Shown piece by piece: positions 1 to 64,000 of a DNA stretch of 64,000 nt (position 1 is the first letter of the stretch; every line of letters starts with the position of its first letter). Origin of the DNA: Myxococcota bacterium (GTDB lineage: Bacteria; Myxococcota_A; Polyangia; Polyangiales; Houyiibacteriaceae); the NCBI GenBank assembly GCA_028284955.1, contig JANQQS010000102.1:76275-140274 (forward strand), given 5' to 3'. Made by a program: the position numbers and the translations under genes. The notes below the pieces were generated by a model, which was given only the letters and a program-made list of their open reading frames with translations, did not search any database and had not been told where the DNA came from.

Positions 1-1
1 C

Positions 2-1912
2 TGGTTTTGTTCGGAGCTCATCCGTGGCTATGGAGCCGAGGTCGATACGGCTCGCGATGGAGCGAACGCGCTCCGCATCGCACGCCGTCGGCGACCTGAC
101 GCGATCGTGACCGGGTTGTTGATGCCGGGAATGGATGGTCTGACGCTGGCTCGAGAGATCGAGCAGGACCCAGCGCTTTTTGGGGTTCCGCTTGCGTTTC
201 TGCCGGAGCACCACGAAGCGTTCGCCCGCATGCGCGAGCTGGGCGAGAGCGGGGGGGCTGAGCTGCGGCGCGAACGCAGCGCGGCAGAAATCGTGCGACG
301 CGTGGCGAATCTGCTGCGGCCGCGACTTCGGCTTGAAGAAGAGCTGCGAGATTTCAAACGGTCGGTTGGAGGGCGAATCGAGTCGACGGGTTTGCTGCCT
401 CTCTTGCACTCTGTGGCGGAGCATCGAGGTTCGGCTCGCGTGAGTTTAAGAGACGGAGAAAGCCTGTTTGAGATCGATATTCAAGAAGGCGACCTCGTTC
501 ACATCACGCGGACCGCTATGGACGGAACATTTGCGCGCGGGCCGCGGGCGCTTACCCAGATGCTGGGAGTGGGCCAAGGACGCTTCCACGTTGAGCCACC
601 AGCTTCGTCGGTTCGACCGAGCGTCGGTTCGGGCCGCCTTCACGATACGCTTCGGGACCCTGTCGATCGCCTGCGTTCCACGATCGATGCAGTAAAGGCA
701 GGCGCCCTTTCGCATGCCGCGGAGGTCGAGTTCGATGCAGACGCACTCGCATCTATCGTTCGGAACGCGCCTCCTCGTGTCCAATCCCAGATTGAACGTC
801 TTCGTGCGGGCGAGGGGCCGCGAGCGATGCTGATGTCGGGCACGGTGGAGCCACACTCCCTCGAATCACTGCTGGTTAACTTGGCTCGCCGAGGTGTTCT
901 GATTGCGGTACGGGACGAGCATGGTTCCGACCGACCCGCAGCGCAGATCGAACACGACAATACGGAGTCACCGCCCGGTTCCGCGCGCGGCGACGAAGCG
1001 TCTCCAGCCGAGGTTACGCGGATAAGCGACGAACTCTGGACCGACAGCGACGACGCATGGGTGTTCGACGAGTCATCGATGGACACTGTCGACACCTCCC
1101 GCGAAGTATCCGCATCGGAGTCGGCGTCCGGTTTGTCTGTGTCCGATAAACTTCAGCCCCATCAACCTGGAACGGACGAGCGAACCGCGTCTCGCAACGC
1201 GGCAGGTGTCCTGGAAAGCGACCCCGTTAACACGCCGCCGAGCATCCCGCCGAACCCTTCGGATCCGCCAGGCGAATCAGGGGTCATGGATGAACCGCAG
1301 CCCGCGGTCGATTTGGAGCCGGGCGACCAAGCTCCCTATTCGCCGGATCTAGAAACCGATACCGACCAGCTGCGCATGCGGAATGTTCGCCGCTCGCCGA
1401 TGCAACGGATACTTTGGGCCGCAGGATGGCTCGTGTTGCTCGCCGCGTTGGCTACGGCGGGTTTTGTGGCGATGAGTATGGCGCGCGAGCACGGGTGGCT
1501 GTCGCCAAAATCGTCGCGCCAGGAATCGCCGGGCGAGGGTACCTCCCGCCCGGCCACTGCGACGGCGGCGGCGGATCCGAAAAAGGCGATGGTCGTCGAA
1601 GAGCAAGCAATTGCGAACACGGCAACCGGGAAACCTACAGCGGAGACGGCGATCGAGTTTGGCGAGACGCTCAATCATATCGAAGACGCCAACGTCGATG
1701 TTCCAGCCGAGCATGGGCTATTGATCGTGAATCAAGCGGCAGACGGCATCAACGCGCGCATTCGAGTGAACGGTTCAGAGGTTGGCGTAGCCCCGCTGCA
1801 AGTCGCGCTGCGCGAGGGGCAACACGAGCTCGCGTTCGTATACGGCGATCAGACGGTGTACCGATACGTATTCATCCGCACGGGACAGACACGAGTGGTT
1901 CCACAACGCTAG
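2..1912 (+). CDS. Response-regulator receiver protein (5' end outside the window) with a DUF4388-like region, one TM helix and a C-terminal PEGA-like domain
   Basis: The frame is open from base 2: 'VDTARDGANALRIARRRRPDAIVTGLLMPGMDGLTLAREI' is a REC core with the phospho-Asp region and MPGMDG turn. 'GRIESTGLLPLLHSVAEHRGSARVSLRDGE..FEIDIQEGDLVHI' resembles DUF4388. The hydrophobic stretch is 'ILWAAGWLVLLAALATAGFVAM'. The C-terminus 'IRVNGSEVGVAPLQVALREGQHELAF' is PEGA-like. Confidence 0.75.
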   Translation, partial: WFCSELIRGYGAEVDTARDGANALRIARRRRPDAIVTGLLMPGMDGLTLAREIEQDPALFGVPLAFLPEHHEAFARMRELGESGGAELRRERSAAEIVRRVANLLRPRLRLEEELRDFKRSVGGRIESTGLLPLLHSVAEHRGSARVSLRDGESLFEIDIQEGDLVHITRTAMDGTFARGPRALTQMLGVGQGRFHVEPPASSVRPSVGSGRLHDTLRDPVDRLRSTIDAVKAGALSHAAEVEFDADALASIVRNAPPRVQSQIERLRAGEGPRAMLMSGTVEPHSLESLLVNLARRGVLIAVRDEHGSDRPAAQIEHDNTESPPGSARGDEASPAEVTRISDELWTDSDDAWVFDESSMDTVDTSREVSASESASGLSVSDKLQPHQPGTDERTASRNAAGVLESDPVNTPPSIPPNPSDPPGESGVMDEPQPAVDLEPGDQAPYSPDLETDTDQLRMRNVRRSPMQRILWAAGWLVLLAALATAGFVAMSMAREHGWLSPKSSRQESPGEGTSRPATATAAADPKKAMVVEEQAIANTATGKPTAETAIEFGETLNHIEDANVDVPAEHGLLIVNQAADGINARIRVNGSEVGVAPLQVALREGQHELAFVYGDQTVYRYVFIRTGQTRVVPQR

Positions 1913-1935
1913 ACCGTCCACGACACGGCGGTTGA

Positions 1936-2742
1936 CTACACGGCCCGGCGAAACACAAGCGCGGCGTAGCCCACCGCTCGAGACGAGGTGTCCGAGAGCA
2001 TCCCCGAGTGCGTGTAGCGTATGAGCGAGGCTTGGGTTCCTCCGAGTGCGCGGGAAGCGATCAGCGTCGCCGCGGCAGAAACGTATCCACACATTGTGTG
2101 GGTTCCCTTTTGTACCATTTCGTACACTGCTCGGTCGTCAAGCGATTTGAGGGCAGTGATGATGGTTTGATCGGCCGCTTGCGTGTCGTCCGCCGATTTG
2201 TCGTGACTGAGATTGGTCGACGCAACGATCAATACATCGCGTCCGTGATGGTTGACGACGTCAGCGAGAGCGTTTCCGATGCGCATGCAGGTCGAGTGGG
2301 GGATATCGCCCAAACAGATCGGCACAATACGAACCCGTGGATTGCGACGAACCAAAAACGGCACCAGCGTTTCCAGAGAATACTCTCGCGCATGGGACTC
2401 TTGGTCGTCAGTGAGTAGCGCGAGGCCGCGAAGCTCCTCGGCGATAGTGCGGTCGATGGAGACACGCGCGCCCGGCACCTTCCACGTGCCGTAGGTCATG
2501 ATCGATGCTCGGTGGCCTCGTCTCATATGGTTCGGGCCCAGCAGAATCACCACCGAGGGAATGCGCGTCGTCCGGAACGCTTCCGCAGCGACGTCGCCGC
2601 AGTAGCCCAGCCCGCCATGGGGCGCGATCACGGCTGTCGTAGGGACGTTTTGTGTCGTACCCAAGAGCGTATCGATTTGCTCCTTGAGCGCTTTGGGATC
2701 GGCGGGATAGAACGTGCCGGCCACGATGGGTTCGCGATCCAT
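1936..2742 (-). CDS. MEMO1-family protein (AmmeMemoRadiSam system protein B-like)
   Basis: The N-terminus 'MDREPIVAGTFYPADPKALKEQID', then 'VIAPHGGLGYCGDVAAEAF', 'LLGPNH' and 'NLSHD' match the Memo family pattern. Coding-type GC3 throughout. Confidence 0.8.
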   Translation of the reverse strand: MDREPIVAGTFYPADPKALKEQIDTLLGTTQNVPTTAVIAPHGGLGYCGDVAAEAFRTTRIPSVVILLGPNHMRRGHRASIMTYGTWKVPGARVSIDRTIAEELRGLALLTDDQESHAREYSLETLVPFLVRRNPRVRIVPICLGDIPHSTCMRIGNALADVVNHHGRDVLIVASTNLSHDKSADDTQAADQTIITALKSLDDRAVYEMVQKGTHTMCGYVSAAATLIASRALGGTQASLIRYTHSGMLSDTSSRAVGYAALVFRRAV

Positions 2743-2776
2743 GAGTTGTCATCCCTATCGGGTAACGCGAGCTCGT

Positions 2777-3535
2777 TCAAGATTCGGGTGAAGTTTGGCG
2801 ACGAGGCAAATCTTGCCACGCCACTCCGGCAGTTCGCGTCATGAACTCGGACATTCGTTGAACGCGAAGTGCGCCCAGGTCGCGAGCCACGGCGTAGATT
2901 TGTCCCCAATGCGCCGATTTTGATCGGCCGGCGCGACGCGGGCGGCAGCGGATGACCACCGTCGCAGAAGAAATTTTCGCCTGATGGATTCGGATTGGAA
3001 ATTCAAAGTTGAGAAAGAAGGTGTTTGATCGGAGTTGCGATGGATCGAGCAATGATCGTCGAAAAAGATACGGTCCGTCGCTTTCCATGCGAACGCCGTG
3101 GGCGAGGCGGATCAGCGAACGGACTCCGGCCGACAAAAACGTTCGACGGATCCCATCGTTGCGATCTTCGTATACGCTGAACACCACCTCCACGCCGTGC
3201 GCGGCGCGCCGTAGCGTTCCGATGGCTTCGGGTTCGATTTGACCGTCGGCGGGTAGGAAGGTCATCCAGGTGCCGCGCGCGGATCGTACCGCCGTTTTGA
3301 TCGCGGCACCGATTCCTAGGTTCGTGTCGTGTCGTTCGATTGTCGCGAGGCGCCCGGCGAGGACGCGTTCCGCCTGGGTTACCGTGTCGTCGGTTGACCC
3401 GTCGTCTACAAAAACGATTTCGGCGCCAGGTTCGTGCGCGTCGAGCCAGGCCCCAAGTTCCTGGAGCACGGGAGCGATGTTTTCACTTTCGTTGTAGGCG
3501 AATACCGCGACGGTAAGGGATGGGTTGGTGTACAT
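2777..3535 (-). CDS. Family-2 glycosyltransferase, polyprenol-phosphate sugar synthase (DPM1/Ppm1)-like
   Basis: 'VAVFAYNESENIAPVLQEL...EIVFVDDGSTDDT' is the GT-A N-terminal signature with a DxD-type motif. About 250 aa and soluble-sized, as in polyprenyl-P-mannose/glucose synthases. Confidence 0.75.
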   Translation of the reverse strand: MYTNPSLTVAVFAYNESENIAPVLQELGAWLDAHEPGAEIVFVDDGSTDDTVTQAERVLAGRLATIERHDTNLGIGAAIKTAVRSARGTWMTFLPADGQIEPEAIGTLRRAAHGVEVVFSVYEDRNDGIRRTFLSAGVRSLIRLAHGVRMESDGPYLFRRSLLDPSQLRSNTFFLNFEFPIRIHQAKISSATVVIRCRPRRAGRSKSAHWGQIYAVARDLGALRVQRMSEFMTRTAGVAWQDLPRRQTSPES

Positions 3536-3548
3536 GTCAGGGTCGTGT

Positions 3549-5660
3549 CTAAAAAAACTGACGAAGCGTCGCTGCCTCGTGCGTCAGATCGGGAGCCGTT
3601 TCCTCAAACATGTCGACAAGCGCTTGGGCTCTCCCGAGTCGCCCCGCTCGCGCTTCGATCCAGGCGAGCTGGAGCATACCTCGCGTATCTCCGCGGACCA
3701 CCTGCGCTTGGAGGAGGGAGCGTGCGCGCTCCGTTGCGCCGAACGCATCCAAAAAAGCCGCGGCTTCGCGGACAACATCTTCTTGAGTGGGCAGCAAAGC
3801 TTCAGGGTCTTGAATGACCGGGGCGGGTGGGTGTGCCAGACGTGTGGGAACATCCCGAAGTAGGCTCCGCTCGTTTCGCGGAAGATCTGCCATGACTGTC
3901 CGAAGAATGTCCGCGGCGCGCGATGGTTGAGCGCGCGAAGCGAAATGGCGCGCGCGCAACAACGCGAAACCGCGAATGACTGCTGCGGCCATATCGTCTG
4001 GGCTCTGAGCGGTCTCCGCAAGCATGCGAGCCACTACTTGATCGTGAGACCGGGCGGCGCTCGCTGACACGTTCGAATACACGAGGTATGGGCCGAGGTG
4101 AGACGGCGGAGACTCGAAGAGGCGGCTCGCCGAAGGCTCTAGGGCTTCGCTGACGATTGGAACGCGAGCCGCCGCAGCCTCAAACGCGCCAGCCACGTAG
4201 CTCTGCCGTATAGTTTCGCTTTTGCCGCGGACGGGTTGCCCTGTGTACGCCGGGTGATGCGCGAGCGACTTCCAGTGCCACGATGAGGTCGCGAGCCCCG
4301 GAATAAACACCGCAACATCCGGTCGAGCTAGTTCAATCGCGCGCGCTTGCATCCAAAACGCCCCGAAGAAATCGGTGCGCACCACGGCTAGTCCTCTGGG
4401 GGGAACGGCATCGGCGATCAACGTGCCGAGCGTTTCGAGCGCGGCATCGTTTCTTCGGGCCGATTCATGGGCGTGGCCCAAACGGTCGACGTTGAATGCG
4501 ATCGCGGCGAGCAGCAGCGCCGCTGCGATGGCTCCGCGGGTTTGGGTGATGATCGACGCGATCATGACCCAACCGGATGCCCCGGTCGCGAACACGAGCG
4601 CGGAAAACGCGCCTAGGTATGCGACGTTGTCAGGGTTGTGGGCGAAGATCGGTTGCAGACAACCTGCCGCAAACGCCGCCCCCAGAACCAACGAGAGAAA
4701 ACCGAGCATGCGCATGCGCATGCGATCCTTTTTGAACCTGATGAATGCAGCTCCACAAAATAAGACAGCACCTGCCACGGCGGGCGCATCGATGGTTTGG
4801 ATGCAATACGTGAGCACGTCCCAGAGCTGAGTGAAGATGGAAGCTTTGGCGCCGAGATTGTGTTGGTACGCATGCCCCCGCACGTAATCCCAAAACCCGC
4901 TCCACCGTGTTGGCTCACCCCACATCGTCGCGCCGGCGTAGGCTCGGACCGGCAGGTATGCGTAGGTCGCTGTGCCCAAAGCGACGAGCGCCACGCAGAA
5001 GCCTACGAACGGTAGCGAGATTCGCGATGGTCTTCCCAGCCAGCCCGCAATGAGCGCGACGCCTGCGATTGCCGCGTGAGGAGGGTGGACCGCCGCGCAC
5101 AAGCCGGTGCAGATTGCAGACACTCCCAATCCTGCGAATGTTTTTGCGCGAACCGCGTGCAGGCTCGATACCATCGAAGCGAGCGTGAGCGTGAACGCGA
5201 AGCTGTACACCTCGATGCGCGTGGAACTTCCGACCAGCGCAGGAGTGGTTATCGCACCAACGACAGCGGCAGCCGCCGCGGCGTAGCGAATCGTGATCGG
5301 TGTTTCTCTTGCGAACGCTTCGCAGAGCATCCACGTCAGCTGTGCGATCAATGCAATCCCCACCACGGAGCAGAGCACGCTGAGCAGCGCGATGCGGTAG
5401 GGAATGTTTCCGACCGGAAGAAGACAGAGCGCGTGCGCAACGATCGCGTGCAGTGGTTGCCCAGGCGCGTGCGACCCGCCCAGTCCCCACGCAGCGGCGG
5501 CGAGTTCGCCGCTATCCAGTACGTCGGGAGAAGGCGTGGAAGACCAGGCTCCGTATCCGAACGCCACGATCAGAACAAACCAGACGAGGCGATTCCGACT
5601 CAGACACCAATCACCCGGGGGTATGTTCGATCGGTCGTCGGTTCTGGCGCACGTCGTCAC
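3549..5660 (-). CDS. Polytopic GT-C-type membrane protein of the DUF2723 (TMEM260-like O-mannosyltransferase) family with a C-terminal TPR-like domain
   Basis: The first loop 'DSGELAAAAWGLGGSHAPGQPLH' fits the family's acidic motif plus HPPG-like motif. More than 10 hydrophobic helices are followed by a soluble helical C-terminus. The GTG start overlaps the miaA stop (GTGA at 5657-5660). Confidence 0.7.
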   Translation of the reverse strand: MTTCARTDDRSNIPPGDWCLSRNRLVWFVLIVAFGYGAWSSTPSPDVLDSGELAAAAWGLGGSHAPGQPLHAIVAHALCLLPVGNIPYRIALLSVLCSVVGIALIAQLTWMLCEAFARETPITIRYAAAAAAVVGAITTPALVGSSTRIEVYSFAFTLTLASMVSSLHAVRAKTFAGLGVSAICTGLCAAVHPPHAAIAGVALIAGWLGRPSRISLPFVGFCVALVALGTATYAYLPVRAYAGATMWGEPTRWSGFWDYVRGHAYQHNLGAKASIFTQLWDVLTYCIQTIDAPAVAGAVLFCGAAFIRFKKDRMRMRMLGFLSLVLGAAFAAGCLQPIFAHNPDNVAYLGAFSALVFATGASGWVMIASIITQTRGAIAAALLLAAIAFNVDRLGHAHESARRNDAALETLGTLIADAVPPRGLAVVRTDFFGAFWMQARAIELARPDVAVFIPGLATSSWHWKSLAHHPAYTGQPVRGKSETIRQSYVAGAFEAAAARVPIVSEALEPSASRLFESPPSHLGPYLVYSNVSASAARSHDQVVARMLAETAQSPDDMAAAVIRGFALLRARHFASRAQPSRAADILRTVMADLPRNERSLLRDVPTRLAHPPAPVIQDPEALLPTQEDVVREAAAFLDAFGATERARSLLQAQVVRGDTRGMLQLAWIEARAGRLGRAQALVDMFEETAPDLTHEAATLRQFF

Positions 5661-6577
5661 GCTTGCACATGATACCGGATGCGTTGCGCAAGCGGGTCAT
5701 ATTCGAGCGCGTTTGCATCGGCCCGGATATGCACATCAGGTTCGCCTCGAAACCAGTTTCGTTGCCGGCGCGCATAAAGGCGCGTGGACTTTCGAATGAG
5801 GCGAAGCGTTTCTTCTTTGGATACACCATGCTTCAGGTGGGCGACGATTTCTCGGTATCCCACGCTGTTTAGCGCGCGAGCGGTATCGCCGTATCGCGCA
5901 TGCAGCGCTCGAGTTTCTTCGAACCAGCCGCTTGCGATCATTTTCTGGATTCGATGTTCGATGCGTTCGGTGAGTTTTTCCATCGACGATTCAAGCACGA
6001 TAAACAGAGTCCGGTAGCGCAGAGCGCCCAGCTTGTGTTGGGTGTGCAATGCGCCGAGAGGCGTTCCCGTCTGTGCGAATACTTCAAGCGCGCGTACCAC
6101 GCGTACGATGTCGTTCTTATGAATACGGTTGGCTGATATCGGATCGACGGCAGCGAGTCGACGGTGCAGCGTTTCGACACCCTGGGTGCGCGCTTCGCAT
6201 TCGAGCTCTGCTCGCAGAGCGGTGTCGACGGCGGGGAGATCGAGAAGTCCGCGCGTAAGCGCACGCAGCCAGAGGCCTGTGCCGCCGACGACGAGAGGCG
6301 TTTTTTTTCTTCGTTGTACGTTCTCGATTGCTGCGTCGGCGAGCTCCGCGTAATGCATCGCGTCGACGCGTTCGTCAGGTTCATGAGTATCGATGAGGTG
6401 ATGGTTGATGGTGCCGAGTTCCGCGTTTGTTGGCTTTGCTGAGCCGATATCGAAACCACGGTAGATCTGCACGCTGTCTGCGCCGACGAGCTCTCCGTTC
6501 ACTCGGCGCGCCAGTTCGAGCGCGAGATGGGTCTTGCCCGATGCCGTCGGGCCAGCGATCACAACGAGCGGACGCAC
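5657..6577 (-). CDS. miaA: tRNA dimethylallyltransferase
   Basis: 'VVIAGPTASGKTHLALELARRVNGELVGADSVQIYRGFDIGSAKPT' is the P-loop plus MiaA signature. Lies directly downstream of mutL, as in many bacteria. Confidence 0.95.
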   Translation of the reverse strand: MRPLVVIAGPTASGKTHLALELARRVNGELVGADSVQIYRGFDIGSAKPTNAELGTINHHLIDTHEPDERVDAMHYAELADAAIENVQRRKKTPLVVGGTGLWLRALTRGLLDLPAVDTALRAELECEARTQGVETLHRRLAAVDPISANRIHKNDIVRVVRALEVFAQTGTPLGALHTQHKLGALRYRTLFIVLESSMEKLTERIEHRIQKMIASGWFEETRALHARYGDTARALNSVGYREIVAHLKHGVSKEETLRLIRKSTRLYARRQRNWFRGEPDVHIRADANALEYDPLAQRIRYHVQA

Positions 6578-6580
6578 AGG

Positions 6581-8416
6581 TCAGCGTCCCAATCGTCGTT
6601 CGATATCTGCGAACGATACATGATGCGCGATCGGTCGGCCGTGTGGGCAATGCGTGGCGAACGAATCGATGTCGTCTAGGTCTCCGAGCAAGGCTTCACA
6701 CTCGGGGATCGAAAGTTCATCCCCGGCACGAATCGCGGCGTGGCAGGCCATGGTCGCGAGCGCCATATCCACGGCATCTCCGAAGCTGCGATCCGCCTCG
6801 CGCAGCAGCTCTCCGATCAGGTCTCGAAGCAAACGTTCGCCGGAGGCCCGGCTGAGAAGTACGGGCACGGAGTGGACTGCGACGGTGGTTTCTCCGATGC
6901 GCGTGGTTTCGAGGCCCGCGCGGGAGAATACCGCCTCGTGTTCTTCGACGAGCGCCGCTTCGTCGCGCTCGAGCTCTACCCGTTCGGCGAAAAGCAGTCG
7001 TTGTTTGGCGATGTCGTTGGCGGCATGGTTTTGGCGCATGCGATGGTAGAGCCGTCGTTCGTCCGCCGCGTGCTGGTCAATGAAATACACGCCGTCGTCG
7101 CCTTCGCAGACGATGAGCATGCGACGGACTTGGGCGAGTACGCGCAAAGACTTGAAAAAACCCGTTTCGGCGATGAGTCGTCCGGGCTGCGTCGCGTCGC
7201 TCGATGCGAGCGAAGGGGCCGCCGTCGCTGCATACGGCGTGGCCGGTCGCTCGGCGACTCCCGTTTCGTTAGACTTGGCCAACGCTTGGGCGATTCCCCA
7301 GGCGTCGTACGAGCGGCCGACCGCGTCGGGTGATGCAGCATCGGTTGTGATGCGCTGGTCCTTGGCGATACGCCGGTCCCAAAAGTCTGGCGAACGAGTG
7401 GTGCTTCGGCCCCAGGGTTGCAGCCCGAGTTTGCCCGCCAGGTTGCGGGTTAGCGCGTCGAGCACGGCTCGTTCATTGGTGAACCGCACTTCCGATTTTT
7501 GAGGGTGCACGTTGACGTCTACTTCGCCAGGGTCGATGTCCAGGTGCACGACTCCGACCGGATAGCGTCCCGGCGGGATGACGCTGCCGTAGGCAAAAGC
7601 TACTGCGCGAGCGAGTTTGTGGTCGGTCACCGGTCGGCCATTGACGAAGAACAGCAGGCTCCGTGTGCCGCTTCGTGCGCGTTCCGGCGCCCCGAGCGCG
7701 GCGCGTAGTTTGAGCGGCGAAGATAGAGACGCGATCGGAGATTCGAATTCCAAGTTGGAAAGATGTTCGTCTCGAAACACGCGCTGCGCGCGAACCAACG
7801 CGTCCGGCGCCGGAAGGTACTCTCGGACTCGCTTCCCGTTGCTATCCAGCGTCAATCGAATGTGTGGATGGGCCAGCGCAACCCGTAGGCAGATATTGCC
7901 AATGTGGCCGTTTTCCGTTTGCGCGCTTTTGAGAAACTTGAGCCTCGCGGGAACGTTATAGAACAGCTCGCGAACCTCTACGGTGGTCCCCGGGGCGCAT
8001 CCAGTTTCCGTCTCGTCGGTGCGTTCTCCGCCCTCGATACGGATTTTCGTGCCGGCCACGGCGTGTGGCGGACGCGTGGTCAGTTCAAAGCGAGATACTG
8101 CCGCAATCGATGGAAGCGCCTCTCCTCGAAACCCGAGCGTGCGCAGCGACGCGAGGTCATCAAACGCACGAATTTTGCTTGTGGCATGTCTTTGCATGGC
8201 CAATCGTGCGTCTTCAGGTTCCATTCCCGAGCCGTCGTCGGTCACCCGAATCATCTCCCGCCCTCCTTCTTGCACCTGGATGGAGAGACTGGTCGCACCT
8301 GCATCGATGGCGTTTTCGATGAGCTCCTTGACGACGCTTGCAGGGCGTTCGACGACTTCCCCAGCGGCGATTTGGTCGACGAGGGCATTGTCCAGTACGC
8401 GTACGCGAGTCGGCAT
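6581..8416 (-). CDS. mutL: DNA mismatch repair protein MutL
   Basis: 'LDNALVDQIAAGEVVERPASVVKELIENAIDAGA', 'DDGSGM' and 'LGFRGEALPSI' are GHKL ATPase motifs. The C-terminal dimerisation/endonuclease region is present. Confidence 0.95.
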   Translation of the reverse strand: MPTRVRVLDNALVDQIAAGEVVERPASVVKELIENAIDAGATSLSIQVQEGGREMIRVTDDGSGMEPEDARLAMQRHATSKIRAFDDLASLRTLGFRGEALPSIAAVSRFELTTRPPHAVAGTKIRIEGGERTDETETGCAPGTTVEVRELFYNVPARLKFLKSAQTENGHIGNICLRVALAHPHIRLTLDSNGKRVREYLPAPDALVRAQRVFRDEHLSNLEFESPIASLSSPLKLRAALGAPERARSGTRSLLFFVNGRPVTDHKLARAVAFAYGSVIPPGRYPVGVVHLDIDPGEVDVNVHPQKSEVRFTNERAVLDALTRNLAGKLGLQPWGRSTTRSPDFWDRRIAKDQRITTDAASPDAVGRSYDAWGIAQALAKSNETGVAERPATPYAATAAPSLASSDATQPGRLIAETGFFKSLRVLAQVRRMLIVCEGDDGVYFIDQHAADERRLYHRMRQNHAANDIAKQRLLFAERVELERDEAALVEEHEAVFSRAGLETTRIGETTVAVHSVPVLLSRASGERLLRDLIGELLREADRSFGDAVDMALATMACHAAIRAGDELSIPECEALLGDLDDIDSFATHCPHGRPIAHHVSFADIERRLGR

Positions 8417-8477
8417 AAGTTGGCCGTATCAGAGCGGGTTCGGCGCGGCAAATGGCCGCGGGGCACAGGCCGACCGG

Positions 8478-9692
8478 CTACGGGTCGGATGGATGCTCGG
8501 CGGAGGGATCACGAGACGCGATGCCCATCGCGGCGCCCATCAACGTGGCGCGGACGATTTTGTCGTCGCCAAATCGGGAACGCAGCGTCGCCACAACGCC
8601 CTCGAGCTGTTGCCGCCGGTCGCCTTCTGCATCGGGGAGGAGCGTCTTCGGGGGAGGTCCCTTGTGAAGTCCGGAAAGCGCAACTCCGGTGAGTCGAATG
8701 CCCCGCTTGAGGTTCGGAAACTCTCTCAGCAGGCGCTTCGCCGCACTCGCGATGGTCGGGGTGTCCTGGACGGGGTGAGGAAGCTGGGTTTGGCGGGTAC
8801 GAATCTGAAAGTCGGTGTACTTGAGCTTGAGGGTGACGACGCTGCCGCACGCGTCTGCACGAACCGCGCGTTGTGCGACCCGCTCGCTCTGCGCGAGAAT
8901 CATCGGTTCGAGTTCCTCGATGCTCGTTCGGTCATGGGCAAATGTCTGTTCAGCGCTTATCGATTTTCGCCCTCGATCGGTGCGTACCGATCGAGGGTCT
9001 TCGCCTCGCGCCAACGCGGATGCCTTGAGCCCCCAGCGGCCGAGCAGGGCGCGAAGCTGCTGGGGATCCGCGCGCGCAAGGTCGCGGAAGGTGTGAATCC
9101 CCGCGCGTTTCAGTTTTGCGCCAGCTTTCTTCCCGACTCCCCACATGAGTTCGATGGGCAGTGGCGCGAGAAAATCCGCAACCGGGTCGCGCACCTCAAG
9201 CAGCCCATCCGGTTTTCCTAAGTTGCTCGCGATTTTCGCGACGAACTTACTCGGCGCGATCCCTGCCGTAGCGGGAAGCCGAAGCTCGCGTCGAATGTCC
9301 TCTTTGATACGCCGCGCGATATCGCGGCCGTCTCCAAACAGCGCTCGGCTGGCGGTAACGTCCAAAAACGCCTCGTCGATCGACAGGGCCTCAACCTCCG
9401 GCGTGTAGCGCCGGAAAATCGCGAACACGTCGCGGCTAACGTCTGCGTAGCGACTCATCCGTGGCGGGACGACTGCCGCATCGGGGCAGCGTCGCAGTGC
9501 TTCCACCATCGACATCGCGGAGCGCACCCCCCGGGGTCGAGCTTCGTAGGAAGCCGCGGCCACCACCCCCCGTCGTCCGGCGCCGCCGACCAAGACGGGG
9601 CGTCCACGCAGTTCGGGGCGGTCGCGTTGTTCCACCGAAGCGTAGAACGCATCCATGTCTACATGTACGACTTGTCCCACGCGGGACAGCAT
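8478..9692 (-). CDS. dinB: DNA polymerase IV (Y-family)
   Basis: 'VHVDMDAFYASVEQRDRPELRGRPVLVGG' and 'EALSIDEAFLDVT' are Y-family catalytic motifs. Confidence 0.93.
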   Translation of the reverse strand: MLSRVGQVVHVDMDAFYASVEQRDRPELRGRPVLVGGAGRRGVVAAASYEARPRGVRSAMSMVEALRRCPDAAVVPPRMSRYADVSRDVFAIFRRYTPEVEALSIDEAFLDVTASRALFGDGRDIARRIKEDIRRELRLPATAGIAPSKFVAKIASNLGKPDGLLEVRDPVADFLAPLPIELMWGVGKKAGAKLKRAGIHTFRDLARADPQQLRALLGRWGLKASALARGEDPRSVRTDRGRKSISAEQTFAHDRTSIEELEPMILAQSERVAQRAVRADACGSVVTLKLKYTDFQIRTRQTQLPHPVQDTPTIASAAKRLLREFPNLKRGIRLTGVALSGLHKGPPPKTLLPDAEGDRRQQLEGVVATLRSRFGDDKIVRATLMGAAMGIASRDPSAEHPSDP

Positions 9693-9894
9693 ACCACCCG
9701 GCGCGTTACGACGAGCCGCCGATTCCTTCCGTCCCTATCTTGTCTTGGTGCGTAGACTTCTCGAAGCCGGTCCTTGCGTTTTGTAAGATTTTGAAATCAA
9801 ATGCGAAAGTTGATGGTCCGGGCTCGTTCCGGTCGTTGACCGCTATACACGACGGTGATACCGTGAGACGATTTCCAGCGGCGCACTGCGTCAG

Positions 9895-11553
9895 ATGATG
9901 AAGGTCTGCCCGATCTGCAAAGCGGAGTACGACAGGGGCGAGGTATTTTGCCCGGTCGATGCCGCACGTTTGATCACGCCGTCACAAATGGCGGCGCCGA
10001 TGTCTGCTGCGACCCGTGATCCGATGGTGGGCCTCGAGCTCGCAGGTCGATACCGCATTTTGCGACGCATCGGCGAAGGCGGGATGGGGCTCGTGTACGA
10101 AGCGGAGCACGCCGTAATTGAGAAGCGCGTGGCCATCAAAGTGTTGCGCGAGGATTTTTCAAAGAAACCTGAGGTTGTCGAACGGTTTCGCCAGGAAGCG
10201 AAGAGCGCTTCGCGCATCGGCCACGAAAACATCATCGATATCTCGGATTTCGGGGAAACTCCGCAGGGCCAGGGCTATTTCGTGATGGAGTTTCTACACG
10301 GACAAGATCTGGCCGATCTGCTTGCCAAAGAAGGCACGCTGCCGGCCGACCGCGCGGTGCATATTCTCTCGCAATGCTGCCGGGCGCTCGGAGCGGCGCA
10401 CGGCAAAGGAATCGTCCATCGCGACATCAAGCCCGAGAATGTGTTCCTAACGCAACGAGGAGACGATTCGGATTTCGTGAAGATCGTGGATTTCGGCATC
10501 GCGAAGATGAGCGACATCGAGACCGAGGGCGCACCTGGGCGAAAGCTGACCAAGACGGGAATGATTTTTGGCACGCCAGAGTACATGTCGCCCGAACAAG
10601 CCGCCGGTAAGGGGCTCGATCACCGCGTGGATGTGTACGCGCTCGGCGTGATTCTATTCGAATGTTTGACCGGAAGAGTGCCGTTCGTCGGCGACAGCTT
10701 CATGGGAATTCTCACCCAGCACATGTTTGAGGAGCCACCTCCCTTGCGGGAGATCAATCCGCGTGTTCGATGTACGGCGGAGCTCGAACACGTGTTGTTT
10801 CACGCACTTTCAAAAGACCCTGAAGCGCGGTATCAGTCGATGGCCGATTTCGGTTCGGCGATGGAGGCTGCGCTCGAAGGACGCACCACCGAGCCGACGC
10901 TGTACGGATTCGCCGAACCGGTCAAAGCGGTGGCGCAAGGGCCCAAGAAGGTCGAGCTAGGCGATCGTCCGGCGGACGATTTTCCGGCAAGTCGTCGCAA
11001 GCCGACGAAGACGTTGTGGGCAGCCGGCGCCGCGGCGGCGCTTCTTGCGGGTGGAGGCGTGGCCTGGGTGTTGTGGGGCGGAGAACGCGCAGACCAGGTC
11101 CGCGCGGATCAAACCATGGCCCAACAGGGAGACGTTGGCGGCGCAGACACGATTGCTCCGGAGCCAGTTGTCGACCCGTCCACGGACGTCGCGAAAGCTC
11201 CTGACACCGAGGCGGAGAAACAAGCGAACGCCGCCGCCAAAGAAGTCGTCGAGGTGACGGTGCAGACTCGTCCGCCCGGCGCTGAGGTTACCGTGGATGG
11301 CAAACCGGGCGGTTGTGGACCGACGCCGTGCACCATTGAGGCGCCACCGGGGGAGCATCTTGTGCTGCGGGCGCGGCGCGGAAAGAAAAGAGGGTCGACA
11401 GAGGTGACCCCGACGGGGGCCACGACGGTGCAGATTGCACTCGTGACCAAGCGCACGAGACCCACCAAAACGAGGCCAAGCCGTGATGTGGGGCGCACCC
11501 CGACCAAGCGGTCGCCTGGTGGCGATCTCAAGGTTCCGGATATTTTTCGGTAG
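9895..11553 (+). CDS. Ser/Thr protein kinase with N-terminal zinc ribbon, one TM helix and C-terminal PEGA domain
   Basis: The zinc ribbon is 'CPICKAEY..CPVD'. The Hanks motifs are 'GEGGMGLVYEA', 'VAIKVL', 'HRDIKPENV', 'DFGIAK' and 'GTPEYMSPEQ'. The TM helix is 'LWAAGAAAALLAGGGVAWVLW'. The PEGA-like segment is 'VQTRPPGAEVTVDGKPGG..PCTIEAPPGEHLV'. Confidence 0.92.
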   Translation: MMKVCPICKAEYDRGEVFCPVDAARLITPSQMAAPMSAATRDPMVGLELAGRYRILRRIGEGGMGLVYEAEHAVIEKRVAIKVLREDFSKKPEVVERFRQEAKSASRIGHENIIDISDFGETPQGQGYFVMEFLHGQDLADLLAKEGTLPADRAVHILSQCCRALGAAHGKGIVHRDIKPENVFLTQRGDDSDFVKIVDFGIAKMSDIETEGAPGRKLTKTGMIFGTPEYMSPEQAAGKGLDHRVDVYALGVILFECLTGRVPFVGDSFMGILTQHMFEEPPPLREINPRVRCTAELEHVLFHALSKDPEARYQSMADFGSAMEAALEGRTTEPTLYGFAEPVKAVAQGPKKVELGDRPADDFPASRRKPTKTLWAAGAAAALLAGGGVAWVLWGGERADQVRADQTMAQQGDVGGADTIAPEPVVDPSTDVAKAPDTEAEKQANAAAKEVVEVTVQTRPPGAEVTVDGKPGGCGPTPCTIEAPPGEHLVLRARRGKKRGSTEVTPTGATTVQIALVTKRTRPTKTRPSRDVGRTPTKRSPGGDLKVPDIFR

Positions 11554-11555
11554 GT

Positions 11556-13931
11556 GTGACCCCATTGGCGGACGAAAAATGTCTTCGTGACTTGGAATGG
11601 TCGCGAATCGTAGACGCAGTCTGGGCGCGGCGGACAGGTCCGATCCCAGACGGTGATTCGCTGCCGCTGGCTCAAACCGCATCAGAATCGAACGTGCTTC
11701 TCGAAGAGACTCGAGAAGCGATGAGCGTGCTTGCCGCCGGGGAACATATTCCCATCGACGGCAGCCAACACGTGCGCCCCTTACTGGACCGAGTTGAACG
11801 AGGTGGCGCGCTCACCGGCGCGGAGCTTCGCGACATTCGAAAAACTCTCGACGCCGCACGAGCGTTGCGGCGTTTCGTGGGTCAGCGGAAGGCGGCACTG
11901 CCGAATCTCCACCGATCGGGAATGTCCGATCCCTCCCTCGATGTGCTGCGCGACGAAATCGCAGCGTCGATCGATCCGGATGGCACAATTTCTGATCGAG
12001 CCTCGCCGGAGATTCGGCGATTGCGTACCGAGAGCGCCAACCTGCGGTCGCGCGTCGTGGCCAAACTCGAAGAGTTGATCCACAAAAAGCGCGATCTTCT
12101 AAGCGATGGCTACCACACGATTCGTCAGGGGCGATATGTCATCCCGCTACGACGTGACGCGCACGAGAGAATCGAAGGCATCGTTCACGCGACGAGCGCC
12201 AGCGGCGGGACAGTCTTTGTCGAGCCGCGAGCGTTAATCGCGGCGGGCAACCGGTTGAAGATGGCTCAGGCCGAGCTCGAAGCCGAGGAACTCCGGATCA
12301 CTCAAGCCCTTACCGCGGCGATCGAGGAGCGGCTACCCGAGCTGCGAGATATGGTGTGCGCGGTCGAGCATGTCGACGTGCGCCAGGCCTGCGCGCGATT
12401 GGGCATCGATCTTGAAGCGAACGTTCTCGACCTGTCTGAAACACCCGATCTGCAACTTCGTCGCGCGCGGCACCCTATCTTGGTTCTCGATGGCGATGAC
12501 GTGGTCCCCGCGGATCTTACGCTCTCTGCGGGGCACGGTTTGGTGATTTCGGGGCCCAACGCGGGGGGCAAGACGGTTGCCCTAAAAACCATGGGCTTGG
12601 TGGCGTTGATGATGCGAGCGGGGCTTCCTGTTCCGGCGGATGAAGGAAGCGCCTGTGGGTTTTTCGAACACGTGCTCACCGACGTTGGCGACGAACAATC
12701 GCTCTCGCACAGCCTGTCGACCTTCTCGGCGCAGATCACGAACATCAACTCGATTCTAGAGGTTGCTTCGCGCGGGACATTGGTCTTGCTCGACGAATTG
12801 ATCAGTGGAACCGATCCCCACGAAGGTGCGGCGCTCGCGTGCGCGATCGTGGATGCGCTGTGCTCTCGAGGCGCGGCGGTTGCCGTGACCACCCATTACG
12901 AGCCGCTCAAAATCGCAGCCGCGAGCGACCCTCGTCTCGAAAACGCAGCGGTCGGGTTTGATTTTGAGCAGATGGCGCCGACGTTCGAGTTCGTGATGGG
13001 GATTCCGGGCGTTTCGAGCGCCCACCGCATTGCGCAGCGTTTCGGAATGTCGGAACACATCGTTCAAGCCGCAGCCGCGCGGGTCCCGCGGGAAACACGG
13101 GCCGTGGATGCAATGATCGCGGCCCTCGAAGAGCAGAGAAAACGCTGGGAAGCGTCGGAGCAGGCGAATCGCCAAGCGCTTGCTTCGCTCGAGCAGGAGC
13201 GGGCCGAGGTCGAACGGTTGCGCGCCGAAGGCCAAGCGCGCTTTGCACGAGAGGTGCGCAAGGAAGAAGAATCGCTGCGTGACGTGCTTCGCGCGGCGCG
13301 CCGCGAGCTGGAGGATGCGCGGAAAAAACTTCGACGTGACGTTTCTGAGAACGCCGCGCATGCGCTGCGGGAACAGATTGAACGTTCCGCCGAGCGCCGC
13401 AATCAAGCAGAGCAGGCGTTGTCGACGGATGAATCGCCGTCTCGAAAGCCGCTCAGCGCTCCGCCGGAGATTGGATCATGGGTGTGGGTTTCGCGGTTGC
13501 GTTCTCGAGCTCAGGTGCTCGCCATCGACAGCGACGATCGCGTACGGGTGGCGGCTGGGGCGATGAAACTCTGGGTCGGCGCGGGCGAGCTGCAGTCCAC
13601 CGAGCCACCGGCGTCCGGACGAGAACCTACGTCGCCGAAGGTCGCATCCCCACGCGCGACACGATCGGTCGAGCAGCCGATATGCGACGACAATCGACTC
13701 GACGTGCGCGGGTTGAGCGTGGACGACGCGGTGGCTATGGCAACTTCGTTTCTGGATCGGCTCTATGGCGCTTCCGTGACTACGGGATACATTGTGCATG
13801 GCGTGGGCAGTGGCTCGCTTCGGTCCGCGCTGCATGCACATCTCAAGCGCGAGGCCCACTACGTCGCAGGATTTCGTTCGGGCACGTTGGAGGAAGGCGG
13901 CGAACGCCTGACCGTGGTGTCTCTCAAGTAG
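11556..13931 (+). CDS. mutS2: Endonuclease MutS2 (MutS ATPase domain plus C-terminal Smr domain)
   Basis: The Walker A motif is 'ISGPNAGGKTVALKTMGL'. 'LVLLDELISGTDPHEG' is present. The C-terminal Smr domain is 'LDVRGLSVDDAVAMATSFLDR...IVHGVGSGSLRSALHAHL'. Confidence 0.92.
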   Translation: MTPLADEKCLRDLEWSRIVDAVWARRTGPIPDGDSLPLAQTASESNVLLEETREAMSVLAAGEHIPIDGSQHVRPLLDRVERGGALTGAELRDIRKTLDAARALRRFVGQRKAALPNLHRSGMSDPSLDVLRDEIAASIDPDGTISDRASPEIRRLRTESANLRSRVVAKLEELIHKKRDLLSDGYHTIRQGRYVIPLRRDAHERIEGIVHATSASGGTVFVEPRALIAAGNRLKMAQAELEAEELRITQALTAAIEERLPELRDMVCAVEHVDVRQACARLGIDLEANVLDLSETPDLQLRRARHPILVLDGDDVVPADLTLSAGHGLVISGPNAGGKTVALKTMGLVALMMRAGLPVPADEGSACGFFEHVLTDVGDEQSLSHSLSTFSAQITNINSILEVASRGTLVLLDELISGTDPHEGAALACAIVDALCSRGAAVAVTTHYEPLKIAAASDPRLENAAVGFDFEQMAPTFEFVMGIPGVSSAHRIAQRFGMSEHIVQAAAARVPRETRAVDAMIAALEEQRKRWEASEQANRQALASLEQERAEVERLRAEGQARFAREVRKEEESLRDVLRAARRELEDARKKLRRDVSENAAHALREQIERSAERRNQAEQALSTDESPSRKPLSAPPEIGSWVWVSRLRSRAQVLAIDSDDRVRVAAGAMKLWVGAGELQSTEPPASGREPTSPKVASPRATRSVEQPICDDNRLDVRGLSVDDAVAMATSFLDRLYGASVTTGYIVHGVGSGSLRSALHAHLKREAHYVAGFRSGTLEEGGERLTVVSLK

Positions 13932-13943
13932 CCGCACCCATGG

Positions 13944-14009
13944 AGCGGCAATGTTCGGCGATTTGAGCAGCAATGTTCGGTGATTTGAGCGGCAATGTTC
14001 GGTGATGTT
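13944..14009. repeat. Three tandem copies of a 22-bp unit (AGCGGCAATGTTCGGCGATTTG and variants) between mutS2 and sppA
   Basis: Read directly: agcggcaatgttcggcgatttg / agcagcaatgttcggtgatttg / agcggcaatgttcggtgatg. Located 13 nt after the mutS2 stop and about 55 nt before the sppA ATG. Confidence 0.85.
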
Positions 14010-14062
14010 CGACGCGCGATTTTTTGGTCCGCGATACGTAGATCCGGGCTAGCCTACGCGAG

Positions 14063-16579
14063 ATGAACACCGCCACTGCGTCCCGCAATCGAAGCCGAAA
14101 CCTCTGCCCTAGTCGCATCCTGGGGGCTCTTTGTTGTCTGACTGCGTTCGCGTCAGGGTTGGGCGTATCACCAGCGTTCGCACAGTTTCGTCGGCTCACC
14201 AGCCCCGTCACGGTTCCTCCGACGTCGCTTGTTGATCCGGGGGGTGCGCTCGCCACCGACCTCAACCCCGCGGCGTTGCCATTCACCAACTCCTGGGATG
14301 TGCTCTATGTCCACGCCGACGCGACGGGGGGGGCGCTCATCGAACGTGGCGACGCTGTCCACATGGGGATCGCGCTGCCGCTCGGGCTAGGTGCGGGCCT
14401 TTCGGGGCAAGTATTGCGGCCAACTGACGATACGGGACTTGGTCGGCGGGGTCGATTGTCTCTCGGCGCCGCCTGGTCGGCCGGCCCGACGTCGGGCTGG
14501 GGAGCGGCGATTCGATATCAAGGCTCAGACGACAACAATGCCGACGACATCACCACCTTCGATTTGGCATGGACATGGCGACCGGATCCTCGGCTCGGAT
14601 TTGCGTTCGTGGGTCACGACTTGTTTGGCCCGCTGCGGCTCACTCCGTCGGCCGTGCGCTTGCCGGCGACGTTTGTGTGGGCGACGGCGTTTCGACCGTT
14701 TGGCCACGACGCGATGACGCTCGAAGCGGCTGCGGCGGTGAACAGCGAGCGTGACGTTGCAGTGCGAGGGCTCGTGGCAGTCGGCATTCCGAGTTTCGGA
14801 CAAGCGTCGGTCGTCGTGGAGGCCGACGATCTCAGCGACCAGCGCCTGGTGCGGGTGCTTGGCGGGGTCACCGCGACATGGGGCGGCCTTAGTGCAAGCG
14901 GCGGGGTGTTTGGGGGCGACGGCTTGGAGGACGAGCTCGGCTGGTACGTCGCGGGCCGATTGACCGGTGGCGTGCGCGACGATGGTCTCCCGCTTCGATC
15001 CTACGTGGAGGAGGTCGACATCGAAGGCAGCCTTGGCGCCCGCGGTGTGGTCACCCTGGTGACGAAGCTCGACCGAGCGCTTCACGACAAGCGCGTGGCC
15101 GGCGTACTGCTTCGGGTACGATCATCGGGGCTCGGGATGGCCTACGCGCAGGAGTTGCGACTGATGATTCACGCGCTCGAGCGCGCGGGAAAAAAAGTCG
15201 TTTGCCACCTCGATTCGGCGACCGGAACGCAATGGTACGCGTGCGCTGCAGCATCGCGCACGCTCATCGATCCAGCCGGAGTGGTCCGGCTGACCGGGCC
15301 GTCCATCGACGTCATCTTGCTTGGTGGCTTGCTAAAACGGGCTGGCGTGCGCGCAGACTTCGTGCGTATCGGAAAGTACAAAAGCGCGCCGGAACAGCTA
15401 ACCAACCAGCGCATGAGCGAACCCGCTCGGGAGCAACGTGAAGCACTGCTCTCTGATGTATACGGACGCTTCGTGACGGATCTTGCCCGGGATATGGAGC
15501 GCTCTCCCGAGCGAGTGCGCGCGTTGGTCAACGAGGGGCCCTATCTCGCCGAAGAGGCGATTGCGGCTCGAATGGTCGCCGAAGCGGCAGACGAGCATGA
15601 TTTCGATGACGCTTTGGCGGGCGCGTTCGGGCGTCGGTACGCTCGGGCCAAAACCTCCGCCCACGAAGCGTCGAAGAACTTTGGCGTTGCGCGCCGGGTA
15701 GGGGTGGTGATGGTCGACGGGACGATCGTGGACGGCGAGAACGTCGACATTCCGATTGTGGAGATTCACCAAAGCGGCGCGCAAACGGTCATTTCTGCGA
15801 TCGAACGCTTGGCGGCAGACCGTAGCGTGCGCGCCATTGTTCTTCGTGTGGATAGCCCGGGCGGGTCGGCGCTGGCTTCGGACCAGATCTGGCGCGCGGT
15901 ACGCCGGGCGCGCGAGAAGAAGCCCGTGATTGCGTCGCTCGGTAACGTGGCCGCGAGCGGTGGGTACTATATTGCCTCCGCAGCGAGCGAAATCTGGGCC
16001 GACCCTGCGACGTTGACCGGATCGATCGGCGTGTTCTTCGGCAAAATCGATGTACAGGAGCTTGTTGAACGCTACGGCGTGCATGTGGAGCAGCTTCGCC
16101 GTGGCGCGAGGGCCGGCGCGGAGTCGCTGTTCCGACCGTTTAGCGATGACGAACGCGCGGTGCTCGCCGAAAAAATCAGAAAATCCTACCGTCTCTTCCT
16201 CTCGCGTGTTGCCGAGGGGCGCAGCCTCGAGGTCGAGCAAGTCGATGCGCTGGGTCAGGGCCGCATCTGGTCCGGGGACGCGGCCAAAGAAAAGGGGCTC
16301 GTCGATCGTTTGGGTGGGTTTGGCGCAGTATTGGCCCGCGCTCGGCAGTTGGGCGGCCTGCCCCCCGACGCGACCACCGTTGTACGCCCGGAGCGGCCAT
16401 CGAGCCTTCTCGACTATCTGACGGCAGGGCTAGGAACGGAAGGTCGTGCGAGCGCGCGTGCACTCAAGGAGGTCGTGTTGTCTCCGGCCGTGCGGGACGC
16501 CCTTCAGACCGTCTGGGCGATGAAGTCGACCCGGAGCGGCACACTCGCGCTCATGCCCGACGTCGTCCGCGTTCGTTAG
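14063..16579 (+). CDS. sppA: Signal peptide peptidase SppA (tandem S49 domains, 67K type) with a ~290-aa extra N-terminal domain
   Basis: There are two ClpP/S49-like halves. The second carries 'VASLGNVAASGGYYIASAASEIWADPATLTGSIGV', which includes the catalytic Ser region. N-terminal signal-like 'ILGALCCLTAFASGLGVSPAFAQ'. Confidence 0.88.
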   Translation: MNTATASRNRSRNLCPSRILGALCCLTAFASGLGVSPAFAQFRRLTSPVTVPPTSLVDPGGALATDLNPAALPFTNSWDVLYVHADATGGALIERGDAVHMGIALPLGLGAGLSGQVLRPTDDTGLGRRGRLSLGAAWSAGPTSGWGAAIRYQGSDDNNADDITTFDLAWTWRPDPRLGFAFVGHDLFGPLRLTPSAVRLPATFVWATAFRPFGHDAMTLEAAAAVNSERDVAVRGLVAVGIPSFGQASVVVEADDLSDQRLVRVLGGVTATWGGLSASGGVFGGDGLEDELGWYVAGRLTGGVRDDGLPLRSYVEEVDIEGSLGARGVVTLVTKLDRALHDKRVAGVLLRVRSSGLGMAYAQELRLMIHALERAGKKVVCHLDSATGTQWYACAAASRTLIDPAGVVRLTGPSIDVILLGGLLKRAGVRADFVRIGKYKSAPEQLTNQRMSEPAREQREALLSDVYGRFVTDLARDMERSPERVRALVNEGPYLAEEAIAARMVAEAADEHDFDDALAGAFGRRYARAKTSAHEASKNFGVARRVGVVMVDGTIVDGENVDIPIVEIHQSGAQTVISAIERLAADRSVRAIVLRVDSPGGSALASDQIWRAVRRAREKKPVIASLGNVAASGGYYIASAASEIWADPATLTGSIGVFFGKIDVQELVERYGVHVEQLRRGARAGAESLFRPFSDDERAVLAEKIRKSYRLFLSRVAEGRSLEVEQVDALGQGRIWSGDAAKEKGLVDRLGGFGAVLARARQLGGLPPDATTVVRPERPSSLLDYLTAGLGTEGRASARALKEVVLSPAVRDALQTVWAMKSTRSGTLALMPDVVRVR

Positions 16580-17193
16580 CGCGCTCCCTTTGTCGGAAAC
16601 TCAAGTGTCCGAAACTCAAGCGTGTTGCCCGACGGATCTTGAACACGCACCAGCCTCTGCGAACGCTCGTTAGAGCCTGTCCCCCGGGTCGATACGGGTT
16701 CGTTTTGATCTTGGGGAGACGCATCGATATGCGCGAGTTGTCGCTCGACACGCCGGAAATCTGTTTCCGTCAGCGTGGCGCCGTAGACACCGCGGGTAGG
16801 GGGATGGACGGGGTCGGCCGGCAGCACGACCCAATCATGGCCGAAAAAATCGTACGAGAAGGAGCCGTCCTCGGCCTGTTTCGCGCCCTCTAGCGCCGCG
16901 CAACCGAGCCGTGTCCCGTAGAATTCCCGCATCCGCGGCACATCGCGGGTCCGAACAACCACGCGCAAACGTGCCGGCCCTGATTCGTCGTCCACGTCGC
17001 CAGAGCGAGCTTCTCGATGAGAGAGAGAGATCCGCAGCTTGAGGACGACGAATACCAAAAACAGGGCGAGCGCGACCAGCATCGCCCAGGACGCCGTATC
17101 GTGAATCATAAGCGACTCTCCAAAAAAGTACTCCGAACGCGGGGGGGGTGCGATTGTCGGGTGCGGCGGAAGGTTACGCGTTTTGGGCATCAT
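16576..17193 (-). CDS. Membrane-anchored VOC (glyoxalase/bleomycin-resistance fold)-like protein
   Basis: The TM helix is 'WAMLVALALFLVFVVL'. 'LRVVVRTRDVPRMREFYGTRLG..FFGHDWVVL..LVRVQDPSGNTLEF' has the VOC beta-alpha-beta pattern. The start is uncertain: the ORF opens at 17232, ATGATG lies at 17193, and another ATG at 17109. Confidence 0.5.
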   Translation of the reverse strand: MMPKTRNLPPHPTIAPPPRSEYFFGESLMIHDTASWAMLVALALFLVFVVLKLRISLSHREARSGDVDDESGPARLRVVVRTRDVPRMREFYGTRLGCAALEGAKQAEDGSFSYDFFGHDWVVLPADPVHPPTRGVYGATLTETDFRRVERQLAHIDASPQDQNEPVSTRGTGSNERSQRLVRVQDPSGNTLEFRTLEFPTKGAR

Positions 17194-17246
17194 AGACTCT
17201 TTTTTGTTCGCGCTCGACCCGTAAGCGATCACAATGCAGCGTGGTC

Positions 17247-17738
17247 ATGAGCTTCAAGGCGATTGTTACGTTGTGCGCGTACGTGATCTCGGCGAGCGGG
17301 GTCGTTGCATGTTCAGAATCTCGAACGAAGAGCGCAGCAAACGAAACGCCTGCGGAGCGTGATCCGTCTACGAACCAGCCCTTGCCGAAGCAGGTACACG
17401 CGATTGCGGCACGTCGTCAGGAGCCTCTCAAACAGGAACAAGCATTTTCGGGGCGACTTGCGCGCGACGGATCGTCTCAGCATTCGATCGTCCTCACGGG
17501 AACACGTTGCTACGTCGTCATTGCCGCGACCAACAACCCGGGAGTCGATCTCGAACTAAGCCTCATCGACCCGCAGGGCGTTCCGCTGGTGGTGGACCAA
17601 ACGTCATCGCGTATCGCGCGCCTCGGGTTTCGGCAGCCCATCTGCCCTCTCCAGCCGGCGATGCATCGTCTTGACGTCCGCATGCGAGGGGGGGAAGGGC
17701 GATTTTTCGCGCAGGTATACTCGGCATCGAGCCTATGA
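17247..17738 (+). CDS. Hypothetical lipoprotein
   Basis: Signal peptide with lipobox-like 'ISASGVVAC'. The stop overlaps the start of the next gene (ATGA at 17735-17738). No recognisable domain. Confidence 0.55.
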   Translation: MSFKAIVTLCAYVISASGVVACSESRTKSAANETPAERDPSTNQPLPKQVHAIAARRQEPLKQEQAFSGRLARDGSSQHSIVLTGTRCYVVIAATNNPGVDLELSLIDPQGVPLVVDQTSSRIARLGFRQPICPLQPAMHRLDVRMRGGEGRFFAQVYSASSL

Positions 17739-19762
17739 CCGCTGATTCGGAGGACCGCGCGCCACATTGGATGCCTTCGGCGGAGCGCGCCTCGTCCAGC
17801 CAAATGTATCGGTTCATGACGCACGTAAACCAAGCAGAGGGAACCTCCTTCGAGGACTACTCCACGCTGCATCGGTGGTCGGTCGAGAACAAAGAGAAGT
17901 TTTGGGCCGCGGTGTGGCAGTTCGCCGACGTGTGCGCCTATCGAGAATGCGACCGCGTGCTGGACGAAGCGTCTCACATGATCGATGCGCGTTGGTTTGT
18001 GGGCGCAGAGCTCAACTTTGCCGAACATCTGCTTCGAGGATCCCCTGAGCGGCTCGCTATCGTGTTCCGCAACGAAGTCGGCCATCGTGAGACGCTTACC
18101 TACCGCGAACTTCGCCACGAGGTCGGGCGGGTGGCGGCGGGCTTGCGCGCCGAAGGGGTGGGCGTCGGCGATCGGGTGGTGGGTTTTATGCCCAATCGCC
18201 CCGAAACTGTGGTGGCGATGCTCGCGGCGACGAGCATTGGCGCGATTTGGTCGTCTTGCTCCCCCGATTTCGGTGTGCCCGCGGTGGTCGACCGGTTCGG
18301 ACAGGTCGAGCCCAAAGTGATGTTTTGCTCCGATTGGGCGCTGTACGGCGGCAAGAAGTTCCCGCAGGATGGGTCGATCAATGCGCTGACGGAGCAGCTA
18401 CCTTCGCTTTCTCGAGTGGTGATTGTTCCGTACCGTATGGGACCGAGCGGCAGCGAATCGAGCCATGGTCAATCGAGCCATGGTCAATCGATTGGGCCGC
18501 AACGTGCGGCCGAGCTGCGCGTGGATTACGCCGATTTTGGCGCGCCGAGCGCTTCGCTTCGCTTCGCGCCACTCCCCTTTGATCAGCCGGTCTATATTTT
18601 ATATTCCTCGGGGACGACGGGGGCGCCCAAGGGCATCATTCATGGAGCGGGCGGCACGCTGCTCCAACACCAAAAAGAGCTCCGTCTTCATGTCGACCTG
18701 AGGCCGGAAGAAACTCTGTTCTACTACACCACGTGCGGTTGGATGATGTGGAACTGGCTCGTCAGCGCGCTGGGAACGGGAAGCACAATCTTGCTCTACG
18801 ACGGGTCTCCGACGTACCCCGACGCGGCCGCGTTGTGGCGAATTGCGAGCGAAGAATCTGTGCATGTATTCGGTACGAGCGCCAAATACCTCGCGTCGAT
18901 CGAAAAAGCGGGCGTGGCCCCGTCACAAGTCGCATCCCTCGACGTGCTTCGTGCTCTGCTCTCGACCGGATCGCCACTGGCGGCGCGCAGCTACGATTTC
19001 GTGAGAAAAGCGATCGGGCGGGATGTGCAGCTTTGCTCGATTTCGGGCGGAACCGATATCGTTTCATGCTTCGCGCTCGGCAACCCTCTGCTTCCAGTGT
19101 TTCGCGGGGAACTTCAGTGCATCGGCTTGGGGATGGACGTGCATGTATTCGACGAACACGGGCGGCCGACGGTGGGAAAGAAGGGTGAACTCGTGTGTAC
19201 CGGTCCGTTTCCATCTATGCCGGTGGGGTTTTGGAACGACCCGGATCGCTCACGATACCGCGCAGCCTATTATGAGCGCTTTGACGGCGTGTGGTGTCAT
19301 GGTGACTATGCGGAAATCACTCCGCGCGGCGGAATGGTGATCTACGGTCGTTCCGATGCGGTGCTTAATCCAGGAGGAGTGCGTATTGGAACCGCCGAAA
19401 TCTATCGACAGGTGGATTCGTTCGACGAGGTGCTGGAGAGCGTGGCCATCGGGCAAGAGCGGCACGATGACGTACGGGTGGTGCTCTTTGTGAAACTCCG
19501 AAACGGATGCTCGCTCGACGAGCATCTTCGGGACATGATTCGGCAGAGTATTCGAGACGGAGCGAGCCCCCGGCACGTTCCCGCGGTGATATTGAGCGTG
19601 CCGGACATCCCCCGGACCCTCAGCGGCAAAATCAGCGAAGTGGCGGTGCGCGAGGTCGTTCACGGTCGCGCGCCGCGTAATCGTGGTTCGCTCGCCAATC
19701 CGGAATCGCTTCGCCATTTCGAGTGCCGCGCCGAACTACAGTCCGATTCGGCGGGGGGATGA
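17735..19762 (+). CDS. Acetoacetyl-CoA synthetase (acetoacetate-CoA ligase)
   Basis: The N-terminus 'MYRFMTHVNQ...YSTLHRWSVENKEKFWAAVWQF' is typical of AACS. The AMP-binding motifs are 'ILYSSGTTGAPKGI' and 'TLSGKISE'. Confidence 0.9.
   Translation: MTADSEDRAPHWMPSAERASSSQMYRFMTHVNQAEGTSFEDYSTLHRWSVENKEKFWAAVWQFADVCAYRECDRVLDEASHMIDARWFVGAELNFAEHLLRGSPERLAIVFRNEVGHRETLTYRELRHEVGRVAAGLRAEGVGVGDRVVGFMPNRPETVVAMLAATSIGAIWSSCSPDFGVPAVVDRFGQVEPKVMFCSDWALYGGKKFPQDGSINALTEQLPSLSRVVIVPYRMGPSGSESSHGQSSHGQSIGPQRAAELRVDYADFGAPSASLRFAPLPFDQPVYILYSSGTTGAPKGIIHGAGGTLLQHQKELRLHVDLRPEETLFYYTTCGWMMWNWLVSALGTGSTILLYDGSPTYPDAAALWRIASEESVHVFGTSAKYLASIEKAGVAPSQVASLDVLRALLSTGSPLAARSYDFVRKAIGRDVQLCSISGGTDIVSCFALGNPLLPVFRGELQCIGLGMDVHVFDEHGRPTVGKKGELVCTGPFPSMPVGFWNDPDRSRYRAAYYERFDGVWCHGDYAEITPRGGMVIYGRSDAVLNPGGVRIGTAEIYRQVDSFDEVLESVAIGQERHDDVRVVLFVKLRNGCSLDEHLRDMIRQSIRDGASPRHVPAVILSVPDIPRTLSGKISEVAVREVVHGRAPRNRGSLANPESLRHFECRAELQSDSAGG
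18456..18493 (+). repeat. In-frame 15-bp tandem duplication (AATCGAGCCATGGTC x2.4) inside the acetoacetyl-CoA synthetase gene
   Basis: Read directly. It encodes 'ESSHGQSSHGQSIG'. Confidence 0.8.
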
Positions 19763-19763
19763 C

Positions 19764-21101
19764 TTATTGGATCATCGGGTTTTCAAACGCCACCGACATG
19801 CTGACGGCAATGGTCGGCGCACCTGGCGCGAGGCCTTGAGGCACCGGCGAAAACGGGGCGGCTCGGACAATGGCGGAGCGTGCCGCGGCGTCCAGATCCG
19901 AAAACCCCGACGAGCGCACCAAGCTCGGTCGACCACTCAAGCGTCCATCTCGGCGAACCCGAATGCGATAGACCGCGGTCCCTTGGTCCATACGAAGCTG
20001 CCGGATTTTTGGAAAGCGCAGCCCTCGCGTGACGCGTCTTCGTTGGTCGAGGTACCATTTAACGTAGCGTTCATCTCGAGTATCGAGCGCGCCATGGCGG
20101 CCCGGTCCGGGGGCGATCGGAGAAGCGAGGCCTCCCGCGCGCTCGGTCGCACCGGGACCCGGAACACCGTCGCGTCCCGGACCCGCGTGCGCCGGCCCTG
20201 GCGCGGGGCTCTGGGTCTGCGTGGTGTCGATCCACGATTGCGATGGCTTCGACGCCAGCCGTTCCGAATTCTGGTTGTCTTGGACGCGCCCGGCAGTGCG
20301 TGAAGGCGTCGCGGCGGGCCCTCGATCGACGGGCGGTCGGCCGTGGGTGACCTTGGCGGCGACGGAATTTCGGCGCCCTCGAGCGCGGAGCGCGCCGCGC
20401 GGGGGAGACGGTTGTGCGGAGCCGAGATCGGTCGCACGGGGCGACGAAAGTCGCCATGCTCCGTCGCGATGAGCAAACGCGTTCGGAATTGAGGAATCAC
20501 GGAGAGTCGAGGTGCTTCCGCGGGCCTCTGCCTGCCGCGCCTTCAGCGCGCCGGGTTGCGCGTCGTAGGGCGATGGTCGCCGGCGCTCCCGAAGACCAAC
20601 GCGGCCTGAAACAAGAAACGCGTCGTCATGAGGGTTGGGCGTCGCGCGACGGTTTTCCCAGCTGAGCAGGTTGCGAGAGGTACGGATTCGCTGAGCCTGA
20701 GACTGCGCCCATGCGTTCATGGGGCTATCCTGGAGCGTAACGGCGTCGGCGTAGGGCAGGAGCCGCATGACCATCGGGGCGCCGCGCCATCCTCGATTCT
20801 GTCCGTCCCGACGCGCGTCGATCGCGTCGTTCGGTGTTCGGGCGCCGGGAAGAGGCGGGGGAGCACGATCGACAACCGGCGAGTGACCTACCTCGTCTCC
20901 GCTTCCCTCGGGTGAACCGGCAAGGGCGAACGGAATCGGCGCGTCGAGGGAGCTCGTGATGGGTCCCGCGGACGCATCGGGGGTGAACGCGCGCAGCAGC
21001 ACGGCAAGAACACCGTGGACCACCAGCGAAGCGCCCGCACTCCAGCCAACCCTTGCCCAAGCGATCGATTTCGAACCGTGCGCGATGCCCCGCATCCTCA
21101 A
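19764..21101 (-). CDS. TonB-family protein (N-terminal TM anchor, long Pro/Arg-rich spacer, C-terminal TonB-like domain)
   Basis: The TM helix is 'WSAGASLVVHGVLAVLL'. The spacer is extended and Pro/Arg/Gly-rich. The C-terminus 'GTAVYRIRVRRDGRLSGRPSLVRSSGFSDLDAAARSAIVRAAPFSPVP' matches the TonB_C fold pattern. The start is ambiguous (TTG 21101 or ATG 21095). Confidence 0.7.
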   Translation of the reverse strand: MRMRGIAHGSKSIAWARVGWSAGASLVVHGVLAVLLRAFTPDASAGPITSSLDAPIPFALAGSPEGSGDEVGHSPVVDRAPPPLPGARTPNDAIDARRDGQNRGWRGAPMVMRLLPYADAVTLQDSPMNAWAQSQAQRIRTSRNLLSWENRRATPNPHDDAFLVSGRVGLRERRRPSPYDAQPGALKARQAEARGSTSTLRDSSIPNAFAHRDGAWRLSSPRATDLGSAQPSPPRGALRARGRRNSVAAKVTHGRPPVDRGPAATPSRTAGRVQDNQNSERLASKPSQSWIDTTQTQSPAPGPAHAGPGRDGVPGPGATERAGGLASPIAPGPGRHGALDTRDERYVKWYLDQRRRVTRGLRFPKIRQLRMDQGTAVYRIRVRRDGRLSGRPSLVRSSGFSDLDAAARSAIVRAAPFSPVPQGLAPGAPTIAVSMSVAFENPMIQ

Positions 21102-21129
21102 CGTCGCATCCTCAACGTCGCATCCTCAC
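21091..21129. repeat. 14-bp tandem repeat (CGCATCCTCAACGT x2.7) covering the start region of the TonB-like gene
   Basis: Read directly. On the minus strand each unit reads GACGTTGAGGATGC, which is a GAGG Shine-Dalgarno-like motif plus ATG. Confidence 0.8.
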
Positions 21130-21491
21130 CTTCACAGTGTGGCAATCGACCGCGCAGAACGCGAATGAGCCACCCCCGCTCATCTCTTTTCGGAAACCGC
21201 AGCCTTTTCTCCCTCTCCCACGTCTCACTCTTGTCGCGTAGCGGCGTTGGTACTAAGTTCTTGCTCACCAGACGCGTTTGGAAGGCAAAATCCAACCTCG
21301 TCGGAATCGCTAGGTTTCTTCACCCACAAGGCCGAATCGGTTCGTTCTGGCGCATCCTTCGGGGATCTCAACGCTTCTGTGTTGAGCGTCAGCGACCTTG
21401 CTCTAGGCCAACTGCTTTGCACCAATCACGGTGAACGAACCGCGCGGCGTTATCGAACACATCACGAAGTACTTATTGAAGGATTGGCTGC

Positions 21492-22631
21492 ATGGCAGAT
21501 TTTACCCCTGGACTCGCCGGCGTTCCGGCTGCTCGATCAAGCCTCTGCTTTATTGATGGGAAAGCGGGCAAGCTGCAGTACCGCGGCTACCCGATTCAGG
21601 AGCTTGCCGCCCACTGCGGGTTCGAAGAGGTGGTCTATATGCTGCTCTTCGACCGCTTGCCGACAGCCAGCGAGCTCGCCACGTTTCGGGCGGAGCTCGC
21701 CTCCGAGCGGCGCTTGAAGTTTCGCATCATCGACATGCTCAAACACTTGCCGGAAAGCGGACATCCCATGGATGCGCTGACCGCAGGCGTCGCCGCGATG
21801 GGCATGTTCTATCCGGGCGATCATGTTGACGACCTTCGTTTTCGTCGTCTCAGCGCGATTCGATTGGTCGCCAAAGTACCGACCATTGTGGCCGCGTGGC
21901 ATCGCATTCGGCGCGGAGATGACCCGATCAAGCCACGAGACGACTTGGGCCACGCGGCGAACTTCCTCTACTTGCTCGAGGGCGAGGAGCCCGACCCGCT
22001 TGCCGCTCGGGTGTTCGACGTTGCCCTTACTCTGCACGCCGAGCATTCCATGAATGCATCTACGTTTGCCGCGCGCGTGACCGGGTCGACGCTGGCCGAC
22101 CCCTACGCGGTAGTGGCGTCGGCGGTTGGCGCGCTGGCGGGCCGCCTGCATGGAGGCGCCAACGAAGAAGTGCTCGACATGCTGGGCAGCATGGACGACC
22201 GGTCGCCTGAGGCGGTCCGCCGGTGGGCGGAAGACCGGCTGGCGCGCAAAGAGAAAATCATGGGGTTTGGCCACCGCGTATACAAAGTCAAAGACCCGCG
22301 GGCGGAGATCCTTCAGGGTCTGGCCAAGCAGCTGTTCGATAAGTCCGGGCGCACGCCAATTTACGACGTAGCACTTGAGCTCGAGTCACAGATGGAAACG
22401 CTGGTGGGACACAAAGGTGTATATCCTAACGTGGATTTCTACAGCGGAATCGTATACCAGAAGCTCGGGATTCCGGTGGACCTCTTCACCCCGGTGTTTG
22501 CGATGGCGCGCGTGGCGGGGTGGCTGGCCCACTTGCTCGAGCAACTCGACAACAATCGGATTTTTCGACCCACGCAAATCTGGTGCGGCGAATCGGATCG
22601 GACCTTTGTCCCCATCGAGCAGCGGGGCTGA
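21492..22631 (+). CDS. Citrate synthase (short ~380-aa type; a 2-methylcitrate synthase is not excluded)
   Basis: 'GLAGVPAARSSLCFIDGKAGKLQYRGYPIQELA', 'LTLHAEHSMNAST' and 'MGFGHRVYKVKDPRA' are citrate synthase active-site signatures. Confidence 0.92.
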   Translation: MADFTPGLAGVPAARSSLCFIDGKAGKLQYRGYPIQELAAHCGFEEVVYMLLFDRLPTASELATFRAELASERRLKFRIIDMLKHLPESGHPMDALTAGVAAMGMFYPGDHVDDLRFRRLSAIRLVAKVPTIVAAWHRIRRGDDPIKPRDDLGHAANFLYLLEGEEPDPLAARVFDVALTLHAEHSMNASTFAARVTGSTLADPYAVVASAVGALAGRLHGGANEEVLDMLGSMDDRSPEAVRRWAEDRLARKEKIMGFGHRVYKVKDPRAEILQGLAKQLFDKSGRTPIYDVALELESQMETLVGHKGVYPNVDFYSGIVYQKLGIPVDLFTPVFAMARVAGWLAHLLEQLDNNRIFRPTQIWCGESDRTFVPIEQRG

Positions 22632-22773
22632 CCGTCTCAAGTTGGCTGAACGGAACTTCCAACGCGCCGACGCCTGGCGCAAGTACCCTCGAGCGCGCTA
22701 AACTCGCCGAAAGGTTCGCTCTGCGGGATGATTTTTCGCGCCGGGCGAGTTAGCCTCGTGGGCTGTACCCCGC

Positions 22774-25158
<2,385 letters not shown>

Positions 25159-25290
25159 ATCTGGCCTCCAGTAGCCCCGGCCCCTCAGCGTTCGTGCGCG
25201 CGAGCCTTTGATCTGCAACAACAACCAAGAAATTTGAGCGCAGGGGCAACCAGACGCCCGTGCGGTCGATAAGATTCGCAAAAGGGGCGC

Positions 25291-27213
25291 ATGAGACGGA
25301 TAAACGAGCGGCGGAGGAACGGGGACACACGAAGTGCCTTCAGGTGGGCCATGTTGGTCGTGGGAATCTCGTTCGTGGCGGGATCATATGTGGATGTCGC
25401 GAACGCCCAGCCCGCCTCGTCGTTCAGTTCGAGGTCGTCGACCAATCCGAAGTTCGTCACGGTGGTGACCGGCCACGATTCCGTGGATGCCGCGTCCCTG
25501 GTTGCGGCTGGGGAGCATGTAGCCGGCGTCGTCGCGGCTCGCGCGGGGGATGGCTTGGGGCCGGAGGCTGCGGGAACGCTGTTTCAGGCACGAGGCTCCG
25601 CTTCGTCGGAGCGAGCTTCTCGCTCGGAGGCTGCCGAACTCCTTTCCGACGCGCAAAAACTACAGTTGCTGGTGGCCACCGAAGACTATCGGTCCGCCGA
25701 ACAAGTCGCCGCCGAACTCATGCGTCGCGCAGAGCGTTTGCGAACCGCGTTTGGTCGAGACTCGCAGCTTGCCGGGGCGGCGTTTCGAGGATGCCTCTAT
25801 CGCGTGCAGGGGGCGCTTCAGCGCGGCCAACGTTCCAACGCCCGCGCGTTTGCGGCGGAGTGTCGCCGCCTCGTCCCGCATCGTGAAGTGAGCCCGCAAA
25901 AATTTCCTCCGGAAGTCGTTGGCATCATCGCGGAAGTGGATGCTGAGCTTCGACTGCGGGCCCGGGACATGCGCGTCGAGAGTATTCCCGAGGGGTGTCC
26001 TATTTTTCTCAATGGCCAACCGGTCGGGGCCACGCCGTCGGTGGTTCCGGGCCTGCTCCCCGGCGACTACGGCGTGCGCGTCGACTGCGGCGGCCGAACG
26101 GGACGCGTCCACATGGTGACGGTGGTCGGCGAACCGATTACCGTGCGTATCGATGACCGGTTTGATCGAACCCTGTCTACCGACGCCGGGCTCACGTTTC
26201 AATATCCCGATGGAACCACCCACGACCAGTATGTCGTCACCGACGCGATCACTGTTGCCCGCACGCTGAAAATTCCTCTCGCGCTCGTGCTCAGTCCCGT
26301 ACATCTCGACCCATCGGAGGATGGTAATCCATCCGATCGCGCGAGTGACGAGAAGGGCGATGTGCGGGTAGATTTGGTTCACGCGAAGCGCGGCGAAATC
26401 ATTGCTTCGGCGTGGACCCGTTCGCGAGGGACGCGATTGTTCCGCGCCAATGCGATCGCGGCAGCATTTTCGCGGAGCAAGTCTGTAGACCTCAGGGGGG
26501 CGCAGCCGAGCACGACCACTGCATGGGTGCCGCCGGTGGCGCCAGACCTGGAAGCATCTGGTCTCGCCTTCGGGGACGACACGCCGCGCGCGGACGAAGC
26601 CAAGAGCCCCCGGACGCGGCGCTCCGGGCAACCTTCGGCGACTCGACAAGGGTTCGGTTGGGCTCTGCTCGGAATCGGGGTTGCGGGGTTGGCGTCGGGC
26701 GGCGCGCTTGCCGCAAAATGGTCCTCGGATACCGAGGCGGTGTGGGCGGGATCGACCACCGACACCACGACGCCGGGGTTTTTGGAAGTGCTTAGCCGTG
26801 ACGAGCGTCGAAATCGCCTTCGCAAGGCGGTGTGGGGCATAGCCCCGGCTTCCTCCGCGTTGCTTACCACGTCGCTCGCGCTCATTTTGCCCGACCGGGA
26901 TGGCGTACCATGGTGGACGTGGCTCTCTGCCGCGGCGGGGGCAGGTCTCGCCGGCGTTGGAGCCTGGCAGATTGCGCGCCATGGTTGCACCCTAGACACC
27001 GACAACGACTCGCTCTGCGATTCTGGCCGCGCGACGTCGCTTCAAGGCGTCGCGATGATCTCGGCCGGGGTCCCCTTGGTGTCGGTGCCGATCATCTATG
27101 CGCTCCGCAGCGCGTTTGGAAGTTCTCGAGCCACCCAAGCCGGCACCCGGCCTGCATTCGGTGTCCAACCCACCGCGGGTGGAGTCGAAATGGCGGGCAG
27201 ATTTTCCTTTTGA
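25291..27213 (+). CDS. Secreted/membrane PEGA-domain protein, function unknown
   Basis: The signal peptide is 'WAMLVVGISFVAGSYVDVANAQ'. The PEGA domain is 'RVESIPEGCPIFLNGQPVGATPSVVPGLLPGDYGVRV'. There are about four C-terminal hydrophobic helices. Confidence 0.7.
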   Translation: MRRINERRRNGDTRSAFRWAMLVVGISFVAGSYVDVANAQPASSFSSRSSTNPKFVTVVTGHDSVDAASLVAAGEHVAGVVAARAGDGLGPEAAGTLFQARGSASSERASRSEAAELLSDAQKLQLLVATEDYRSAEQVAAELMRRAERLRTAFGRDSQLAGAAFRGCLYRVQGALQRGQRSNARAFAAECRRLVPHREVSPQKFPPEVVGIIAEVDAELRLRARDMRVESIPEGCPIFLNGQPVGATPSVVPGLLPGDYGVRVDCGGRTGRVHMVTVVGEPITVRIDDRFDRTLSTDAGLTFQYPDGTTHDQYVVTDAITVARTLKIPLALVLSPVHLDPSEDGNPSDRASDEKGDVRVDLVHAKRGEIIASAWTRSRGTRLFRANAIAAAFSRSKSVDLRGAQPSTTTAWVPPVAPDLEASGLAFGDDTPRADEAKSPRTRRSGQPSATRQGFGWALLGIGVAGLASGGALAAKWSSDTEAVWAGSTTDTTTPGFLEVLSRDERRNRLRKAVWGIAPASSALLTTSLALILPDRDGVPWWTWLSAAAGAGLAGVGAWQIARHGCTLDTDNDSLCDSGRATSLQGVAMISAGVPLVSVPIIYALRSAFGSSRATQAGTRPAFGVQPTAGGVEMAGRFSF

Positions 27214-27497
27214 CGTAGAGCAATCGCGTTTGCGGTGATCTTGAGCCTCCGGCTCGCGGTGGGAACGGGGTGAGGTTCGGGACCGGGGGGAGCGTCGGCC
27301 TCGGCTTCCGATTCAGAGTCCGCACCCGGCTACACAGTCAACCACTGCGATTTTGCCCGAAGTATCCGCAGGCTTCGTTCGCGAAAAAAAATGAACCGTA
27401 TTTTCGTTGTTCTGGCCACGTATTGGGTAGGGACCGCGCGTTCGCCCGCATTCGGGTGGCATGTATCGCGTGGCCGCCTGTCGAACGGAGGTCAGGA

Positions 27498-28160
27498 ATG
27501 CGAGCAACTACACGGTGGTCGGTCTGCGGGCTCATCAGCTGGAGCGTATGCATCGGCTGTGCCGAATGGGAAGAAACTCCGGATGACGCGGTCGGTTTTT
27601 TGGGCGTTTCGAACGCCACGCTCGAAGGCACGCTCGGTGACGTCGAGGTTTCGGAACAGAGCGTGCGTCGGAAATCTGGATGGTGCACCCAGAGCGGCTG
27701 GGAAGTTGAGCTCGCCACCACAACATCGCGCGGAACGGTGATGAGCAACATCCGACTGGCTGATCTCCTGGTAACCGAACCGGTCATGAATACGGCCTGG
27801 ACTCGCAGCGAAACCGATGGAGAAGAGCTCGTGCTCGACGCCAATGCGGCCGACATGGAACGCCGAGCACCATCGGGCGATGAGTCGACCGCAGACGAAT
27901 TTGCCGAGGACGCGGTTGCTGAGGACGAGGTCGCTCAGTGGTTTATCGAACCGCGTGCTCCCACGGTAGCGACTGCCCGCGTGGTTGGCTGCGCAGGTCA
28001 GGAAGACGGAAACTGGGAAATCGAAGAGCATGCGCGCAAAGCAACGATCAAGATCGAACGGCGAACCGATTCGGAGATGCACGTTCGCTACGAAGCTGAG
28101 TTTGCGGATGGCAACGAAGTTCGAGGCCAGTTCGATATGCGCATGCCGACGACGGACTGA
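27498..28160 (+). CDS. Hypothetical lipoprotein
   Basis: The ATG at 27498 is preceded by GGAGGTCAGGA. The signal/lipobox is 'WSVCGLISWSVCIGC'. The longer ORF start at 27270 has no signal peptide and reads Arg-rich junk. The stop overlaps the next ATG (TGATG, 28158-28162). Confidence 0.55.
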   Translation: MRATTRWSVCGLISWSVCIGCAEWEETPDDAVGFLGVSNATLEGTLGDVEVSEQSVRRKSGWCTQSGWEVELATTTSRGTVMSNIRLADLLVTEPVMNTAWTRSETDGEELVLDANAADMERRAPSGDESTADEFAEDAVAEDEVAQWFIEPRAPTVATARVVGCAGQEDGNWEIEEHARKATIKIERRTDSEMHVRYEAEFADGNEVRGQFDMRMPTTD

Positions 28161-29026
28161 TGTCGATGGGCGTTGTCACGTTGTATCGAGGTGGCGGAAC
28201 CAGGAGCAATCTTGTGGCTGCCATTGCCATGCTGATGGGCACCAGTGTTCTCTTCGGAACGCGCGCTAGGGCGCAGGAGTCGGGGGATCATCTGGGTCGA
28301 CCTCAGTCCGATATTCAGTCCCAGGTGCGCCTACCACCCGCGAAGCGGGAGTCGAAGTTTGCGCCGCCGCGAGTGACGGGTTGGGAGATTGCGACCCACG
28401 CTCGATTTTTCTTTAGCATCGAAGATGATGTCGATTTTCTAACCGATCGCGGATACGGGCTGCTTTTTGAAGGGGAGCTTGCGTATCGGTCACCCAAACT
28501 CCTATTCGCCCAAGCCTACGTAGACCAAGGCGCCTACGGTTTCGGTAATGGTTCGGATTTTGGGGTGTTTTCTGCGGGCGCAATGATGGGCGTCGATCAC
28601 CGTTGGTTTTCGGTGGCCGCGGGCGCCGGCGCGATGCGGGCGCGAATCGTCGACAACGCGCGACGGGCGACTGGATGGGGCCCCACGATGGTTGCGTACG
28701 CTCGCCTCGGCGCGAGAGACGGGTTTCATGGGGAGGTTCGGCAAACTCTGGTGTTCGTCGGCAACGAACCGTTCGAGGGCACCACATCGGCGAAGATTCA
28801 GTTTCGCATCGCTCCGCGGGTGTGGATTCGGTTTCGAGGAGGCGGCTCTCGCTCCGGCTACGGATTCGGCGAGGCCGGGCCGCGTATCTTGGTACGTGGC
28901 GACCGTGGCCCAGGGTCCGTATTTCTCAACCCGTCATTGGGAGGCGCGGGCATGTTTGATGAAGCCACCCAAACCACATACATGGGATTCCTGTTCGGCC
29001 TTGGGCTCGAATATCGGCCGCGATGA
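28160..29026 (+). CDS. Hypothetical secreted beta-rich protein (possibly an outer-membrane protein)
   Basis: The signal peptide is 'LVAAIAMLMGTSVLFGTRARAQE'. Alternating Gly/aromatic beta-strand-like segments occur ('YGLLFEGELAYR', 'GFLFGLGLEYR'). Translationally coupled to the preceding lipoprotein gene. Confidence 0.5.
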   Translation: MSMGVVTLYRGGGTRSNLVAAIAMLMGTSVLFGTRARAQESGDHLGRPQSDIQSQVRLPPAKRESKFAPPRVTGWEIATHARFFFSIEDDVDFLTDRGYGLLFEGELAYRSPKLLFAQAYVDQGAYGFGNGSDFGVFSAGAMMGVDHRWFSVAAGAGAMRARIVDNARRATGWGPTMVAYARLGARDGFHGEVRQTLVFVGNEPFEGTTSAKIQFRIAPRVWIRFRGGGSRSGYGFGEAGPRILVRGDRGPGSVFLNPSLGGAGMFDEATQTTYMGFLFGLGLEYRPR

Positions 29027-29057
29027 CTGAGTCGACGGGTGAGAAGGAGCGAAGGAC

Positions 29058-30257
29058 TTACTTGCACCCAGGGAGCGCCCCGCCTTCGAGATTCACACGC
29101 ATGCGCAGATGACGTTCGGTTCCCGGGGTGCTGCTAAGCGTGCAGTCTGCGCCCACGACGATGGCTTCTGCGGTTTGCGGAACCCGGCGGAGCATGTCGA
29201 GGCCTTTCTTCGGCCCCAAGACAAACGTCGCGGTGGAGAGCGCATCGGCGTAGAGGCCGCTTTGGGCCATGAGGGTAACCGACATGGATCGACGCGCGGG
29301 GAGGCCCGTTTTGAGGTCGATGATGTGGTGCCAGCGGGTGCCTTCATCGTCGACGAAGAAATGTTCGTAGTCGCCGGACGTCGAGATGGATCGGTTTTCG
29401 GCTTCGAAGAACGCAAAGTAGTCTTTGGCGTTGCGAGGGTGCTGAATGCCCACGCGCCACGCGCGATGACTGCGCCGACCGTGCACTTGAACCTGTCCGC
29501 CCGCGAACAACATATAGTTCAGGAGTCCCGCGGCGCGAAGAATCGCGCCCGCACGGTCTAGAGCGTAGCCTTTGGCGATGCCTCCCGTGCCGATGGCCAT
29601 GCCCTTCCGTTTCAAAAACACCGTGTTGGCTTCTTCGTCGATCACGATGTCACGATATCGAACGTTGCGGAGCGCTTTGCGCACGCTGGCTCGCGGGGGA
29701 ACTTTGTGCTTGCCGGGTCGAAAATCGTAGAGCCCTCGGAGCGCCGCCCAAGAGAGGTCGAACGCCCCGCGGCTCCAGCGCGATACGTTGAGTCCGGCTT
29801 GAACCACCGCAAGCGTGTCTTTGCCCACCTGAACCGGGGCGCGGCCCGCCTGGTGGTTGATCTGGGAGATTTCGCTGGTCGGCCTCCATTCGGAAAGCAC
29901 GGTTTCGAGGCGCGCGATTTCTTCAAACGCCGCACGCACTGGGCTCGCCGCGCGAGCCTCAGGGGCATCGACCTGAATCATGAATACCGTGCCCATGAGG
30001 GGACGGCTGCGTGTAAAAAGTTTGGGAAGGGGTTGGGCGTCGTCTCGCGGTGGCGCGGCATGTTTGGTTGAGGTGTTCGGCGCCGAGGGCTGACCTTGTT
30101 TTGGCGACGAGCCCTTATGCTGCGCGCGAGAGCTGGTTTGGTCGCATCCCGCGAGCCCAACCCCTGAGAGCCCAATTCCTGAGAGCACAATCACGACGAG
30201 CGGGAGCGCCCATTGGTCCCCCCGTGTCTTCTGTCGCCAAGGCATCCGCGACGACAT
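29058..30257 (-). CDS. apbE: FAD:protein FMN transferase ApbE, lipoprotein form
   Basis: The lipobox is 'GIGLSGVGLAGC'. The ApbE family blocks are 'MGTVFMIQV', 'ISQINH', 'GGIAKGYALDRA', 'STSGDYEHFF' and 'HHIIDLKTGLP'. I chose the internal ATG at 30257 rather than the ORF start at 30305. Confidence 0.88.
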   Translation of the reverse strand: MSSRMPWRQKTRGDQWALPLVVIVLSGIGLSGVGLAGCDQTSSRAQHKGSSPKQGQPSAPNTSTKHAAPPRDDAQPLPKLFTRSRPLMGTVFMIQVDAPEARAASPVRAAFEEIARLETVLSEWRPTSEISQINHQAGRAPVQVGKDTLAVVQAGLNVSRWSRGAFDLSWAALRGLYDFRPGKHKVPPRASVRKALRNVRYRDIVIDEEANTVFLKRKGMAIGTGGIAKGYALDRAGAILRAAGLLNYMLFAGGQVQVHGRRSHRAWRVGIQHPRNAKDYFAFFEAENRSISTSGDYEHFFVDDEGTRWHHIIDLKTGLPARRSMSVTLMAQSGLYADALSTATFVLGPKKGLDMLRRVPQTAEAIVVGADCTLSSTPGTERHLRMRVNLEGGALPGCK

Positions 30258-30301
30258 ACCACACTCTGGCCGGGCGACGCTCGAGCGCGCGCGCCATCGC
30301 C

Positions 30302-31069
30302 TCATCGCACGCAGACATCTTCAAACGCGGCGTTCAGCGTTGCGTCGGTGCTGCCGGTGATAGTGACCGTGCTCGCGTCGACGTCACAGTCGGTGAGGGT
30401 GAGAAAGAAATCGGCGCGCACCCTCGATCCTGCGAGCACGTCAATATCCGAAAACGTCACGCTGCCTCCTGCCGATAAGCAGTTCGTAAACGTTTGGGGG
30501 GCCGCGCCTGTGCGCACGAGGATAAACTCCACGTCGAGGACGTCTGATTCCAATACCGTTACGGGAAGATTTTCGATGACCTGTACCCCGATGTCGTCTT
30601 GGTTTACCCGAAACACCAGCCGGCTGTTGCCTGGCGCAAAACAGTCGTTTTCGGCCAACACGAGCTCGAGCTGAGCCGGGCCACTACACGGCGCGGCGCG
30701 CCACGCGGCGCTTACCCGGTTGCCGCTGAATCCAAGATTGGTGCCGCCGGAATCGAGGACGTTGGCGGTGTTGTTGAGGTCGCCCGAGACAACCTCGCGG
30801 CAGGTGGTCGAAGGGGCGCTGCCGTCGGCTCGTGGTCCTGCGTCGATCACGCTTGCGTCTACTGTCGGCGACGAGGCTCCGAAGCTGGGCGCAGGGTCGT
30901 CATCCGCTGGCGGGCCGGGAGGAACTTCTCGATCGCTGCATCCTGCGATAAAGGCACTTGCCGCGAGCGCGCCCCAAGCGACGGCGCGGCCGAGCGAAGA
31001 GTGATCGCATGAGAGGCGAAAAATTCGCATGAATTGCGAAATTATAGCATGGGCACTTTTGGTGGACAT
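30302..31069 (-). CDS. Hypothetical Cys-rich lipoprotein
   Basis: The signal/lipobox is 'AWGALAASAFIAGC'. The start is set at ATG 31069 (alternative 31030) because the ORF start at 31249 would overlap the upstream gene that ends at 31119. Confidence 0.5.
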   Translation of the reverse strand: MSTKSAHAIISQFMRIFRLSCDHSSLGRAVAWGALAASAFIAGCSDREVPPGPPADDDPAPSFGASSPTVDASVIDAGPRADGSAPSTTCREVVSGDLNNTANVLDSGGTNLGFSGNRVSAAWRAAPCSGPAQLELVLAENDCFAPGNSRLVFRVNQDDIGVQVIENLPVTVLESDVLDVEFILVRTGAAPQTFTNCLSAGGSVTFSDIDVLAGSRVRADFFLTLTDCDVDASTVTITGSTDATLNAAFEDVCVR

Positions 31070-31118
31070 CTTCTTGATGGGGTGCGTATTGGTCGGGTTC
31101 ACGTCTCGGTCCCGCGAT

Positions 31119-32294
31119 TTAGAACTGGCCGGCAAGCACCAATCCTCCGCCCTGCGGCGTGATCGCGGGAGCGAGCCGAGCGCGCACGGGCTTGGGCTTT
31201 CGGGCTTTCTTTTCATCGTTGACGTTTTCGTCGTTGGAGCCCTTGTCACCGGAGCCCTTGTCGCTGGAGCCCTCGTCCTTCACCAAGCGGTCCCGCAAAT
31301 CTTGATAGGCCGACCATCGTCGTTCCGCGTCGGAGCGCGTGGCGAGGTTGATGATGCCGCTGATCACCGAAATCCCTGAACCAATAAGCACGAAGTAATC
31401 GAACGGGTCGTCGACTTCGAAGTTGTTGGGGCCCAAGAAGAGAGGAATCACCGAAAGCCCCACGGCAATATTGATCGATGCGTTGAGCACTCGGGTCAGC
31501 CGGGTTCGCTTGGCGATGTGCTCGAGCGAGCTTTCCCCATACGCGAGCCGATGCTGCACTTGGGGCAACGTCTGCATCGGCATGTGGGAGTATTTGATCG
31601 ATGGGGTCGACGCATTGGGGGTGAGCGCGAGATCCAAAATGCCGCGGGTGATGTTGGCGCCGCCCCAGAGCCAGAGGTAAGCGCGGAGCGGTTTGTCATC
31701 GACCCAGACTCCGATACCGATGGAAAGGCCGCCCGTGACGATCGAAAGCACGCCATCGACAATACGATTGCTGCCGCGCCCCGCGAGTACCTGGAGGTCC
31801 GTATCGAGCACGCGAAGGCGCGTGACGATTCGGCTGGGAATCGGCGTGCCGTCGTCGGTGGTGATGCCCGCGCGTGCGGTGTAGCCGCGTTGACCGCTCG
31901 GATACTGGTTCGCTGAAGGAGGCTGAGGAATACGGTAGGGGGCAGGGGTCGTGCCCTCCGGGGGCGGAGGAATCGCAGAGTCTTTCGGCGGGGTCGCGGT
32001 GCTCGGTGTGTCTTGAGTCGCGGGCTCAGAGTTCTGCGCGGGAGCGTCGGGCGATCGGTCTGCGGATGGAGGCGGGCCCCCTCGCGGCGGGCCGAGATTT
32101 GCGCCGCTTTCGCTCGATTGAGTTGTCCTGGATGGGGGCGTGCCGGTTGAAGGTGTATTGGTTGAAGGCGTATTGGTTGAAGGCGTATTGGGCGGAGATG
32201 TCTGGGCGTGCGCTGCGGACGCAGCAACCAGCGCCGCGATACCTACGGTGTACGCAAACTGAACTCGACGGCTGAGCGAGGGACCAATCACCAA
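31119..32294 (-). CDS. Hypothetical membrane protein with a Pro/Thr/Ser-rich N-terminal region and about four TM helices
   Basis: The signal-like segment is 'VGIAALVAASAAHAQ', followed by 'NTPSTNTPSTNTPST'. The hydrophobic segments include 'VLSIVTGGLSIGIGVWV' and 'INIAVGLSVIPLFLG'. No recognisable domain. Confidence 0.55.
   Translation of the reverse strand: MVIGPSLSRRVQFAYTVGIAALVAASAAHAQTSPPNTPSTNTPSTNTPSTGTPPSRTTQSSESGANLGPPRGGPPPSADRSPDAPAQNSEPATQDTPSTATPPKDSAIPPPPEGTTPAPYRIPQPPSANQYPSGQRGYTARAGITTDDGTPIPSRIVTRLRVLDTDLQVLAGRGSNRIVDGVLSIVTGGLSIGIGVWVDDKPLRAYLWLWGGANITRGILDLALTPNASTPSIKYSHMPMQTLPQVQHRLAYGESSLEHIAKRTRLTRVLNASINIAVGLSVIPLFLGPNNFEVDDPFDYFVLIGSGISVISGIINLATRSDAERRWSAYQDLRDRLVKDEGSSDKGSGDKGSNDENVNDEKKARKPKPVRARLAPAITPQGGGLVLAGQF
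31236..31280. repeat. 15-bp x3 in-frame tandem repeat (GGAGCCCTTGTCACC-like) in the 3' part of the 31119-32294 gene
   Basis: Read directly. It encodes 'EGSSDKGSGDKGS' on the minus strand. Confidence 0.75.
32146..32190. repeat. 15-bp x3 in-frame tandem repeat (GTTGAAGGCGTATTG) in the 5' part of the 31119-32294 gene
   Basis: Read directly. It encodes (NTPST)x3 on the minus strand. Confidence 0.85.
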
Positions 32295-32409
32295 AAGCCT
32301 GTCGCGGTCGCCCTAGCGCCGCATAACTAGCGTAGGGCCCGGCCTTTGTGGTGTCAAAAAGCCAAGGAGGTCACTAAAGTTCGCGCGCCCATGATCCGAA
32401 GCGCCAGGT

Positions 32410-33357
32410 ATGGATGTTCGTAAGCTCAAGGATTACCGCGCCATGATGGCCGACACGGTGCGGATGGCTGCCTACGCGGAAGCGATCAGCGCGTCGTGTC
32501 CCGGTCGGGTGGTCTGCGAAATCGGGGTCGGTCTCGGGCCGCTTAGTCTGATGGCGCTGCACGCGGGCGCGCAGCGCGTATACGGAATCGAAGTGGACCC
32601 ACAGGTGCTCGGCCTCGCAACCGACGTGATCCGTAGTCACGGGTTCGATGACACGCAGTTCATTCCCGTGGAGGGTTTATCCACCGATGTGGAGCTTCCC
32701 GAGCCGGTCGACGTGATTCTTTCGGAGACGCTCGACAGCCTCGGCGTGGGGGAAAATACCGCGAGCTACATGACCGACGCGGGGGCGCGATTTCTCAAGC
32801 CGGAGGGAAGGTTTTTGCCCGAGCGCCTCGATTGCTACGTCGCGCTTGCCGCGCCCGAGGAATACGGCTCGCGCGAGCGATTCTGGGTCGATCTGGACGG
32901 CCTCGGGCTGGACTACACGCGAGTGCAACCGTCGGTGCGCGGCGTCAAGCACACGCTGGTCGTGCGGCCCGATGAATTGCTCAGCGGTTTTGCCCGCTGG
33001 CAGTCGATCGATTTTCGAAACGCGGGCTCGTTTTGCCAGCGTTCGCCAGTCGTGCTCCAGGCCAACAAATCGGGCCTCGCGACTGGGCTGGCGAGCACGT
33101 TTGTGGCCGTGCTCCACAAAGACATTGTGATCAGCACCTTTCCCGATGCTCCGCCGACCCACTGGAAGCAGGGCTTTGCTCCGTTTCCAGACCGCGCCAT
33201 CGAACTCAACGTTGGCGATCTAGCGTTCGCGGAAATCGAAATCGGGGAACATCGCGGCCCGTCGATCGAATACCAGCTCCAGGTGGCGGCGGGTCCACCG
33301 GATCGGATGACTCGGTTTTTGAAGCGCCGCCTCGCCGAGATGGAACGTGCGGCGTGA
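32410..33357 (+). CDS. Protein arginine N-methyltransferase (PRMT, type I)-like SAM-dependent methyltransferase
   Basis: Motif I is 'VVCEIGVGLGPLSLMALHAGAQRVYGIE'. The double-E loop is 'SETLDSLGVGE', with two Glu nine residues apart (nt ~32722-32754). The THW loop is 'PPTHWKQG' (nt 33157-33165). A C-terminal beta-barrel-sized domain follows. Confidence 0.75.
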   Translation: MDVRKLKDYRAMMADTVRMAAYAEAISASCPGRVVCEIGVGLGPLSLMALHAGAQRVYGIEVDPQVLGLATDVIRSHGFDDTQFIPVEGLSTDVELPEPVDVILSETLDSLGVGENTASYMTDAGARFLKPEGRFLPERLDCYVALAAPEEYGSRERFWVDLDGLGLDYTRVQPSVRGVKHTLVVRPDELLSGFARWQSIDFRNAGSFCQRSPVVLQANKSGLATGLASTFVAVLHKDIVISTFPDAPPTHWKQGFAPFPDRAIELNVGDLAFAEIEIGEHRGPSIEYQLQVAAGPPDRMTRFLKRRLAEMERAA

Positions 33358-33379
33358 CAGCGGATTGAAGTGCGCGAGT

Positions 33380-36300
33380 CTACGAATTCGGTTTGATGAG
33401 AAACCAAAGCGACGCGTCGCCGATTTGGGCCTTGTGGGGGGAGCCCTCCGTCGATGGCTCTGCCGAAGGTTCCGTCGAACGATCCGACGACTCCACGTCG
33501 TAATGGGTCGCGATCGACGTCATCCCTTCGGGGAGCATTGTAAAGCCAGTCGTCGACAGCGTTTCCTTGACGATGAAGTCTTCGTGCTCCTTTATCGCTT
33601 GGCGGAGTTCGCCTTTGGCGGCCCAGGTGACAGCGATGCGCGTTTCGAAGGCGAGATCATCTTCTTTGCGGGCGCGCTGGATGCGGTTGACGACTTCTCG
33701 CGCGAGGCCGGCTCGCTTCAGTTCGTCTGTCACCCGAGTGTCGAGCACGACCACGCGCCCTCGCTCGGCGGCGGCGGCGAAGTTCTCTTTGGCGCGGAGA
33801 CGAATTTCGACTTCATCTGGACCGAGGGTGATTTCCTCGCCATCGAGGTCGATGCGGAAATGTCCTTTTTCAGACATCTCTGCGTGCAGCGCCGAGCCGT
33901 CGGCGGCGGCGAGCGCCTTCTTGCAGGCCGGCACTTTCTTTCCGATCTTGGGTCCGAGCACACGGAAGTTTGGCACCAGCACGTAGTCTACGAATCGCTC
34001 GGGCTCTTCCGAGAAGGAGACGCTTCGTACATTCAACTCGTCGCCGATGGCGTCTTTGAATTGCTCGATGCGGGCGCGGTCGGCGTCATCGGCGACGACG
34101 ACGATGGCTTCTGCGAGCGGCTGACGAACGCGCAGTTTGGCCTCGTTGCGCACGCGCTGCCCGAGCGCCACGACGTCGCGTACGGCGGCCACGCTTTCGC
34201 GTAGCGCGTCATCCGCGCGGGACGCTTGGGGCTCGGGATAGGCGGCGAGATGCACCGACCGGCTGTCGTCGGGCGAGCGGCTCGCCGATGGGTTGCCGAC
34301 TAGGTTCTGGACCAGGTTCTGGTACATGGCGTCGGCCATAAATGGGACAAAGGGAGCGATCAATCGCGCGAGGTCGGTGAGGACTTCATAGAGCGTGGCA
34401 AACGCGGCGCGCTTGTCGTCGGTATCTTGGTCGGCCCAAAACCGATTTCGGCTGCGCCGGACGTACCAGTTCGAGAGCGCATCCACGAACGCTTGGATAT
34501 GTCGCACCGCAACGTGGCTGCGGTATCCGTCGAGCTCCGCGCGTACCGACCGTACCGCCTGGTCGAGCTCCGCGAGAATCCAGCGGTCCAGGTCCGGACG
34601 ATCAGCCAGGTCCGAACGACTAGCCTCGCTGCGCGGGGTCCATGCGTCGATATTTCCGTAGGTGACGAAGAAGCTGTAGACGTTCCAAATCTTGAGCAGA
34701 AACTCGCGCACCGCGTCGGTCGCGGCTTGATCTGAAAACCGGGTGTTTTGTCCCGGCACCGTGCCGGCGTAGAGCGCCCAGCGCACCGCGTCGGCGCCGA
34801 CCTTGTCCATGAGCTCCATGGGGTCGGTGTAGTTGCGATCTCGCTTGCTGAGTTTTTTGCCCTGCGCGTCGGTCATGAACCCGAGCACCACGCAATGCTC
34901 GAACGGGTGGGGGTATTTCCGCTCGGGAAAGAGCAGCGTGCTGATCGTCATGAGGGAGTAGAACCAGCCTCGCGTTTGATCCATCGCCTCGGTGATGAAA
35001 TCGGCGGGGAAACATCGCTCGAATGCTTCGGTGTTTTCATGGGGGTAGCCCCATTGCGCGAAGGGCATGCAGCCAGAATCGAACCAGCAATCGATCACGT
35101 CAGGCACTCGGCGATAGGTGCCGGGCTCCCCGGGCTTGGTCCAGGTGACTTCATCGATCCACGGTTTGTGCACCCGAAGGTGTTCGCTGAGCTCGGGGTT
35201 TTCTTTCTGCGCCGCGTCGAAATGGGCGAACGCCTGTGGGTTGCGTTCGAGAATCTCCGCCACCGACCCCACGGCCTCCATGGCGCCGGTTTCATCGTTG
35301 ATCCAGATAGGCAGAGGCGTGCCCCAAAACCGTTCTCGAGACAGCGCCCAATCGACGTTGCCGGCCAAAAACTGACCGAAGCGCCCGTCTTGCACGTGCC
35401 CCGGTTCCCAATGCACCTGCTGATTGTTTTCTTGTACGCGGCTGATTTCTTGGGTGGTGCGAATGAACCAGGAACGGCGCGCGTACTGGATCAGCGGGTC
35501 GCTCATCTTGCGCCAGCAGTAGGGATACTCGTGGCGGTAGACTTCTTCTTTGAAGAGCAGTTCTGCTCGGCGCAGATGGCGAATGATGTCTCGGTCGGCT
35601 TCTTTGCAGAACCGCCCGGCAAACTCCGTCACCTCCGGGGCAAAGGTTCCGTCGGGGCGGACGAGCTGCAAAAAACCCAGCCCTTCGGCTTTGCAGACCC
35701 GAAAATCGTCTTCGCCAAACGCCGGCGCGCAATGGACAAGCCCGGTGCCGCTGTCGAGCTCCACAAAGTCGGCCGCGATGACGCGATGGGCAGGGCCACC
35801 TTCGGGCTCGGCGTAGCGGAAGGGCGGGACATAGGCGGCGCCAATCCAGTCTGCCCCAGGCCGCGTTTCAAGGATCCGATGAGGCTGCTCACCGATGACT
35901 TTGGAGACCAGCGTTTCGGCGAGGACCACGCGTTCGGAGGAATCGGTGAGCTCGACCGTGGCGTAGGTTTTGTCGGCGGCGATGGCGAGCGCGATGTTGG
36001 AAGGAAGCGTCCATGGCGTGGTCGTCCACGCCAGGAAAGAAAGGCGATCGTCTTCTTGTGACCGAAACCGAACCACGACCGAAGGGTCGTCCACTTCTTG
36101 ATAGCCCTGGCCCACTTCGCCCGCCGAGAGCGCGGTGCCCCCCTGCGCCCACCACCACACGACTTTGTAGTCTTGATATAGAAGGCCTTGATTAAATAGT
36201 TCGCGAAGCGCCCACCAGACGCTCTCCACGTACTGCCGATGGAATGTGACGTAGGCGGCGTCGAGATCGACCCAAAACCCAATGCGCTGGGTCATGCGCC

Positions 36301-36694
36301 GCCACTCGTGAATGTAGCGAAATACCGAGTCGATACATTTCTCTGCGAACGGTGCGACGCCGTAGGCTTCGATGGCGTCGCGCCCGCTGATTCCGAGCTC
36401 CCGTTCGACTTCTACTTCGACGGGCAGGCCGTGGGTGTCCCATCCCCCGCGACGGGGCACCGAGTAGCCACACATGGTGCGGTATCTCAGGAAGACGTCT
36501 TTGACGACCCGGGTCAGCACGTGGCCGGGGTGGGGCATTCCGTTCGCGGTAGGAGGCCCTTCGAAAAACACGAATGGTTTGCCGCTCTGGTTTTTTTCGA
36601 GCGACCGCGCGAACACATCGTTTTGTTCCCATTCGCGCAGCTGCGCCTGGTCGAGTTCGGGAAACGAAACATCAGATGAAACCGGCCTGAACAT
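33380..36694 (-). CDS. ileS: Isoleucine-tRNA ligase (type 2)
   Basis: 'FVFFEGPPTANGMPHPGHVLTR' is the HIGH region and 'GKKLSKRDRN' is KMSKS. About 1100 aa with the editing domain. Confidence 0.95.
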   Translation of the reverse strand: MFRPVSSDVSFPELDQAQLREWEQNDVFARSLEKNQSGKPFVFFEGPPTANGMPHPGHVLTRVVKDVFLRYRTMCGYSVPRRGGWDTHGLPVEVEVERELGISGRDAIEAYGVAPFAEKCIDSVFRYIHEWRRMTQRIGFWVDLDAAYVTFHRQYVESVWWALRELFNQGLLYQDYKVVWWWAQGGTALSAGEVGQGYQEVDDPSVVVRFRSQEDDRLSFLAWTTTPWTLPSNIALAIAADKTYATVELTDSSERVVLAETLVSKVIGEQPHRILETRPGADWIGAAYVPPFRYAEPEGGPAHRVIAADFVELDSGTGLVHCAPAFGEDDFRVCKAEGLGFLQLVRPDGTFAPEVTEFAGRFCKEADRDIIRHLRRAELLFKEEVYRHEYPYCWRKMSDPLIQYARRSWFIRTTQEISRVQENNQQVHWEPGHVQDGRFGQFLAGNVDWALSRERFWGTPLPIWINDETGAMEAVGSVAEILERNPQAFAHFDAAQKENPELSEHLRVHKPWIDEVTWTKPGEPGTYRRVPDVIDCWFDSGCMPFAQWGYPHENTEAFERCFPADFITEAMDQTRGWFYSLMTISTLLFPERKYPHPFEHCVVLGFMTDAQGKKLSKRDRNYTDPMELMDKVGADAVRWALYAGTVPGQNTRFSDQAATDAVREFLLKIWNVYSFFVTYGNIDAWTPRSEASRSDLADRPDLDRWILAELDQAVRSVRAELDGYRSHVAVRHIQAFVDALSNWYVRRSRNRFWADQDTDDKRAAFATLYEVLTDLARLIAPFVPFMADAMYQNLVQNLVGNPSASRSPDDSRSVHLAAYPEPQASRADDALRESVAAVRDVVALGQRVRNEAKLRVRQPLAEAIVVVADDADRARIEQFKDAIGDELNVRSVSFSEEPERFVDYVLVPNFRVLGPKIGKKVPACKKALAAADGSALHAEMSEKGHFRIDLDGEEITLGPDEVEIRLRAKENFAAAAERGRVVVLDTRVTDELKRAGLAREVVNRIQRARKEDDLAFETRIAVTWAAKGELRQAIKEHEDFIVKETLSTTGFTMLPEGMTSIATHYDVESSDRSTEPSAEPSTEGSPHKAQIGDASLWFLIKPNS

Positions 36695-36803
36695 GGCGCC
36701 GGTTTAACCCAAATGCTACAGACTGCGCCACCCGACGGCGCGGCGGGGAAACCGATGGCTCCGGACCCGATGGCTCCGGGCAAACGCTCGAGCGAGGTGC
36801 CAC

Positions 36804-37661
36804 ATGGCAGAGATCATCGACGGCAAGGCGATTGCGAAGCGCGTTCGCGCAGAAGTTCGGGAGCGCGCGCTCGGACTGGCGGAGCGCCAGGGGCGCGCCC
36901 CGGGGCTGCATGTGGTGCTCGTGGGCGAGGACCCGGCGTCGCAGGTGTACGTGCGCAACAAAGAACGCGCGGCCGGCAAAGCAGGCATCGAGGGGAAGGT
37001 GCATCGGCTGCCGGAAGATACCGCCGAGCCGGCGCTGCTCGCGCTGATTGAAGAGCTCAACCAGGATGTCACGGTCGACGGGATTCTCGTCCAGCTGCCG
37101 CTGCCTGGTTCCCTCGATTCGGCACGGGTGGTGCGTGCGATCGACCCCGCGAAAGATGTCGACGGGCTGCATCCGGTCAATGCCGGCGAATTGATGCTCG
37201 ATGGTTCAGGCCTCACTCCGTGCACGCCCACGGGCTGCATGAAACTGATTCAGGAAACTGGATGCTCGCTAGAGGGGAGGCGCGCGCTCGTGCTCGGGCG
37301 CAGCCAGTTGGTGGGCAAACCGGTGGCGATGATGCTGCTTCGCCAGAACGCGACCGTGACTATGGCGCACTCCCGCACGCAGGATCTCGACGCCCGGGTA
37401 CGCGAAGCCGACGTGGTGATCGCGGCGGTAGGCAGACCGAAGTTGGTGCGCGGCGAGTGGATCAAGAACGGCGCCGTGGTGATCGACGTCGGCATCAACC
37501 GCGAGCCAGATGGAACCCTAGTCGGCGATGTAGACTTCGAAGCGGCGTCGGAGCGCGCGAGCCACATCACTCCGGTGCCCGGCGGCGTGGGCCCGATGAC
37601 GATCGCAATGCTGCTCGACAACACCGTCAAAGCCGCGGAAGGCCGAGAGCGAACGCGCTGA
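36804..37661 (+). CDS. folD: Bifunctional methylenetetrahydrofolate dehydrogenase/cyclohydrolase
   Basis: The FolD blocks are 'MAEIIDGKAIAKRVRAEV', 'VLVGEDPASQVYVRNKERA', 'GILVQLPLP', 'VLGRSQLVGKPVAMML' and 'PVPGGVGPMTIAML'. Confidence 0.95.
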   Translation: MAEIIDGKAIAKRVRAEVRERALGLAERQGRAPGLHVVLVGEDPASQVYVRNKERAAGKAGIEGKVHRLPEDTAEPALLALIEELNQDVTVDGILVQLPLPGSLDSARVVRAIDPAKDVDGLHPVNAGELMLDGSGLTPCTPTGCMKLIQETGCSLEGRRALVLGRSQLVGKPVAMMLLRQNATVTMAHSRTQDLDARVREADVVIAAVGRPKLVRGEWIKNGAVVIDVGINREPDGTLVGDVDFEAASERASHITPVPGGVGPMTIAMLLDNTVKAAEGRERTR

Positions 37662-37749
37662 TGCCGAACCGGATGCTGATGCCGAACCGGATGCTGATTC
37701 AGGTGCCGATGCTGATTCAGGTGCCGATGCTGATTCAGGTGCCGATGCG
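37660..37749. repeat. Five tandem 18-bp units (2x GATGCCGAACCGGATGCT, then 3x GATTCAGGTGCCGATGCT) starting inside the folD stop codon
   Basis: Read directly. The array fills most of the 146-bp convergent spacer between folD and the small minus-strand gene that ends at 37808. Confidence 0.9.
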
Positions 37750-37807
37750 GGAACCCGAATCCGTTCCGGATGCTGACGCCGGACCGAATGCTGGACCCGA
37801 ACCCGGT

Positions 37808-38068
37808 TCAGGGGACTTCCATGCCGGCGTCAGTCGCTTCACCTGCGTCGGGATTGCCGAGCGTTTCGATTCGGGCCTCGACTTCTTCTTTGAGGTCTGT
37901 TCCCGCGCGCTCCAGGTCAGTCTGAAGCTCTTGCGCCTCCGGCGTGCTGATGATGCGGCTGAGGTGTTCGAATAGGGTGCGTTTTCCGATGGGGACGCAA
38001 AGCACGACGTAGACCACCACTGCGCCAGTGATGAGCGAGCCTGCGAGACGTATGGTGCGTGTGATCAT
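37808..38068 (-). CDS. Small (86 aa) single-TM protein downstream of the sigma54 activator gene
   Basis: Internal ATG at 38068. The TM helix is 'LAGSLITGAVVVYVVLCV', followed by an acidic helical tail. The rest of the 256-aa ORF upstream overlaps the activator gene and reads Arg-rich junk. Confidence 0.45.
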   Translation of the reverse strand: MITRTIRLAGSLITGAVVVYVVLCVPIGKRTLFEHLSRIISTPEAQELQTDLERAGTDLKEEVEARIETLGNPDAGEATDAGMEVP

Positions 38069-38109
38069 AACAAAGAGTCGACGTTCAACAGGTGGAGCGG
38101 ACGCGACGG

Positions 38110-39570
38110 CTATGGACGGTCCGTGTCCTTGCTTCGGCGGATTCCGTAGCCTCGCATTTTCTTGTGCAAGTTCGTTCGTTCCACTCCGAGTAACCCAGCG
38201 GCCTTCGAAATATTCCAGCCGCAGTCTTCCAGAGTAGAGAGGATATACTGGCGTTCGGCGCGCTCGCGGTGTTCTCGCAGCGTGAGTCGGGCACCGTTTC
38301 CGGCTTCGGAGATCTCGCTCGGCGAATCGCCCCCACGAGCGTTCCCACCCGTCGACTCCGCGTGTACAGCGTTGTCGTTTACCGAGGTGCGTCCAAGGTT
38401 GCTTCCTAGCCGGCCTTCTTTGGGCAGATCGGCGAGGGTGATGCGGTCGCCGCTCAGGATGGCCATGCGCTCCACGACGTTTTTCAGCTCGCGCACGTTC
38501 CCGGGCCAGGGGCGACCCGCCAAACGGTCGAGCACTTCGGCGTCGATGGGTTTTTCTCGAAGCCCGTTGTCGAGGCAAAAGTCGCGCAAAAACGCACGCG
38601 CCAGGATGGGAACGTCGTCTTTGCGTTCGCGGAGGGGAGGGCTTTCGATGGGCACGACGTTGAGGCGAAAATACAAGTCTTCACGAAAGCGGCTTTCTTT
38701 GACTTCGGTCTCGAGATCTTTGTTGGTCGCGGCGAGAATGCGCACGTCCACGGCGATGCTTTGCTCGCCACCCACCCGGCTGATTTCGCCGCTTTGCACC
38801 GCTCGAAGCACTTTGGCTTGCGCGCTTGCGCTCATATCGCCGATCTCGTCGAGAAACAGCGTTCCGCCGTCGGCGAGCTCGAACATGCCTTTCTTTCGAC
38901 CGGCTGCGCCTGTAAACGCGCCTCGCTCGTGGCCGAAGAGCTCGCTCTCGATCAGTTCGGCGGGAATCGCGGCACAGTTAACTTTGACGAATCGTTTGTC
39001 GGCGCGGCGGCTAAGCTGGTGGATGGCGCGGGCGATCAGCTCTTTGCCGGTGCCGCTTTCCCCGGTGATGAGCACCCGGCCGTTGGTCGGGGCCACTTTT
39101 TCGATTTGGGCGAAGAGCTGCCGAATCGGCGCGCTCTCTCCGATCATGTCGTAGCGTTTTTGCGCCGCGGCTCGGAGGGCTTCGACTTCGCGCTGGAGCT
39201 GAGAGGCGCGCAGCGCGTTGCGCACGCTGATGAGTATGCGATCGCGGTCGAGCGGTTTCTCGAAGAAATCGGTGGCGCCCATTTGCACCGCGGAGACCGC
39301 CTCGGCGAGCGATGCATGGCCGCTGACCATGAGCACTGGGAGACGCTCCGTTTCGCGCTGGGTCCGCAATCGCTGCAGCGCTTCGATGCCGGTCATGTTG
39401 GGCAAGCGAACATCGAGGATGGCGAGGTCGACGTCGCCCTCGGCGACGAGCTCGAGCGCGCGTTCGGCAGTATCAGATTCGAGAACTCGAAAGCCCGAGC
39501 CTTCGAGCACCATACGCAAGGTACGACGAATGTTCTTTTCGTCATCGACGACGAGAATGGTCGCACTCAT
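38110..39570 (-). CDS. Sigma54-dependent response regulator (NtrC family: REC, AAA+ and Fis-type HTH)
   Basis: The REC domain is 'ILVVDDEKNIRRTL..DLAILDVRLPNMTGIEAL'. Walker A is 'ITGESGTGKELIARAIH'. The sigma54-contact loop is 'ELFGHERGAFTGA'. The C-terminal HTH is 'WNISKAAGLLGVERTNLHKKMR'. I chose the ATG at 39570. Confidence 0.92.
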   Translation of the reverse strand: MSATILVVDDEKNIRRTLRMVLEGSGFRVLESDTAERALELVAEGDVDLAILDVRLPNMTGIEALQRLRTQRETERLPVLMVSGHASLAEAVSAVQMGATDFFEKPLDRDRILISVRNALRASQLQREVEALRAAAQKRYDMIGESAPIRQLFAQIEKVAPTNGRVLITGESGTGKELIARAIHQLSRRADKRFVKVNCAAIPAELIESELFGHERGAFTGAAGRKKGMFELADGGTLFLDEIGDMSASAQAKVLRAVQSGEISRVGGEQSIAVDVRILAATNKDLETEVKESRFREDLYFRLNVVPIESPPLRERKDDVPILARAFLRDFCLDNGLREKPIDAEVLDRLAGRPWPGNVRELKNVVERMAILSGDRITLADLPKEGRLGSNLGRTSVNDNAVHAESTGGNARGGDSPSEISEAGNGARLTLREHRERAERQYILSTLEDCGWNISKAAGLLGVERTNLHKKMRGYGIRRSKDTDRP

Positions 39571-39704
39571 TGGCCGGGGTATAGCATCGGTGACTTCCGG
39601 GGCGCATGCCGGAGGCGTCATCCTTGGACTTTCGATGTGTTCGGGGGTGCTAATTTGTGAGGATATCCGGGGGAGTGCGCGATTTTGAGCGGCCGGCTGA
39701 TGCG

Positions 39705-39733
39705 TTGACCATTTTTGTGGCCGTTGCTATAAG
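39705..39733 (+). promoter_or_regulatory. Candidate sigma70-type promoter of the glt/nfs-like operon (TTGACC, 17 nt spacer, TATAAG)
   Basis: Read directly, about 70 nt upstream of the ATG at 39807, which has a GGGAGGAAAAGGC Shine-Dalgarno region. Sequence match only. Confidence 0.35.
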
Positions 39734-39806
39734 CGCGAGGTCCGCAAGGCCGGGCGTTCGCAATCGGGCAGTCGGGCCCGTCGCTGTGAAGCTGGGAGGA
39801 AAAGGC

Positions 39807-40817
39807 ATGCGTAGGAAGGCTGCCGGGGGATTTCGTGCCTCTTGGGGCTTAGAAAAAAGCAACGCGTTCGCCACGTGGACTCAACCAGCTTGGCGTCGAC
39901 TGAGCTCCGTGATGTTCTTGGGCGCCGTCGTGTTTCTGGCTCCGATCGCGCTGTCGATGGCGGTTGCGATCCCTAAGACTGCAGTCGCGCAGCCTTCGGA
40001 GGAAGAAGCGGCAGGGGATAGCCAACCCGCAGAGAGCGGCGCGGACGACTCGGCTGGTCCATCTGAAGGCGCACCAAGCGGCGCTTCGGAAGGCGAGCCT
40101 GCCGAAGCGGGTGCCAGCGCGGGAGGCGAGGCCGCGGGCAGTGCCGCCGCAGGAGCGGGCGCGGAAGGCGGAGCGACCGGCGAGTCGCCCGAGGGTGCGA
40201 GCGGAGAAACGACGACGTCTGCGGAACGAGATCCGGAAATGGACGCCGGCACCTACGCGGTTCGGCTTCGCGATCTCGAGCAACGCATCAACGAACTTAA
40301 GGAGCAGATCTTCCGTTCCAAGGCTCGGCTGTCGCTGCTCGCCGAAACGGTACTGCAAGGCGTCGTCGCAGGTGCTCAATCGGTCATCGTTCACGAGAAC
40401 CGAATGTCGTCGTCGTATCGTCTGGTCAAAGCGACGTATGCGCTTGACGGCGCGCCGATTTTCAATCGCGCGGACGAAGAGGGCACCCTCGGGGAGCGAG
40501 AGGAGTTCCAAGTATACAACGGCAGCATCGTGCCTGGTGAACACACACTTACTGTGAATCTCGAATACCGCGGCCATGGATATGGGATTTTCTCGTATCT
40601 GAAGGGCTACCGATTCAAAGTTCGGTCGAACTACTCGTTCACCGCGCCCGAGGGGCGGGCGGTTACCGTTCGGGTCGTGGGATACGAGAAAGGGGGGCCG
40701 ACCGCGCCCCTCGAGGAACGACCCGCGATTCGCTACGTCGAGCGAGTGTCTGATCGTTCGCGAAGGCCGCCCAGCGAATCTTCGGACGAATCTCAAGGAG
40801 ACGAGGGAGACCAATAA
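39807..40817 (+). CDS. Secreted protein with an acidic linker, a coiled coil and a beta-rich C-terminal domain; first gene of the glt/nfs-like operon
   Basis: The signal peptide is 'VMFLGAVVFLAPIALSMAVAIPKTAVAQ'. A Glu/Gly/Ala/Ser-rich ~90-aa linker follows, then the coiled coil 'VRLRDLEQRINELKEQIFRSKARLSLL' and the beta-rich segment 'YRLVKATYALDG...HTLTVNLEYRGHGYGIFSY'. The stop overlaps the next start (TAATG). Confidence 0.6.
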   Translation: MRRKAAGGFRASWGLEKSNAFATWTQPAWRRLSSVMFLGAVVFLAPIALSMAVAIPKTAVAQPSEEEAAGDSQPAESGADDSAGPSEGAPSGASEGEPAEAGASAGGEAAGSAAAGAGAEGGATGESPEGASGETTTSAERDPEMDAGTYAVRLRDLEQRINELKEQIFRSKARLSLLAETVLQGVVAGAQSVIVHENRMSSSYRLVKATYALDGAPIFNRADEEGTLGEREEFQVYNGSIVPGEHTLTVNLEYRGHGYGIFSYLKGYRFKVRSNYSFTAPEGRAVTVRVVGYEKGGPTAPLEERPAIRYVERVSDRSRRPPSESSDESQGDEGDQ

Positions 40818-43231
40818 TGACGCGCGCTTTGGGCTCGGCGAGGTCGGGCCGTGCAAACGTGCGTAGTGTGGCTGCCAGGGTGTCGCCGATCGTGGGAGTC
40901 GGGGCGCTATGCTGCGCCAGCGCAGTTGGCGTGGCGGCCGATGCTGAGGCTCAAAACGCCGAGGAAGTCGCCCGAGATCTCACCGCCATTGAGGGCGACG
41001 CCCAAAACCTGACGCGCCAACCGCTCAGGCGCGGTCGTCTGCGAAGTCGCACGCATGTAGAGGAGCGCCTTACCGACGGCGAGCTTTTCTATCGCCTTCA
41101 AGACTACATTCGCGCCAGCATCATTTTTACTGATATCGTCGATAACTATCCGCGCCATCGAGCATACCCGGACGCATTGTTCCTGCTCGCGGATTCGCTC
41201 TTCCAGGCGGGTGACTACCTCGGGGCTCGGGCAAAATTCCGAGTGGTTATCGATCGTGCCGGCGAACCTGCGTTTCGTCCTTATGTTCAGCGGGCGCTCG
41301 GCCGACTGATCGAAATCGCCATTCACATTCGGGACTTTGAAGGGGTGGAAGAACACTTTCAGCGTCTCAGTCGTTTGCCGCCGACCGAAGTGGAAGCCAC
41401 TACGGCCTACTTCCGCGCCAAGTATTTGTACAACAAGGCGGTTCCGGTCGACGAAGTGATGCGCGACGGGGACGATGCCGCGGCGATGCCGGAAGTAGAT
41501 TCCTCGACGCTCGAAGAGTCGCGCCGTGCATTCGAAGCGGTACCACAGGGTAGCCCCTACTACCCCCAAGCGCGATACTTCATCGGTGTGATCCACACGT
41601 TGCGGGGCGAGCTACCGCAGGCGATCGAAGCGTTCCGACGCGTGCTGCGGGGGAAAGGCGAGACGCTGGAGCATCGCAAGGTGGCTCACCTGACCCGCGT
41701 AGCCCTCGGCAGACTGTATTACGAGACGAATCAGCTCGACCAAGCGATCGAGGCATACCAGTCGGTTCCACGTACGTCGGAGCATTTCGATACCGCGCTC
41801 TATGAAATAGCCTGGGTCTACATTCGCCTGGGCGACGCGACTCGCGCGGAGCGGGCGCTCGAAGTGCTCTCGGTGGCAGCGCCGAGCAGTAAGTACATTC
41901 CAGACGGCAAGCTGCTGCGGGGCAATCTGCTGCTTCGAAACGGTCGCTTGGATGCCGCAAACAAGGTGTTCCGGTCGGTGCGCACGGAGTTCGGTCCGGT
42001 ATACCGAGAGCTCGAGGAGGTTCGTGAGCAACACGAAGACCTGCTCGGGTATTTTCGTGGGCTCGTTCGAGAGAATCTCGATACGTTCGATGCAGCGTCC
42101 ATCGTGCCGCCGAGTGCGCAGAAATGGACCACGCCGGGTAGCGACTTTGACCGCGCGATGTCCGCGCTGTCCGACCTGAGCCAATCGCGTCAGCTTGTTG
42201 CCGAAACAAGCGATCTCATTGTGCGCCTCAACGCTGCGATCGGTTCACCCAACCGCGTGAGTGTGTTTCCAGACTTGCGCTCTCAACGTGAACGGACGAC
42301 GGCCATTCGCAACCGTTTGGCTCGCGCACAGCGTGCGCTGATCCGAATCGAGGAATCCAACTCGTCAGGCGAAAGTGGGGAACTTCGCGAAGTCCGCGCG
42401 CAGCGGCGGCGCATCGAACGTTCGCTCGGTCGTATGCCCACCGACAACGACGATTTCATTATTCGAGACGACCAGTTGCTCAGTCGATATCGTCGGTTGC
42501 GGCGAGATTTGAGCGCACTCGAGGTCGAGCTGCTCGGTATCGAAGCACGAATCGTAGCCACCGATACGTTTGTCGGTGCCACTGCGAACGAGCAGCAAAA
42601 CGCCGAGGCGGTGACCAGCGAGCTCGGGCAGCACCGCGACGCAGTGGCGCGCTATCGTGAGCAGATCGCGGAGCTCGAGCGTCTGATCGAGATCGGTCGG
42701 ATCCAAGTGGGGGTAGGCGACGCACGCTATCGGCGGGACGACCGACTGCGGAATGAATATACGCAACTGCTTGAGCGCGAGCGCCGCTTGAGCGGCGGGC
42801 GACGGCCGGAGACAGACCGTTTGTTTGGGAAGATCGTTCGAGTGGAATCGATGCTCGATCGGCGCGATGCCCAGATCGAGCGCGTCGTCGAGGAACGCGT
42901 GAACGAGATGAAGCGGGTGATCGATGAAGAAAGCCAGAAGCTTACGGGCTATCAAGAATCGCTGGCTGCGCTCGAGGGCGAAACCGAAGAGGTGGTCGGT
43001 GCGGTGGCGTATGCGTCGTTCGGAGAGATTCGCGATCGGTTCTACAGCCTTGTACTACGCGCGGACGTCGGACGGATCGATGTGACGTGGGCGCGGCGCG
43101 AAGAGCACCGCACCCGTGTTGACATGCTGACCCGCGAGCGCTCCCGAGAGCTTCAGGCGCTCGACGACGAGTTTCGCGACATCATGGATGAACAGCCGGC
43201 CGGTGAGGAAGAAGAGGGAGGCGATCAGTGA
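40817..43231 (+). CDS. Periplasmic TPR plus long coiled-coil protein (GltC/NfsC-like position)
   Basis: The signal peptide is 'IVGVGALCCASAVGVAADAEAQ'. YbgF-like TPRs are present ('YRLQDYIRASIIF..YPRHRAYPDALFLLADSLFQAGDYLGAR'). About 350 aa of heptad-rich sequence and an acidic tail follow. Confidence 0.6.
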   Translation: MTRALGSARSGRANVRSVAARVSPIVGVGALCCASAVGVAADAEAQNAEEVARDLTAIEGDAQNLTRQPLRRGRLRSRTHVEERLTDGELFYRLQDYIRASIIFTDIVDNYPRHRAYPDALFLLADSLFQAGDYLGARAKFRVVIDRAGEPAFRPYVQRALGRLIEIAIHIRDFEGVEEHFQRLSRLPPTEVEATTAYFRAKYLYNKAVPVDEVMRDGDDAAAMPEVDSSTLEESRRAFEAVPQGSPYYPQARYFIGVIHTLRGELPQAIEAFRRVLRGKGETLEHRKVAHLTRVALGRLYYETNQLDQAIEAYQSVPRTSEHFDTALYEIAWVYIRLGDATRAERALEVLSVAAPSSKYIPDGKLLRGNLLLRNGRLDAANKVFRSVRTEFGPVYRELEEVREQHEDLLGYFRGLVRENLDTFDAASIVPPSAQKWTTPGSDFDRAMSALSDLSQSRQLVAETSDLIVRLNAAIGSPNRVSVFPDLRSQRERTTAIRNRLARAQRALIRIEESNSSGESGELREVRAQRRRIERSLGRMPTDNDDFIIRDDQLLSRYRRLRRDLSALEVELLGIEARIVATDTFVGATANEQQNAEAVTSELGQHRDAVARYREQIAELERLIEIGRIQVGVGDARYRRDDRLRNEYTQLLERERRLSGGRRPETDRLFGKIVRVESMLDRRDAQIERVVEERVNEMKRVIDEESQKLTGYQESLAALEGETEEVVGAVAYASFGEIRDRFYSLVLRADVGRIDVTWARREEHRTRVDMLTRERSRELQALDDEFRDIMDEQPAGEEEEGGDQ

Positions 43232-46200
43232 GCCTCGGACGAGTGCAGGCGCGCGTCGCAATCTTGGCGGCTCTTTCAGTTTTTCTAGCGGTTCCGTTTT
43301 TGCGAGCGCAGCCGTCGGAGGACGAAAGCGCTTCGCAAACAGACAAATCTTCCTCTGGGCGTCGCACGTCGGACACGTCGGGAGCGGAGGGCGGTGACGC
43401 CCAATCTGGCGCGAGCGAGTCTGGCGCCAGCAGCGAAAACGGCAGCGAAGCGACCGACTCACAAGGTGCGGCTCCACAAGATTCGGGAGGCACTCCACAG
43501 CCGACCGAGGAAGGGCAAGACGCCTCTGCCGCGAGCAGCTCAGAGGAAGGAGCAGGTTCTGGAAATACTTCTGGCGAAGTTCCGTTGCCGTCTTTCTTGG
43601 ATACCACGGATCGCCGGATCGTAGACGAGCGACCGCCGCCCTCGCCGGAGCAAGTTGCCGCGCTGCGAGAGATGGAAAAGGAAGTTGAGCGTTTTCAGCT
43701 CGTGGGCCAATCGTATCGGGCGACTGTGGTGTCGCTGGTGCGGCGAGAGTACCTCCGCCAGCGTCGCGGCCGTGACCAGTGGTACGGTCGGCAAATTCGC
43801 GATGAAGAGCGGATGCTCAACGAGGCTCGCGCGAACGCGATTCGTCAGTTCGAGCGTTTTATCGAGCGCTATCCAGACGACCCGACGTACACCCCGGACG
43901 CCATGTTTCGTCTCGGGGAACTCTATTTTGAGCGGAGCGCGGTTCAGTTTCAGGAGCAGTATGATGCGGCCCAGGCGGCTCGCGACCGCGGCGACGAAGA
44001 CGTCGAGCTTCCCGAGACCCCCGACTACCTGCCCACCATCGAACTCTACAAGCGTTTGGTTCGGAACTTTCCCGACTACCGCCGCATCGACGGCGTTCTG
44101 TATCTGATCGGCTACTGCTTGAACGAAATGGGGGAAATCGACGAGGCGCGTGAAGCCTGGTTGGCGCTTGCGTGTGCCAATAAGCATAAATACGACGCTT
44201 CGGAAAAGGTTCCTGACGAAGCAGAGCTGGCTGGCGAAGGCACCGAGGACGGCGATTCTGAAAAGGAAGCTGACCATCCCGCGCTCGAGCTCGACAAAGA
44301 AGAAGAAGAGGTTGCCGCGACGGGTCCGTTCGTCGATCCCTATCGCGATTGCAAACCGGTTCAGGAAGACGCGCGCTTCGTCAGCGAGACATGGTTTCGT
44401 ATCGGCGAGTACCACTTTGACGATTACGGCTCGCCACACGCGCTGGACCTAGCGATCAGCGCGTACAATCGCATTCTCACGGAGCCGGAGGACCGAAACT
44501 ACAACCTCGCTTTGTACAAGGTCGCTTGGGCGTACTACCGAGCGAGTCGGTATCCCGAGGCGATCAAGCATTTTGGGATGCTGGTGCAGTGGTCGGACGA
44601 TGAGCGTCAGCGAACCGGAAAGGCCGGTTCCGAACTACGCCCCGAGGCGATTCAATATCTAGGTATTGCGTTCGCGTACGACGATTGGAACGAGAATCAG
44701 GTTCCTGATCCCATTGAAGGGCAGCAAACGGGAATCGAACGGATTCAGAGCCCCAACCTGCTACCGCAAGATCGACCGTGGACGCCTGATGTGTACTTCC
44801 AGCTCGGTCAGGTTTACTTCGACGAGGCCAAATACCCGGAGGCCATTGCAGTCTGGCGCTTGGCGCTGGAGAAATGGCCGAACCACCGCATGGCGCCCGA
44901 GATAACAAACTTGGTGGCTCGCGCGCACCAGCGCCACAACGAGTTTGAAGATGCGATCGCGGCGCGCTCAGAGCTCGCTCGGTTTACCGAGGGTGGGGAC
45001 TGGTGGAACGCAAACGTCGACAATCCGAAGGAGCAGCGGCGTGCCGAGCAGCTCGCCGAAAACGCGCTCATCGCCACCGCCATTCATCACCATACCGAGG
45101 CTCAAAAGCTGCGAAGCCAGTGTGTCGCGGAGCAGGACGTTTCGAAATGCCGGTTGGCGCAGGAGCAATATGGGCTAGCCGCGGCAGCCTATCGTGGATA
45201 CCTCGAGCGATATCCCAACAACCCGCAGGCGTACGAGCTGCGATACAACCTCGCCGACGCGCTTTATTGGTCTGAAAATTACGAAGAAGCAGCCAAAGAA
45301 TACGCGGCCGTTCGCGACTCGAATCTTGACGACGCGCATCTTGCCGAATCGGCGCGGCGTGTCGTGGAGTCCATGAAGCGGATTGTCGATGCGGCGGTCG
45401 AACGGGGCGAGATTACAGTTCGGAACGAACCTCCGGCCGTGTCCGGTACTCCGCCCACGGTGCGGCCGACGGAGATGCCACAGCTTGTGCAAAGGCTTGC
45501 CCGGGCTCGCGAGATGTACATTGCGCGCGTGAGCGAAGAGCAGGATAGCGAGAATGTTCGCGAGGCGTACGATTACAACAACGCGCTTCTGCTCTACTGG
45601 TATGGCTACTGGCCCCAGGCGAAGAAGCGCTTTGAACGCATTTTTGATGAGCGCTGCACCGGTCGCTACGCGGATGAGACCGGCCGCGTCGCGTGGCTCA
45701 ATCTGCGCGAGATGGCGGTGCGGCTGCAGAACAATGACGAGCTTGAGCGGCTGGCCGCCGAGCTTCAAAAGCGCAAATGTACGTTTAGTTCGGATGAGAA
45801 CGCGGCTGCAGAGGTCGACTGTTCGCAGCCGGAGAATGCGGAACATCCCTTTTGCCTGGTGCAGGGAGACCTCAACGCGATCCAGTATCGGCGCGCGATC
45901 GAGGTGTACAAGAAGGCGGAGGGCGCGAGCGGTGATGAGCAGCGGCGCCTCTACGAGAGAGCGGCGACCATGTTGGTCAAAGCGGTCAACGAGAATCCGA
46001 ATGACCCCCAGGCACCGGTTGCTCTCGAATGGGCGGCAACAGCATTAGAACGCACGAGTCGGTTCGAATCGGCGGCGACGCTATATCAAAGGATTGTGAA
46101 CGAAGTGGGTCCGCGTCGTGCAGGAAGCGCTGAGGAGCAGGCTCGTCTCGATGCGATTTTGGCGAACGCGTACTTTCGCCTGGCGTTCAACGCGAACCGG

Positions 46201-47319
46201 TTTTTCGATTTCGATCGCGCGGTGGAGAACTACCGGGTGCTTGCCGATACCGACCGGTTTGAGAAATCGGGTGACGCCAAGGTGCAAGAGAAACGCGAAG
46301 ATGCGTTGATCAATGCGGCGATTATTCTTGAGCGCTTGCAGCGTTATGACCAAGCGACGCGATATTATCGTCGGGCGTACAGCTCCGTTTCTGATCCTGC
46401 GATCAAGCGTCGAGCGCTCTATCGAATCGGCGAAATCGCTTACAAGCAAAAGAACTGGAGCCGCACTGTCCGTGAGATGAGAAACTTCATCAAGAAATAC
46501 GGAGGCGATTCCTCGGCAGGCGAACTGGTGGTGTTGGCGCACTGGCGCATCGCGCAAGCGCGAAAAGCAGATCGGCAGGTCCGCGATTATCCGAAGGCCC
46601 TCGAAGCGGTGACCCAAGCGTTTAGCCGTTCAGGCCAAGCGGCGGGCTCCATTGCCGCTGAATACGCCGCGGAAGCGCGATTCCGGTTGGTGGATCCAGA
46701 AATCAAGAGCTTCGAGCGCTTTTCGATCAAACCGGGCCGTCCGGCGGACATGAAGGCCTACGTGCGTACGGTCACTTCCCAGATTGAATCCGGCGCGCGT
46801 CAGGCGCAGACACTGTCTGACGGGTACAGTCCCGTGCTCGCGTACCGGCGACCGACGTGGACGATCGCCTCCTTTGTTCGGCAGGGTCGAGTGTACGAGA
46901 TTTTGGCGCGAGCAGTGCTCAACGCGCCGTTTGTGATGCCCGCCGATATGCAACGACAGCTTCGCAGGGTCGGCCCGGATGCGCGCGAAGACGTGCGCAT
47001 TCAGGTGGAGGACCAGATTCGCCAAGTGCTCGATGAGCGAGTGCGGCCTATCGAATGTCTCGCCGTGGCGCGATACGCGCTTGCCGCGCGGGCGGCGCAA
47101 GCGGGAAGCATCGACGATGAGTATACCCGCGTAGCCATTGACCGGCTGCAGGCCTACGGCGACGAGCGCATCGCGGAGTGCATCGCCGAAGCGCAGCGAG
47201 CCGACTCCAGCTTCAAAGCTTATCGAGCGGGAGAGTTCACTCGCGCGCCGCGGGGCCAGGTCATGACGATTCGCCCTGGAACGGGAGCGCCGCCGCTAGC
47301 ATCGGGGGGTCGTCGATGA
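43228..47319 (+). CDS. Very large (1363 aa) secreted TPR protein, GltD/NfsD (AgmU)-like by size and position
   Basis: The signal peptide is 'VAILAALSVFLAVPFLRAQ'. An acidic Ser/Gly/Glu linker is followed by TPR-like repeats throughout ('YPDDPTYTPDAMFRLGELYFE', 'YNLALYKVAWAYYRASRYPEAIKHF'). The GTG start overlaps the preceding stop (GTGA). Confidence 0.6.
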   Translation: MSLGRVQARVAILAALSVFLAVPFLRAQPSEDESASQTDKSSSGRRTSDTSGAEGGDAQSGASESGASSENGSEATDSQGAAPQDSGGTPQPTEEGQDASAASSSEEGAGSGNTSGEVPLPSFLDTTDRRIVDERPPPSPEQVAALREMEKEVERFQLVGQSYRATVVSLVRREYLRQRRGRDQWYGRQIRDEERMLNEARANAIRQFERFIERYPDDPTYTPDAMFRLGELYFERSAVQFQEQYDAAQAARDRGDEDVELPETPDYLPTIELYKRLVRNFPDYRRIDGVLYLIGYCLNEMGEIDEAREAWLALACANKHKYDASEKVPDEAELAGEGTEDGDSEKEADHPALELDKEEEEVAATGPFVDPYRDCKPVQEDARFVSETWFRIGEYHFDDYGSPHALDLAISAYNRILTEPEDRNYNLALYKVAWAYYRASRYPEAIKHFGMLVQWSDDERQRTGKAGSELRPEAIQYLGIAFAYDDWNENQVPDPIEGQQTGIERIQSPNLLPQDRPWTPDVYFQLGQVYFDEAKYPEAIAVWRLALEKWPNHRMAPEITNLVARAHQRHNEFEDAIAARSELARFTEGGDWWNANVDNPKEQRRAEQLAENALIATAIHHHTEAQKLRSQCVAEQDVSKCRLAQEQYGLAAAAYRGYLERYPNNPQAYELRYNLADALYWSENYEEAAKEYAAVRDSNLDDAHLAESARRVVESMKRIVDAAVERGEITVRNEPPAVSGTPPTVRPTEMPQLVQRLARAREMYIARVSEEQDSENVREAYDYNNALLLYWYGYWPQAKKRFERIFDERCTGRYADETGRVAWLNLREMAVRLQNNDELERLAAELQKRKCTFSSDENAAAEVDCSQPENAEHPFCLVQGDLNAIQYRRAIEVYKKAEGASGDEQRRLYERAATMLVKAVNENPNDPQAPVALEWAATALERTSRFESAATLYQRIVNEVGPRRAGSAEEQARLDAILANAYFRLAFNANRFFDFDRAVENYRVLADTDRFEKSGDAKVQEKREDALINAAIILERLQRYDQATRYYRRAYSSVSDPAIKRRALYRIGEIAYKQKNWSRTVREMRNFIKKYGGDSSAGELVVLAHWRIAQARKADRQVRDYPKALEAVTQAFSRSGQAAGSIAAEYAAEARFRLVDPEIKSFERFSIKPGRPADMKAYVRTVTSQIESGARQAQTLSDGYSPVLAYRRPTWTIASFVRQGRVYEILARAVLNAPFVMPADMQRQLRRVGPDAREDVRIQVEDQIRQVLDERVRPIECLAVARYALAARAAQAGSIDDEYTRVAIDRLQAYGDERIAECIAEAQRADSSFKAYRAGEFTRAPRGQVMTIRPGTGAPPLASGGRR

Positions 47320-48704
47320 TGGTCGTTCGTGTAGAAGAGCGTCGCTGGCTCGTCTCCGTCATTGCATGTGCGCTAGCGCTGGGCTCAGCGTGTAAACGCG
47401 ACGGTGGGGGAACGACTCCAGAAGGGTCCGCCTCCGCTGGAGGATCGGGCGGCGAAACAGCAGCGGGGGAAGACGGCGCCATCGAGGACCAGGATTGGGA
47501 CGGCGACGGCAAACCAGATTCATCCCAACCTGGTGAAGAAGGCACGAGCCAGTGGGGGGCGACCCGGGCCGAGCAATGCCGACAAAACCCGCGTCCGGAA
47601 ATGAAGTCCTCGGCGCAAGGGCCGTTTCGCGATGGTGTGCGAGCAGCCGGCGCGGGCGACGTTGCAGGCGCGCGTCGTTTATTTCAGCAAGCGCTGAGCG
47701 CTGACCCGAAAGCGTACCAAGCTGCATACAACCTGGGTGTTCTCGCCGATCGCTCGGGTCAAGAATCCAAGGCGATCGAGCAGTATCAAAACACGCTGCG
47801 CATTCAGTCTGATTATGCACCGGCCGCCAAAGGGATCGTCACCATTCATCTGCGGCGCGGCCAAGTTTCGCGAGCAGTTTCGTTTGTGGAACCCGTCGCG
47901 AGGAAACATGGGAACAATCTCGCGATACAAGCGCTTGCGGCCGAGGTGATGGTGCAGGCAGAGCGCTTCGACGATGCGTGGACGCTCGCGCGGAAGGCGC
48001 TCAAATGTGACGAGCGATACGTACCGGCCCTGATCGCGCTGGTGAAGGCGAGCCGCAAGCAAGGGCGAAAAGAACTAGCCGAGTCGATTCTCGACCAAGC
48101 GTTGGGGATGCAGGGAAACAACGCGGAGCTGCATTTTTTGAAGGGTATGATGTTGCGGGACGAGCCCGGCCGCTTGCGCGACTCGATGAAAGAGTTTCGA
48201 CGCGCAGTTGAGCTCCGACCTTCCTACGCCGAGGCTCGGATGGCGCTGGGCGTGCAGCTCCTCGCAGGAGGAAATTACAACGAAGCGGTTGCCCAGTTCG
48301 AGGCGGCAGTGCGGCTGACCCCGACGGTGACCGCCGTGCACTTGAATCTCGCGGACGCGTATCGTGCAAATAAGCAGTGGGCGAAGGCCAAAGCCTCGTT
48401 CGATCGGGTATTGAGATCGAAGCCTGATTTGCCTCAAGCTCATTTCAATCTCGGGCTTATGTACCTCACCGCGAAAGGAGATTTTCCCGGTCTGGATGAG
48501 CTCGGAGCGCTTAAGAAAGCCGTGGAAGAGTTTACGAAGTATCGCAATGTGATGGGACCCCGGCTGCCTCGCGACGATCAGAGCGAAGAATATCTTCGTG
48601 ATTTGAAGCGGCAGATCGAGCGTACCGAACGTCGCATCGAGCGAGACAAAGCGAGGAAGAAGCGTGCGGCGGAGCGCGGTGCGCGCGGGGAAGCAAGCCA
48701 GTGA
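47316..48704 (+). CDS. TPR-repeat lipoprotein, GltE/NfsE (AglT)-like
   Basis: The ATGATG start overlaps the upstream stop (ATGA at 47316-47319). The lipobox is 'ACALALGSAC'. An acidic linker is followed by about 8 canonical TPRs ('AYNLGVLADRSGQESKAIEQYQNTLRIQSDYAPA'...) and a basic coiled tail. Confidence 0.65.
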   Translation: MMVVRVEERRWLVSVIACALALGSACKRDGGGTTPEGSASAGGSGGETAAGEDGAIEDQDWDGDGKPDSSQPGEEGTSQWGATRAEQCRQNPRPEMKSSAQGPFRDGVRAAGAGDVAGARRLFQQALSADPKAYQAAYNLGVLADRSGQESKAIEQYQNTLRIQSDYAPAAKGIVTIHLRRGQVSRAVSFVEPVARKHGNNLAIQALAAEVMVQAERFDDAWTLARKALKCDERYVPALIALVKASRKQGRKELAESILDQALGMQGNNAELHFLKGMMLRDEPGRLRDSMKEFRRAVELRPSYAEARMALGVQLLAGGNYNEAVAQFEAAVRLTPTVTAVHLNLADAYRANKQWAKAKASFDRVLRSKPDLPQAHFNLGLMYLTAKGDFPGLDELGALKKAVEEFTKYRNVMGPRLPRDDQSEEYLRDLKRQIERTERRIERDKARKKRAAERGARGEASQ

Positions 48705-48997
48705 TGGGAAGCGCTATGCAAACATCAACATCCAGGATGCGGACAGTGTTCCTTGCCCTTTTGCTGATCTGCGGGCTTGCAGGATGGTTTTTGCCATCGA
48801 CGAGTCATGCGCAAGGTCGTGGTCGCCGTTCCGGGCCGCGGGTCATTCAGCTAGAAGAAATTCGGATAGAAGGCCGCGTGCAAAAGCCCAATGCCTTCTA
48901 CATTCTGAACCGCTCGAATCTTGGATACGAAGTGTTGGATCTACGAACCAGCTTTCTACGAGAAATCGTGCGGAGTGTACAACGCCCTCCTTTTTGA
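48701..48997 (+). CDS. Small (about 97 aa) signal-anchored protein, GltF/NfsF-like position
   Basis: The GTGATG start overlaps the upstream stop. The signal/anchor is 'VFLALLLICGLAGWFLPSTSHAQ'. The conserved-looking core is 'VIQLEEIRIEGRVQKPNAFYILNRS'. Confidence 0.55.
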   Translation: MMGSAMQTSTSRMRTVFLALLLICGLAGWFLPSTSHAQGRGRRSGPRVIQLEEIRIEGRVQKPNAFYILNRSNLGYEVLDLRTSFLREIVRSVQRPPF

Positions 48998-49044
48998 GCG
49001 GGTCTGGCCGTCCGTTTGTTTGAGTGTTTGGCGCTGTTTTGTCT

Positions 49045-49460
49045 GAGGGTTTGGCACCCAAACCCTCTCGTCGGGGTACGCCCCCGCCGATTCACCCAAG
49101 CTCCCCCGCCAGGAAGCACGTGACCTGGTTGCGTGAGGGTGAACTGCGGGGTCTCCGCCGCTTTGCGTCGGGGCGGCCGCGGAAGCGGCCGGAGTCGGGA
49201 GGGGGACCCGAGCGGGTCGTACCCGGAGGGTTTGCCTCAAACCCTCCAGAGAACACAGCTCCCCCTCCAGGATGCACGCGATCTGGTTGTCTAGTGGGTG
49301 AACTGCGGTGGTCAGTTCGCACAATCACCGCAACGAACGTGCAACGCGTAACCGGGGCCCCGTCGCGGAGCGATGGGGCGGCCGCGAACGCGGCCGGCGT
49401 CGGGAGGGGGGCCCCGCGGAATCGTATTCCGCGGGGGGAGGGGCTGCGGCCAGCCCCTCC
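49045..49460 (+). repeat. Structured intergenic region: two diverged copies of a ~160-210 bp unit, each with a perfect 10-bp hairpin and two conserved blocks, ending in two adjacent strong hairpins
   Basis: Hairpins are GAGGGTTTGG-cac-CCAAACCCTC (49045-49067) and GGAGGGTTTG-cct-CAAACCCTCC (49225-49247). Block 49099-49153 aligns with 49257-49313, and block 49169-49209 aligns with 49375-49415; the latter contains GGCCGC-ggaa-GCGGCC versus GGCCGC-gaac-GCGGCC. The terminal hairpins are 49412-49436 (11 bp) and 49437-49460 (10 bp). Confidence 0.8.
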
Positions 49461-49475
49461 AGAAATGAGCGCACT

Positions 49476-50069
49476 ATGACGGCGATTCACGTTGCGCAGA
49501 TTGTGCTCGGGGGAGCCGCGGCGTTTGTTGTGGCGGCTCGGGTTCGTGCGCTTGGTTTTCAGGCGCCGCTCGGTGATTCGCGTTCCTCAAGAAGCTCGGA
49601 CTATGTGGGCGCTGTTCGCGCCGCGCACCGACAGGGAGACGAGTCGCGATTGCGGTTCTTACTACGGTCGGGGCAGGCCGCGTGGAGTTCACGTGTTTTG
49701 TCGGCGATCTGCTTCGGTGGCGCTGGAAATGCAGATGAAGAGAGGGCGCTCGACGATGTGGTCCACGAACTTCGGTATGAGGCACGTCGAGGACTGTGGG
49801 TGTTGCGCGGTTTCGCCCGAATCGGCACGCTGACGGCGCTTCTTGGCGCGCTTTGGGAGGTACTCACGGTATCGACCAAAAAGCAGAGCATTCTCGGCTT
49901 GAAGGCAGGGTTTGTGGAAACGGTCGCGATCGAAAACGCAAGCTTGGCGCTCGCTATGGGGATTTCGATTACCGGATTTTGCTGGGCGTGCGCGCATATC
50001 TTGCAGCGCCAGGCGACGCAGCTGCTCGACGAAGTGTTGCGGATGGAGGAAGTACGTGGGCTGGAGTGA
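49476..50069 (+). CDS. 3-TM membrane protein, possibly a degenerate MotA/TolQ/ExbB-family channel subunit
   Basis: The topology is TM1 (res ~5-25), a ~100-aa loop, then TM2 and TM3, as in TolQ/ExbB. 'FARIGTLTALLGALWEVL' resembles the TolQ TM2 'ISPYIGLFGTVWGIM'. 'ASLALAMGISITGFCWACAHILQRQATQL' resembles the TM3 '[29 protein letters not shown]'. I chose the ATG at 49476 because the ORF's upstream 56 aa lie in the repeat region. Confidence 0.4.
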   Translation: MTAIHVAQIVLGGAAAFVVAARVRALGFQAPLGDSRSSRSSDYVGAVRAAHRQGDESRLRFLLRSGQAAWSSRVLSAICFGGAGNADEERALDDVVHELRYEARRGLWVLRGFARIGTLTALLGALWEVLTVSTKKQSILGLKAGFVETVAIENASLALAMGISITGFCWACAHILQRQATQLLDEVLRMEEVRGLE

Positions 50070-50214
50070 AGGGCCGCCCAGACCGCATCGCGCACCATGG
50101 GATGGACCAACACATGCTCCTGATGGTACGTTACGCCGAAACGATCGAAGTCGTTGGGGAACTTTTCCGTGGTACCGGACTCTTATACTTAGTCAGTGAG
50201 GGGAACGCGGCAGG

Positions 50215-51672
50215 ATGAACCAGACACAGGGGCAAAAGGGTCGAGGGTCAAAGCCGGGTGCGATGACCATGGCGATGCAGGCAGTTTCCAAGCCTGCAGG
50301 GCCGAAGGTATTGCGAATCGGCATTATTCAAAGCGGCAAGATCGTCGAAGAACGCATTATTCGGCGTAGAGAGACCGTGTCGGTCGGCACATCAGAAAAG
50401 AACCATTTCATCCTGCACACCGAGGGGCTGCCTTCGCGTTTCGATCTCTTTCAGGTCGTCGGGTCGGATTACATTCTGAATTTCACAGACCAGATGACAG
50501 GTCGCGTAGGACTCCCCGGCGGCGTCCAGCAGCTAGACCAGCTGCGCAGCGGAGGCGGCGCACGCAATGCGGGTTCTCACTTTCAGGTGAAGCTTAGCGA
50601 CACGTCGCGCGGCAAGATCGTCATCGGCGGCATCACGCTGCTTTTTCAGTTTGTGACTCCGCCTCCGGTCACGCCGCGCCCGCAGCTGCCGGCAGCCGCC
50701 CGCGGCGGTTTCGTCAAAGGAATCGACTGGCTCTTCACAGCATTTGTCGTGTTTTCCTACATGACGTTTTTCGGATTCGTGATTTATCTCGAAAATGCGG
50801 ATTGGGAGATTCAGCAAGGGATCGCACAAGTTCCAGAAAGCATGGCTCGACTGATTTTCGAAGAGCCGGTTCCACCTCCCGATGAGCCCGAACCCACCGA
50901 CGAACCAACCGAGGAAGATGCTTCCGAGGAAGCGACCGAGGAGTCGAAGCCGACGCCAACAAAACGCGCCCCCAGCAAAGCCTCGGGTGGAGATAAGAAC
51001 AACGCAGAAGACCCCGCAACGAACGCGGAAGCCAGAGCGCGAATCGCCCAAGAAGCTGCGGCCCAAGCTGAGGCTATGATTCTGGGCGCGTTGGGCGAGG
51101 GAGGCGCTCTTTCGGACGTACTCGCCGGGGGCGCGGTGACCGGCAACGCTGAGGATGTGTTGGCGCAGGCATCGGGTGTGGGCGTGGCTCAAGGTCGATC
51201 CGGGGGAGCCTTGCGCACGCGATCTGGAGGCGGCGGCAGCGGCCAGCAGGGTGGCCTCGGAGGATTGCGCGCGTCGAAAGGTGCGGGTCGAGCGGCCGGC
51301 GAGGGTGGCGAAGTCGTGGAGCGCAGGATTCGCGGAAATATCAAGCTTGAGTCAGGTGGCGATATCGGCGGATCGGGCGATTTTGATAGCGCGCTGGTGG
51401 TCCGGCAGATCCGCAAGCGGATTCGTGCGATTCAGCGGTGTTATGAAACCGAGCTTCGCAAAAATCCAAGTCTCGCAGGTAAGGTAACGGTTCAGTTCAC
51501 GATTCAGGAGCGAGGAAACGTAACCGGAGCGAGGGCGACGCAAAACACCACCGGAAGCGCTGCGGTGGCCTCCTGCGTGACCCGAACAGTCGGTCGTTTT
51601 CGTTTCAATCCCGGCCCTGACGGGGGAAGCGTAAGCTTCAGTTACCCGTTCGTGTTCGCGCCACAAAACTGA
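50215..51672 (+). CDS. GltG/GltJ (PglI/AgmX)-like protein: FHA-like N-domain, TM helix, Pro/Glu-rich linker and AgmX/PglI C-terminal (TonB-C-like) domain
   Basis: The C-terminus is 'LVVRQIRKRIRAIQRCYETELRKNPSLAGKVTVQFTIQERGNVTGA...CVTRTVGRFRFNPGPDGGSVSFSYPFVFAPQ', which is the CYE..L..NP..GKV...YPFVF pattern of the AgmX/PglI domain. The TM helix is 'IDWLFTAFVVFSYMTFFGFVIYL'. The linker includes 'PVPPPDEPEPTDEPTEED'. Confidence 0.8.
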   Translation: MNQTQGQKGRGSKPGAMTMAMQAVSKPAGPKVLRIGIIQSGKIVEERIIRRRETVSVGTSEKNHFILHTEGLPSRFDLFQVVGSDYILNFTDQMTGRVGLPGGVQQLDQLRSGGGARNAGSHFQVKLSDTSRGKIVIGGITLLFQFVTPPPVTPRPQLPAAARGGFVKGIDWLFTAFVVFSYMTFFGFVIYLENADWEIQQGIAQVPESMARLIFEEPVPPPDEPEPTDEPTEEDASEEATEESKPTPTKRAPSKASGGDKNNAEDPATNAEARARIAQEAAAQAEAMILGALGEGGALSDVLAGGAVTGNAEDVLAQASGVGVAQGRSGGALRTRSGGGGSGQQGGLGGLRASKGAGRAAGEGGEVVERRIRGNIKLESGGDIGGSGDFDSALVVRQIRKRIRAIQRCYETELRKNPSLAGKVTVQFTIQERGNVTGARATQNTTGSAAVASCVTRTVGRFRFNPGPDGGSVSFSYPFVFAPQN

Positions 51673-51933
51673 TTTCGCGACGATCGATCGCGGAAGTTCT
51701 CGCTGTACGGTCTTGCCAGGTTCCCGCCACAGTTGGGTATCAATCGTTTTACGTTTGGTAGCTTAGTGTGGGTTTTTGCGGGCGATGTGCGCTGCCGACA
51801 AAGCGCGGGCAGGCTTCGACGGGCCAGCAAACTTCCCCGGTGGTGCTGAATGCCTGCGCGGTGGTACGCAACTGATCCTTTGAATCGCTGTTAATGTTGA
51901 CGTTTTTGTACTGGTCGTGGTCTACCCTGTGCG

Positions 51934-51961
51934 TTGACAGGTAGGTCCGGCTCGGTATACT
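51934..51961 (+). promoter_or_regulatory. Near-consensus sigma70-type promoter (TTGACA, 16 nt spacer, TATACT) upstream of the 51988 gene
   Basis: Read directly in an otherwise GC-rich 316-bp gap. A GAGG Shine-Dalgarno motif lies 7 nt before the ATG at 51988. Confidence 0.45.
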
Positions 51962-51987
51962 CCTGCCCACTCTGACGAGGTTCTGCC

Positions 51988-52620
51988 ATGAACAGACGCA
52001 CGCGCGTCACAATCACGATTTCCGCGATATGCTTGGGTGCCTGGACGCCATTTGCGTTCGGTGTATTCGGCGAAGCATCGGCGCAGGACGGCGTAGCCGG
52101 AACCGAAGGCACAGCCGGCGTTGATGCGTCGACCGACGAAGAAGCAGAAGTCGACGTTCGCAAACGTGCAGACCTAAGCTCGGACGAGCAGCTTCAGGAA
52201 GCGGAGTCGATTGTCCGTCGTGGGGCGCAGATCAGTCGTCGGGTGGCGGCGATGCTCGATCAGTCGCGCCGAGAGCGAGACATTATTCGCGTGACTTGCC
52301 TTGACGATAAGCTTACTCAGGTGAACGCAAACCTCCGGACATCTGAGCAACGGGTCAAGTCGCTCCGCGATGCGTCTGCGGCGAATGATGCGAATCGACG
52401 CAAACATGAGTACACCGTGATCACGGTTCTTGGACAAAAGTTCAACGTGCTAGAGCAGGAAGCGAACCAGTGCGTTGGCCAGGATTTATTTGACACCGGG
52501 GCGACGCGGGTCACAACCGACATTGACCCAGACACGCCCAACGAAGATCCCTCCACGACGCCAGAGCCGCCGCCGCCGCCTGTCCCGTTTATTCCGCCGC
52601 CCGCCAGTCCAGCTGTTTGA
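51988..52620 (+). CDS. Secreted coiled-coil protein with a Pro-rich C-terminus (GltH/NfsH position)
   Basis: The signal peptide is 'ITISAICLGAWTPFAFGVFGEASAQ'. An acidic linker and helical heptads ('DKLTQVNANLRTSEQRVKSLRD') follow. The C-terminus is 'PEPPPPPVPFIPPPASP'. Confidence 0.55.
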   Translation: MNRRTRVTITISAICLGAWTPFAFGVFGEASAQDGVAGTEGTAGVDASTDEEAEVDVRKRADLSSDEQLQEAESIVRRGAQISRRVAAMLDQSRRERDIIRVTCLDDKLTQVNANLRTSEQRVKSLRDASAANDANRRKHEYTVITVLGQKFNVLEQEANQCVGQDLFDTGATRVTTDIDPDTPNEDPSTTPEPPPPPVPFIPPPASPAV

Positions 52621-52705
52621 CGAAAACGCCGACTCCGAGCTTATCGGAAGTACGATCAACTGAAATCGGGTCTACGTAGGCCCCTCTTGGGAAACTTATT
52701 AGTAC

Positions 52706-54070
52706 ATGACTTCAGGCGCCTTGGGTCATCGTAGCCTCGCTTACCACGGGCTTTTGTTTGCCACGACCTTGTTGCTCGCTCTCGCTGGCACGGCGTCATG
52801 GGGTTCTGGTAAGGCGGGCGCTCAAGCGTGGCTCCAAGATCGCGCTCGCGCCGAGGGTCCTGGTTTTCGTTTGGGTCGTCTCGAGTTGCATCCCGGAATC
52901 GGTGCAGAAGCGGGCTACGATTCAAACGTCTTTTTGTCTGATCAAAACGAAGTCGGCAGCGCGATTCTCCGCATCACTCCGCACCTCGACCTTGCGACAC
53001 TTGGTCCCCAACGAACCGACGACTTGGTGGAAGGCGATGAACAGCCGGTGCTCCCCAAGGTTGAGTTCCGAACCGGCGTTTCGGCCTCGCTTTATTACTT
53101 CTTTGACGACGCGCCTCAGAGCAACGTCGGCGTCGATGCGAATATGCGGCTCACGATCATGCCGGAGCGGCCGGTATCGTTCACCATATTCGATACCTAC
53201 TCTCGAAACATTCGCCCGTTCACGGAAGAAGGCGGCGGAAACGACTTTGCCCGAAACCAAAACGACGTCGGCGGCATGTTTACGTTTTCGTCGCGCGGCG
53301 GCGTGTTGACTGCCCGGGCAGGGTACACGCTCCGTGCTGACCTCTTCGAGAGCAACTCGTTCGACTACGCCAACAGTCTCACCCATCGCGGGGAGACAGG
53401 GATTACCTGGAGATTCCTGCCCCAGACGGCTCTCATTCACGATACGAGGGTCGACTATACGGACTACACCAGCAGTGCACCTTCCTCGCTTTTGCTGGGA
53501 GACAACACCCGCTTGCGATCGCGGGTGGGTGTCAATGGCGCACTGACTAAGAAGATTTCGTTTCTTGCCGCGGCGGGTTACGGCGCCGTGTTCATCTCGG
53601 ATGATGCATTTCGCGAGACAGACACCGTCGTGGCTCAAGGAGAGCTTCGCGTTCGTTTCCGGCCAGACTTGCGCTGGGCGTTGGGGTACGACCGTGACAT
53701 CGCCGGTTCCTTCGTAGGAAGTTTTTTCGTTCGAGATCGCGGATACACAAACTTGAATCTGCTCCTTGGAGGAGCATTTCTCCTCGGGGTGGAGGGCTCT
53801 GTATCCTACCTCGATTTCGGTTCTGCGCTTGAACCGGACGGCACCGCGCTTGGCGTAGGCGACACGACCGAACGTACCGATATCGTTGTGCGCGCGTCTT
53901 TGTTCGCGGAATATCGCTTCACCGATTGGCTCGCGATCAATGGGACTTTTGGGTACACCGCGGATTTCACGGACTTCGAGTTCACCCGCGTTGCGGCCAC
54001 CACGACGTTCCCGGACCCGGCCGACTTCCAGAAGTTTGAGGCTTGGTTTGGCGTTCGAGCATTCTACTAG
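52706..54070 (+). CDS. Outer-membrane beta-barrel protein of the polysaccharide-secretion type (Wzp/ExoB/EpsX-like)
   Basis: A signal peptide is present. 'LELHPGIGAEAGYDSNVF' is typical of EPS-associated barrels. Many alternating amphipathic strands follow, and the terminal 'FEAWFGVRAFY' has an aromatic last residue. Confidence 0.7.
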   Translation: MTSGALGHRSLAYHGLLFATTLLLALAGTASWGSGKAGAQAWLQDRARAEGPGFRLGRLELHPGIGAEAGYDSNVFLSDQNEVGSAILRITPHLDLATLGPQRTDDLVEGDEQPVLPKVEFRTGVSASLYYFFDDAPQSNVGVDANMRLTIMPERPVSFTIFDTYSRNIRPFTEEGGGNDFARNQNDVGGMFTFSSRGGVLTARAGYTLRADLFESNSFDYANSLTHRGETGITWRFLPQTALIHDTRVDYTDYTSSAPSSLLLGDNTRLRSRVGVNGALTKKISFLAAAGYGAVFISDDAFRETDTVVAQGELRVRFRPDLRWALGYDRDIAGSFVGSFFVRDRGYTNLNLLLGGAFLLGVEGSVSYLDFGSALEPDGTALGVGDTTERTDIVVRASLFAEYRFTDWLAINGTFGYTADFTDFEFTRVAATTTFPDPADFQKFEAWFGVRAFY

Positions 54071-54650
54071 GCCAATCTGGATTCTCCCGATTCTGGCGAC
54101 GTTTGCGGTCGCGTGTGGGGCGCGGTCGCCGGCGCCGGTGCCTCCGCCTCCGCTCAATGACACGACGCTGGGGTCGGGGGATGTGTTTCAAGTTCGTGTG
54201 TTCGGCGAGAAAGAGCTTTCTAACTCGTACCGCGTGGCTGAGGACGGGACGATTGACTTCCCGCTGATCGGCGCCGTTGAAGTCGCCGGCCTGGAGCCGC
54301 CCGCCGTGGCGAGCGTGATTTCCAATCGATTGCGCACCGCGGGCATATTGCGCGCGCCGCAAGTGTCTGTACTCGTCGAGGAATACAACTCAAAACGGAT
54401 CAGTGTGTTGGGTGCGGTGTCCAAACCGGGGACCTTCCCCATGTCCGCGGGAATGACGGTGGTTCAAGCCATAAGCCTTGCGGGAGGATTCACCCCGCTC
54501 GCCAACCAAGACGACACCGTGGTCACGAGGCGGCTCAACGGAGAGCTTCGTCGCTTTCGGGTTCCGGTCGAAAAGATCTCAGAGGGACGCTCGAGTGACT
54601 TTCCCGTGCGCGCTGGAGATATCGTGTACGTTCCGGAGCGGATATTCTAA
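54048..54650 (+). CDS. Short outer-membrane polysaccharide export (OPX/Wza-family) lipoprotein lacking a C-terminal membrane-spanning helix
   Basis: The Poly_export domain is 'GSGDVFQVRVFGEKELSNSYRVAEDGTIDFPLIGAVEVAGLEPPAVASVISNRL'. One SLBB domain is 'VLGAVSKPGTFPMSAGMTVVQAISLAGG' through 'GDIVYVPERIF-stop'. There is no ATG. I propose the TTG at 54048 (alternative 54036), which gives 'MAFEHSTRPIWILPILATFAVAC' with a lipobox. Confidence 0.8.
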   Translation: MAFEHSTRPIWILPILATFAVACGARSPAPVPPPPLNDTTLGSGDVFQVRVFGEKELSNSYRVAEDGTIDFPLIGAVEVAGLEPPAVASVISNRLRTAGILRAPQVSVLVEEYNSKRISVLGAVSKPGTFPMSAGMTVVQAISLAGGFTPLANQDDTVVTRRLNGELRRFRVPVEKISEGRSSDFPVRAGDIVYVPERIF

Positions 54651-55400
54651 GTGACTGATGGGGCGCCAGAGTCGACCCGCGGAGAAGCGGTTCGGCAGCA
54701 TTTCCTGCAGCCCGATCCGTATCTTTCGGGTCGGTTCAACATCGCTCTCCGCGCAGAGATCATCGCAGAGTTTGTCGGTGAACGGTCTGGATTGTCGGTG
54801 TTGGATATCGGATGCGGTGATGGCTCCCTTTCGCGGCAGTTCCTAGAAGCCGGAAGCCACGTGACCCATCTCGACTTATCGAGCGAGATGCTCAGGCGAG
54901 CCAAGATGAACGTCTCGTCGGACGCCTCCGAGCGCGCTCAGTTTGTTGAAGGGAGCTTTCTCGACCGCAGTCTTACGGAACAACTTTCTCGGAAACGTTT
55001 TGACCTTGTGCTCTGCGTCGGCGTCCTCGCCCACGTCGGAGATCTCGAAACGGCGGCCGCACGCCTCGCCGAGCTTACCGAGGCTGGTGGTCGCGTCATC
55101 GTTCAGTTTAGCGACTACCAACAGCCGTCCTATTGGCCCACTCTGGCATACCAGTTCTTGCGCAATCGAGTTCGAAATCCGTACGGGTACGAGCTTCGGC
55201 CGACTCCAGCGCGGAGAGTGAACAACGCGCTCTCGGCACAAGGGCTCAGGGTTCAAGCAGAACGTCGCTACTGGACGCCGCTCCCGGTTGTTCGACGATT
55301 CGTACCCGACGCGCGCCTTGACGCGTTCCAGCGCTTTACCCTTGAACATACGCTTCTCTCCCGATTCGGCTCGGAAGTCATGTGGCTGATGACGCGGTAA
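54651..55400 (+). CDS. Class I SAM-dependent methyltransferase
   Basis: Motif I is 'VLDIGCGDGSLSRQF', and 'FDLVLCVGVLAHV' follows. The GTG start lies directly after the OPX stop. Confidence 0.8.
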   Translation: MTDGAPESTRGEAVRQHFLQPDPYLSGRFNIALRAEIIAEFVGERSGLSVLDIGCGDGSLSRQFLEAGSHVTHLDLSSEMLRRAKMNVSSDASERAQFVEGSFLDRSLTEQLSRKRFDLVLCVGVLAHVGDLETAAARLAELTEAGGRVIVQFSDYQQPSYWPTLAYQFLRNRVRNPYGYELRPTPARRVNNALSAQGLRVQAERRYWTPLPVVRRFVPDARLDAFQRFTLEHTLLSRFGSEVMWLMTR

Positions 55401-55560
55401 CGATATTCGAAACGTGGTGAGTGCGGTTCGCACGAACAGCTCGGCTGTGGTCGAAAGTCCTCATAGGGAGTTCGGAACATCCGAGAATTCTGAATATTTT
55501 CGTGCGACGACACGTAATGAACGGGCCGGAATGGCGGGCATATTTATTGCTCCCATACTA

Positions 55561-55587
55561 ATGGTGAGCATGGTGAGCATGGTGCGA
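55561..55587 (+). repeat. 9-bp x3 tandem repeat (ATGGTGAGC ATGGTGAGC ATGGTGCGA) at the 5' end of the glycosidase gene
   Basis: Read directly. It creates three in-frame ATG codons ('MVSMVSMVRR'). Confidence 0.85.
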
Positions 55588-56721
55588 AGAGGAGTGTTTT
55601 GGGGTCGGCGTTTCGGCCCGTGGGGTGTCGCTGCAGCTGCGGCAATGACCGTTGCGTCGTCGGCATCCGCGCAGTTCCGAGACGCCGGAATTCCTAACCG
55701 AACGACAGATGCTGGGTTCGAGTTTGATCCCTCGCGCGCAGTAGAAGTCGAAGACGGAATACGCATCAACGGCTGGTTTGACGCGCACGGCGGAATCGAT
55801 CGCACTGAAGGGCGTTCGGAAAATCCCGAACAAATCGCACATGTATTGCGTATCGACCTTCAGTCTCGCGGGCTCAAGTTTTTATCGACGTCTTCGAACG
55901 AAGATTTTGATGGGGAAACGACCAGCCAGACCACTGCAGATTTTCTCAATCGACAGAACCTGCAGGCCGCGATCAACGCAAACCCCTACGATCCGTGTTG
56001 TTCGTTCGGTATGGAGCGCGAAGGAAAAAACCTGGAAGGCTTGGCGATTTCTCGGGGAGTGCTCGTGTCGGACGTCGCCGAATCAGCCTCTGCACCCGGA
56101 GGAGTTTCGCTCTTGATTTCTTCGGATAATCAGGCGCGCATCGAGAACGCGGAAGAGATTTCTGATGTGAGCAACGTGTGGACAGCCGTGTCGGGAGGGC
56201 CGCTCTTGCTCAAAGAAGGCGAGATCAAAGTAGAGGAGGGTGGAGGCCGCGAAGCGCGCTCTGCGGTCGGTCTATCCAGCGATCAACGCTACCTATTCAT
56301 GATGGTCATTGAGCGAAGCAATGACAGTGACGGGGCCAGCGACTATGAAACGGCGCGTTGGCTTCAGCGCTTCGGTGCTTCTGAAGGGCTGGCACTCGAC
56401 AGCGGGGATTCCAGCACGTTGGTGATGGAGCACGAACACGGGGGATCTGACGTTCTCAATTCGCTCACCAGCCAAGAGCGCAGCCATGGAAACAATCTCG
56501 GCGTGTTCGAGGGATCTGAAACCGCCAGCGCTTTCGACCCCTTTCAGAATCCTGCATCGTCCACGTTCCCAACCACCACGACAAGCCGGGGTGGGACGAC
56601 TTCGGGCTGCTCTATTTCGGGTCCTTGGACAGCCGGGGGAGCAAGCGCGCTCGTGATCGCGCTCGTTCCCCTAGTCGCGTTCATGCGGCGACGGTTCGCA
56701 GCGCGTCGACCACTCGATTGA
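55579..56721 (+). CDS. Phosphodiester glycosidase (NAGPA/DUF2233) family protein with a MYXO-CTERM-like sorting tail
   Basis: The signal peptide is 'MVRRGVFWGRRFGPWGVAAAAAMTVASSASAQ'. The family blocks are 'VSGGPLLLKEGE', 'ARSAVGLSSDQRYLFMMVIE' and 'ALDSGDSSTLVME'. The C-terminus is 'GGTTSGCSISGP..ASALVIALVPLVAFMRRRFAARR' (Gly/Cys motif, TM helix, Arg cluster). The start could also be 55531, 55561 or 55570. Confidence 0.75.
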   Translation: MVRRGVFWGRRFGPWGVAAAAAMTVASSASAQFRDAGIPNRTTDAGFEFDPSRAVEVEDGIRINGWFDAHGGIDRTEGRSENPEQIAHVLRIDLQSRGLKFLSTSSNEDFDGETTSQTTADFLNRQNLQAAINANPYDPCCSFGMEREGKNLEGLAISRGVLVSDVAESASAPGGVSLLISSDNQARIENAEEISDVSNVWTAVSGGPLLLKEGEIKVEEGGGREARSAVGLSSDQRYLFMMVIERSNDSDGASDYETARWLQRFGASEGLALDSGDSSTLVMEHEHGGSDVLNSLTSQERSHGNNLGVFEGSETASAFDPFQNPASSTFPTTTTSRGGTTSGCSISGPWTAGGASALVIALVPLVAFMRRRFAARRPLD

Positions 56722-57838
56722 TTTGCTCTTCAGTCATGCCGGGATAGAGAGGCAAAGAGAGCAGCTCGGACGAAATCGCTTCCGTGACCGGCAAGTCGCC
56801 TTCTTGATGGCCCCATCTTTCTCGATAAAAAGACATCAAATGCATGGGCTGAAAGTGGACCGAGTAGGCGATGTTTCGTGCCCGGAAATGTTCCATGACG
56901 CGTTCACGGTCCGGCGCGCCTCGGCTAGAGTCAAGGCGTACTGCGACGAGGTGATGCGCGGGGGTATCTTCGGGGTGCGCGGTCGCCTGAAAGCGAACGA
57001 AGGCGACGTCGGATAGCGCCTCGCGGTACTGAGCTGCGATCTTTGCTCGAGCTTCGATAAAGCTATCGAGTTTTTGAAGCTGCACCAGGCCGAGGGCGGC
57101 GTTGATGTCGGTGGTGTTGTATTTGAAACCGGCTGTGACGACGTCGTAGCGCCAGGTGCCGGTATTCGTATAGCGGCGCCATGCGTCTTTGGACATTCCA
57201 TGGAGACGCATGCGATGAACAGCGTCGGCAACTTCTTGAGAGCGGGTGGTGAGCATTCCTCCTTCACCGGTCGTCATGTTCTTGTTGGCGTAAAAGCTGA
57301 ACGCTGCCGCGTCCGCGTCTGCGCCGATGGGGCGCCCTCGGTAACGAGCTCCCGCGGCGTGCGCCGCATCCTCGATCAGAGCGATACCGCGGCGCGTGCA
57401 TAGCTCGCGAATCGGCGCGAGATCACACGGCAATCCCGCGTAGTGCACCGCGATGACCGCGCGCGTGCGCTCGGTGAGCCGGGGCTCGATGGTCGCGGCG
57501 GTGATGTTCCACGTTTCGGGGTCGATTTCTGCGAATACTGGCTTGGCGCCCACGTGGCAGATGACATTCGCTGTGGCGGCGAACGTGAGCGACGAGGTCA
57601 CGACTTCGTCTTCCGAGCCTACGCCGAGCGCGAGCAAGGCGAGATGAAGACCGGCCGTGCATGAGTTGAGGGCTTTGGCGTGCTCTGCGCCGCAGTAGCG
57701 CTGAAACGCCTGTTCGAATTCGGCGGTGCGTGGCCCCATCGTCACCCATCCGCTCCGCAACGTGGCCACGACGGCCTCGATCTCCTGGTCGTCGATGCTT
57801 GGCTTGAAAAAGGGGATCGGAGGCGGAGAATCAGGCAT
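56681..57838 (-). CDS. DegT/DnrJ/EryC1/StrS-family sugar aminotransferase
   Basis: 'IPFFKPSIDDQEIEAVVATLRSGWVTMGPRTAEFEQAFQRY..LNSCTAGLHLAL' and 'FSFYANKNMTTGEGG' (PLP-Lys region). The ATG at 57838 overlaps the upstream stop. The 3' end overlaps the convergent glycosidase gene by 41 nt. Confidence 0.9.
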   Translation of the reverse strand: MPDSPPPIPFFKPSIDDQEIEAVVATLRSGWVTMGPRTAEFEQAFQRYCGAEHAKALNSCTAGLHLALLALGVGSEDEVVTSSLTFAATANVICHVGAKPVFAEIDPETWNITAATIEPRLTERTRAVIAVHYAGLPCDLAPIRELCTRRGIALIEDAAHAAGARYRGRPIGADADAAAFSFYANKNMTTGEGGMLTTRSQEVADAVHRMRLHGMSKDAWRRYTNTGTWRYDVVTAGFKYNTTDINAALGLVQLQKLDSFIEARAKIAAQYREALSDVAFVRFQATAHPEDTPAHHLVAVRLDSSRGAPDRERVMEHFRARNIAYSVHFQPMHLMSFYRERWGHQEGDLPVTEAISSELLSLPLYPGMTEEQINRVVDALRTVAA

Positions 57839-58997
57839 GCGGCAAACCCTTACGTGCGAGTAATCGGTCATACACCGCGGCGGTCTTTTCCGCCGCGCGC
57901 CGAACATCAAAGAGCGACTGCGCGCGTGCACCCGCGGCTGCACCGAGCCGCGTTCGGAGGTCAGAATCGGACGCAAGAAGGCACATCGCCCGGGTCAGAG
58001 CGTGATGATCGGAGGGGGGCACGATCAACCCGGTCTCGTCGCGAGCGACCACTTCGCGGCAGCCACGAACATCGGTGGTGATCGCGGGTTTGTTCATCGC
58101 GGCAGCTTCCATAAGCACGCGGGGCCAACCTTCGGTGGCGTTTTTGTCGCTTGCGAGAACCACCACGTCGGCTGCGGCGTACAGGTTCGGCATGTCATTT
58201 CTCCGTCCAAGCCATCGCACATGCGGGTCGCCCGGCGTCTCGCCATTTGATTGGGTGACCGCATCGCGCTTTTCACGATCCGCTTCTCCGACGAGCGCCA
58301 GTTTGATTCGCGGGTCGGTGCGCGACGCAGACCGAGCGGCTTCGAGTACGTCGAACACGCCCTTTGCACGCACCAGCCGTCCCGCCGCGAGGAACAATAC
58401 ATCGGAATCTTGAAGTCCGAGTTCATGGCGTATGGTGCGCCGCTCCGCTGCGCGGTTCGGCGAGAAGCGATCGAGATCGATTCCATTGCCTACGAGCGTT
58501 ACTTTGTCCGGAGAGACGGCTCCGGATCGAATGATCGTATTCGCGTCTTCTCGCGATTGCGCGAGCACCGCGTCGACCCGGATGCTGGCGATACGCTCGA
58601 GTGAGCTATGAAGCGCGCGCTGCGGTTCCTTGGTTTCGAGCGAATACGCGAGGCCGTGCATGGTGTGCACGATAATCGGCGTTTGCGCGATGGCGGCAAG
58701 CACGCGACCCATCAACCCGACTTTGGTGGCGTGGGTATGAACGATATGGAATCGATGCTGCCGAAAATGTTGAAGCAACTCCGCGGCGCCCACACAGTCT
58801 ATGTCGAGCCGAGCGCCGCGAGTGATCCGGTGAGGAAGCCATGCTGCGCCATCGGGGGAGGGCTGCTCCGCGCGAGGGCCGCGCGGCGTTATGTTCCATA
58901 CCGACCATCCTCGACGGACCAGCGGCTGGTTGTAGGGAACTCCCCAAGGGATGCCGAGGTCGGAAGACCAAGCGTGGGCGAGGCGGACGGAGGTCAT
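57831..58997 (-). CDS. Family-4 (GT-B) glycosyltransferase
   Basis: 'FHIVHTHATKVGLMGRV', 'LFLAAGRLVRAKGV' and 'EGWPRVLMEAAAMNKPAITTDVRGCREVV' (E-x7-E region). The real start is the ATG at 58997 (ATGA overlap with the upstream stop). The 262-aa Arg-rich N-terminal part of the 650-aa ORF overlaps the upstream gene and is rejected. Confidence 0.88.
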   Translation of the reverse strand: MTSVRLAHAWSSDLGIPWGVPYNQPLVRRGWSVWNITPRGPRAEQPSPDGAAWLPHRITRGARLDIDCVGAAELLQHFRQHRFHIVHTHATKVGLMGRVLAAIAQTPIIVHTMHGLAYSLETKEPQRALHSSLERIASIRVDAVLAQSREDANTIIRSGAVSPDKVTLVGNGIDLDRFSPNRAAERRTIRHELGLQDSDVLFLAAGRLVRAKGVFDVLEAARSASRTDPRIKLALVGEADREKRDAVTQSNGETPGDPHVRWLGRRNDMPNLYAAADVVVLASDKNATEGWPRVLMEAAAMNKPAITTDVRGCREVVARDETGLIVPPSDHHALTRAMCLLASDSDLRTRLGAAAGARAQSLFDVRRAAEKTAAVYDRLLARKGLPHA

Positions 58998-60025
58998 GGG
59001 TGATGCTCCGCGGTAGGCAAGAGGGCTCTCAGGGCCAGCACGGAGTTGATGGGGACAAAACCACATCGCGCGTAGAGCCGCAATGCGGCGTCGTTGCGCA
59101 GCTGGGTGCCGACTTCGACAAACGCGGCTCCCGCGCTTCGGCACCAATCGACGGTGGTGCGGATCAACCCTCGCCCGATGCCCTGGCCGCGTGCTTGCTC
59201 GGCGACGCCAACCAGCCATATCTTGGCGACGAGACGATTGAAATGTCGCTCGGCTCCGCGATTCAGACGAACGGTCATGAAGCCCATCACGTCCGAGCCG
59301 CAGCTCGCGACGAACACTGCGTCGTCCAATCCCCGGCAGGAGTTTTCGATCCACGCCGCATAGGCAGCGTCGGCACGCGAGGCGTCGATGCTCGGGTCGG
59401 CGTGCAGGCGGTCGGTGCGGTATGCAGTTTTGGCGATGTCTCGGAGCGCGGGAATGTCGGTGTCTTGCCACGGTCGGTAGTCGACGCCGGTTGCACCCGC
59501 GGTTTCTCGGTCGTCCGTTGTGGGGTTCGTATGGTTCGCGAGGGGGAGCGTCCAATGCTGCACCGCATCGAGGGTGACGAAACCTTTGCGCTCGAGCAGG
59601 TGCAGAAGGGCGATCTCTTCCATGTCGATGCGGATGGTGATGTGCGTGAGCTCGCGGGCTTTCAGACGATCGAGCGCCCGCGCGAGCAACGCTTCTCGGA
59701 ACACGTCGGCGTGGGGGCTCGATTCGTCGACCATCAGCGGTCCCACGAAGCCCGCGCGAATGCCGAGCGCTTCTGATTCCCAATCGCGCGGGCCAAGGAT
59801 CACAAACCCTTCTGACTCGTTGGCGCTCGATGTCGCGCGGATGGAAAAGGCTTCTACGCCCTCTGCGCGCAGTTGATGCAGAGCGACTTCTTGGTGGTAG
59901 GCGACCGTCGCGTCCAGCGGTAGCTCGGGATAGTAGTGGAAGGCGCGCCCGCGATGCTGGGCGATGATTCCGGGCACGATCGCTCTCTTTGCGCTCTCGC
60001 CGCCGTCAATCGGCTCGATGATCAT
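58994..60025 (-). CDS. GNAT-family N-acetyltransferase, two-lobed (WecD/TDP-fucosamine acetyltransferase-like architecture)
   Basis: The acetyl-CoA site is 'IWLVGVAEQARGQGIGRGLIRTTVDWCRSAGAAFVEVGTQLRNDAALRLYARCGF'. The N-terminal ~170 aa form a second GNAT-like lobe. The start is ATG 60025 (alternative TTG 60094). Confidence 0.75.
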   Translation of the reverse strand: MIIEPIDGGESAKRAIVPGIIAQHRGRAFHYYPELPLDATVAYHQEVALHQLRAEGVEAFSIRATSSANESEGFVILGPRDWESEALGIRAGFVGPLMVDESSPHADVFREALLARALDRLKARELTHITIRIDMEEIALLHLLERKGFVTLDAVQHWTLPLANHTNPTTDDRETAGATGVDYRPWQDTDIPALRDIAKTAYRTDRLHADPSIDASRADAAYAAWIENSCRGLDDAVFVASCGSDVMGFMTVRLNRGAERHFNRLVAKIWLVGVAEQARGQGIGRGLIRTTVDWCRSAGAAFVEVGTQLRNDAALRLYARCGFVPINSVLALRALLPTAEHHP

Positions 60026-60707
60026 CAAGTAGATCTCCAATGATCGAATCAAACCGAAAAGGGCGAATGCCCAAAGGAAGGCAGAGGGTTGCAATCACGA
60101 TTTTCAGATCCAGGGCCAAGCTCCATGCGTCGACGTACCGCAAATCGATCTGAATTCTCGTTTTCCAGGGAATACGGTTGCGGCCGAGTACCGCTGCGAG
60201 GCTCGTGATTCCGGGAGGGACGCAGAGCTTTCGGCGCTCCTCCCAAGTGTACATGGATTCGTGTTCCACCATATCGGGGCGCGGCCCGACGAGGCTCATT
60301 TCTCCGCGAAGCACGTTGAGCAACTGGGGAAGCTCATCGAGCCCGCCGCGAAGCAAAGCGCCTAGCTTCGTGATGCGTGCGTCCCGTTTTCCGATAAACG
60401 TCGAGCCGTCCGCGTTGAACTGCACCGGGGCGTGTTCGACCATGGTGCGAAACTTGTAGACGTCGAAATGTGCTCCGTTTTGTCCGACGCGCTTTTGGCG
60501 ATAAAGCGCGCCTCCGGGGCTCTCCAAACGAATGGCCGCCGCGACCAGCGCGCCAAAGGGAGCTCCGCAAGCGATCGTCACTGCTGCTGCGCTGCGATCG
60601 ATGGCTCGCTTGAGTGAGAATTGTCGCGGTTTACGTTGTTCAGGAGCTCGCGCGTCGGCCCGGATGTCTCGGTCAGGCGTGCCCGCCACGGCAGCGTGGG
60701 CGTTCAT
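60006..60707 (-). CDS. Small monotopic phosphoglycosyl transferase (bacterial sugar transferase, PglC/WbaP-C-terminal type)
   Basis: 'KRAIDRSAAAVTIACGAPFGALVAAAIRLESPGGALYRQKRVGQNGAHFDVYKFRTM' and 'DELPQLLNVLRGEMSLVGPRP'. The ATG at 60707 overlaps the upstream stop (ATGA). Confidence 0.9.
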   Translation of the reverse strand: MNAHAAVAGTPDRDIRADARAPEQRKPRQFSLKRAIDRSAAAVTIACGAPFGALVAAAIRLESPGGALYRQKRVGQNGAHFDVYKFRTMVEHAPVQFNADGSTFIGKRDARITKLGALLRGGLDELPQLLNVLRGEMSLVGPRPDMVEHESMYTWEERRKLCVPPGITSLAAVLGRNRIPWKTRIQIDLRYVDAWSLALDLKIVIATLCLPLGIRPFRFDSIIGDLLDDHRAD

Positions 60708-61399
60708 CGTACAATCTCCCGAACCACCACGAAGGGCTCGGCGTACGCGCAGGCGGCCCACTGGCCCCAATAGGCGGCGCGAGTTTTGAGCGCTTCGAGC
60801 GATCGAGGATGGGGAGCAGGTCGTAGCTCCGACGTGTAGCAAGCCATCGCTTCCAGTTTCCGCTCTAGCGTGCGTTCGATATCGACAAAGCGCGTGGGCA
60901 CAAACTGCAGCGATTCAGCGGGGATTCCCCACTCGGTTGAGGACGGCGTCTCGTACGCGTAGAGCGCGTTTGGCGCGTGCGGGTTCGGAGGCCTACAGGC
61001 CACTGCGGACGCGTTCGATACGATTCCATGATCACTGTTGATATCGCCCCAATGGTGCGTGTACGCCACGTCGGGCTGAATTTCTCGAAGCTGCGCTTCA
61101 ATCGCCTGGACGATGTCGATGAGCGGAACGGTTTCGAGCTTCTGATCGGGAAGCCCCAGAAACCGCACGTTGGAAATACCGAGAACGCTTGCGGCCTTGT
61201 GGCAGGCTTGCTCGAGTTCGGACTTTGCGGAATCAGCATACCGCGACGAAGCGCCTTCCGACGCGATCACGACTGAGACGTCGTCTCCGCGATCGACGTG
61301 TCGGGCGACGGTTCCCCCAAGCCCGAGCAGCTCATCGTCGGGGTGGGCGGAGATGACGAGGACGCGTCTGTGCGGAGGGGTGCTGGTTGCTTCATTCAT
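60704..61399 (-). CDS. PIG-L/LmbE-family N-acetylglucosaminyl deacetylase
   Basis: 'RVLVISAHPDDELLGLGGTVARH' and 'HHWGDINSDH' are the zinc-binding motifs. I chose the ATG at 61399. The upstream 175 aa of the ORF are Ser/Arg-rich junk that overlaps the WbqC gene. Confidence 0.88.
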   Translation of the reverse strand: MNEATSTPPHRRVLVISAHPDDELLGLGGTVARHVDRGDDVSVVIASEGASSRYADSAKSELEQACHKAASVLGISNVRFLGLPDQKLETVPLIDIVQAIEAQLREIQPDVAYTHHWGDINSDHGIVSNASAVACRPPNPHAPNALYAYETPSSTEWGIPAESLQFVPTRFVDIERTLERKLEAMACYTSELRPAPHPRSLEALKTRAAYWGQWAACAYAEPFVVVREIVR

Positions 61400-61439
61400 A
61401 GGATGGTTGTCGCGGTTCGTGGATGGATCCGATTTGTGG

Positions 61440-62138
61440 TCAATCAGGTCTTTGTGAATCGATGAGGTGACGCGCGTCGCGGCCGAGAAATGCCCATGCG
61501 TCGAGCGCGCTGAGTCCGCCTCGTTGGTCTTCGGGGAGCTCCTTGTCGCCCCGGTAGCTGGGAATCGAGAAGTTCTGTACCTCGATTGCGATGTCCGCCT
61601 TTGCGAACGACTCTTGGTCGAGATAGGTCGCGCCAGTCCGCCCGGCAATGTAGCGCGAGGCGCGGAACTGGCGGCAAATCTCGAGAACGAGGTCCCCCTT
61701 GGTAGCGGTGAGTTCGAGGGTCGATGAGCGCACGACCTTGCCGGGATGGACGCCGAACGCGTCGAGGAGCATGTCCACGCTTGCACAACCAACATCGACC
61801 AGTCGATCGTAGTCCGAGGTGTAGAAACGATCGACGGCTTCTCGCATGGCATCGAACCCTGGCGCCCGACCGTAGGCCGCGACGATCGACTTGAAGTGCT
61901 TCTTCTTCCAGCGTTGATCCACAATGCGCACTTCGTCGATTTGCTGCGGAAACGCGTGCACGTAGGGGATGGTGAGCCAAAAGGGGCCGTTTGAACCGGA
62001 AATGCGGGCTCGGTGTTGCAAACTGGAACGGTCGAACTGAACGTGATCGAGCAGTACCAGCACGTCTGCGCGTTGCGCCTTGTCGAGAAAGCCGAGCCAC
62101 GGAAAGTATTCGGGCTGATGAATCACAACCGTACTCAT
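61440..62138 (-). CDS. WbqC-family protein (O-antigen/amino-sugar cluster-associated, function unknown)
   Basis: 'VVIHQPEYFPWLGFLDKAQRADVLVLLDHVQFDRSSLQHRARI' matches the WbqC N-terminal pattern. Confidence 0.8.
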   Translation of the reverse strand: MSTVVIHQPEYFPWLGFLDKAQRADVLVLLDHVQFDRSSLQHRARISGSNGPFWLTIPYVHAFPQQIDEVRIVDQRWKKKHFKSIVAAYGRAPGFDAMREAVDRFYTSDYDRLVDVGCASVDMLLDAFGVHPGKVVRSSTLELTATKGDLVLEICRQFRASRYIAGRTGATYLDQESFAKADIAIEVQNFSIPSYRGDKELPEDQRGGLSALDAWAFLGRDARHLIDSQRPD

Positions 62139-62192
62139 GGGTAGGTGGCCTTTGTCATGGCTGCACCGGGGCCATTGGCTGCACCGTGGACA

Positions 62193-63476
62193 TCATGGCT
62201 GCACCGGGCTCAGTGCGCCGAGCACCACACGAAGCGATTGCACCACCTGCTCGGCATCCTGCAGGGTCATGGCGGCATGCATGGGAAGCGTGATTTGCCT
62301 CGGAAGGATCGATTCCGCAACCGGAAGCGCGGCCGCCCAGGTGGCGCCCGAGGAGGTGGCACCCGAGGAGGTGGCACCCGAGGAGGTGGCGCCCGAGGAG
62401 CTGTCGCGCGCTTGCGCGTCGCGCTGGAACACGGGCATTTGATGACACGGCGGGCTGTAGAGCGCGCCGATCTCGATCTGGTGCTCTCTAGCCATGGCCT
62501 GCCGGAGCGTGTGTCGATCCACGCCTTCGGGAATCAGTACGGGATACTTGTAGTAGGCGGGGGCGGCATCGGTGCGTGGCGAGGGAAGGGTGATTGCGCC
62601 GCGGTCCGGGGGACTGTCCTCGAGCAACTCGTCGTAGCGCGCCGCGATTGCCCTGCGTACGGAAAGAAACTCGTCGAGCCGTCGAAACTGGTTGAGCGCC
62701 ACCACGGAGCGCACTTCATCGAGCACCCAGTCGTTCCCTGGTCGTTCGATATGTTCGAGCGACGCGCCTTGTCCGTGGTGGCGAAGCGAGCGAGCGTAGT
62801 CTGCGAGTTCGTCGTCGTCGGTGGTAAGCATTCCGCCCACCCCGCAGGTGAGTATCTTGGTGGGATAGAATGAAAAACACCCTGCGTAGCCGAGGCTTCC
62901 CGCTTCCTTGTCGGAAGGGCCTGTCCCATCCGCACGGGAGACGTTGAGCGTTGCGCCATGGGCGTGCGCGCAATCCTCGACGATCGGAATCGAGCGTTTG
63001 CGGCATGCTTCGGTGAGCGCGTCGAGCCCTTTCGGAATGAAGCCGGCCACGTGCACCACAACGACGGCGGCGGTGCGGTCGCTCAAGCGCGCGATGGCGT
63101 CTTCCGCGTCGATTCCGTAGTCGTCTTGGTTCATGTCGGCGAAGATCGGAGTCCCGCCCGCGAATCGAACCGCGTTCGCGGTGGCGACGAACGTATTGGT
63201 GGGGACGATCACTTCTCGCCCCGCCACGTTGAGGAATCGGAATACGATCTCCAGCGCGGCGGTGCAGCTGGTCAGTGAAATCGCATGCTTCGTGCCGACA
63301 CGTGCGGCAAACGCTGCCTCGAGCTCCCTCGACTGCGGACCCAGAATCAAGCGACCGCCGCGCAATACGTCCCCAATCGCAGCGGTGATGGTGCGAATGT
63401 CTTCTTCGACGAAGTGCGGGCGGGCCGCGGAAATTGTTCGTTTGGATGCCGGCGTGCGTTCGGGGGGGCTCGTCAT
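62193..63476 (-). CDS. DegT/DnrJ/EryC1/StrS-family sugar aminotransferase carrying an in-frame (GATSS)4 insertion
   Basis: 'ARPHFVEEDIRTITAAIGDVLRGGRLILGPQSRELEAAFAARVG..LTSCTAALEIV' and 'FSFYPTKILTCGVGG'. The ATG at 63476 overlaps the upstream stop (ATGA). Confidence 0.88.
   Translation of the reverse strand: MTSPPERTPASKRTISAARPHFVEEDIRTITAAIGDVLRGGRLILGPQSRELEAAFAARVGTKHAISLTSCTAALEIVFRFLNVAGREVIVPTNTFVATANAVRFAGGTPIFADMNQDDYGIDAEDAIARLSDRTAAVVVVHVAGFIPKGLDALTEACRKRSIPIVEDCAHAHGATLNVSRADGTGPSDKEAGSLGYAGCFSFYPTKILTCGVGGMLTTDDDELADYARSLRHHGQGASLEHIERPGNDWVLDEVRSVVALNQFRRLDEFLSVRRAIAARYDELLEDSPPDRGAITLPSPRTDAAPAYYKYPVLIPEGVDRHTLRQAMAREHQIEIGALYSPPCHQMPVFQRDAQARDSSSGATSSGATSSGATSSGATWAAALPVAESILPRQITLPMHAAMTLQDAEQVVQSLRVVLGALSPVQP
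62341..62400. repeat. Four tandem 15-bp units (GTGGCRCCCGAGGAG) inside the aminotransferase gene
   Basis: Read directly. On the minus strand it encodes 'SSSGATSSGATSSGATSSGAT'. Confidence 0.9.
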
Positions 63477-64000
63477 GGTGTCTTGCTCGTGTGTTGCATC
63501 ATCTGAACGAGTTCGTTCATCCCGTGCTCGAGAGACACCGAAGGTTGCCATTCGAGGGCGGCCTCTGTGAGCTGTATATCGAGACTGCGGGTCGGCCAGG
63601 TTTTTCCGGGCGGCGCTTCTTGTCGGACGATTGTGGGCTGCGATCCAAGGCGCGCTCCCGATTCCTTCGCGGCCGCGGCAAGCTCCGCGATGGTGTATGT
63701 TTGACCGCTTCCGATATTGAGGGCGGGAGGGAGCGGTTCGCGATCGAGCGCGCGCTCAAACGCTCGGGTTACATCGTCCACATGCACGAGGTCGAGGCGC
63801 TGTTGCCCGTCGCCGTACATGGTGATGTCCCCGCCGCTCGCAGCGGCGCGCGCGAAACGCTCGGCGACGCCCTGAATACCCAAGTCGACCCCGATGCCTG
63901 CGCCATACACATTGGCCATCCGGAGGGCGGTGCCCCCGCCCCATGCCGACCACGCATGTTCGGCGGAGTCTTTAAGGGTGCCGTATAGGTCGTCTGGTTC
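63473..64000 (-). CDS. NAD-dependent sugar epimerase/dehydratase (SDR family), C-terminal part; the 5' end lies beyond the window
   Basis: The frame is open to base 64000: 'EPDDLYGTLKDSAEHAW' is the YxxxK catalytic motif, followed by 'RMANVYG' and 'GDGQQRLDLVHVDDV'. Confidence 0.85.
   Translation of the reverse strand, partial: EPDDLYGTLKDSAEHAWSAWGGGTALRMANVYGAGIGVDLGIQGVAERFARAAASGGDITMYGDGQQRLDLVHVDDVTRAFERALDREPLPPALNIGSGQTYTIAELAAAAKESGARLGSQPTIVRQEAPPGKTWPTRSLDIQLTEAALEWQPSVSLEHGMNELVQMMQHTSKTP

Follow-up and report, generated by a model that had tools for sequence, protein, structure and literature searches.

How does a gene that looks like an ion channel subunit come to lie inside a cluster of Glt-like structural genes, and what might its product do there in the absence of the usual partner gene? 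The MotA/TolQ/ExbB superfamily supplies the pentameric "A" subunit of 5:2 ion-driven motors. A first-pass annotation of the 64-kb stretch of DNA analyzed here (the window, meaning the whole of that stretch) had singled out one gene as an orphan, degenerate member of this superfamily and had named a stator adaptor, a pseudo-stator, and an unrelated membrane protein as its possible roles. We examined the gene together with its neighbors and with 82 related loci from Polyangiales/Sandaracinaceae, which were gathered through the GltG-like neighbor, a protein far better conserved than the TolQ-like family itself.

The gene and its Glt-like cluster

The TolQ-like gene is an intact open reading frame (ORF) on the plus strand, running from an ATG at 49476 to a TGA at 50067 to 50069. 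Its GC content by codon position is 0.67/0.50/0.65, next to 0.68/0.46/0.67 in the neighboring real genes, and the ORFs that overlap it lack such a pattern. The ATG start is backed by the N-terminal consensus of the family, MTxxHxxQ; a longer version starting with GTG at 49308 was rejected on its flat codon-position GC and on the family N terminus. Hydropathy and AlphaFold agree on hydrophobic segments at residues ~3 to 25, 107 to 133, and 150 to 176, with a helical loop of ~80 residues past TM1, and so uphold the three-helix TolQ/ExbB topology proposed at first pass. The position assigned to the gene at that stage, between a gltF-like and a gltG-like gene, agrees with the profile matches of the neighbors (weak for GltF, E value = 2e-3). 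The features are as follows.

40817..43231, + strand: GltC-like protein, 804 aa (by position and size, against a 788-aa gene of related locus L002, MXAN_1923 [809 aa], and Hoch_6494 [823 aa])
43228..47319, + strand: GltD-like large protein, 1363 aa (by position and size, against a 1322-aa gene of L002)
47316..48704, + strand: GltE-like TPR lipoprotein, 463 aa (NF033758, E value = 2e-32)
48701..48997, + strand: GltF/CglF-like small secreted protein, 98 aa, directly upstream of the TolQ-like gene (NF033764, weak)
48998..49475, no strand: noncoding spacer, 478 bp, from the gltF-like to the TolQ-like gene (particular to the window)
49476..50069, + strand: TolQ/ExbB/MotA-like gene, 197 aa (coding pattern, homologues, and fold)
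49482..49550, + strand: TM1 of the TolQ-like protein, ~residues 3 to 25 (hydropathy; column counts for Q8, R22, and R24)
49794..49874, + strand: TM2 of the TolQ-like protein, ~residues 107 to 133, motif ALLGALWEV (hmmalign against E. coli TolQ/ExbB; HMMER against PDB TolQ)
49923..50003, + strand: TM3 of the TolQ-like protein, ~residues 150 to 176 (hmmalign against E. coli TolQ/ExbB; column counts)
50215..51672, + strand: GltG-like TonB-type protein, 485 aa, directly downstream of the TolQ-like gene (NF033760, E value = 1e-47; NF033768, E value = 4e-26; TonB_C)
50710..50790, + strand: single TM helix of the GltG-like protein, ~residues 166 to 192, FVKGIDWLFTAFVVFSYMTFFGFVIYL, with invariant Asp171 (alignments)
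51988..52620, + strand: secreted protein, 210 aa, in the GltH position (193- to 194-aa conserved gene in related loci L001 and L002)
52706..54070, + strand: outer-membrane beta-barrel (BBP2_2) in the Wzp position, adjoining the OPX gene (PF10082, E value = 1e-5; same order in L001 and L002)
53886..54650, + strand: short polysaccharide-export (OPX) protein, Wza-like (Poly_export, E value = 7e-21; SLBB; coordinates are ORF limits)

The order gltC-D-E-F-(TolQ-like)-gltG-gltH-Wzp-Wza is the same in L002 and, from a cut gltD-like gene onward, in L001. By gene order, the cluster is a G4-type Glt-like cluster matching Myxococcus xanthus MXAN_1919-1923 beside WzpB/WzaB. The C-, D-, E-, F-, and G-like proteins measure 809/1111/490/91/447 aa in M. 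xanthus and 804/1363/463/98/485 aa here, in the same order, and the beta-barrel and short-OPX pair (WzpB/WzaB, MXAN_1916/1915) adjoins in both; WzpB is MXAN_1916 (PMC9603273). Counterparts of the GltD-like gene by position and size are MXAN_1922, GM21_0439, and Hoch_6495 (PMC3169522 Table S3), and insertion in MXAN_1922 left motility unaffected (PMC3169522). In L002, the 788-aa gene in the GltC position has faint TPR matches. The C-terminal motif of the GltF-like protein, PRVIQLEEIxIEGRVQKPNAFYILNRSNLGYEV, hardly varies among the loci inspected, and the GltG-like protein is 66 to 71% identical to its L002 and L001 orthologues. Pfam and NF-type profile scans gave no family match for the protein in the GltH position. 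The OPX counterparts in L001 and L002 are 195 to 199 aa long, and the true start of the OPX gene probably lies later than the ORF limit at 53886.

The gap between the gltF-like and TolQ-like genes is ~70 nt or less in other loci, or the two genes overlap. The 478-bp spacer of the window contains an imperfect internal duplication and four perfect 10- to 11-bp hairpins. It has no Rfam match and no second copy elsewhere in the window or in the 82 loci, and a mobile repeat or an RNA was rejected on these grounds. An ORF within it (49024 to 49479, 151 aa) was judged noncoding on its flat codon-position GC (0.70/0.69/0.64).

Kinship with TolQ, ExbB, and MotA

Taken alone, the window protein has no Pfam match at an E value of ≤1, PF01618 included, and a word-indexed protein search with the single sequence returned nothing beyond itself. 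Its family comprises at least 69 homologous cluster representatives at an E value of ≤1e-3, aligned over the full length. PF01618 (MotA_ExbB) is matched by 35 of the 52 aligned family members (best E value, 2.9e-9), and its gathering cutoff (22.9 bits) is exceeded by 5 of 10 close relatives. When searched against the PDB, the family profile had TolQ (E value = 3e-4), MotA (1.5e-3), and ExbB (1.8e-3) as top matches, with the ExbB match spanning positions 4 to 187 of the 201 in the profile. An AlphaFold model of the protein reached a pLDDT of 91.7 and a pTM of 0.83 (a single-sequence model, with a pLDDT of 48, was not used). Its 35 best Foldseek matches in the PDB were all TolQ, ExbB, MotA, or PomA, over the whole length, with query-normalized TM-scores of 0.43 to 0.67 (mostly 0.5 to 0.67, and 0.59 to 0.67 for the 12 best). 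The similarity to MotA/TolQ/ExbB that had been suspected at first pass was thus found by Pfam profile, by PDB profile search, and by fold comparison.

An unrelated three-helix membrane protein might resemble TolQ by chance, and the missing Pfam match of the lone window protein would fit this, as would the weak hhalign results obtained when the family was compared with E. coli TolQ and ExbB as individual sequences (probabilities of 7% and 46%, E values of 5e-3 and 2e-4). However, PF01618, the PDB profile search, Foldseek, and the locus searches converge on TolQ, ExbB, and MotA specifically, and several family members are already named MotA/TolQ/ExbB by NCBI and IMG. We consider the probability of a chance resemblance negligible, and the earlier option of an unrelated membrane protein is ruled out by the profile and fold matches.

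TolQ and ExbB (PF01618; PDB 9ddm, 8odt, and 5sv0) are the best profile and fold matches. They share with the window protein the three-helix topology and the long TM2 and TM3 reaching into the cytoplasm; the TM2 GLxG and TM3 AxxxxxxG motifs are retained in the window family, and the window gene, like theirs, adjoins a gene for a TonB/TolA-like single-pass protein. The window protein is ~30 to 45 residues shorter than TolQ/ExbB (197 aa versus 230 aa for TolQ, in line with the ~30 aa first estimated), and its family differs in having residues of its own (Gln8 in TM1, Arg111, and Glu/Gln128) and no TolR/ExbD. A family HMM from which the window copy had been left out gives it 164 bits, with a median of 157 bits for the 52 locus-derived members. 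These results indicate that the window gene is typical of its subfamily, which is specific to Polyangiales and lacks TolR.

The missing partner and the altered channel

Pfam scans of the ~45 predicted genes of the window detected no ExbD (PF02472) and no second MotA_ExbB match, and tblastn of the window with E. coli TolR, ExbD, TolQ, and ExbB gave a best E value of 0.13. Across the 82 related loci, E. coli TolR and ExbD had no match within 10 kb at an E value of ≤0.1, and E. coli TolQ and ExbB matched the TolQ-like gene family only. The word "orphan" therefore holds for the 64 kb of the window and for 10 kb around the gene in each of the 82 loci.

We counted residues per column in 104 family members, with positions mapped by hmmalign to E. 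coli TolQ and ExbB; the alignment gives the same pairings as those first proposed, both for ALLGALWEV with IGLFGTVWGI and for ALAMGISITGF. At the position of TolQ Thr145 (ExbB Thr148) the window protein has Ala125, and the family has Ala in 70, Val in 21, and Gly in 9 members. At that of TolQ Thr178 (ExbB T181) the window has Leu159 and the family Met, Val, Ile, or Leu. At either Thr position, Thr and Ser are absent from the four commonest residues, which cover 91 to 103 of the 104 members. TolQ Glu173 (ExbB E176) is replaced by Asn154 in the window and most often by Arg (48) or His (12) in the family. The TolQ P138 (ExbB P141) position holds Thr118 in the window and Ser (64), Thr (17), or Pro (6) in the family. 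The TolQ Pro187 (ExbB P190) position holds Val, Phe, or Leu, with Phe168 in the window, so that the TM3 proline is indeed missing, as had been observed. Pore Thr, Glu, and Pro are thus replaced family-wide, which gives substance to the earlier term "degenerate."

Other positions are kept. Gly162 of the window protein, at the position of TolQ Gly181, is conserved, Gln8 in TM1 is nearly invariant (86/104), and Arg22 (77/104) and Arg24 (79/104) follow TM1, which fits a cytoplasmic side. The strongly conserved family-specific residues are Q8, R111, G138, L139, L142, G145, A155, G162, and L176. Residue 128 in TM2 is polar and particular to the family (Glu in 55 and Gln in 24 of 104; Glu128 in the window), and Glu/Gln128, one turn from the lost Thr, could together with Gln8 preserve some ion or partner chemistry. 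A precedent for such a role of Glu128 is GldL, the A-type subunit of the Bacteroidetes gliding/T9SS motor, in which the key charge is a Glu on A and not an Asp on B. GldL itself spans the membrane with two TM helices and depends on GldM, an obligatory partner that carries a TM arginine; nothing like GldM is seen here, and conservation of Glu128 is only 53%. Since Glu occurs at this position in only 55 of the 104 members, it is not an obligatory carboxylate, and a GldL-like essential Glu128 was rejected.

These residues bear on whether the protein could still be a working stator A subunit, that is, an ion-conducting pentamer whose TolR-type (AglQ/AglS-like) subunits are encoded elsewhere in the genome. 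Its complete TolQ fold, the purifying selection on the gene (see below), and the conserved polar residue at position 128 would suit such a subunit, and partners in trans would be normal, since in M. xanthus the genes of the Agl motor lie apart from the glt and nfs clusters (PMC3169522). However, every known TolQ/ExbB proton-path residue is now nonpolar or basic across the 104 members, and position 128 offers Glu in just over half of them. None of the 82 loci has a TolR-type gene within 10 kb, and the TolQ-like gene evolves faster than gltG, has disappeared from a large clade, and is not part of the M. xanthus and Haliangium G4 clusters. We therefore regard a working stator as unlikely; if it were true, the G4-type machine would have its own dedicated motor ring. 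Given the loss of both the TolR-type partner genes and the channel-lining residues, the protein is most likely a nonconducting membrane adaptor. Of the roles first listed, "pseudo-stator or adaptor" is the best supported, with the partner genes absent and the pore residues replaced, and the pipeline name "MotA/TolQ/ExbB proton channel" given to some members probably overstates their function.

The probable partner of such an adaptor is the GltG-like protein. Two-hybrid assays and an AglR5QS-GltG model both have AglR bound to the TM segment of GltG (PMC3169522; PMC11761067), and the GltG helix is peripheral and TolA-like in that model (PMC11761067). In our loci, the GltG helix carries the motif IDW[L/V/M]FTAF in 50 of the 52 loci with the TolQ-like gene, IDWTFTTW in 19 of the 20 loci of the clade that lost it, and IDWSFSAF in the independent loss, L077. 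At L074, where gltG is duplicated in tandem, the copy adjoining the TolQ-like gene keeps Val and the distal copy has Thr. This covariation of motif and gene presence hints at a contact between the TolQ-like protein and the GltG helix. The correlation comes down to about three independent events, and phylogeny confounds it. The helix, including Asp171 and an ENxDW end, is as conserved in clusters without the TolQ-like gene, so GltG must have another membrane partner and the TolQ-like protein cannot be its sole dock.

The same helix could be read as the axle of a TolR-less, two-component motor, in which GltG, as a fused TolR/TonB, would place Asp171 (motif IDWxFT) inside a TolQ-like ring whose polar chemistry had shifted to Glu/Gln128. 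The invariant Asp171 sits close to the cytoplasmic end of its helix, as do TolR Asp23, ExbD Asp25, and MotB Asp32 in theirs. In 52 loci the two genes are next to each other, and the helix motif covaries with the presence of the TolQ-like gene. However, Asp171 and the whole helix are equally conserved where the TolQ-like gene is absent, a TolQ-like ring would be without the polar Thr residues usually found opposite the Asp, and the peripheral place of the GltG helix in the published model (PMC11761067) is not that of an axle. Such a motor is very unlikely; if real, it would be a previously unseen 5:2-type architecture, linked to a Glt-like complex next to a polysaccharide exporter.

Retention, loss, and origin of the gene

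In 52 of the 82 related loci, the TolQ-like gene has gltF before it and gltG directly after it, and conservation at the same position, one of the checks proposed at first pass, was thereby found. The gene is missing from 21 of the 82; 20 of these group together as a single clade in the GltG tree, and with the separate loss in L077 it has been lost at least twice. The clusters of M. xanthus (MXAN_1919-1923) and Haliangium (Hoch_6494-6498) lack it as well (PMC3169522 Table S3); there, the locus tags from the gltF-like to the gltG-like gene are consecutive and leave no TolQ-like gene between them. The ORF is intact in full-length loci (four matches are short or cut at contig ends), with no premature stop in the 52 related loci or the window. 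In the nine closest pairs (identity of ≥62%), dN/dS is 0.09 to 0.37, indicating that selection is purifying. In most closer pairs, dN is 2 to 9 times that of gltG, and among relatives whose GltG proteins are 66 to 76% identical, the TolQ-like proteins share 23 to 38% identity. The gene is thus conserved yet fast-evolving, accessory, and dispensable in a whole clade.

Fast evolution to such low identity, the vanished motor residues, the repeated losses, and the 478-bp insertion that parts the gene from gltF in the window are what one would expect of a decaying, functionless remnant, a pseudogene not yet disrupted. This explanation is quite improbable: the ORFs are free of premature stops, dN/dS is well under 1 in close pairs, and the nine residues from Q8 to L176 listed above are strongly conserved. 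In addition, AlphaFold had enough covariation to reach its pLDDT of 91.7, and the window copy matches the family HMM as well as the median member does.

As to origin, the position of the gene matches that of a known motor gene. The Geobacter core order is GM21_0438 gltC, 0439 gltD, 0440 gltE, (0441), 0442 aglR, 0443 aglQ, 0444 aglS, and 0445 gltG (PMC3169522 Table S3), in which aglR occupies the same slot, past gltE and a small gene and ahead of gltG. AglR (MXAN_6862) and the aglR products of Geobacter and Bdellovibrio likewise belong to the MotA/TolQ/ExbB superfamily, at 211 to 248 aa versus 197 aa here. Unlike in the AglR clusters, no aglQ or aglS (TolR type) follows the window gene, and in contrast to AglR, the window family has the pore Thr, Glu, and Pro replaced, evolves much faster, and is dispensable in a whole clade. 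The gene is very probably a highly diverged member of the MotA/TolQ/ExbB superfamily and an in-place descendant of aglR, kept in the G4-type Polyangiales cluster after the loss of aglQ and aglS; it is gene position that would favor descent from aglR over descent from another TolQ/ExbB paralogue.

A channel-like subunit in the structural operon with no TolR had been called unusual. As regards placement, this does not stand: a TolQ-type gene within a Glt-type cluster is the ancestral arrangement, found in Geobacter and Bdellovibrio (PMC3169522 Table S3). As regards the lost TolR-type partners, it does. Literature searches found no description of the window gene.

In the mechanism that we propose, the TolQ-like protein would no longer conduct protons and would keep the TolQ fold, probably as an oligomeric ring in the inner membrane. 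It would serve as an accessory dock or adaptor for the TM helix and cytoplasmic part of the GltG-like TonB-type protein, and so may anchor or tune the trans-envelope Glt-like complex encoded beside the Wzp/Wza polysaccharide exporter, with any energy input coming from a motor encoded elsewhere. Oligomeric state, GltG contact, and lack of ion conduction are inferred features, whereas homology, fold, conserved position, absence of a partner gene, loss of the pore residues, purifying selection, and dispensability were observed. As a complete mechanism, an AglR relic acting as a nonconducting adaptor for the GltG-like protein is a tentative proposal, with a chance of being right that is even at best.

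Read in this way, the gene would be a physical trace backing the model of how the gliding and sporulation machines of myxobacteria evolved (Luciano et al. 2011): the TolR-type partners have gone and the working motor has relocated, yet a motor gene persists at its ancestral place within a Glt-type cluster. The family may also be seen as a natural experiment in which the TolQ/ExbB fold, freed from ion conduction, reveals which of its surfaces persist and which go; those still conserved are Gln8 in TM1, the periplasmic GxxGLxxLxAG loop, and Arg111. Moreover, an accessory subunit that is present or absent by lineage would offer a handle on the function of the G4 cluster and on its link to Wzp/Wza export.

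Homology of the TolQ-like gene to MotA/TolQ/ExbB

The TolQ-like gene lies in a cluster of genes named after the Glt gliding machine of M. xanthus, whose TolQR-type motor is AglRQS.

Features of the cluster region in the window
38110-39621 (-): gene just upstream of the cluster and divergent from its first gene; from its translation alone it resembles a response-regulator receiver plus sigma-54 AAA+ activator; candidate regulator of the Glt-like operon
39657-40817 (+): first cluster gene; ORF of 386 aa, true start probably further in; signal or TM segment, acidic low-complexity region, coiled coil and C-terminal domain; no family match; a 267-aa gene holds this position in the related locus L002
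48998-49475: 478-bp noncoding spacer between the gltF-like and TolQ-like genes
49476-50069 (+): TolQ-like gene; intact ORF of 197 codons, ATG to TGA
50710-50790: single TM helix of the GltG-like protein (residues ~166 to 192)
52706-54650: beta-barrel and OPX pair

Pfam and NCBIfam matches agreed with the gltF-like and gltG-like neighbors named in the first-pass annotation. The neighbors are a GltE-like TPR lipoprotein (NF033758, E = 2e-32), a 98-aa GltF/CglF-like protein (weak match, E = 2e-3) and, downstream, a 485-aa GltG-like protein (NF033760, E = 1e-47; AgmX/PglI tail, E = 4e-26; TonB_C). The codon-position GC of the TolQ-like ORF (0.67/0.50/0.65) agrees with that of clearly real neighbors such as a 1363-aa gene (0.68/0.46/0.67). 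The ORFs overlapping it and an upstream ORF (49024-49479) had flat or inverted codon-position GC; the upstream ORF was rejected. A Kyte-Doolittle scan recovered the three-TM layout described previously, with hydrophobic segments at residues ~3 to 25, ~107 to 133 and ~150 to 176.

Taken by itself, the window protein matched nothing in Pfam or NCBIfam, and a word-indexed protein search returned only the protein itself. When 1.8 billion cluster representatives were scanned exhaustively with HMMER, 69 full-length relatives emerged (185 to 232 aa, 23 to 39% identity), and 35 of the 52 members in the family alignment matched PF01618 MotA_ExbB (best E = 2.9e-9), with 5 of 10 close relatives exceeding the Pfam gathering cutoff. 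The top PDB sequences for the family profile were TolQ (3e-4), MotA (1.5e-3), ExbB (1.8e-3; profile positions 4 to 187 of 201) and PomA. AlphaFold with the family alignment gave a confident model (pLDDT 91.7, pTM 0.83) in which TM2 and TM3 are long helices, and the best 35 Foldseek matches in the PDB were without exception TolQ, ExbB, MotA or PomA chains (query-normalized TM-score, 0.43 to 0.67; top 12, 0.59 to 0.67). These results establish the homology of the family to MotA/TolQ/ExbB, the resemblance first noted for this gene, and hmmalign reproduced exactly the TolQ residue pairings given then. A family HMM that left it out scored the window protein at 164 bits, the family median, so it is an ordinary member. 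The labels in NCBI and IMG are "MotA/TolQ/ExbB" or "ExbB/TolQ" for several members and "hypothetical" for others. The protein is a TolQ-fold inner membrane protein.

Residue changes and selection

In an alignment of 104 members with TolQ and ExbB of E. coli, the proton-path residues are systematically replaced; the pore chemistry has been lost across the family. The TM3 proline (TolQ P187), earlier reported as missing, is indeed absent.

Residues at TolQ/ExbB positions in the family (n = 104) and in the window protein
TolQ T145 / ExbB T148: Ala 70, Val 21, Gly 9; window Ala125
TolQ T178 / ExbB T181: Met, Val, Ile, Leu; window Leu159
TolQ E173 / ExbB E176: Arg 48, His 12; window Asn154
TolQ P138 / ExbB P141: Ser or Thr; window Thr118
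TolQ P187 / ExbB P190: Val, Phe, Leu; window Phe168

TM2 and TM3 keep the glycines of their GLxG and AxxxxxxG motifs, respectively. Conserved specifically in the family are Gln8 in TM1 (86/104), Arg22 and Arg24 after TM1, Arg111, residue 128 in TM2 (Glu 55, Gln 24; n = 104), Ala155, Gly162, Leu176 and a periplasmic turn, GxxGLxxLxAGxxE. A rival reading takes the gene for a decaying remnant. Its dN is 2 to 9 times that of gltG in most of the closer pairs, and its dN/dS is 0.09 to 0.37 in the nine pairs with candidate identity of ≥62%; the gene is under purifying selection. Selection maintains it, yet it is dispensable in some lineages.

Cluster order, gene loss and the missing partner

The gene had been called an orphan, and no partner was located in the 64 kb: by Pfam scan the ~45 predicted genes of the window contain neither an ExbD/TolR domain nor a second MotA_ExbB domain, and tblastn using TolR and ExbD of E. 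coli found nothing. Through the well-conserved GltG-like neighbor we gathered 80 loci from species-representative genomes, nearly all MAGs labeled Polyangiales, Sandaracinaceae or Myxococcota/Myxococcales, and added two metagenome loci (82 loci, up to 10 kb per side). There, E. coli TolR and ExbD matched nothing at E ≤ 0.1 (best E = 0.23), and matches to E. coli TolQ and ExbB were confined to the TolQ-like family. The absence of a partner gene is therefore a trait of the whole family. The gene could also encode a stator whose TolR-type partners act in trans, a rival reading to be weighed with the replaced proton-path residues. A second TonB_C/TonB_2 protein (19764-21101, -; 445 aa; coding score low for its length) is encoded well away from the cluster and has neither ExbB nor ExbD in its vicinity.

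As previously described, the gene sits between the gltF-like and gltG-like genes, and the family HMM placed it immediately 5' of gltG in 52 of the 82 loci. In 21 others gltF directly adjoins gltG, 45 to 137 nt from a conserved start motif, which means that these loci lack the gene. Twenty of these form one clade in a neighbor-joining tree of GltG, and the remaining one, L077, is a separate loss; clusters of this type thus had the gene ancestrally, and at least two losses followed. The window order (first gene, gltC-like, gltD-like, gltE-like, gltF-like, TolQ-like, gltG-like, a 190- to 210-aa gene, a BBP2_2 beta-barrel and a short Poly_export protein) is shared by L002 and, from its cut gltD-like gene onward, by L001.

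Several loci vary. In L062, ~2 kb separates the TolQ-like and gltG-like genes; in L074 (Sandaracinaceae), gltG is tandemly duplicated (8180-9700 and 9854-11413) downstream of the TolQ-like gene (7240-7830). L056 and L057 share one 9.5-Mb MAG chromosome (JASGJH010000001.1): one carries the TolQ-like gene, and the other has a different context, with no gltF or TolQ-like gene upstream. In related loci the gltF-like and TolQ-like genes overlap or lie ≤~70 nt apart. Inside the window spacer lie an imperfect internal duplication, with an 82-nt match at 73% identity and a 33-nt match at 88% (spacing, 158 to 205 nt), and four perfect 10- to 11-bp hairpins (49045-49067, 49225-49247, 49412-49436 and 49437-49460), with no copies elsewhere in the window or the 82 loci and no Rfam match.

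The aglR slot, the G4 cluster and the GltG-like helix

According to the model of Luciano et al. (2011; PMC3169522), the ancestral core complex consisted of gltC, D, E, G and aglR, Q, S, genes that are clustered in gammaproteobacteria and Geobacter. In Geobacter sp. M21 the order is GM21_0438 gltC, 0439 gltD, 0440 gltE, (0441), 0442 aglR (211 aa), 0443 aglQ, 0444 aglS and 0445 gltG, and Bdellovibrio clusters likewise keep aglRQS next to glt genes (PMC3169522, Table S3). The TolQ-like gene occupies exactly the aglR slot, but the window cluster lacks aglQ and aglS. Gene sizes and order agree with M. xanthus "G4" (MXAN_1923, 809 aa; 1922, 1111; 1921, 490; 1920, 91; 1919, 447; PMC3169522, Table S3), and the beta-barrel/OPX pair resembles the WzpB and WzaB beside it (MXAN_1916 and MXAN_1915; PMC12819527, PMC9603273); the window cluster is therefore of the G4 type. 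Consecutive tags from gltF-like to gltG-like in M. xanthus and Haliangium (Hoch_6494 to Hoch_6498; PMC3169522, Table S3) indicate that those clusters lack the TolQ-like gene, of which our literature searches found no published description.

In the window, L001 and L002, the Glt-like cluster is followed by the BBP2_2 beta-barrel and short Poly_export/SLBB protein (a Wzp/Wza-type pair), and in the window by polysaccharide-synthesis genes up to 63919 (methyltransferase, NAGPA, two DegT aminotransferases, glycosyltransferase, GNAT, Bac_transf, PIG-L and WbqC). This arrangement suggests a functional link between G4-type machines and polysaccharide export, of which we found no discussion in the literature consulted on these clusters.

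The TolQ-like gene always adjoins a TonB/TolA-like single-pass protein, a homologue of the GltG that binds AglR (PMC3169522) and is modeled as AglR5QS-GltG (PMC11761067). In the GltG-like protein the helix is very strongly conserved and carries an invariant Asp (IDW; Asp171) near the cytoplasmic end, Thr175, Ser181 and a periplasmic ENxDW end; an Asp placed at such a depth is reminiscent of TolR, ExbD and MotB more than of TonB or TolA. A TolR-less motor with the GltG helix as its axle is a further rival, to be set beside that Asp and the lost pore chemistry. The motif IDW[L/V/M]FTAF occurs in 50 of the 52 loci with the gene, whereas 19 of the 20 loss-clade loci read IDWTFTTW and L077 reads IDWSFSAF; of the L074 duplicates, the copy adjoining the gene has Val and the distal one Thr. 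This correlation, underlain by few independent events, weakly hints that the TolQ-like protein may contact the helix. The helix, including Asp171 and the ENxDW end, is equally conserved without the gene, which counts against an exclusive GltG partnership. We propose that the protein would form a nonconducting ring or partial ring, docking the GltG-like helix and cytoplasmic domain as an accessory adaptor, with energy supplied by a motor encoded elsewhere.

Overall, both the original observation and its interpretation are supported: the gene is a TolR-less, channel-degenerate form of MotA/TolQ/ExbB, probably of the AglR lineage. It matters mainly as evolutionary evidence and as a likely case in nature of a motor subunit turned to another use.
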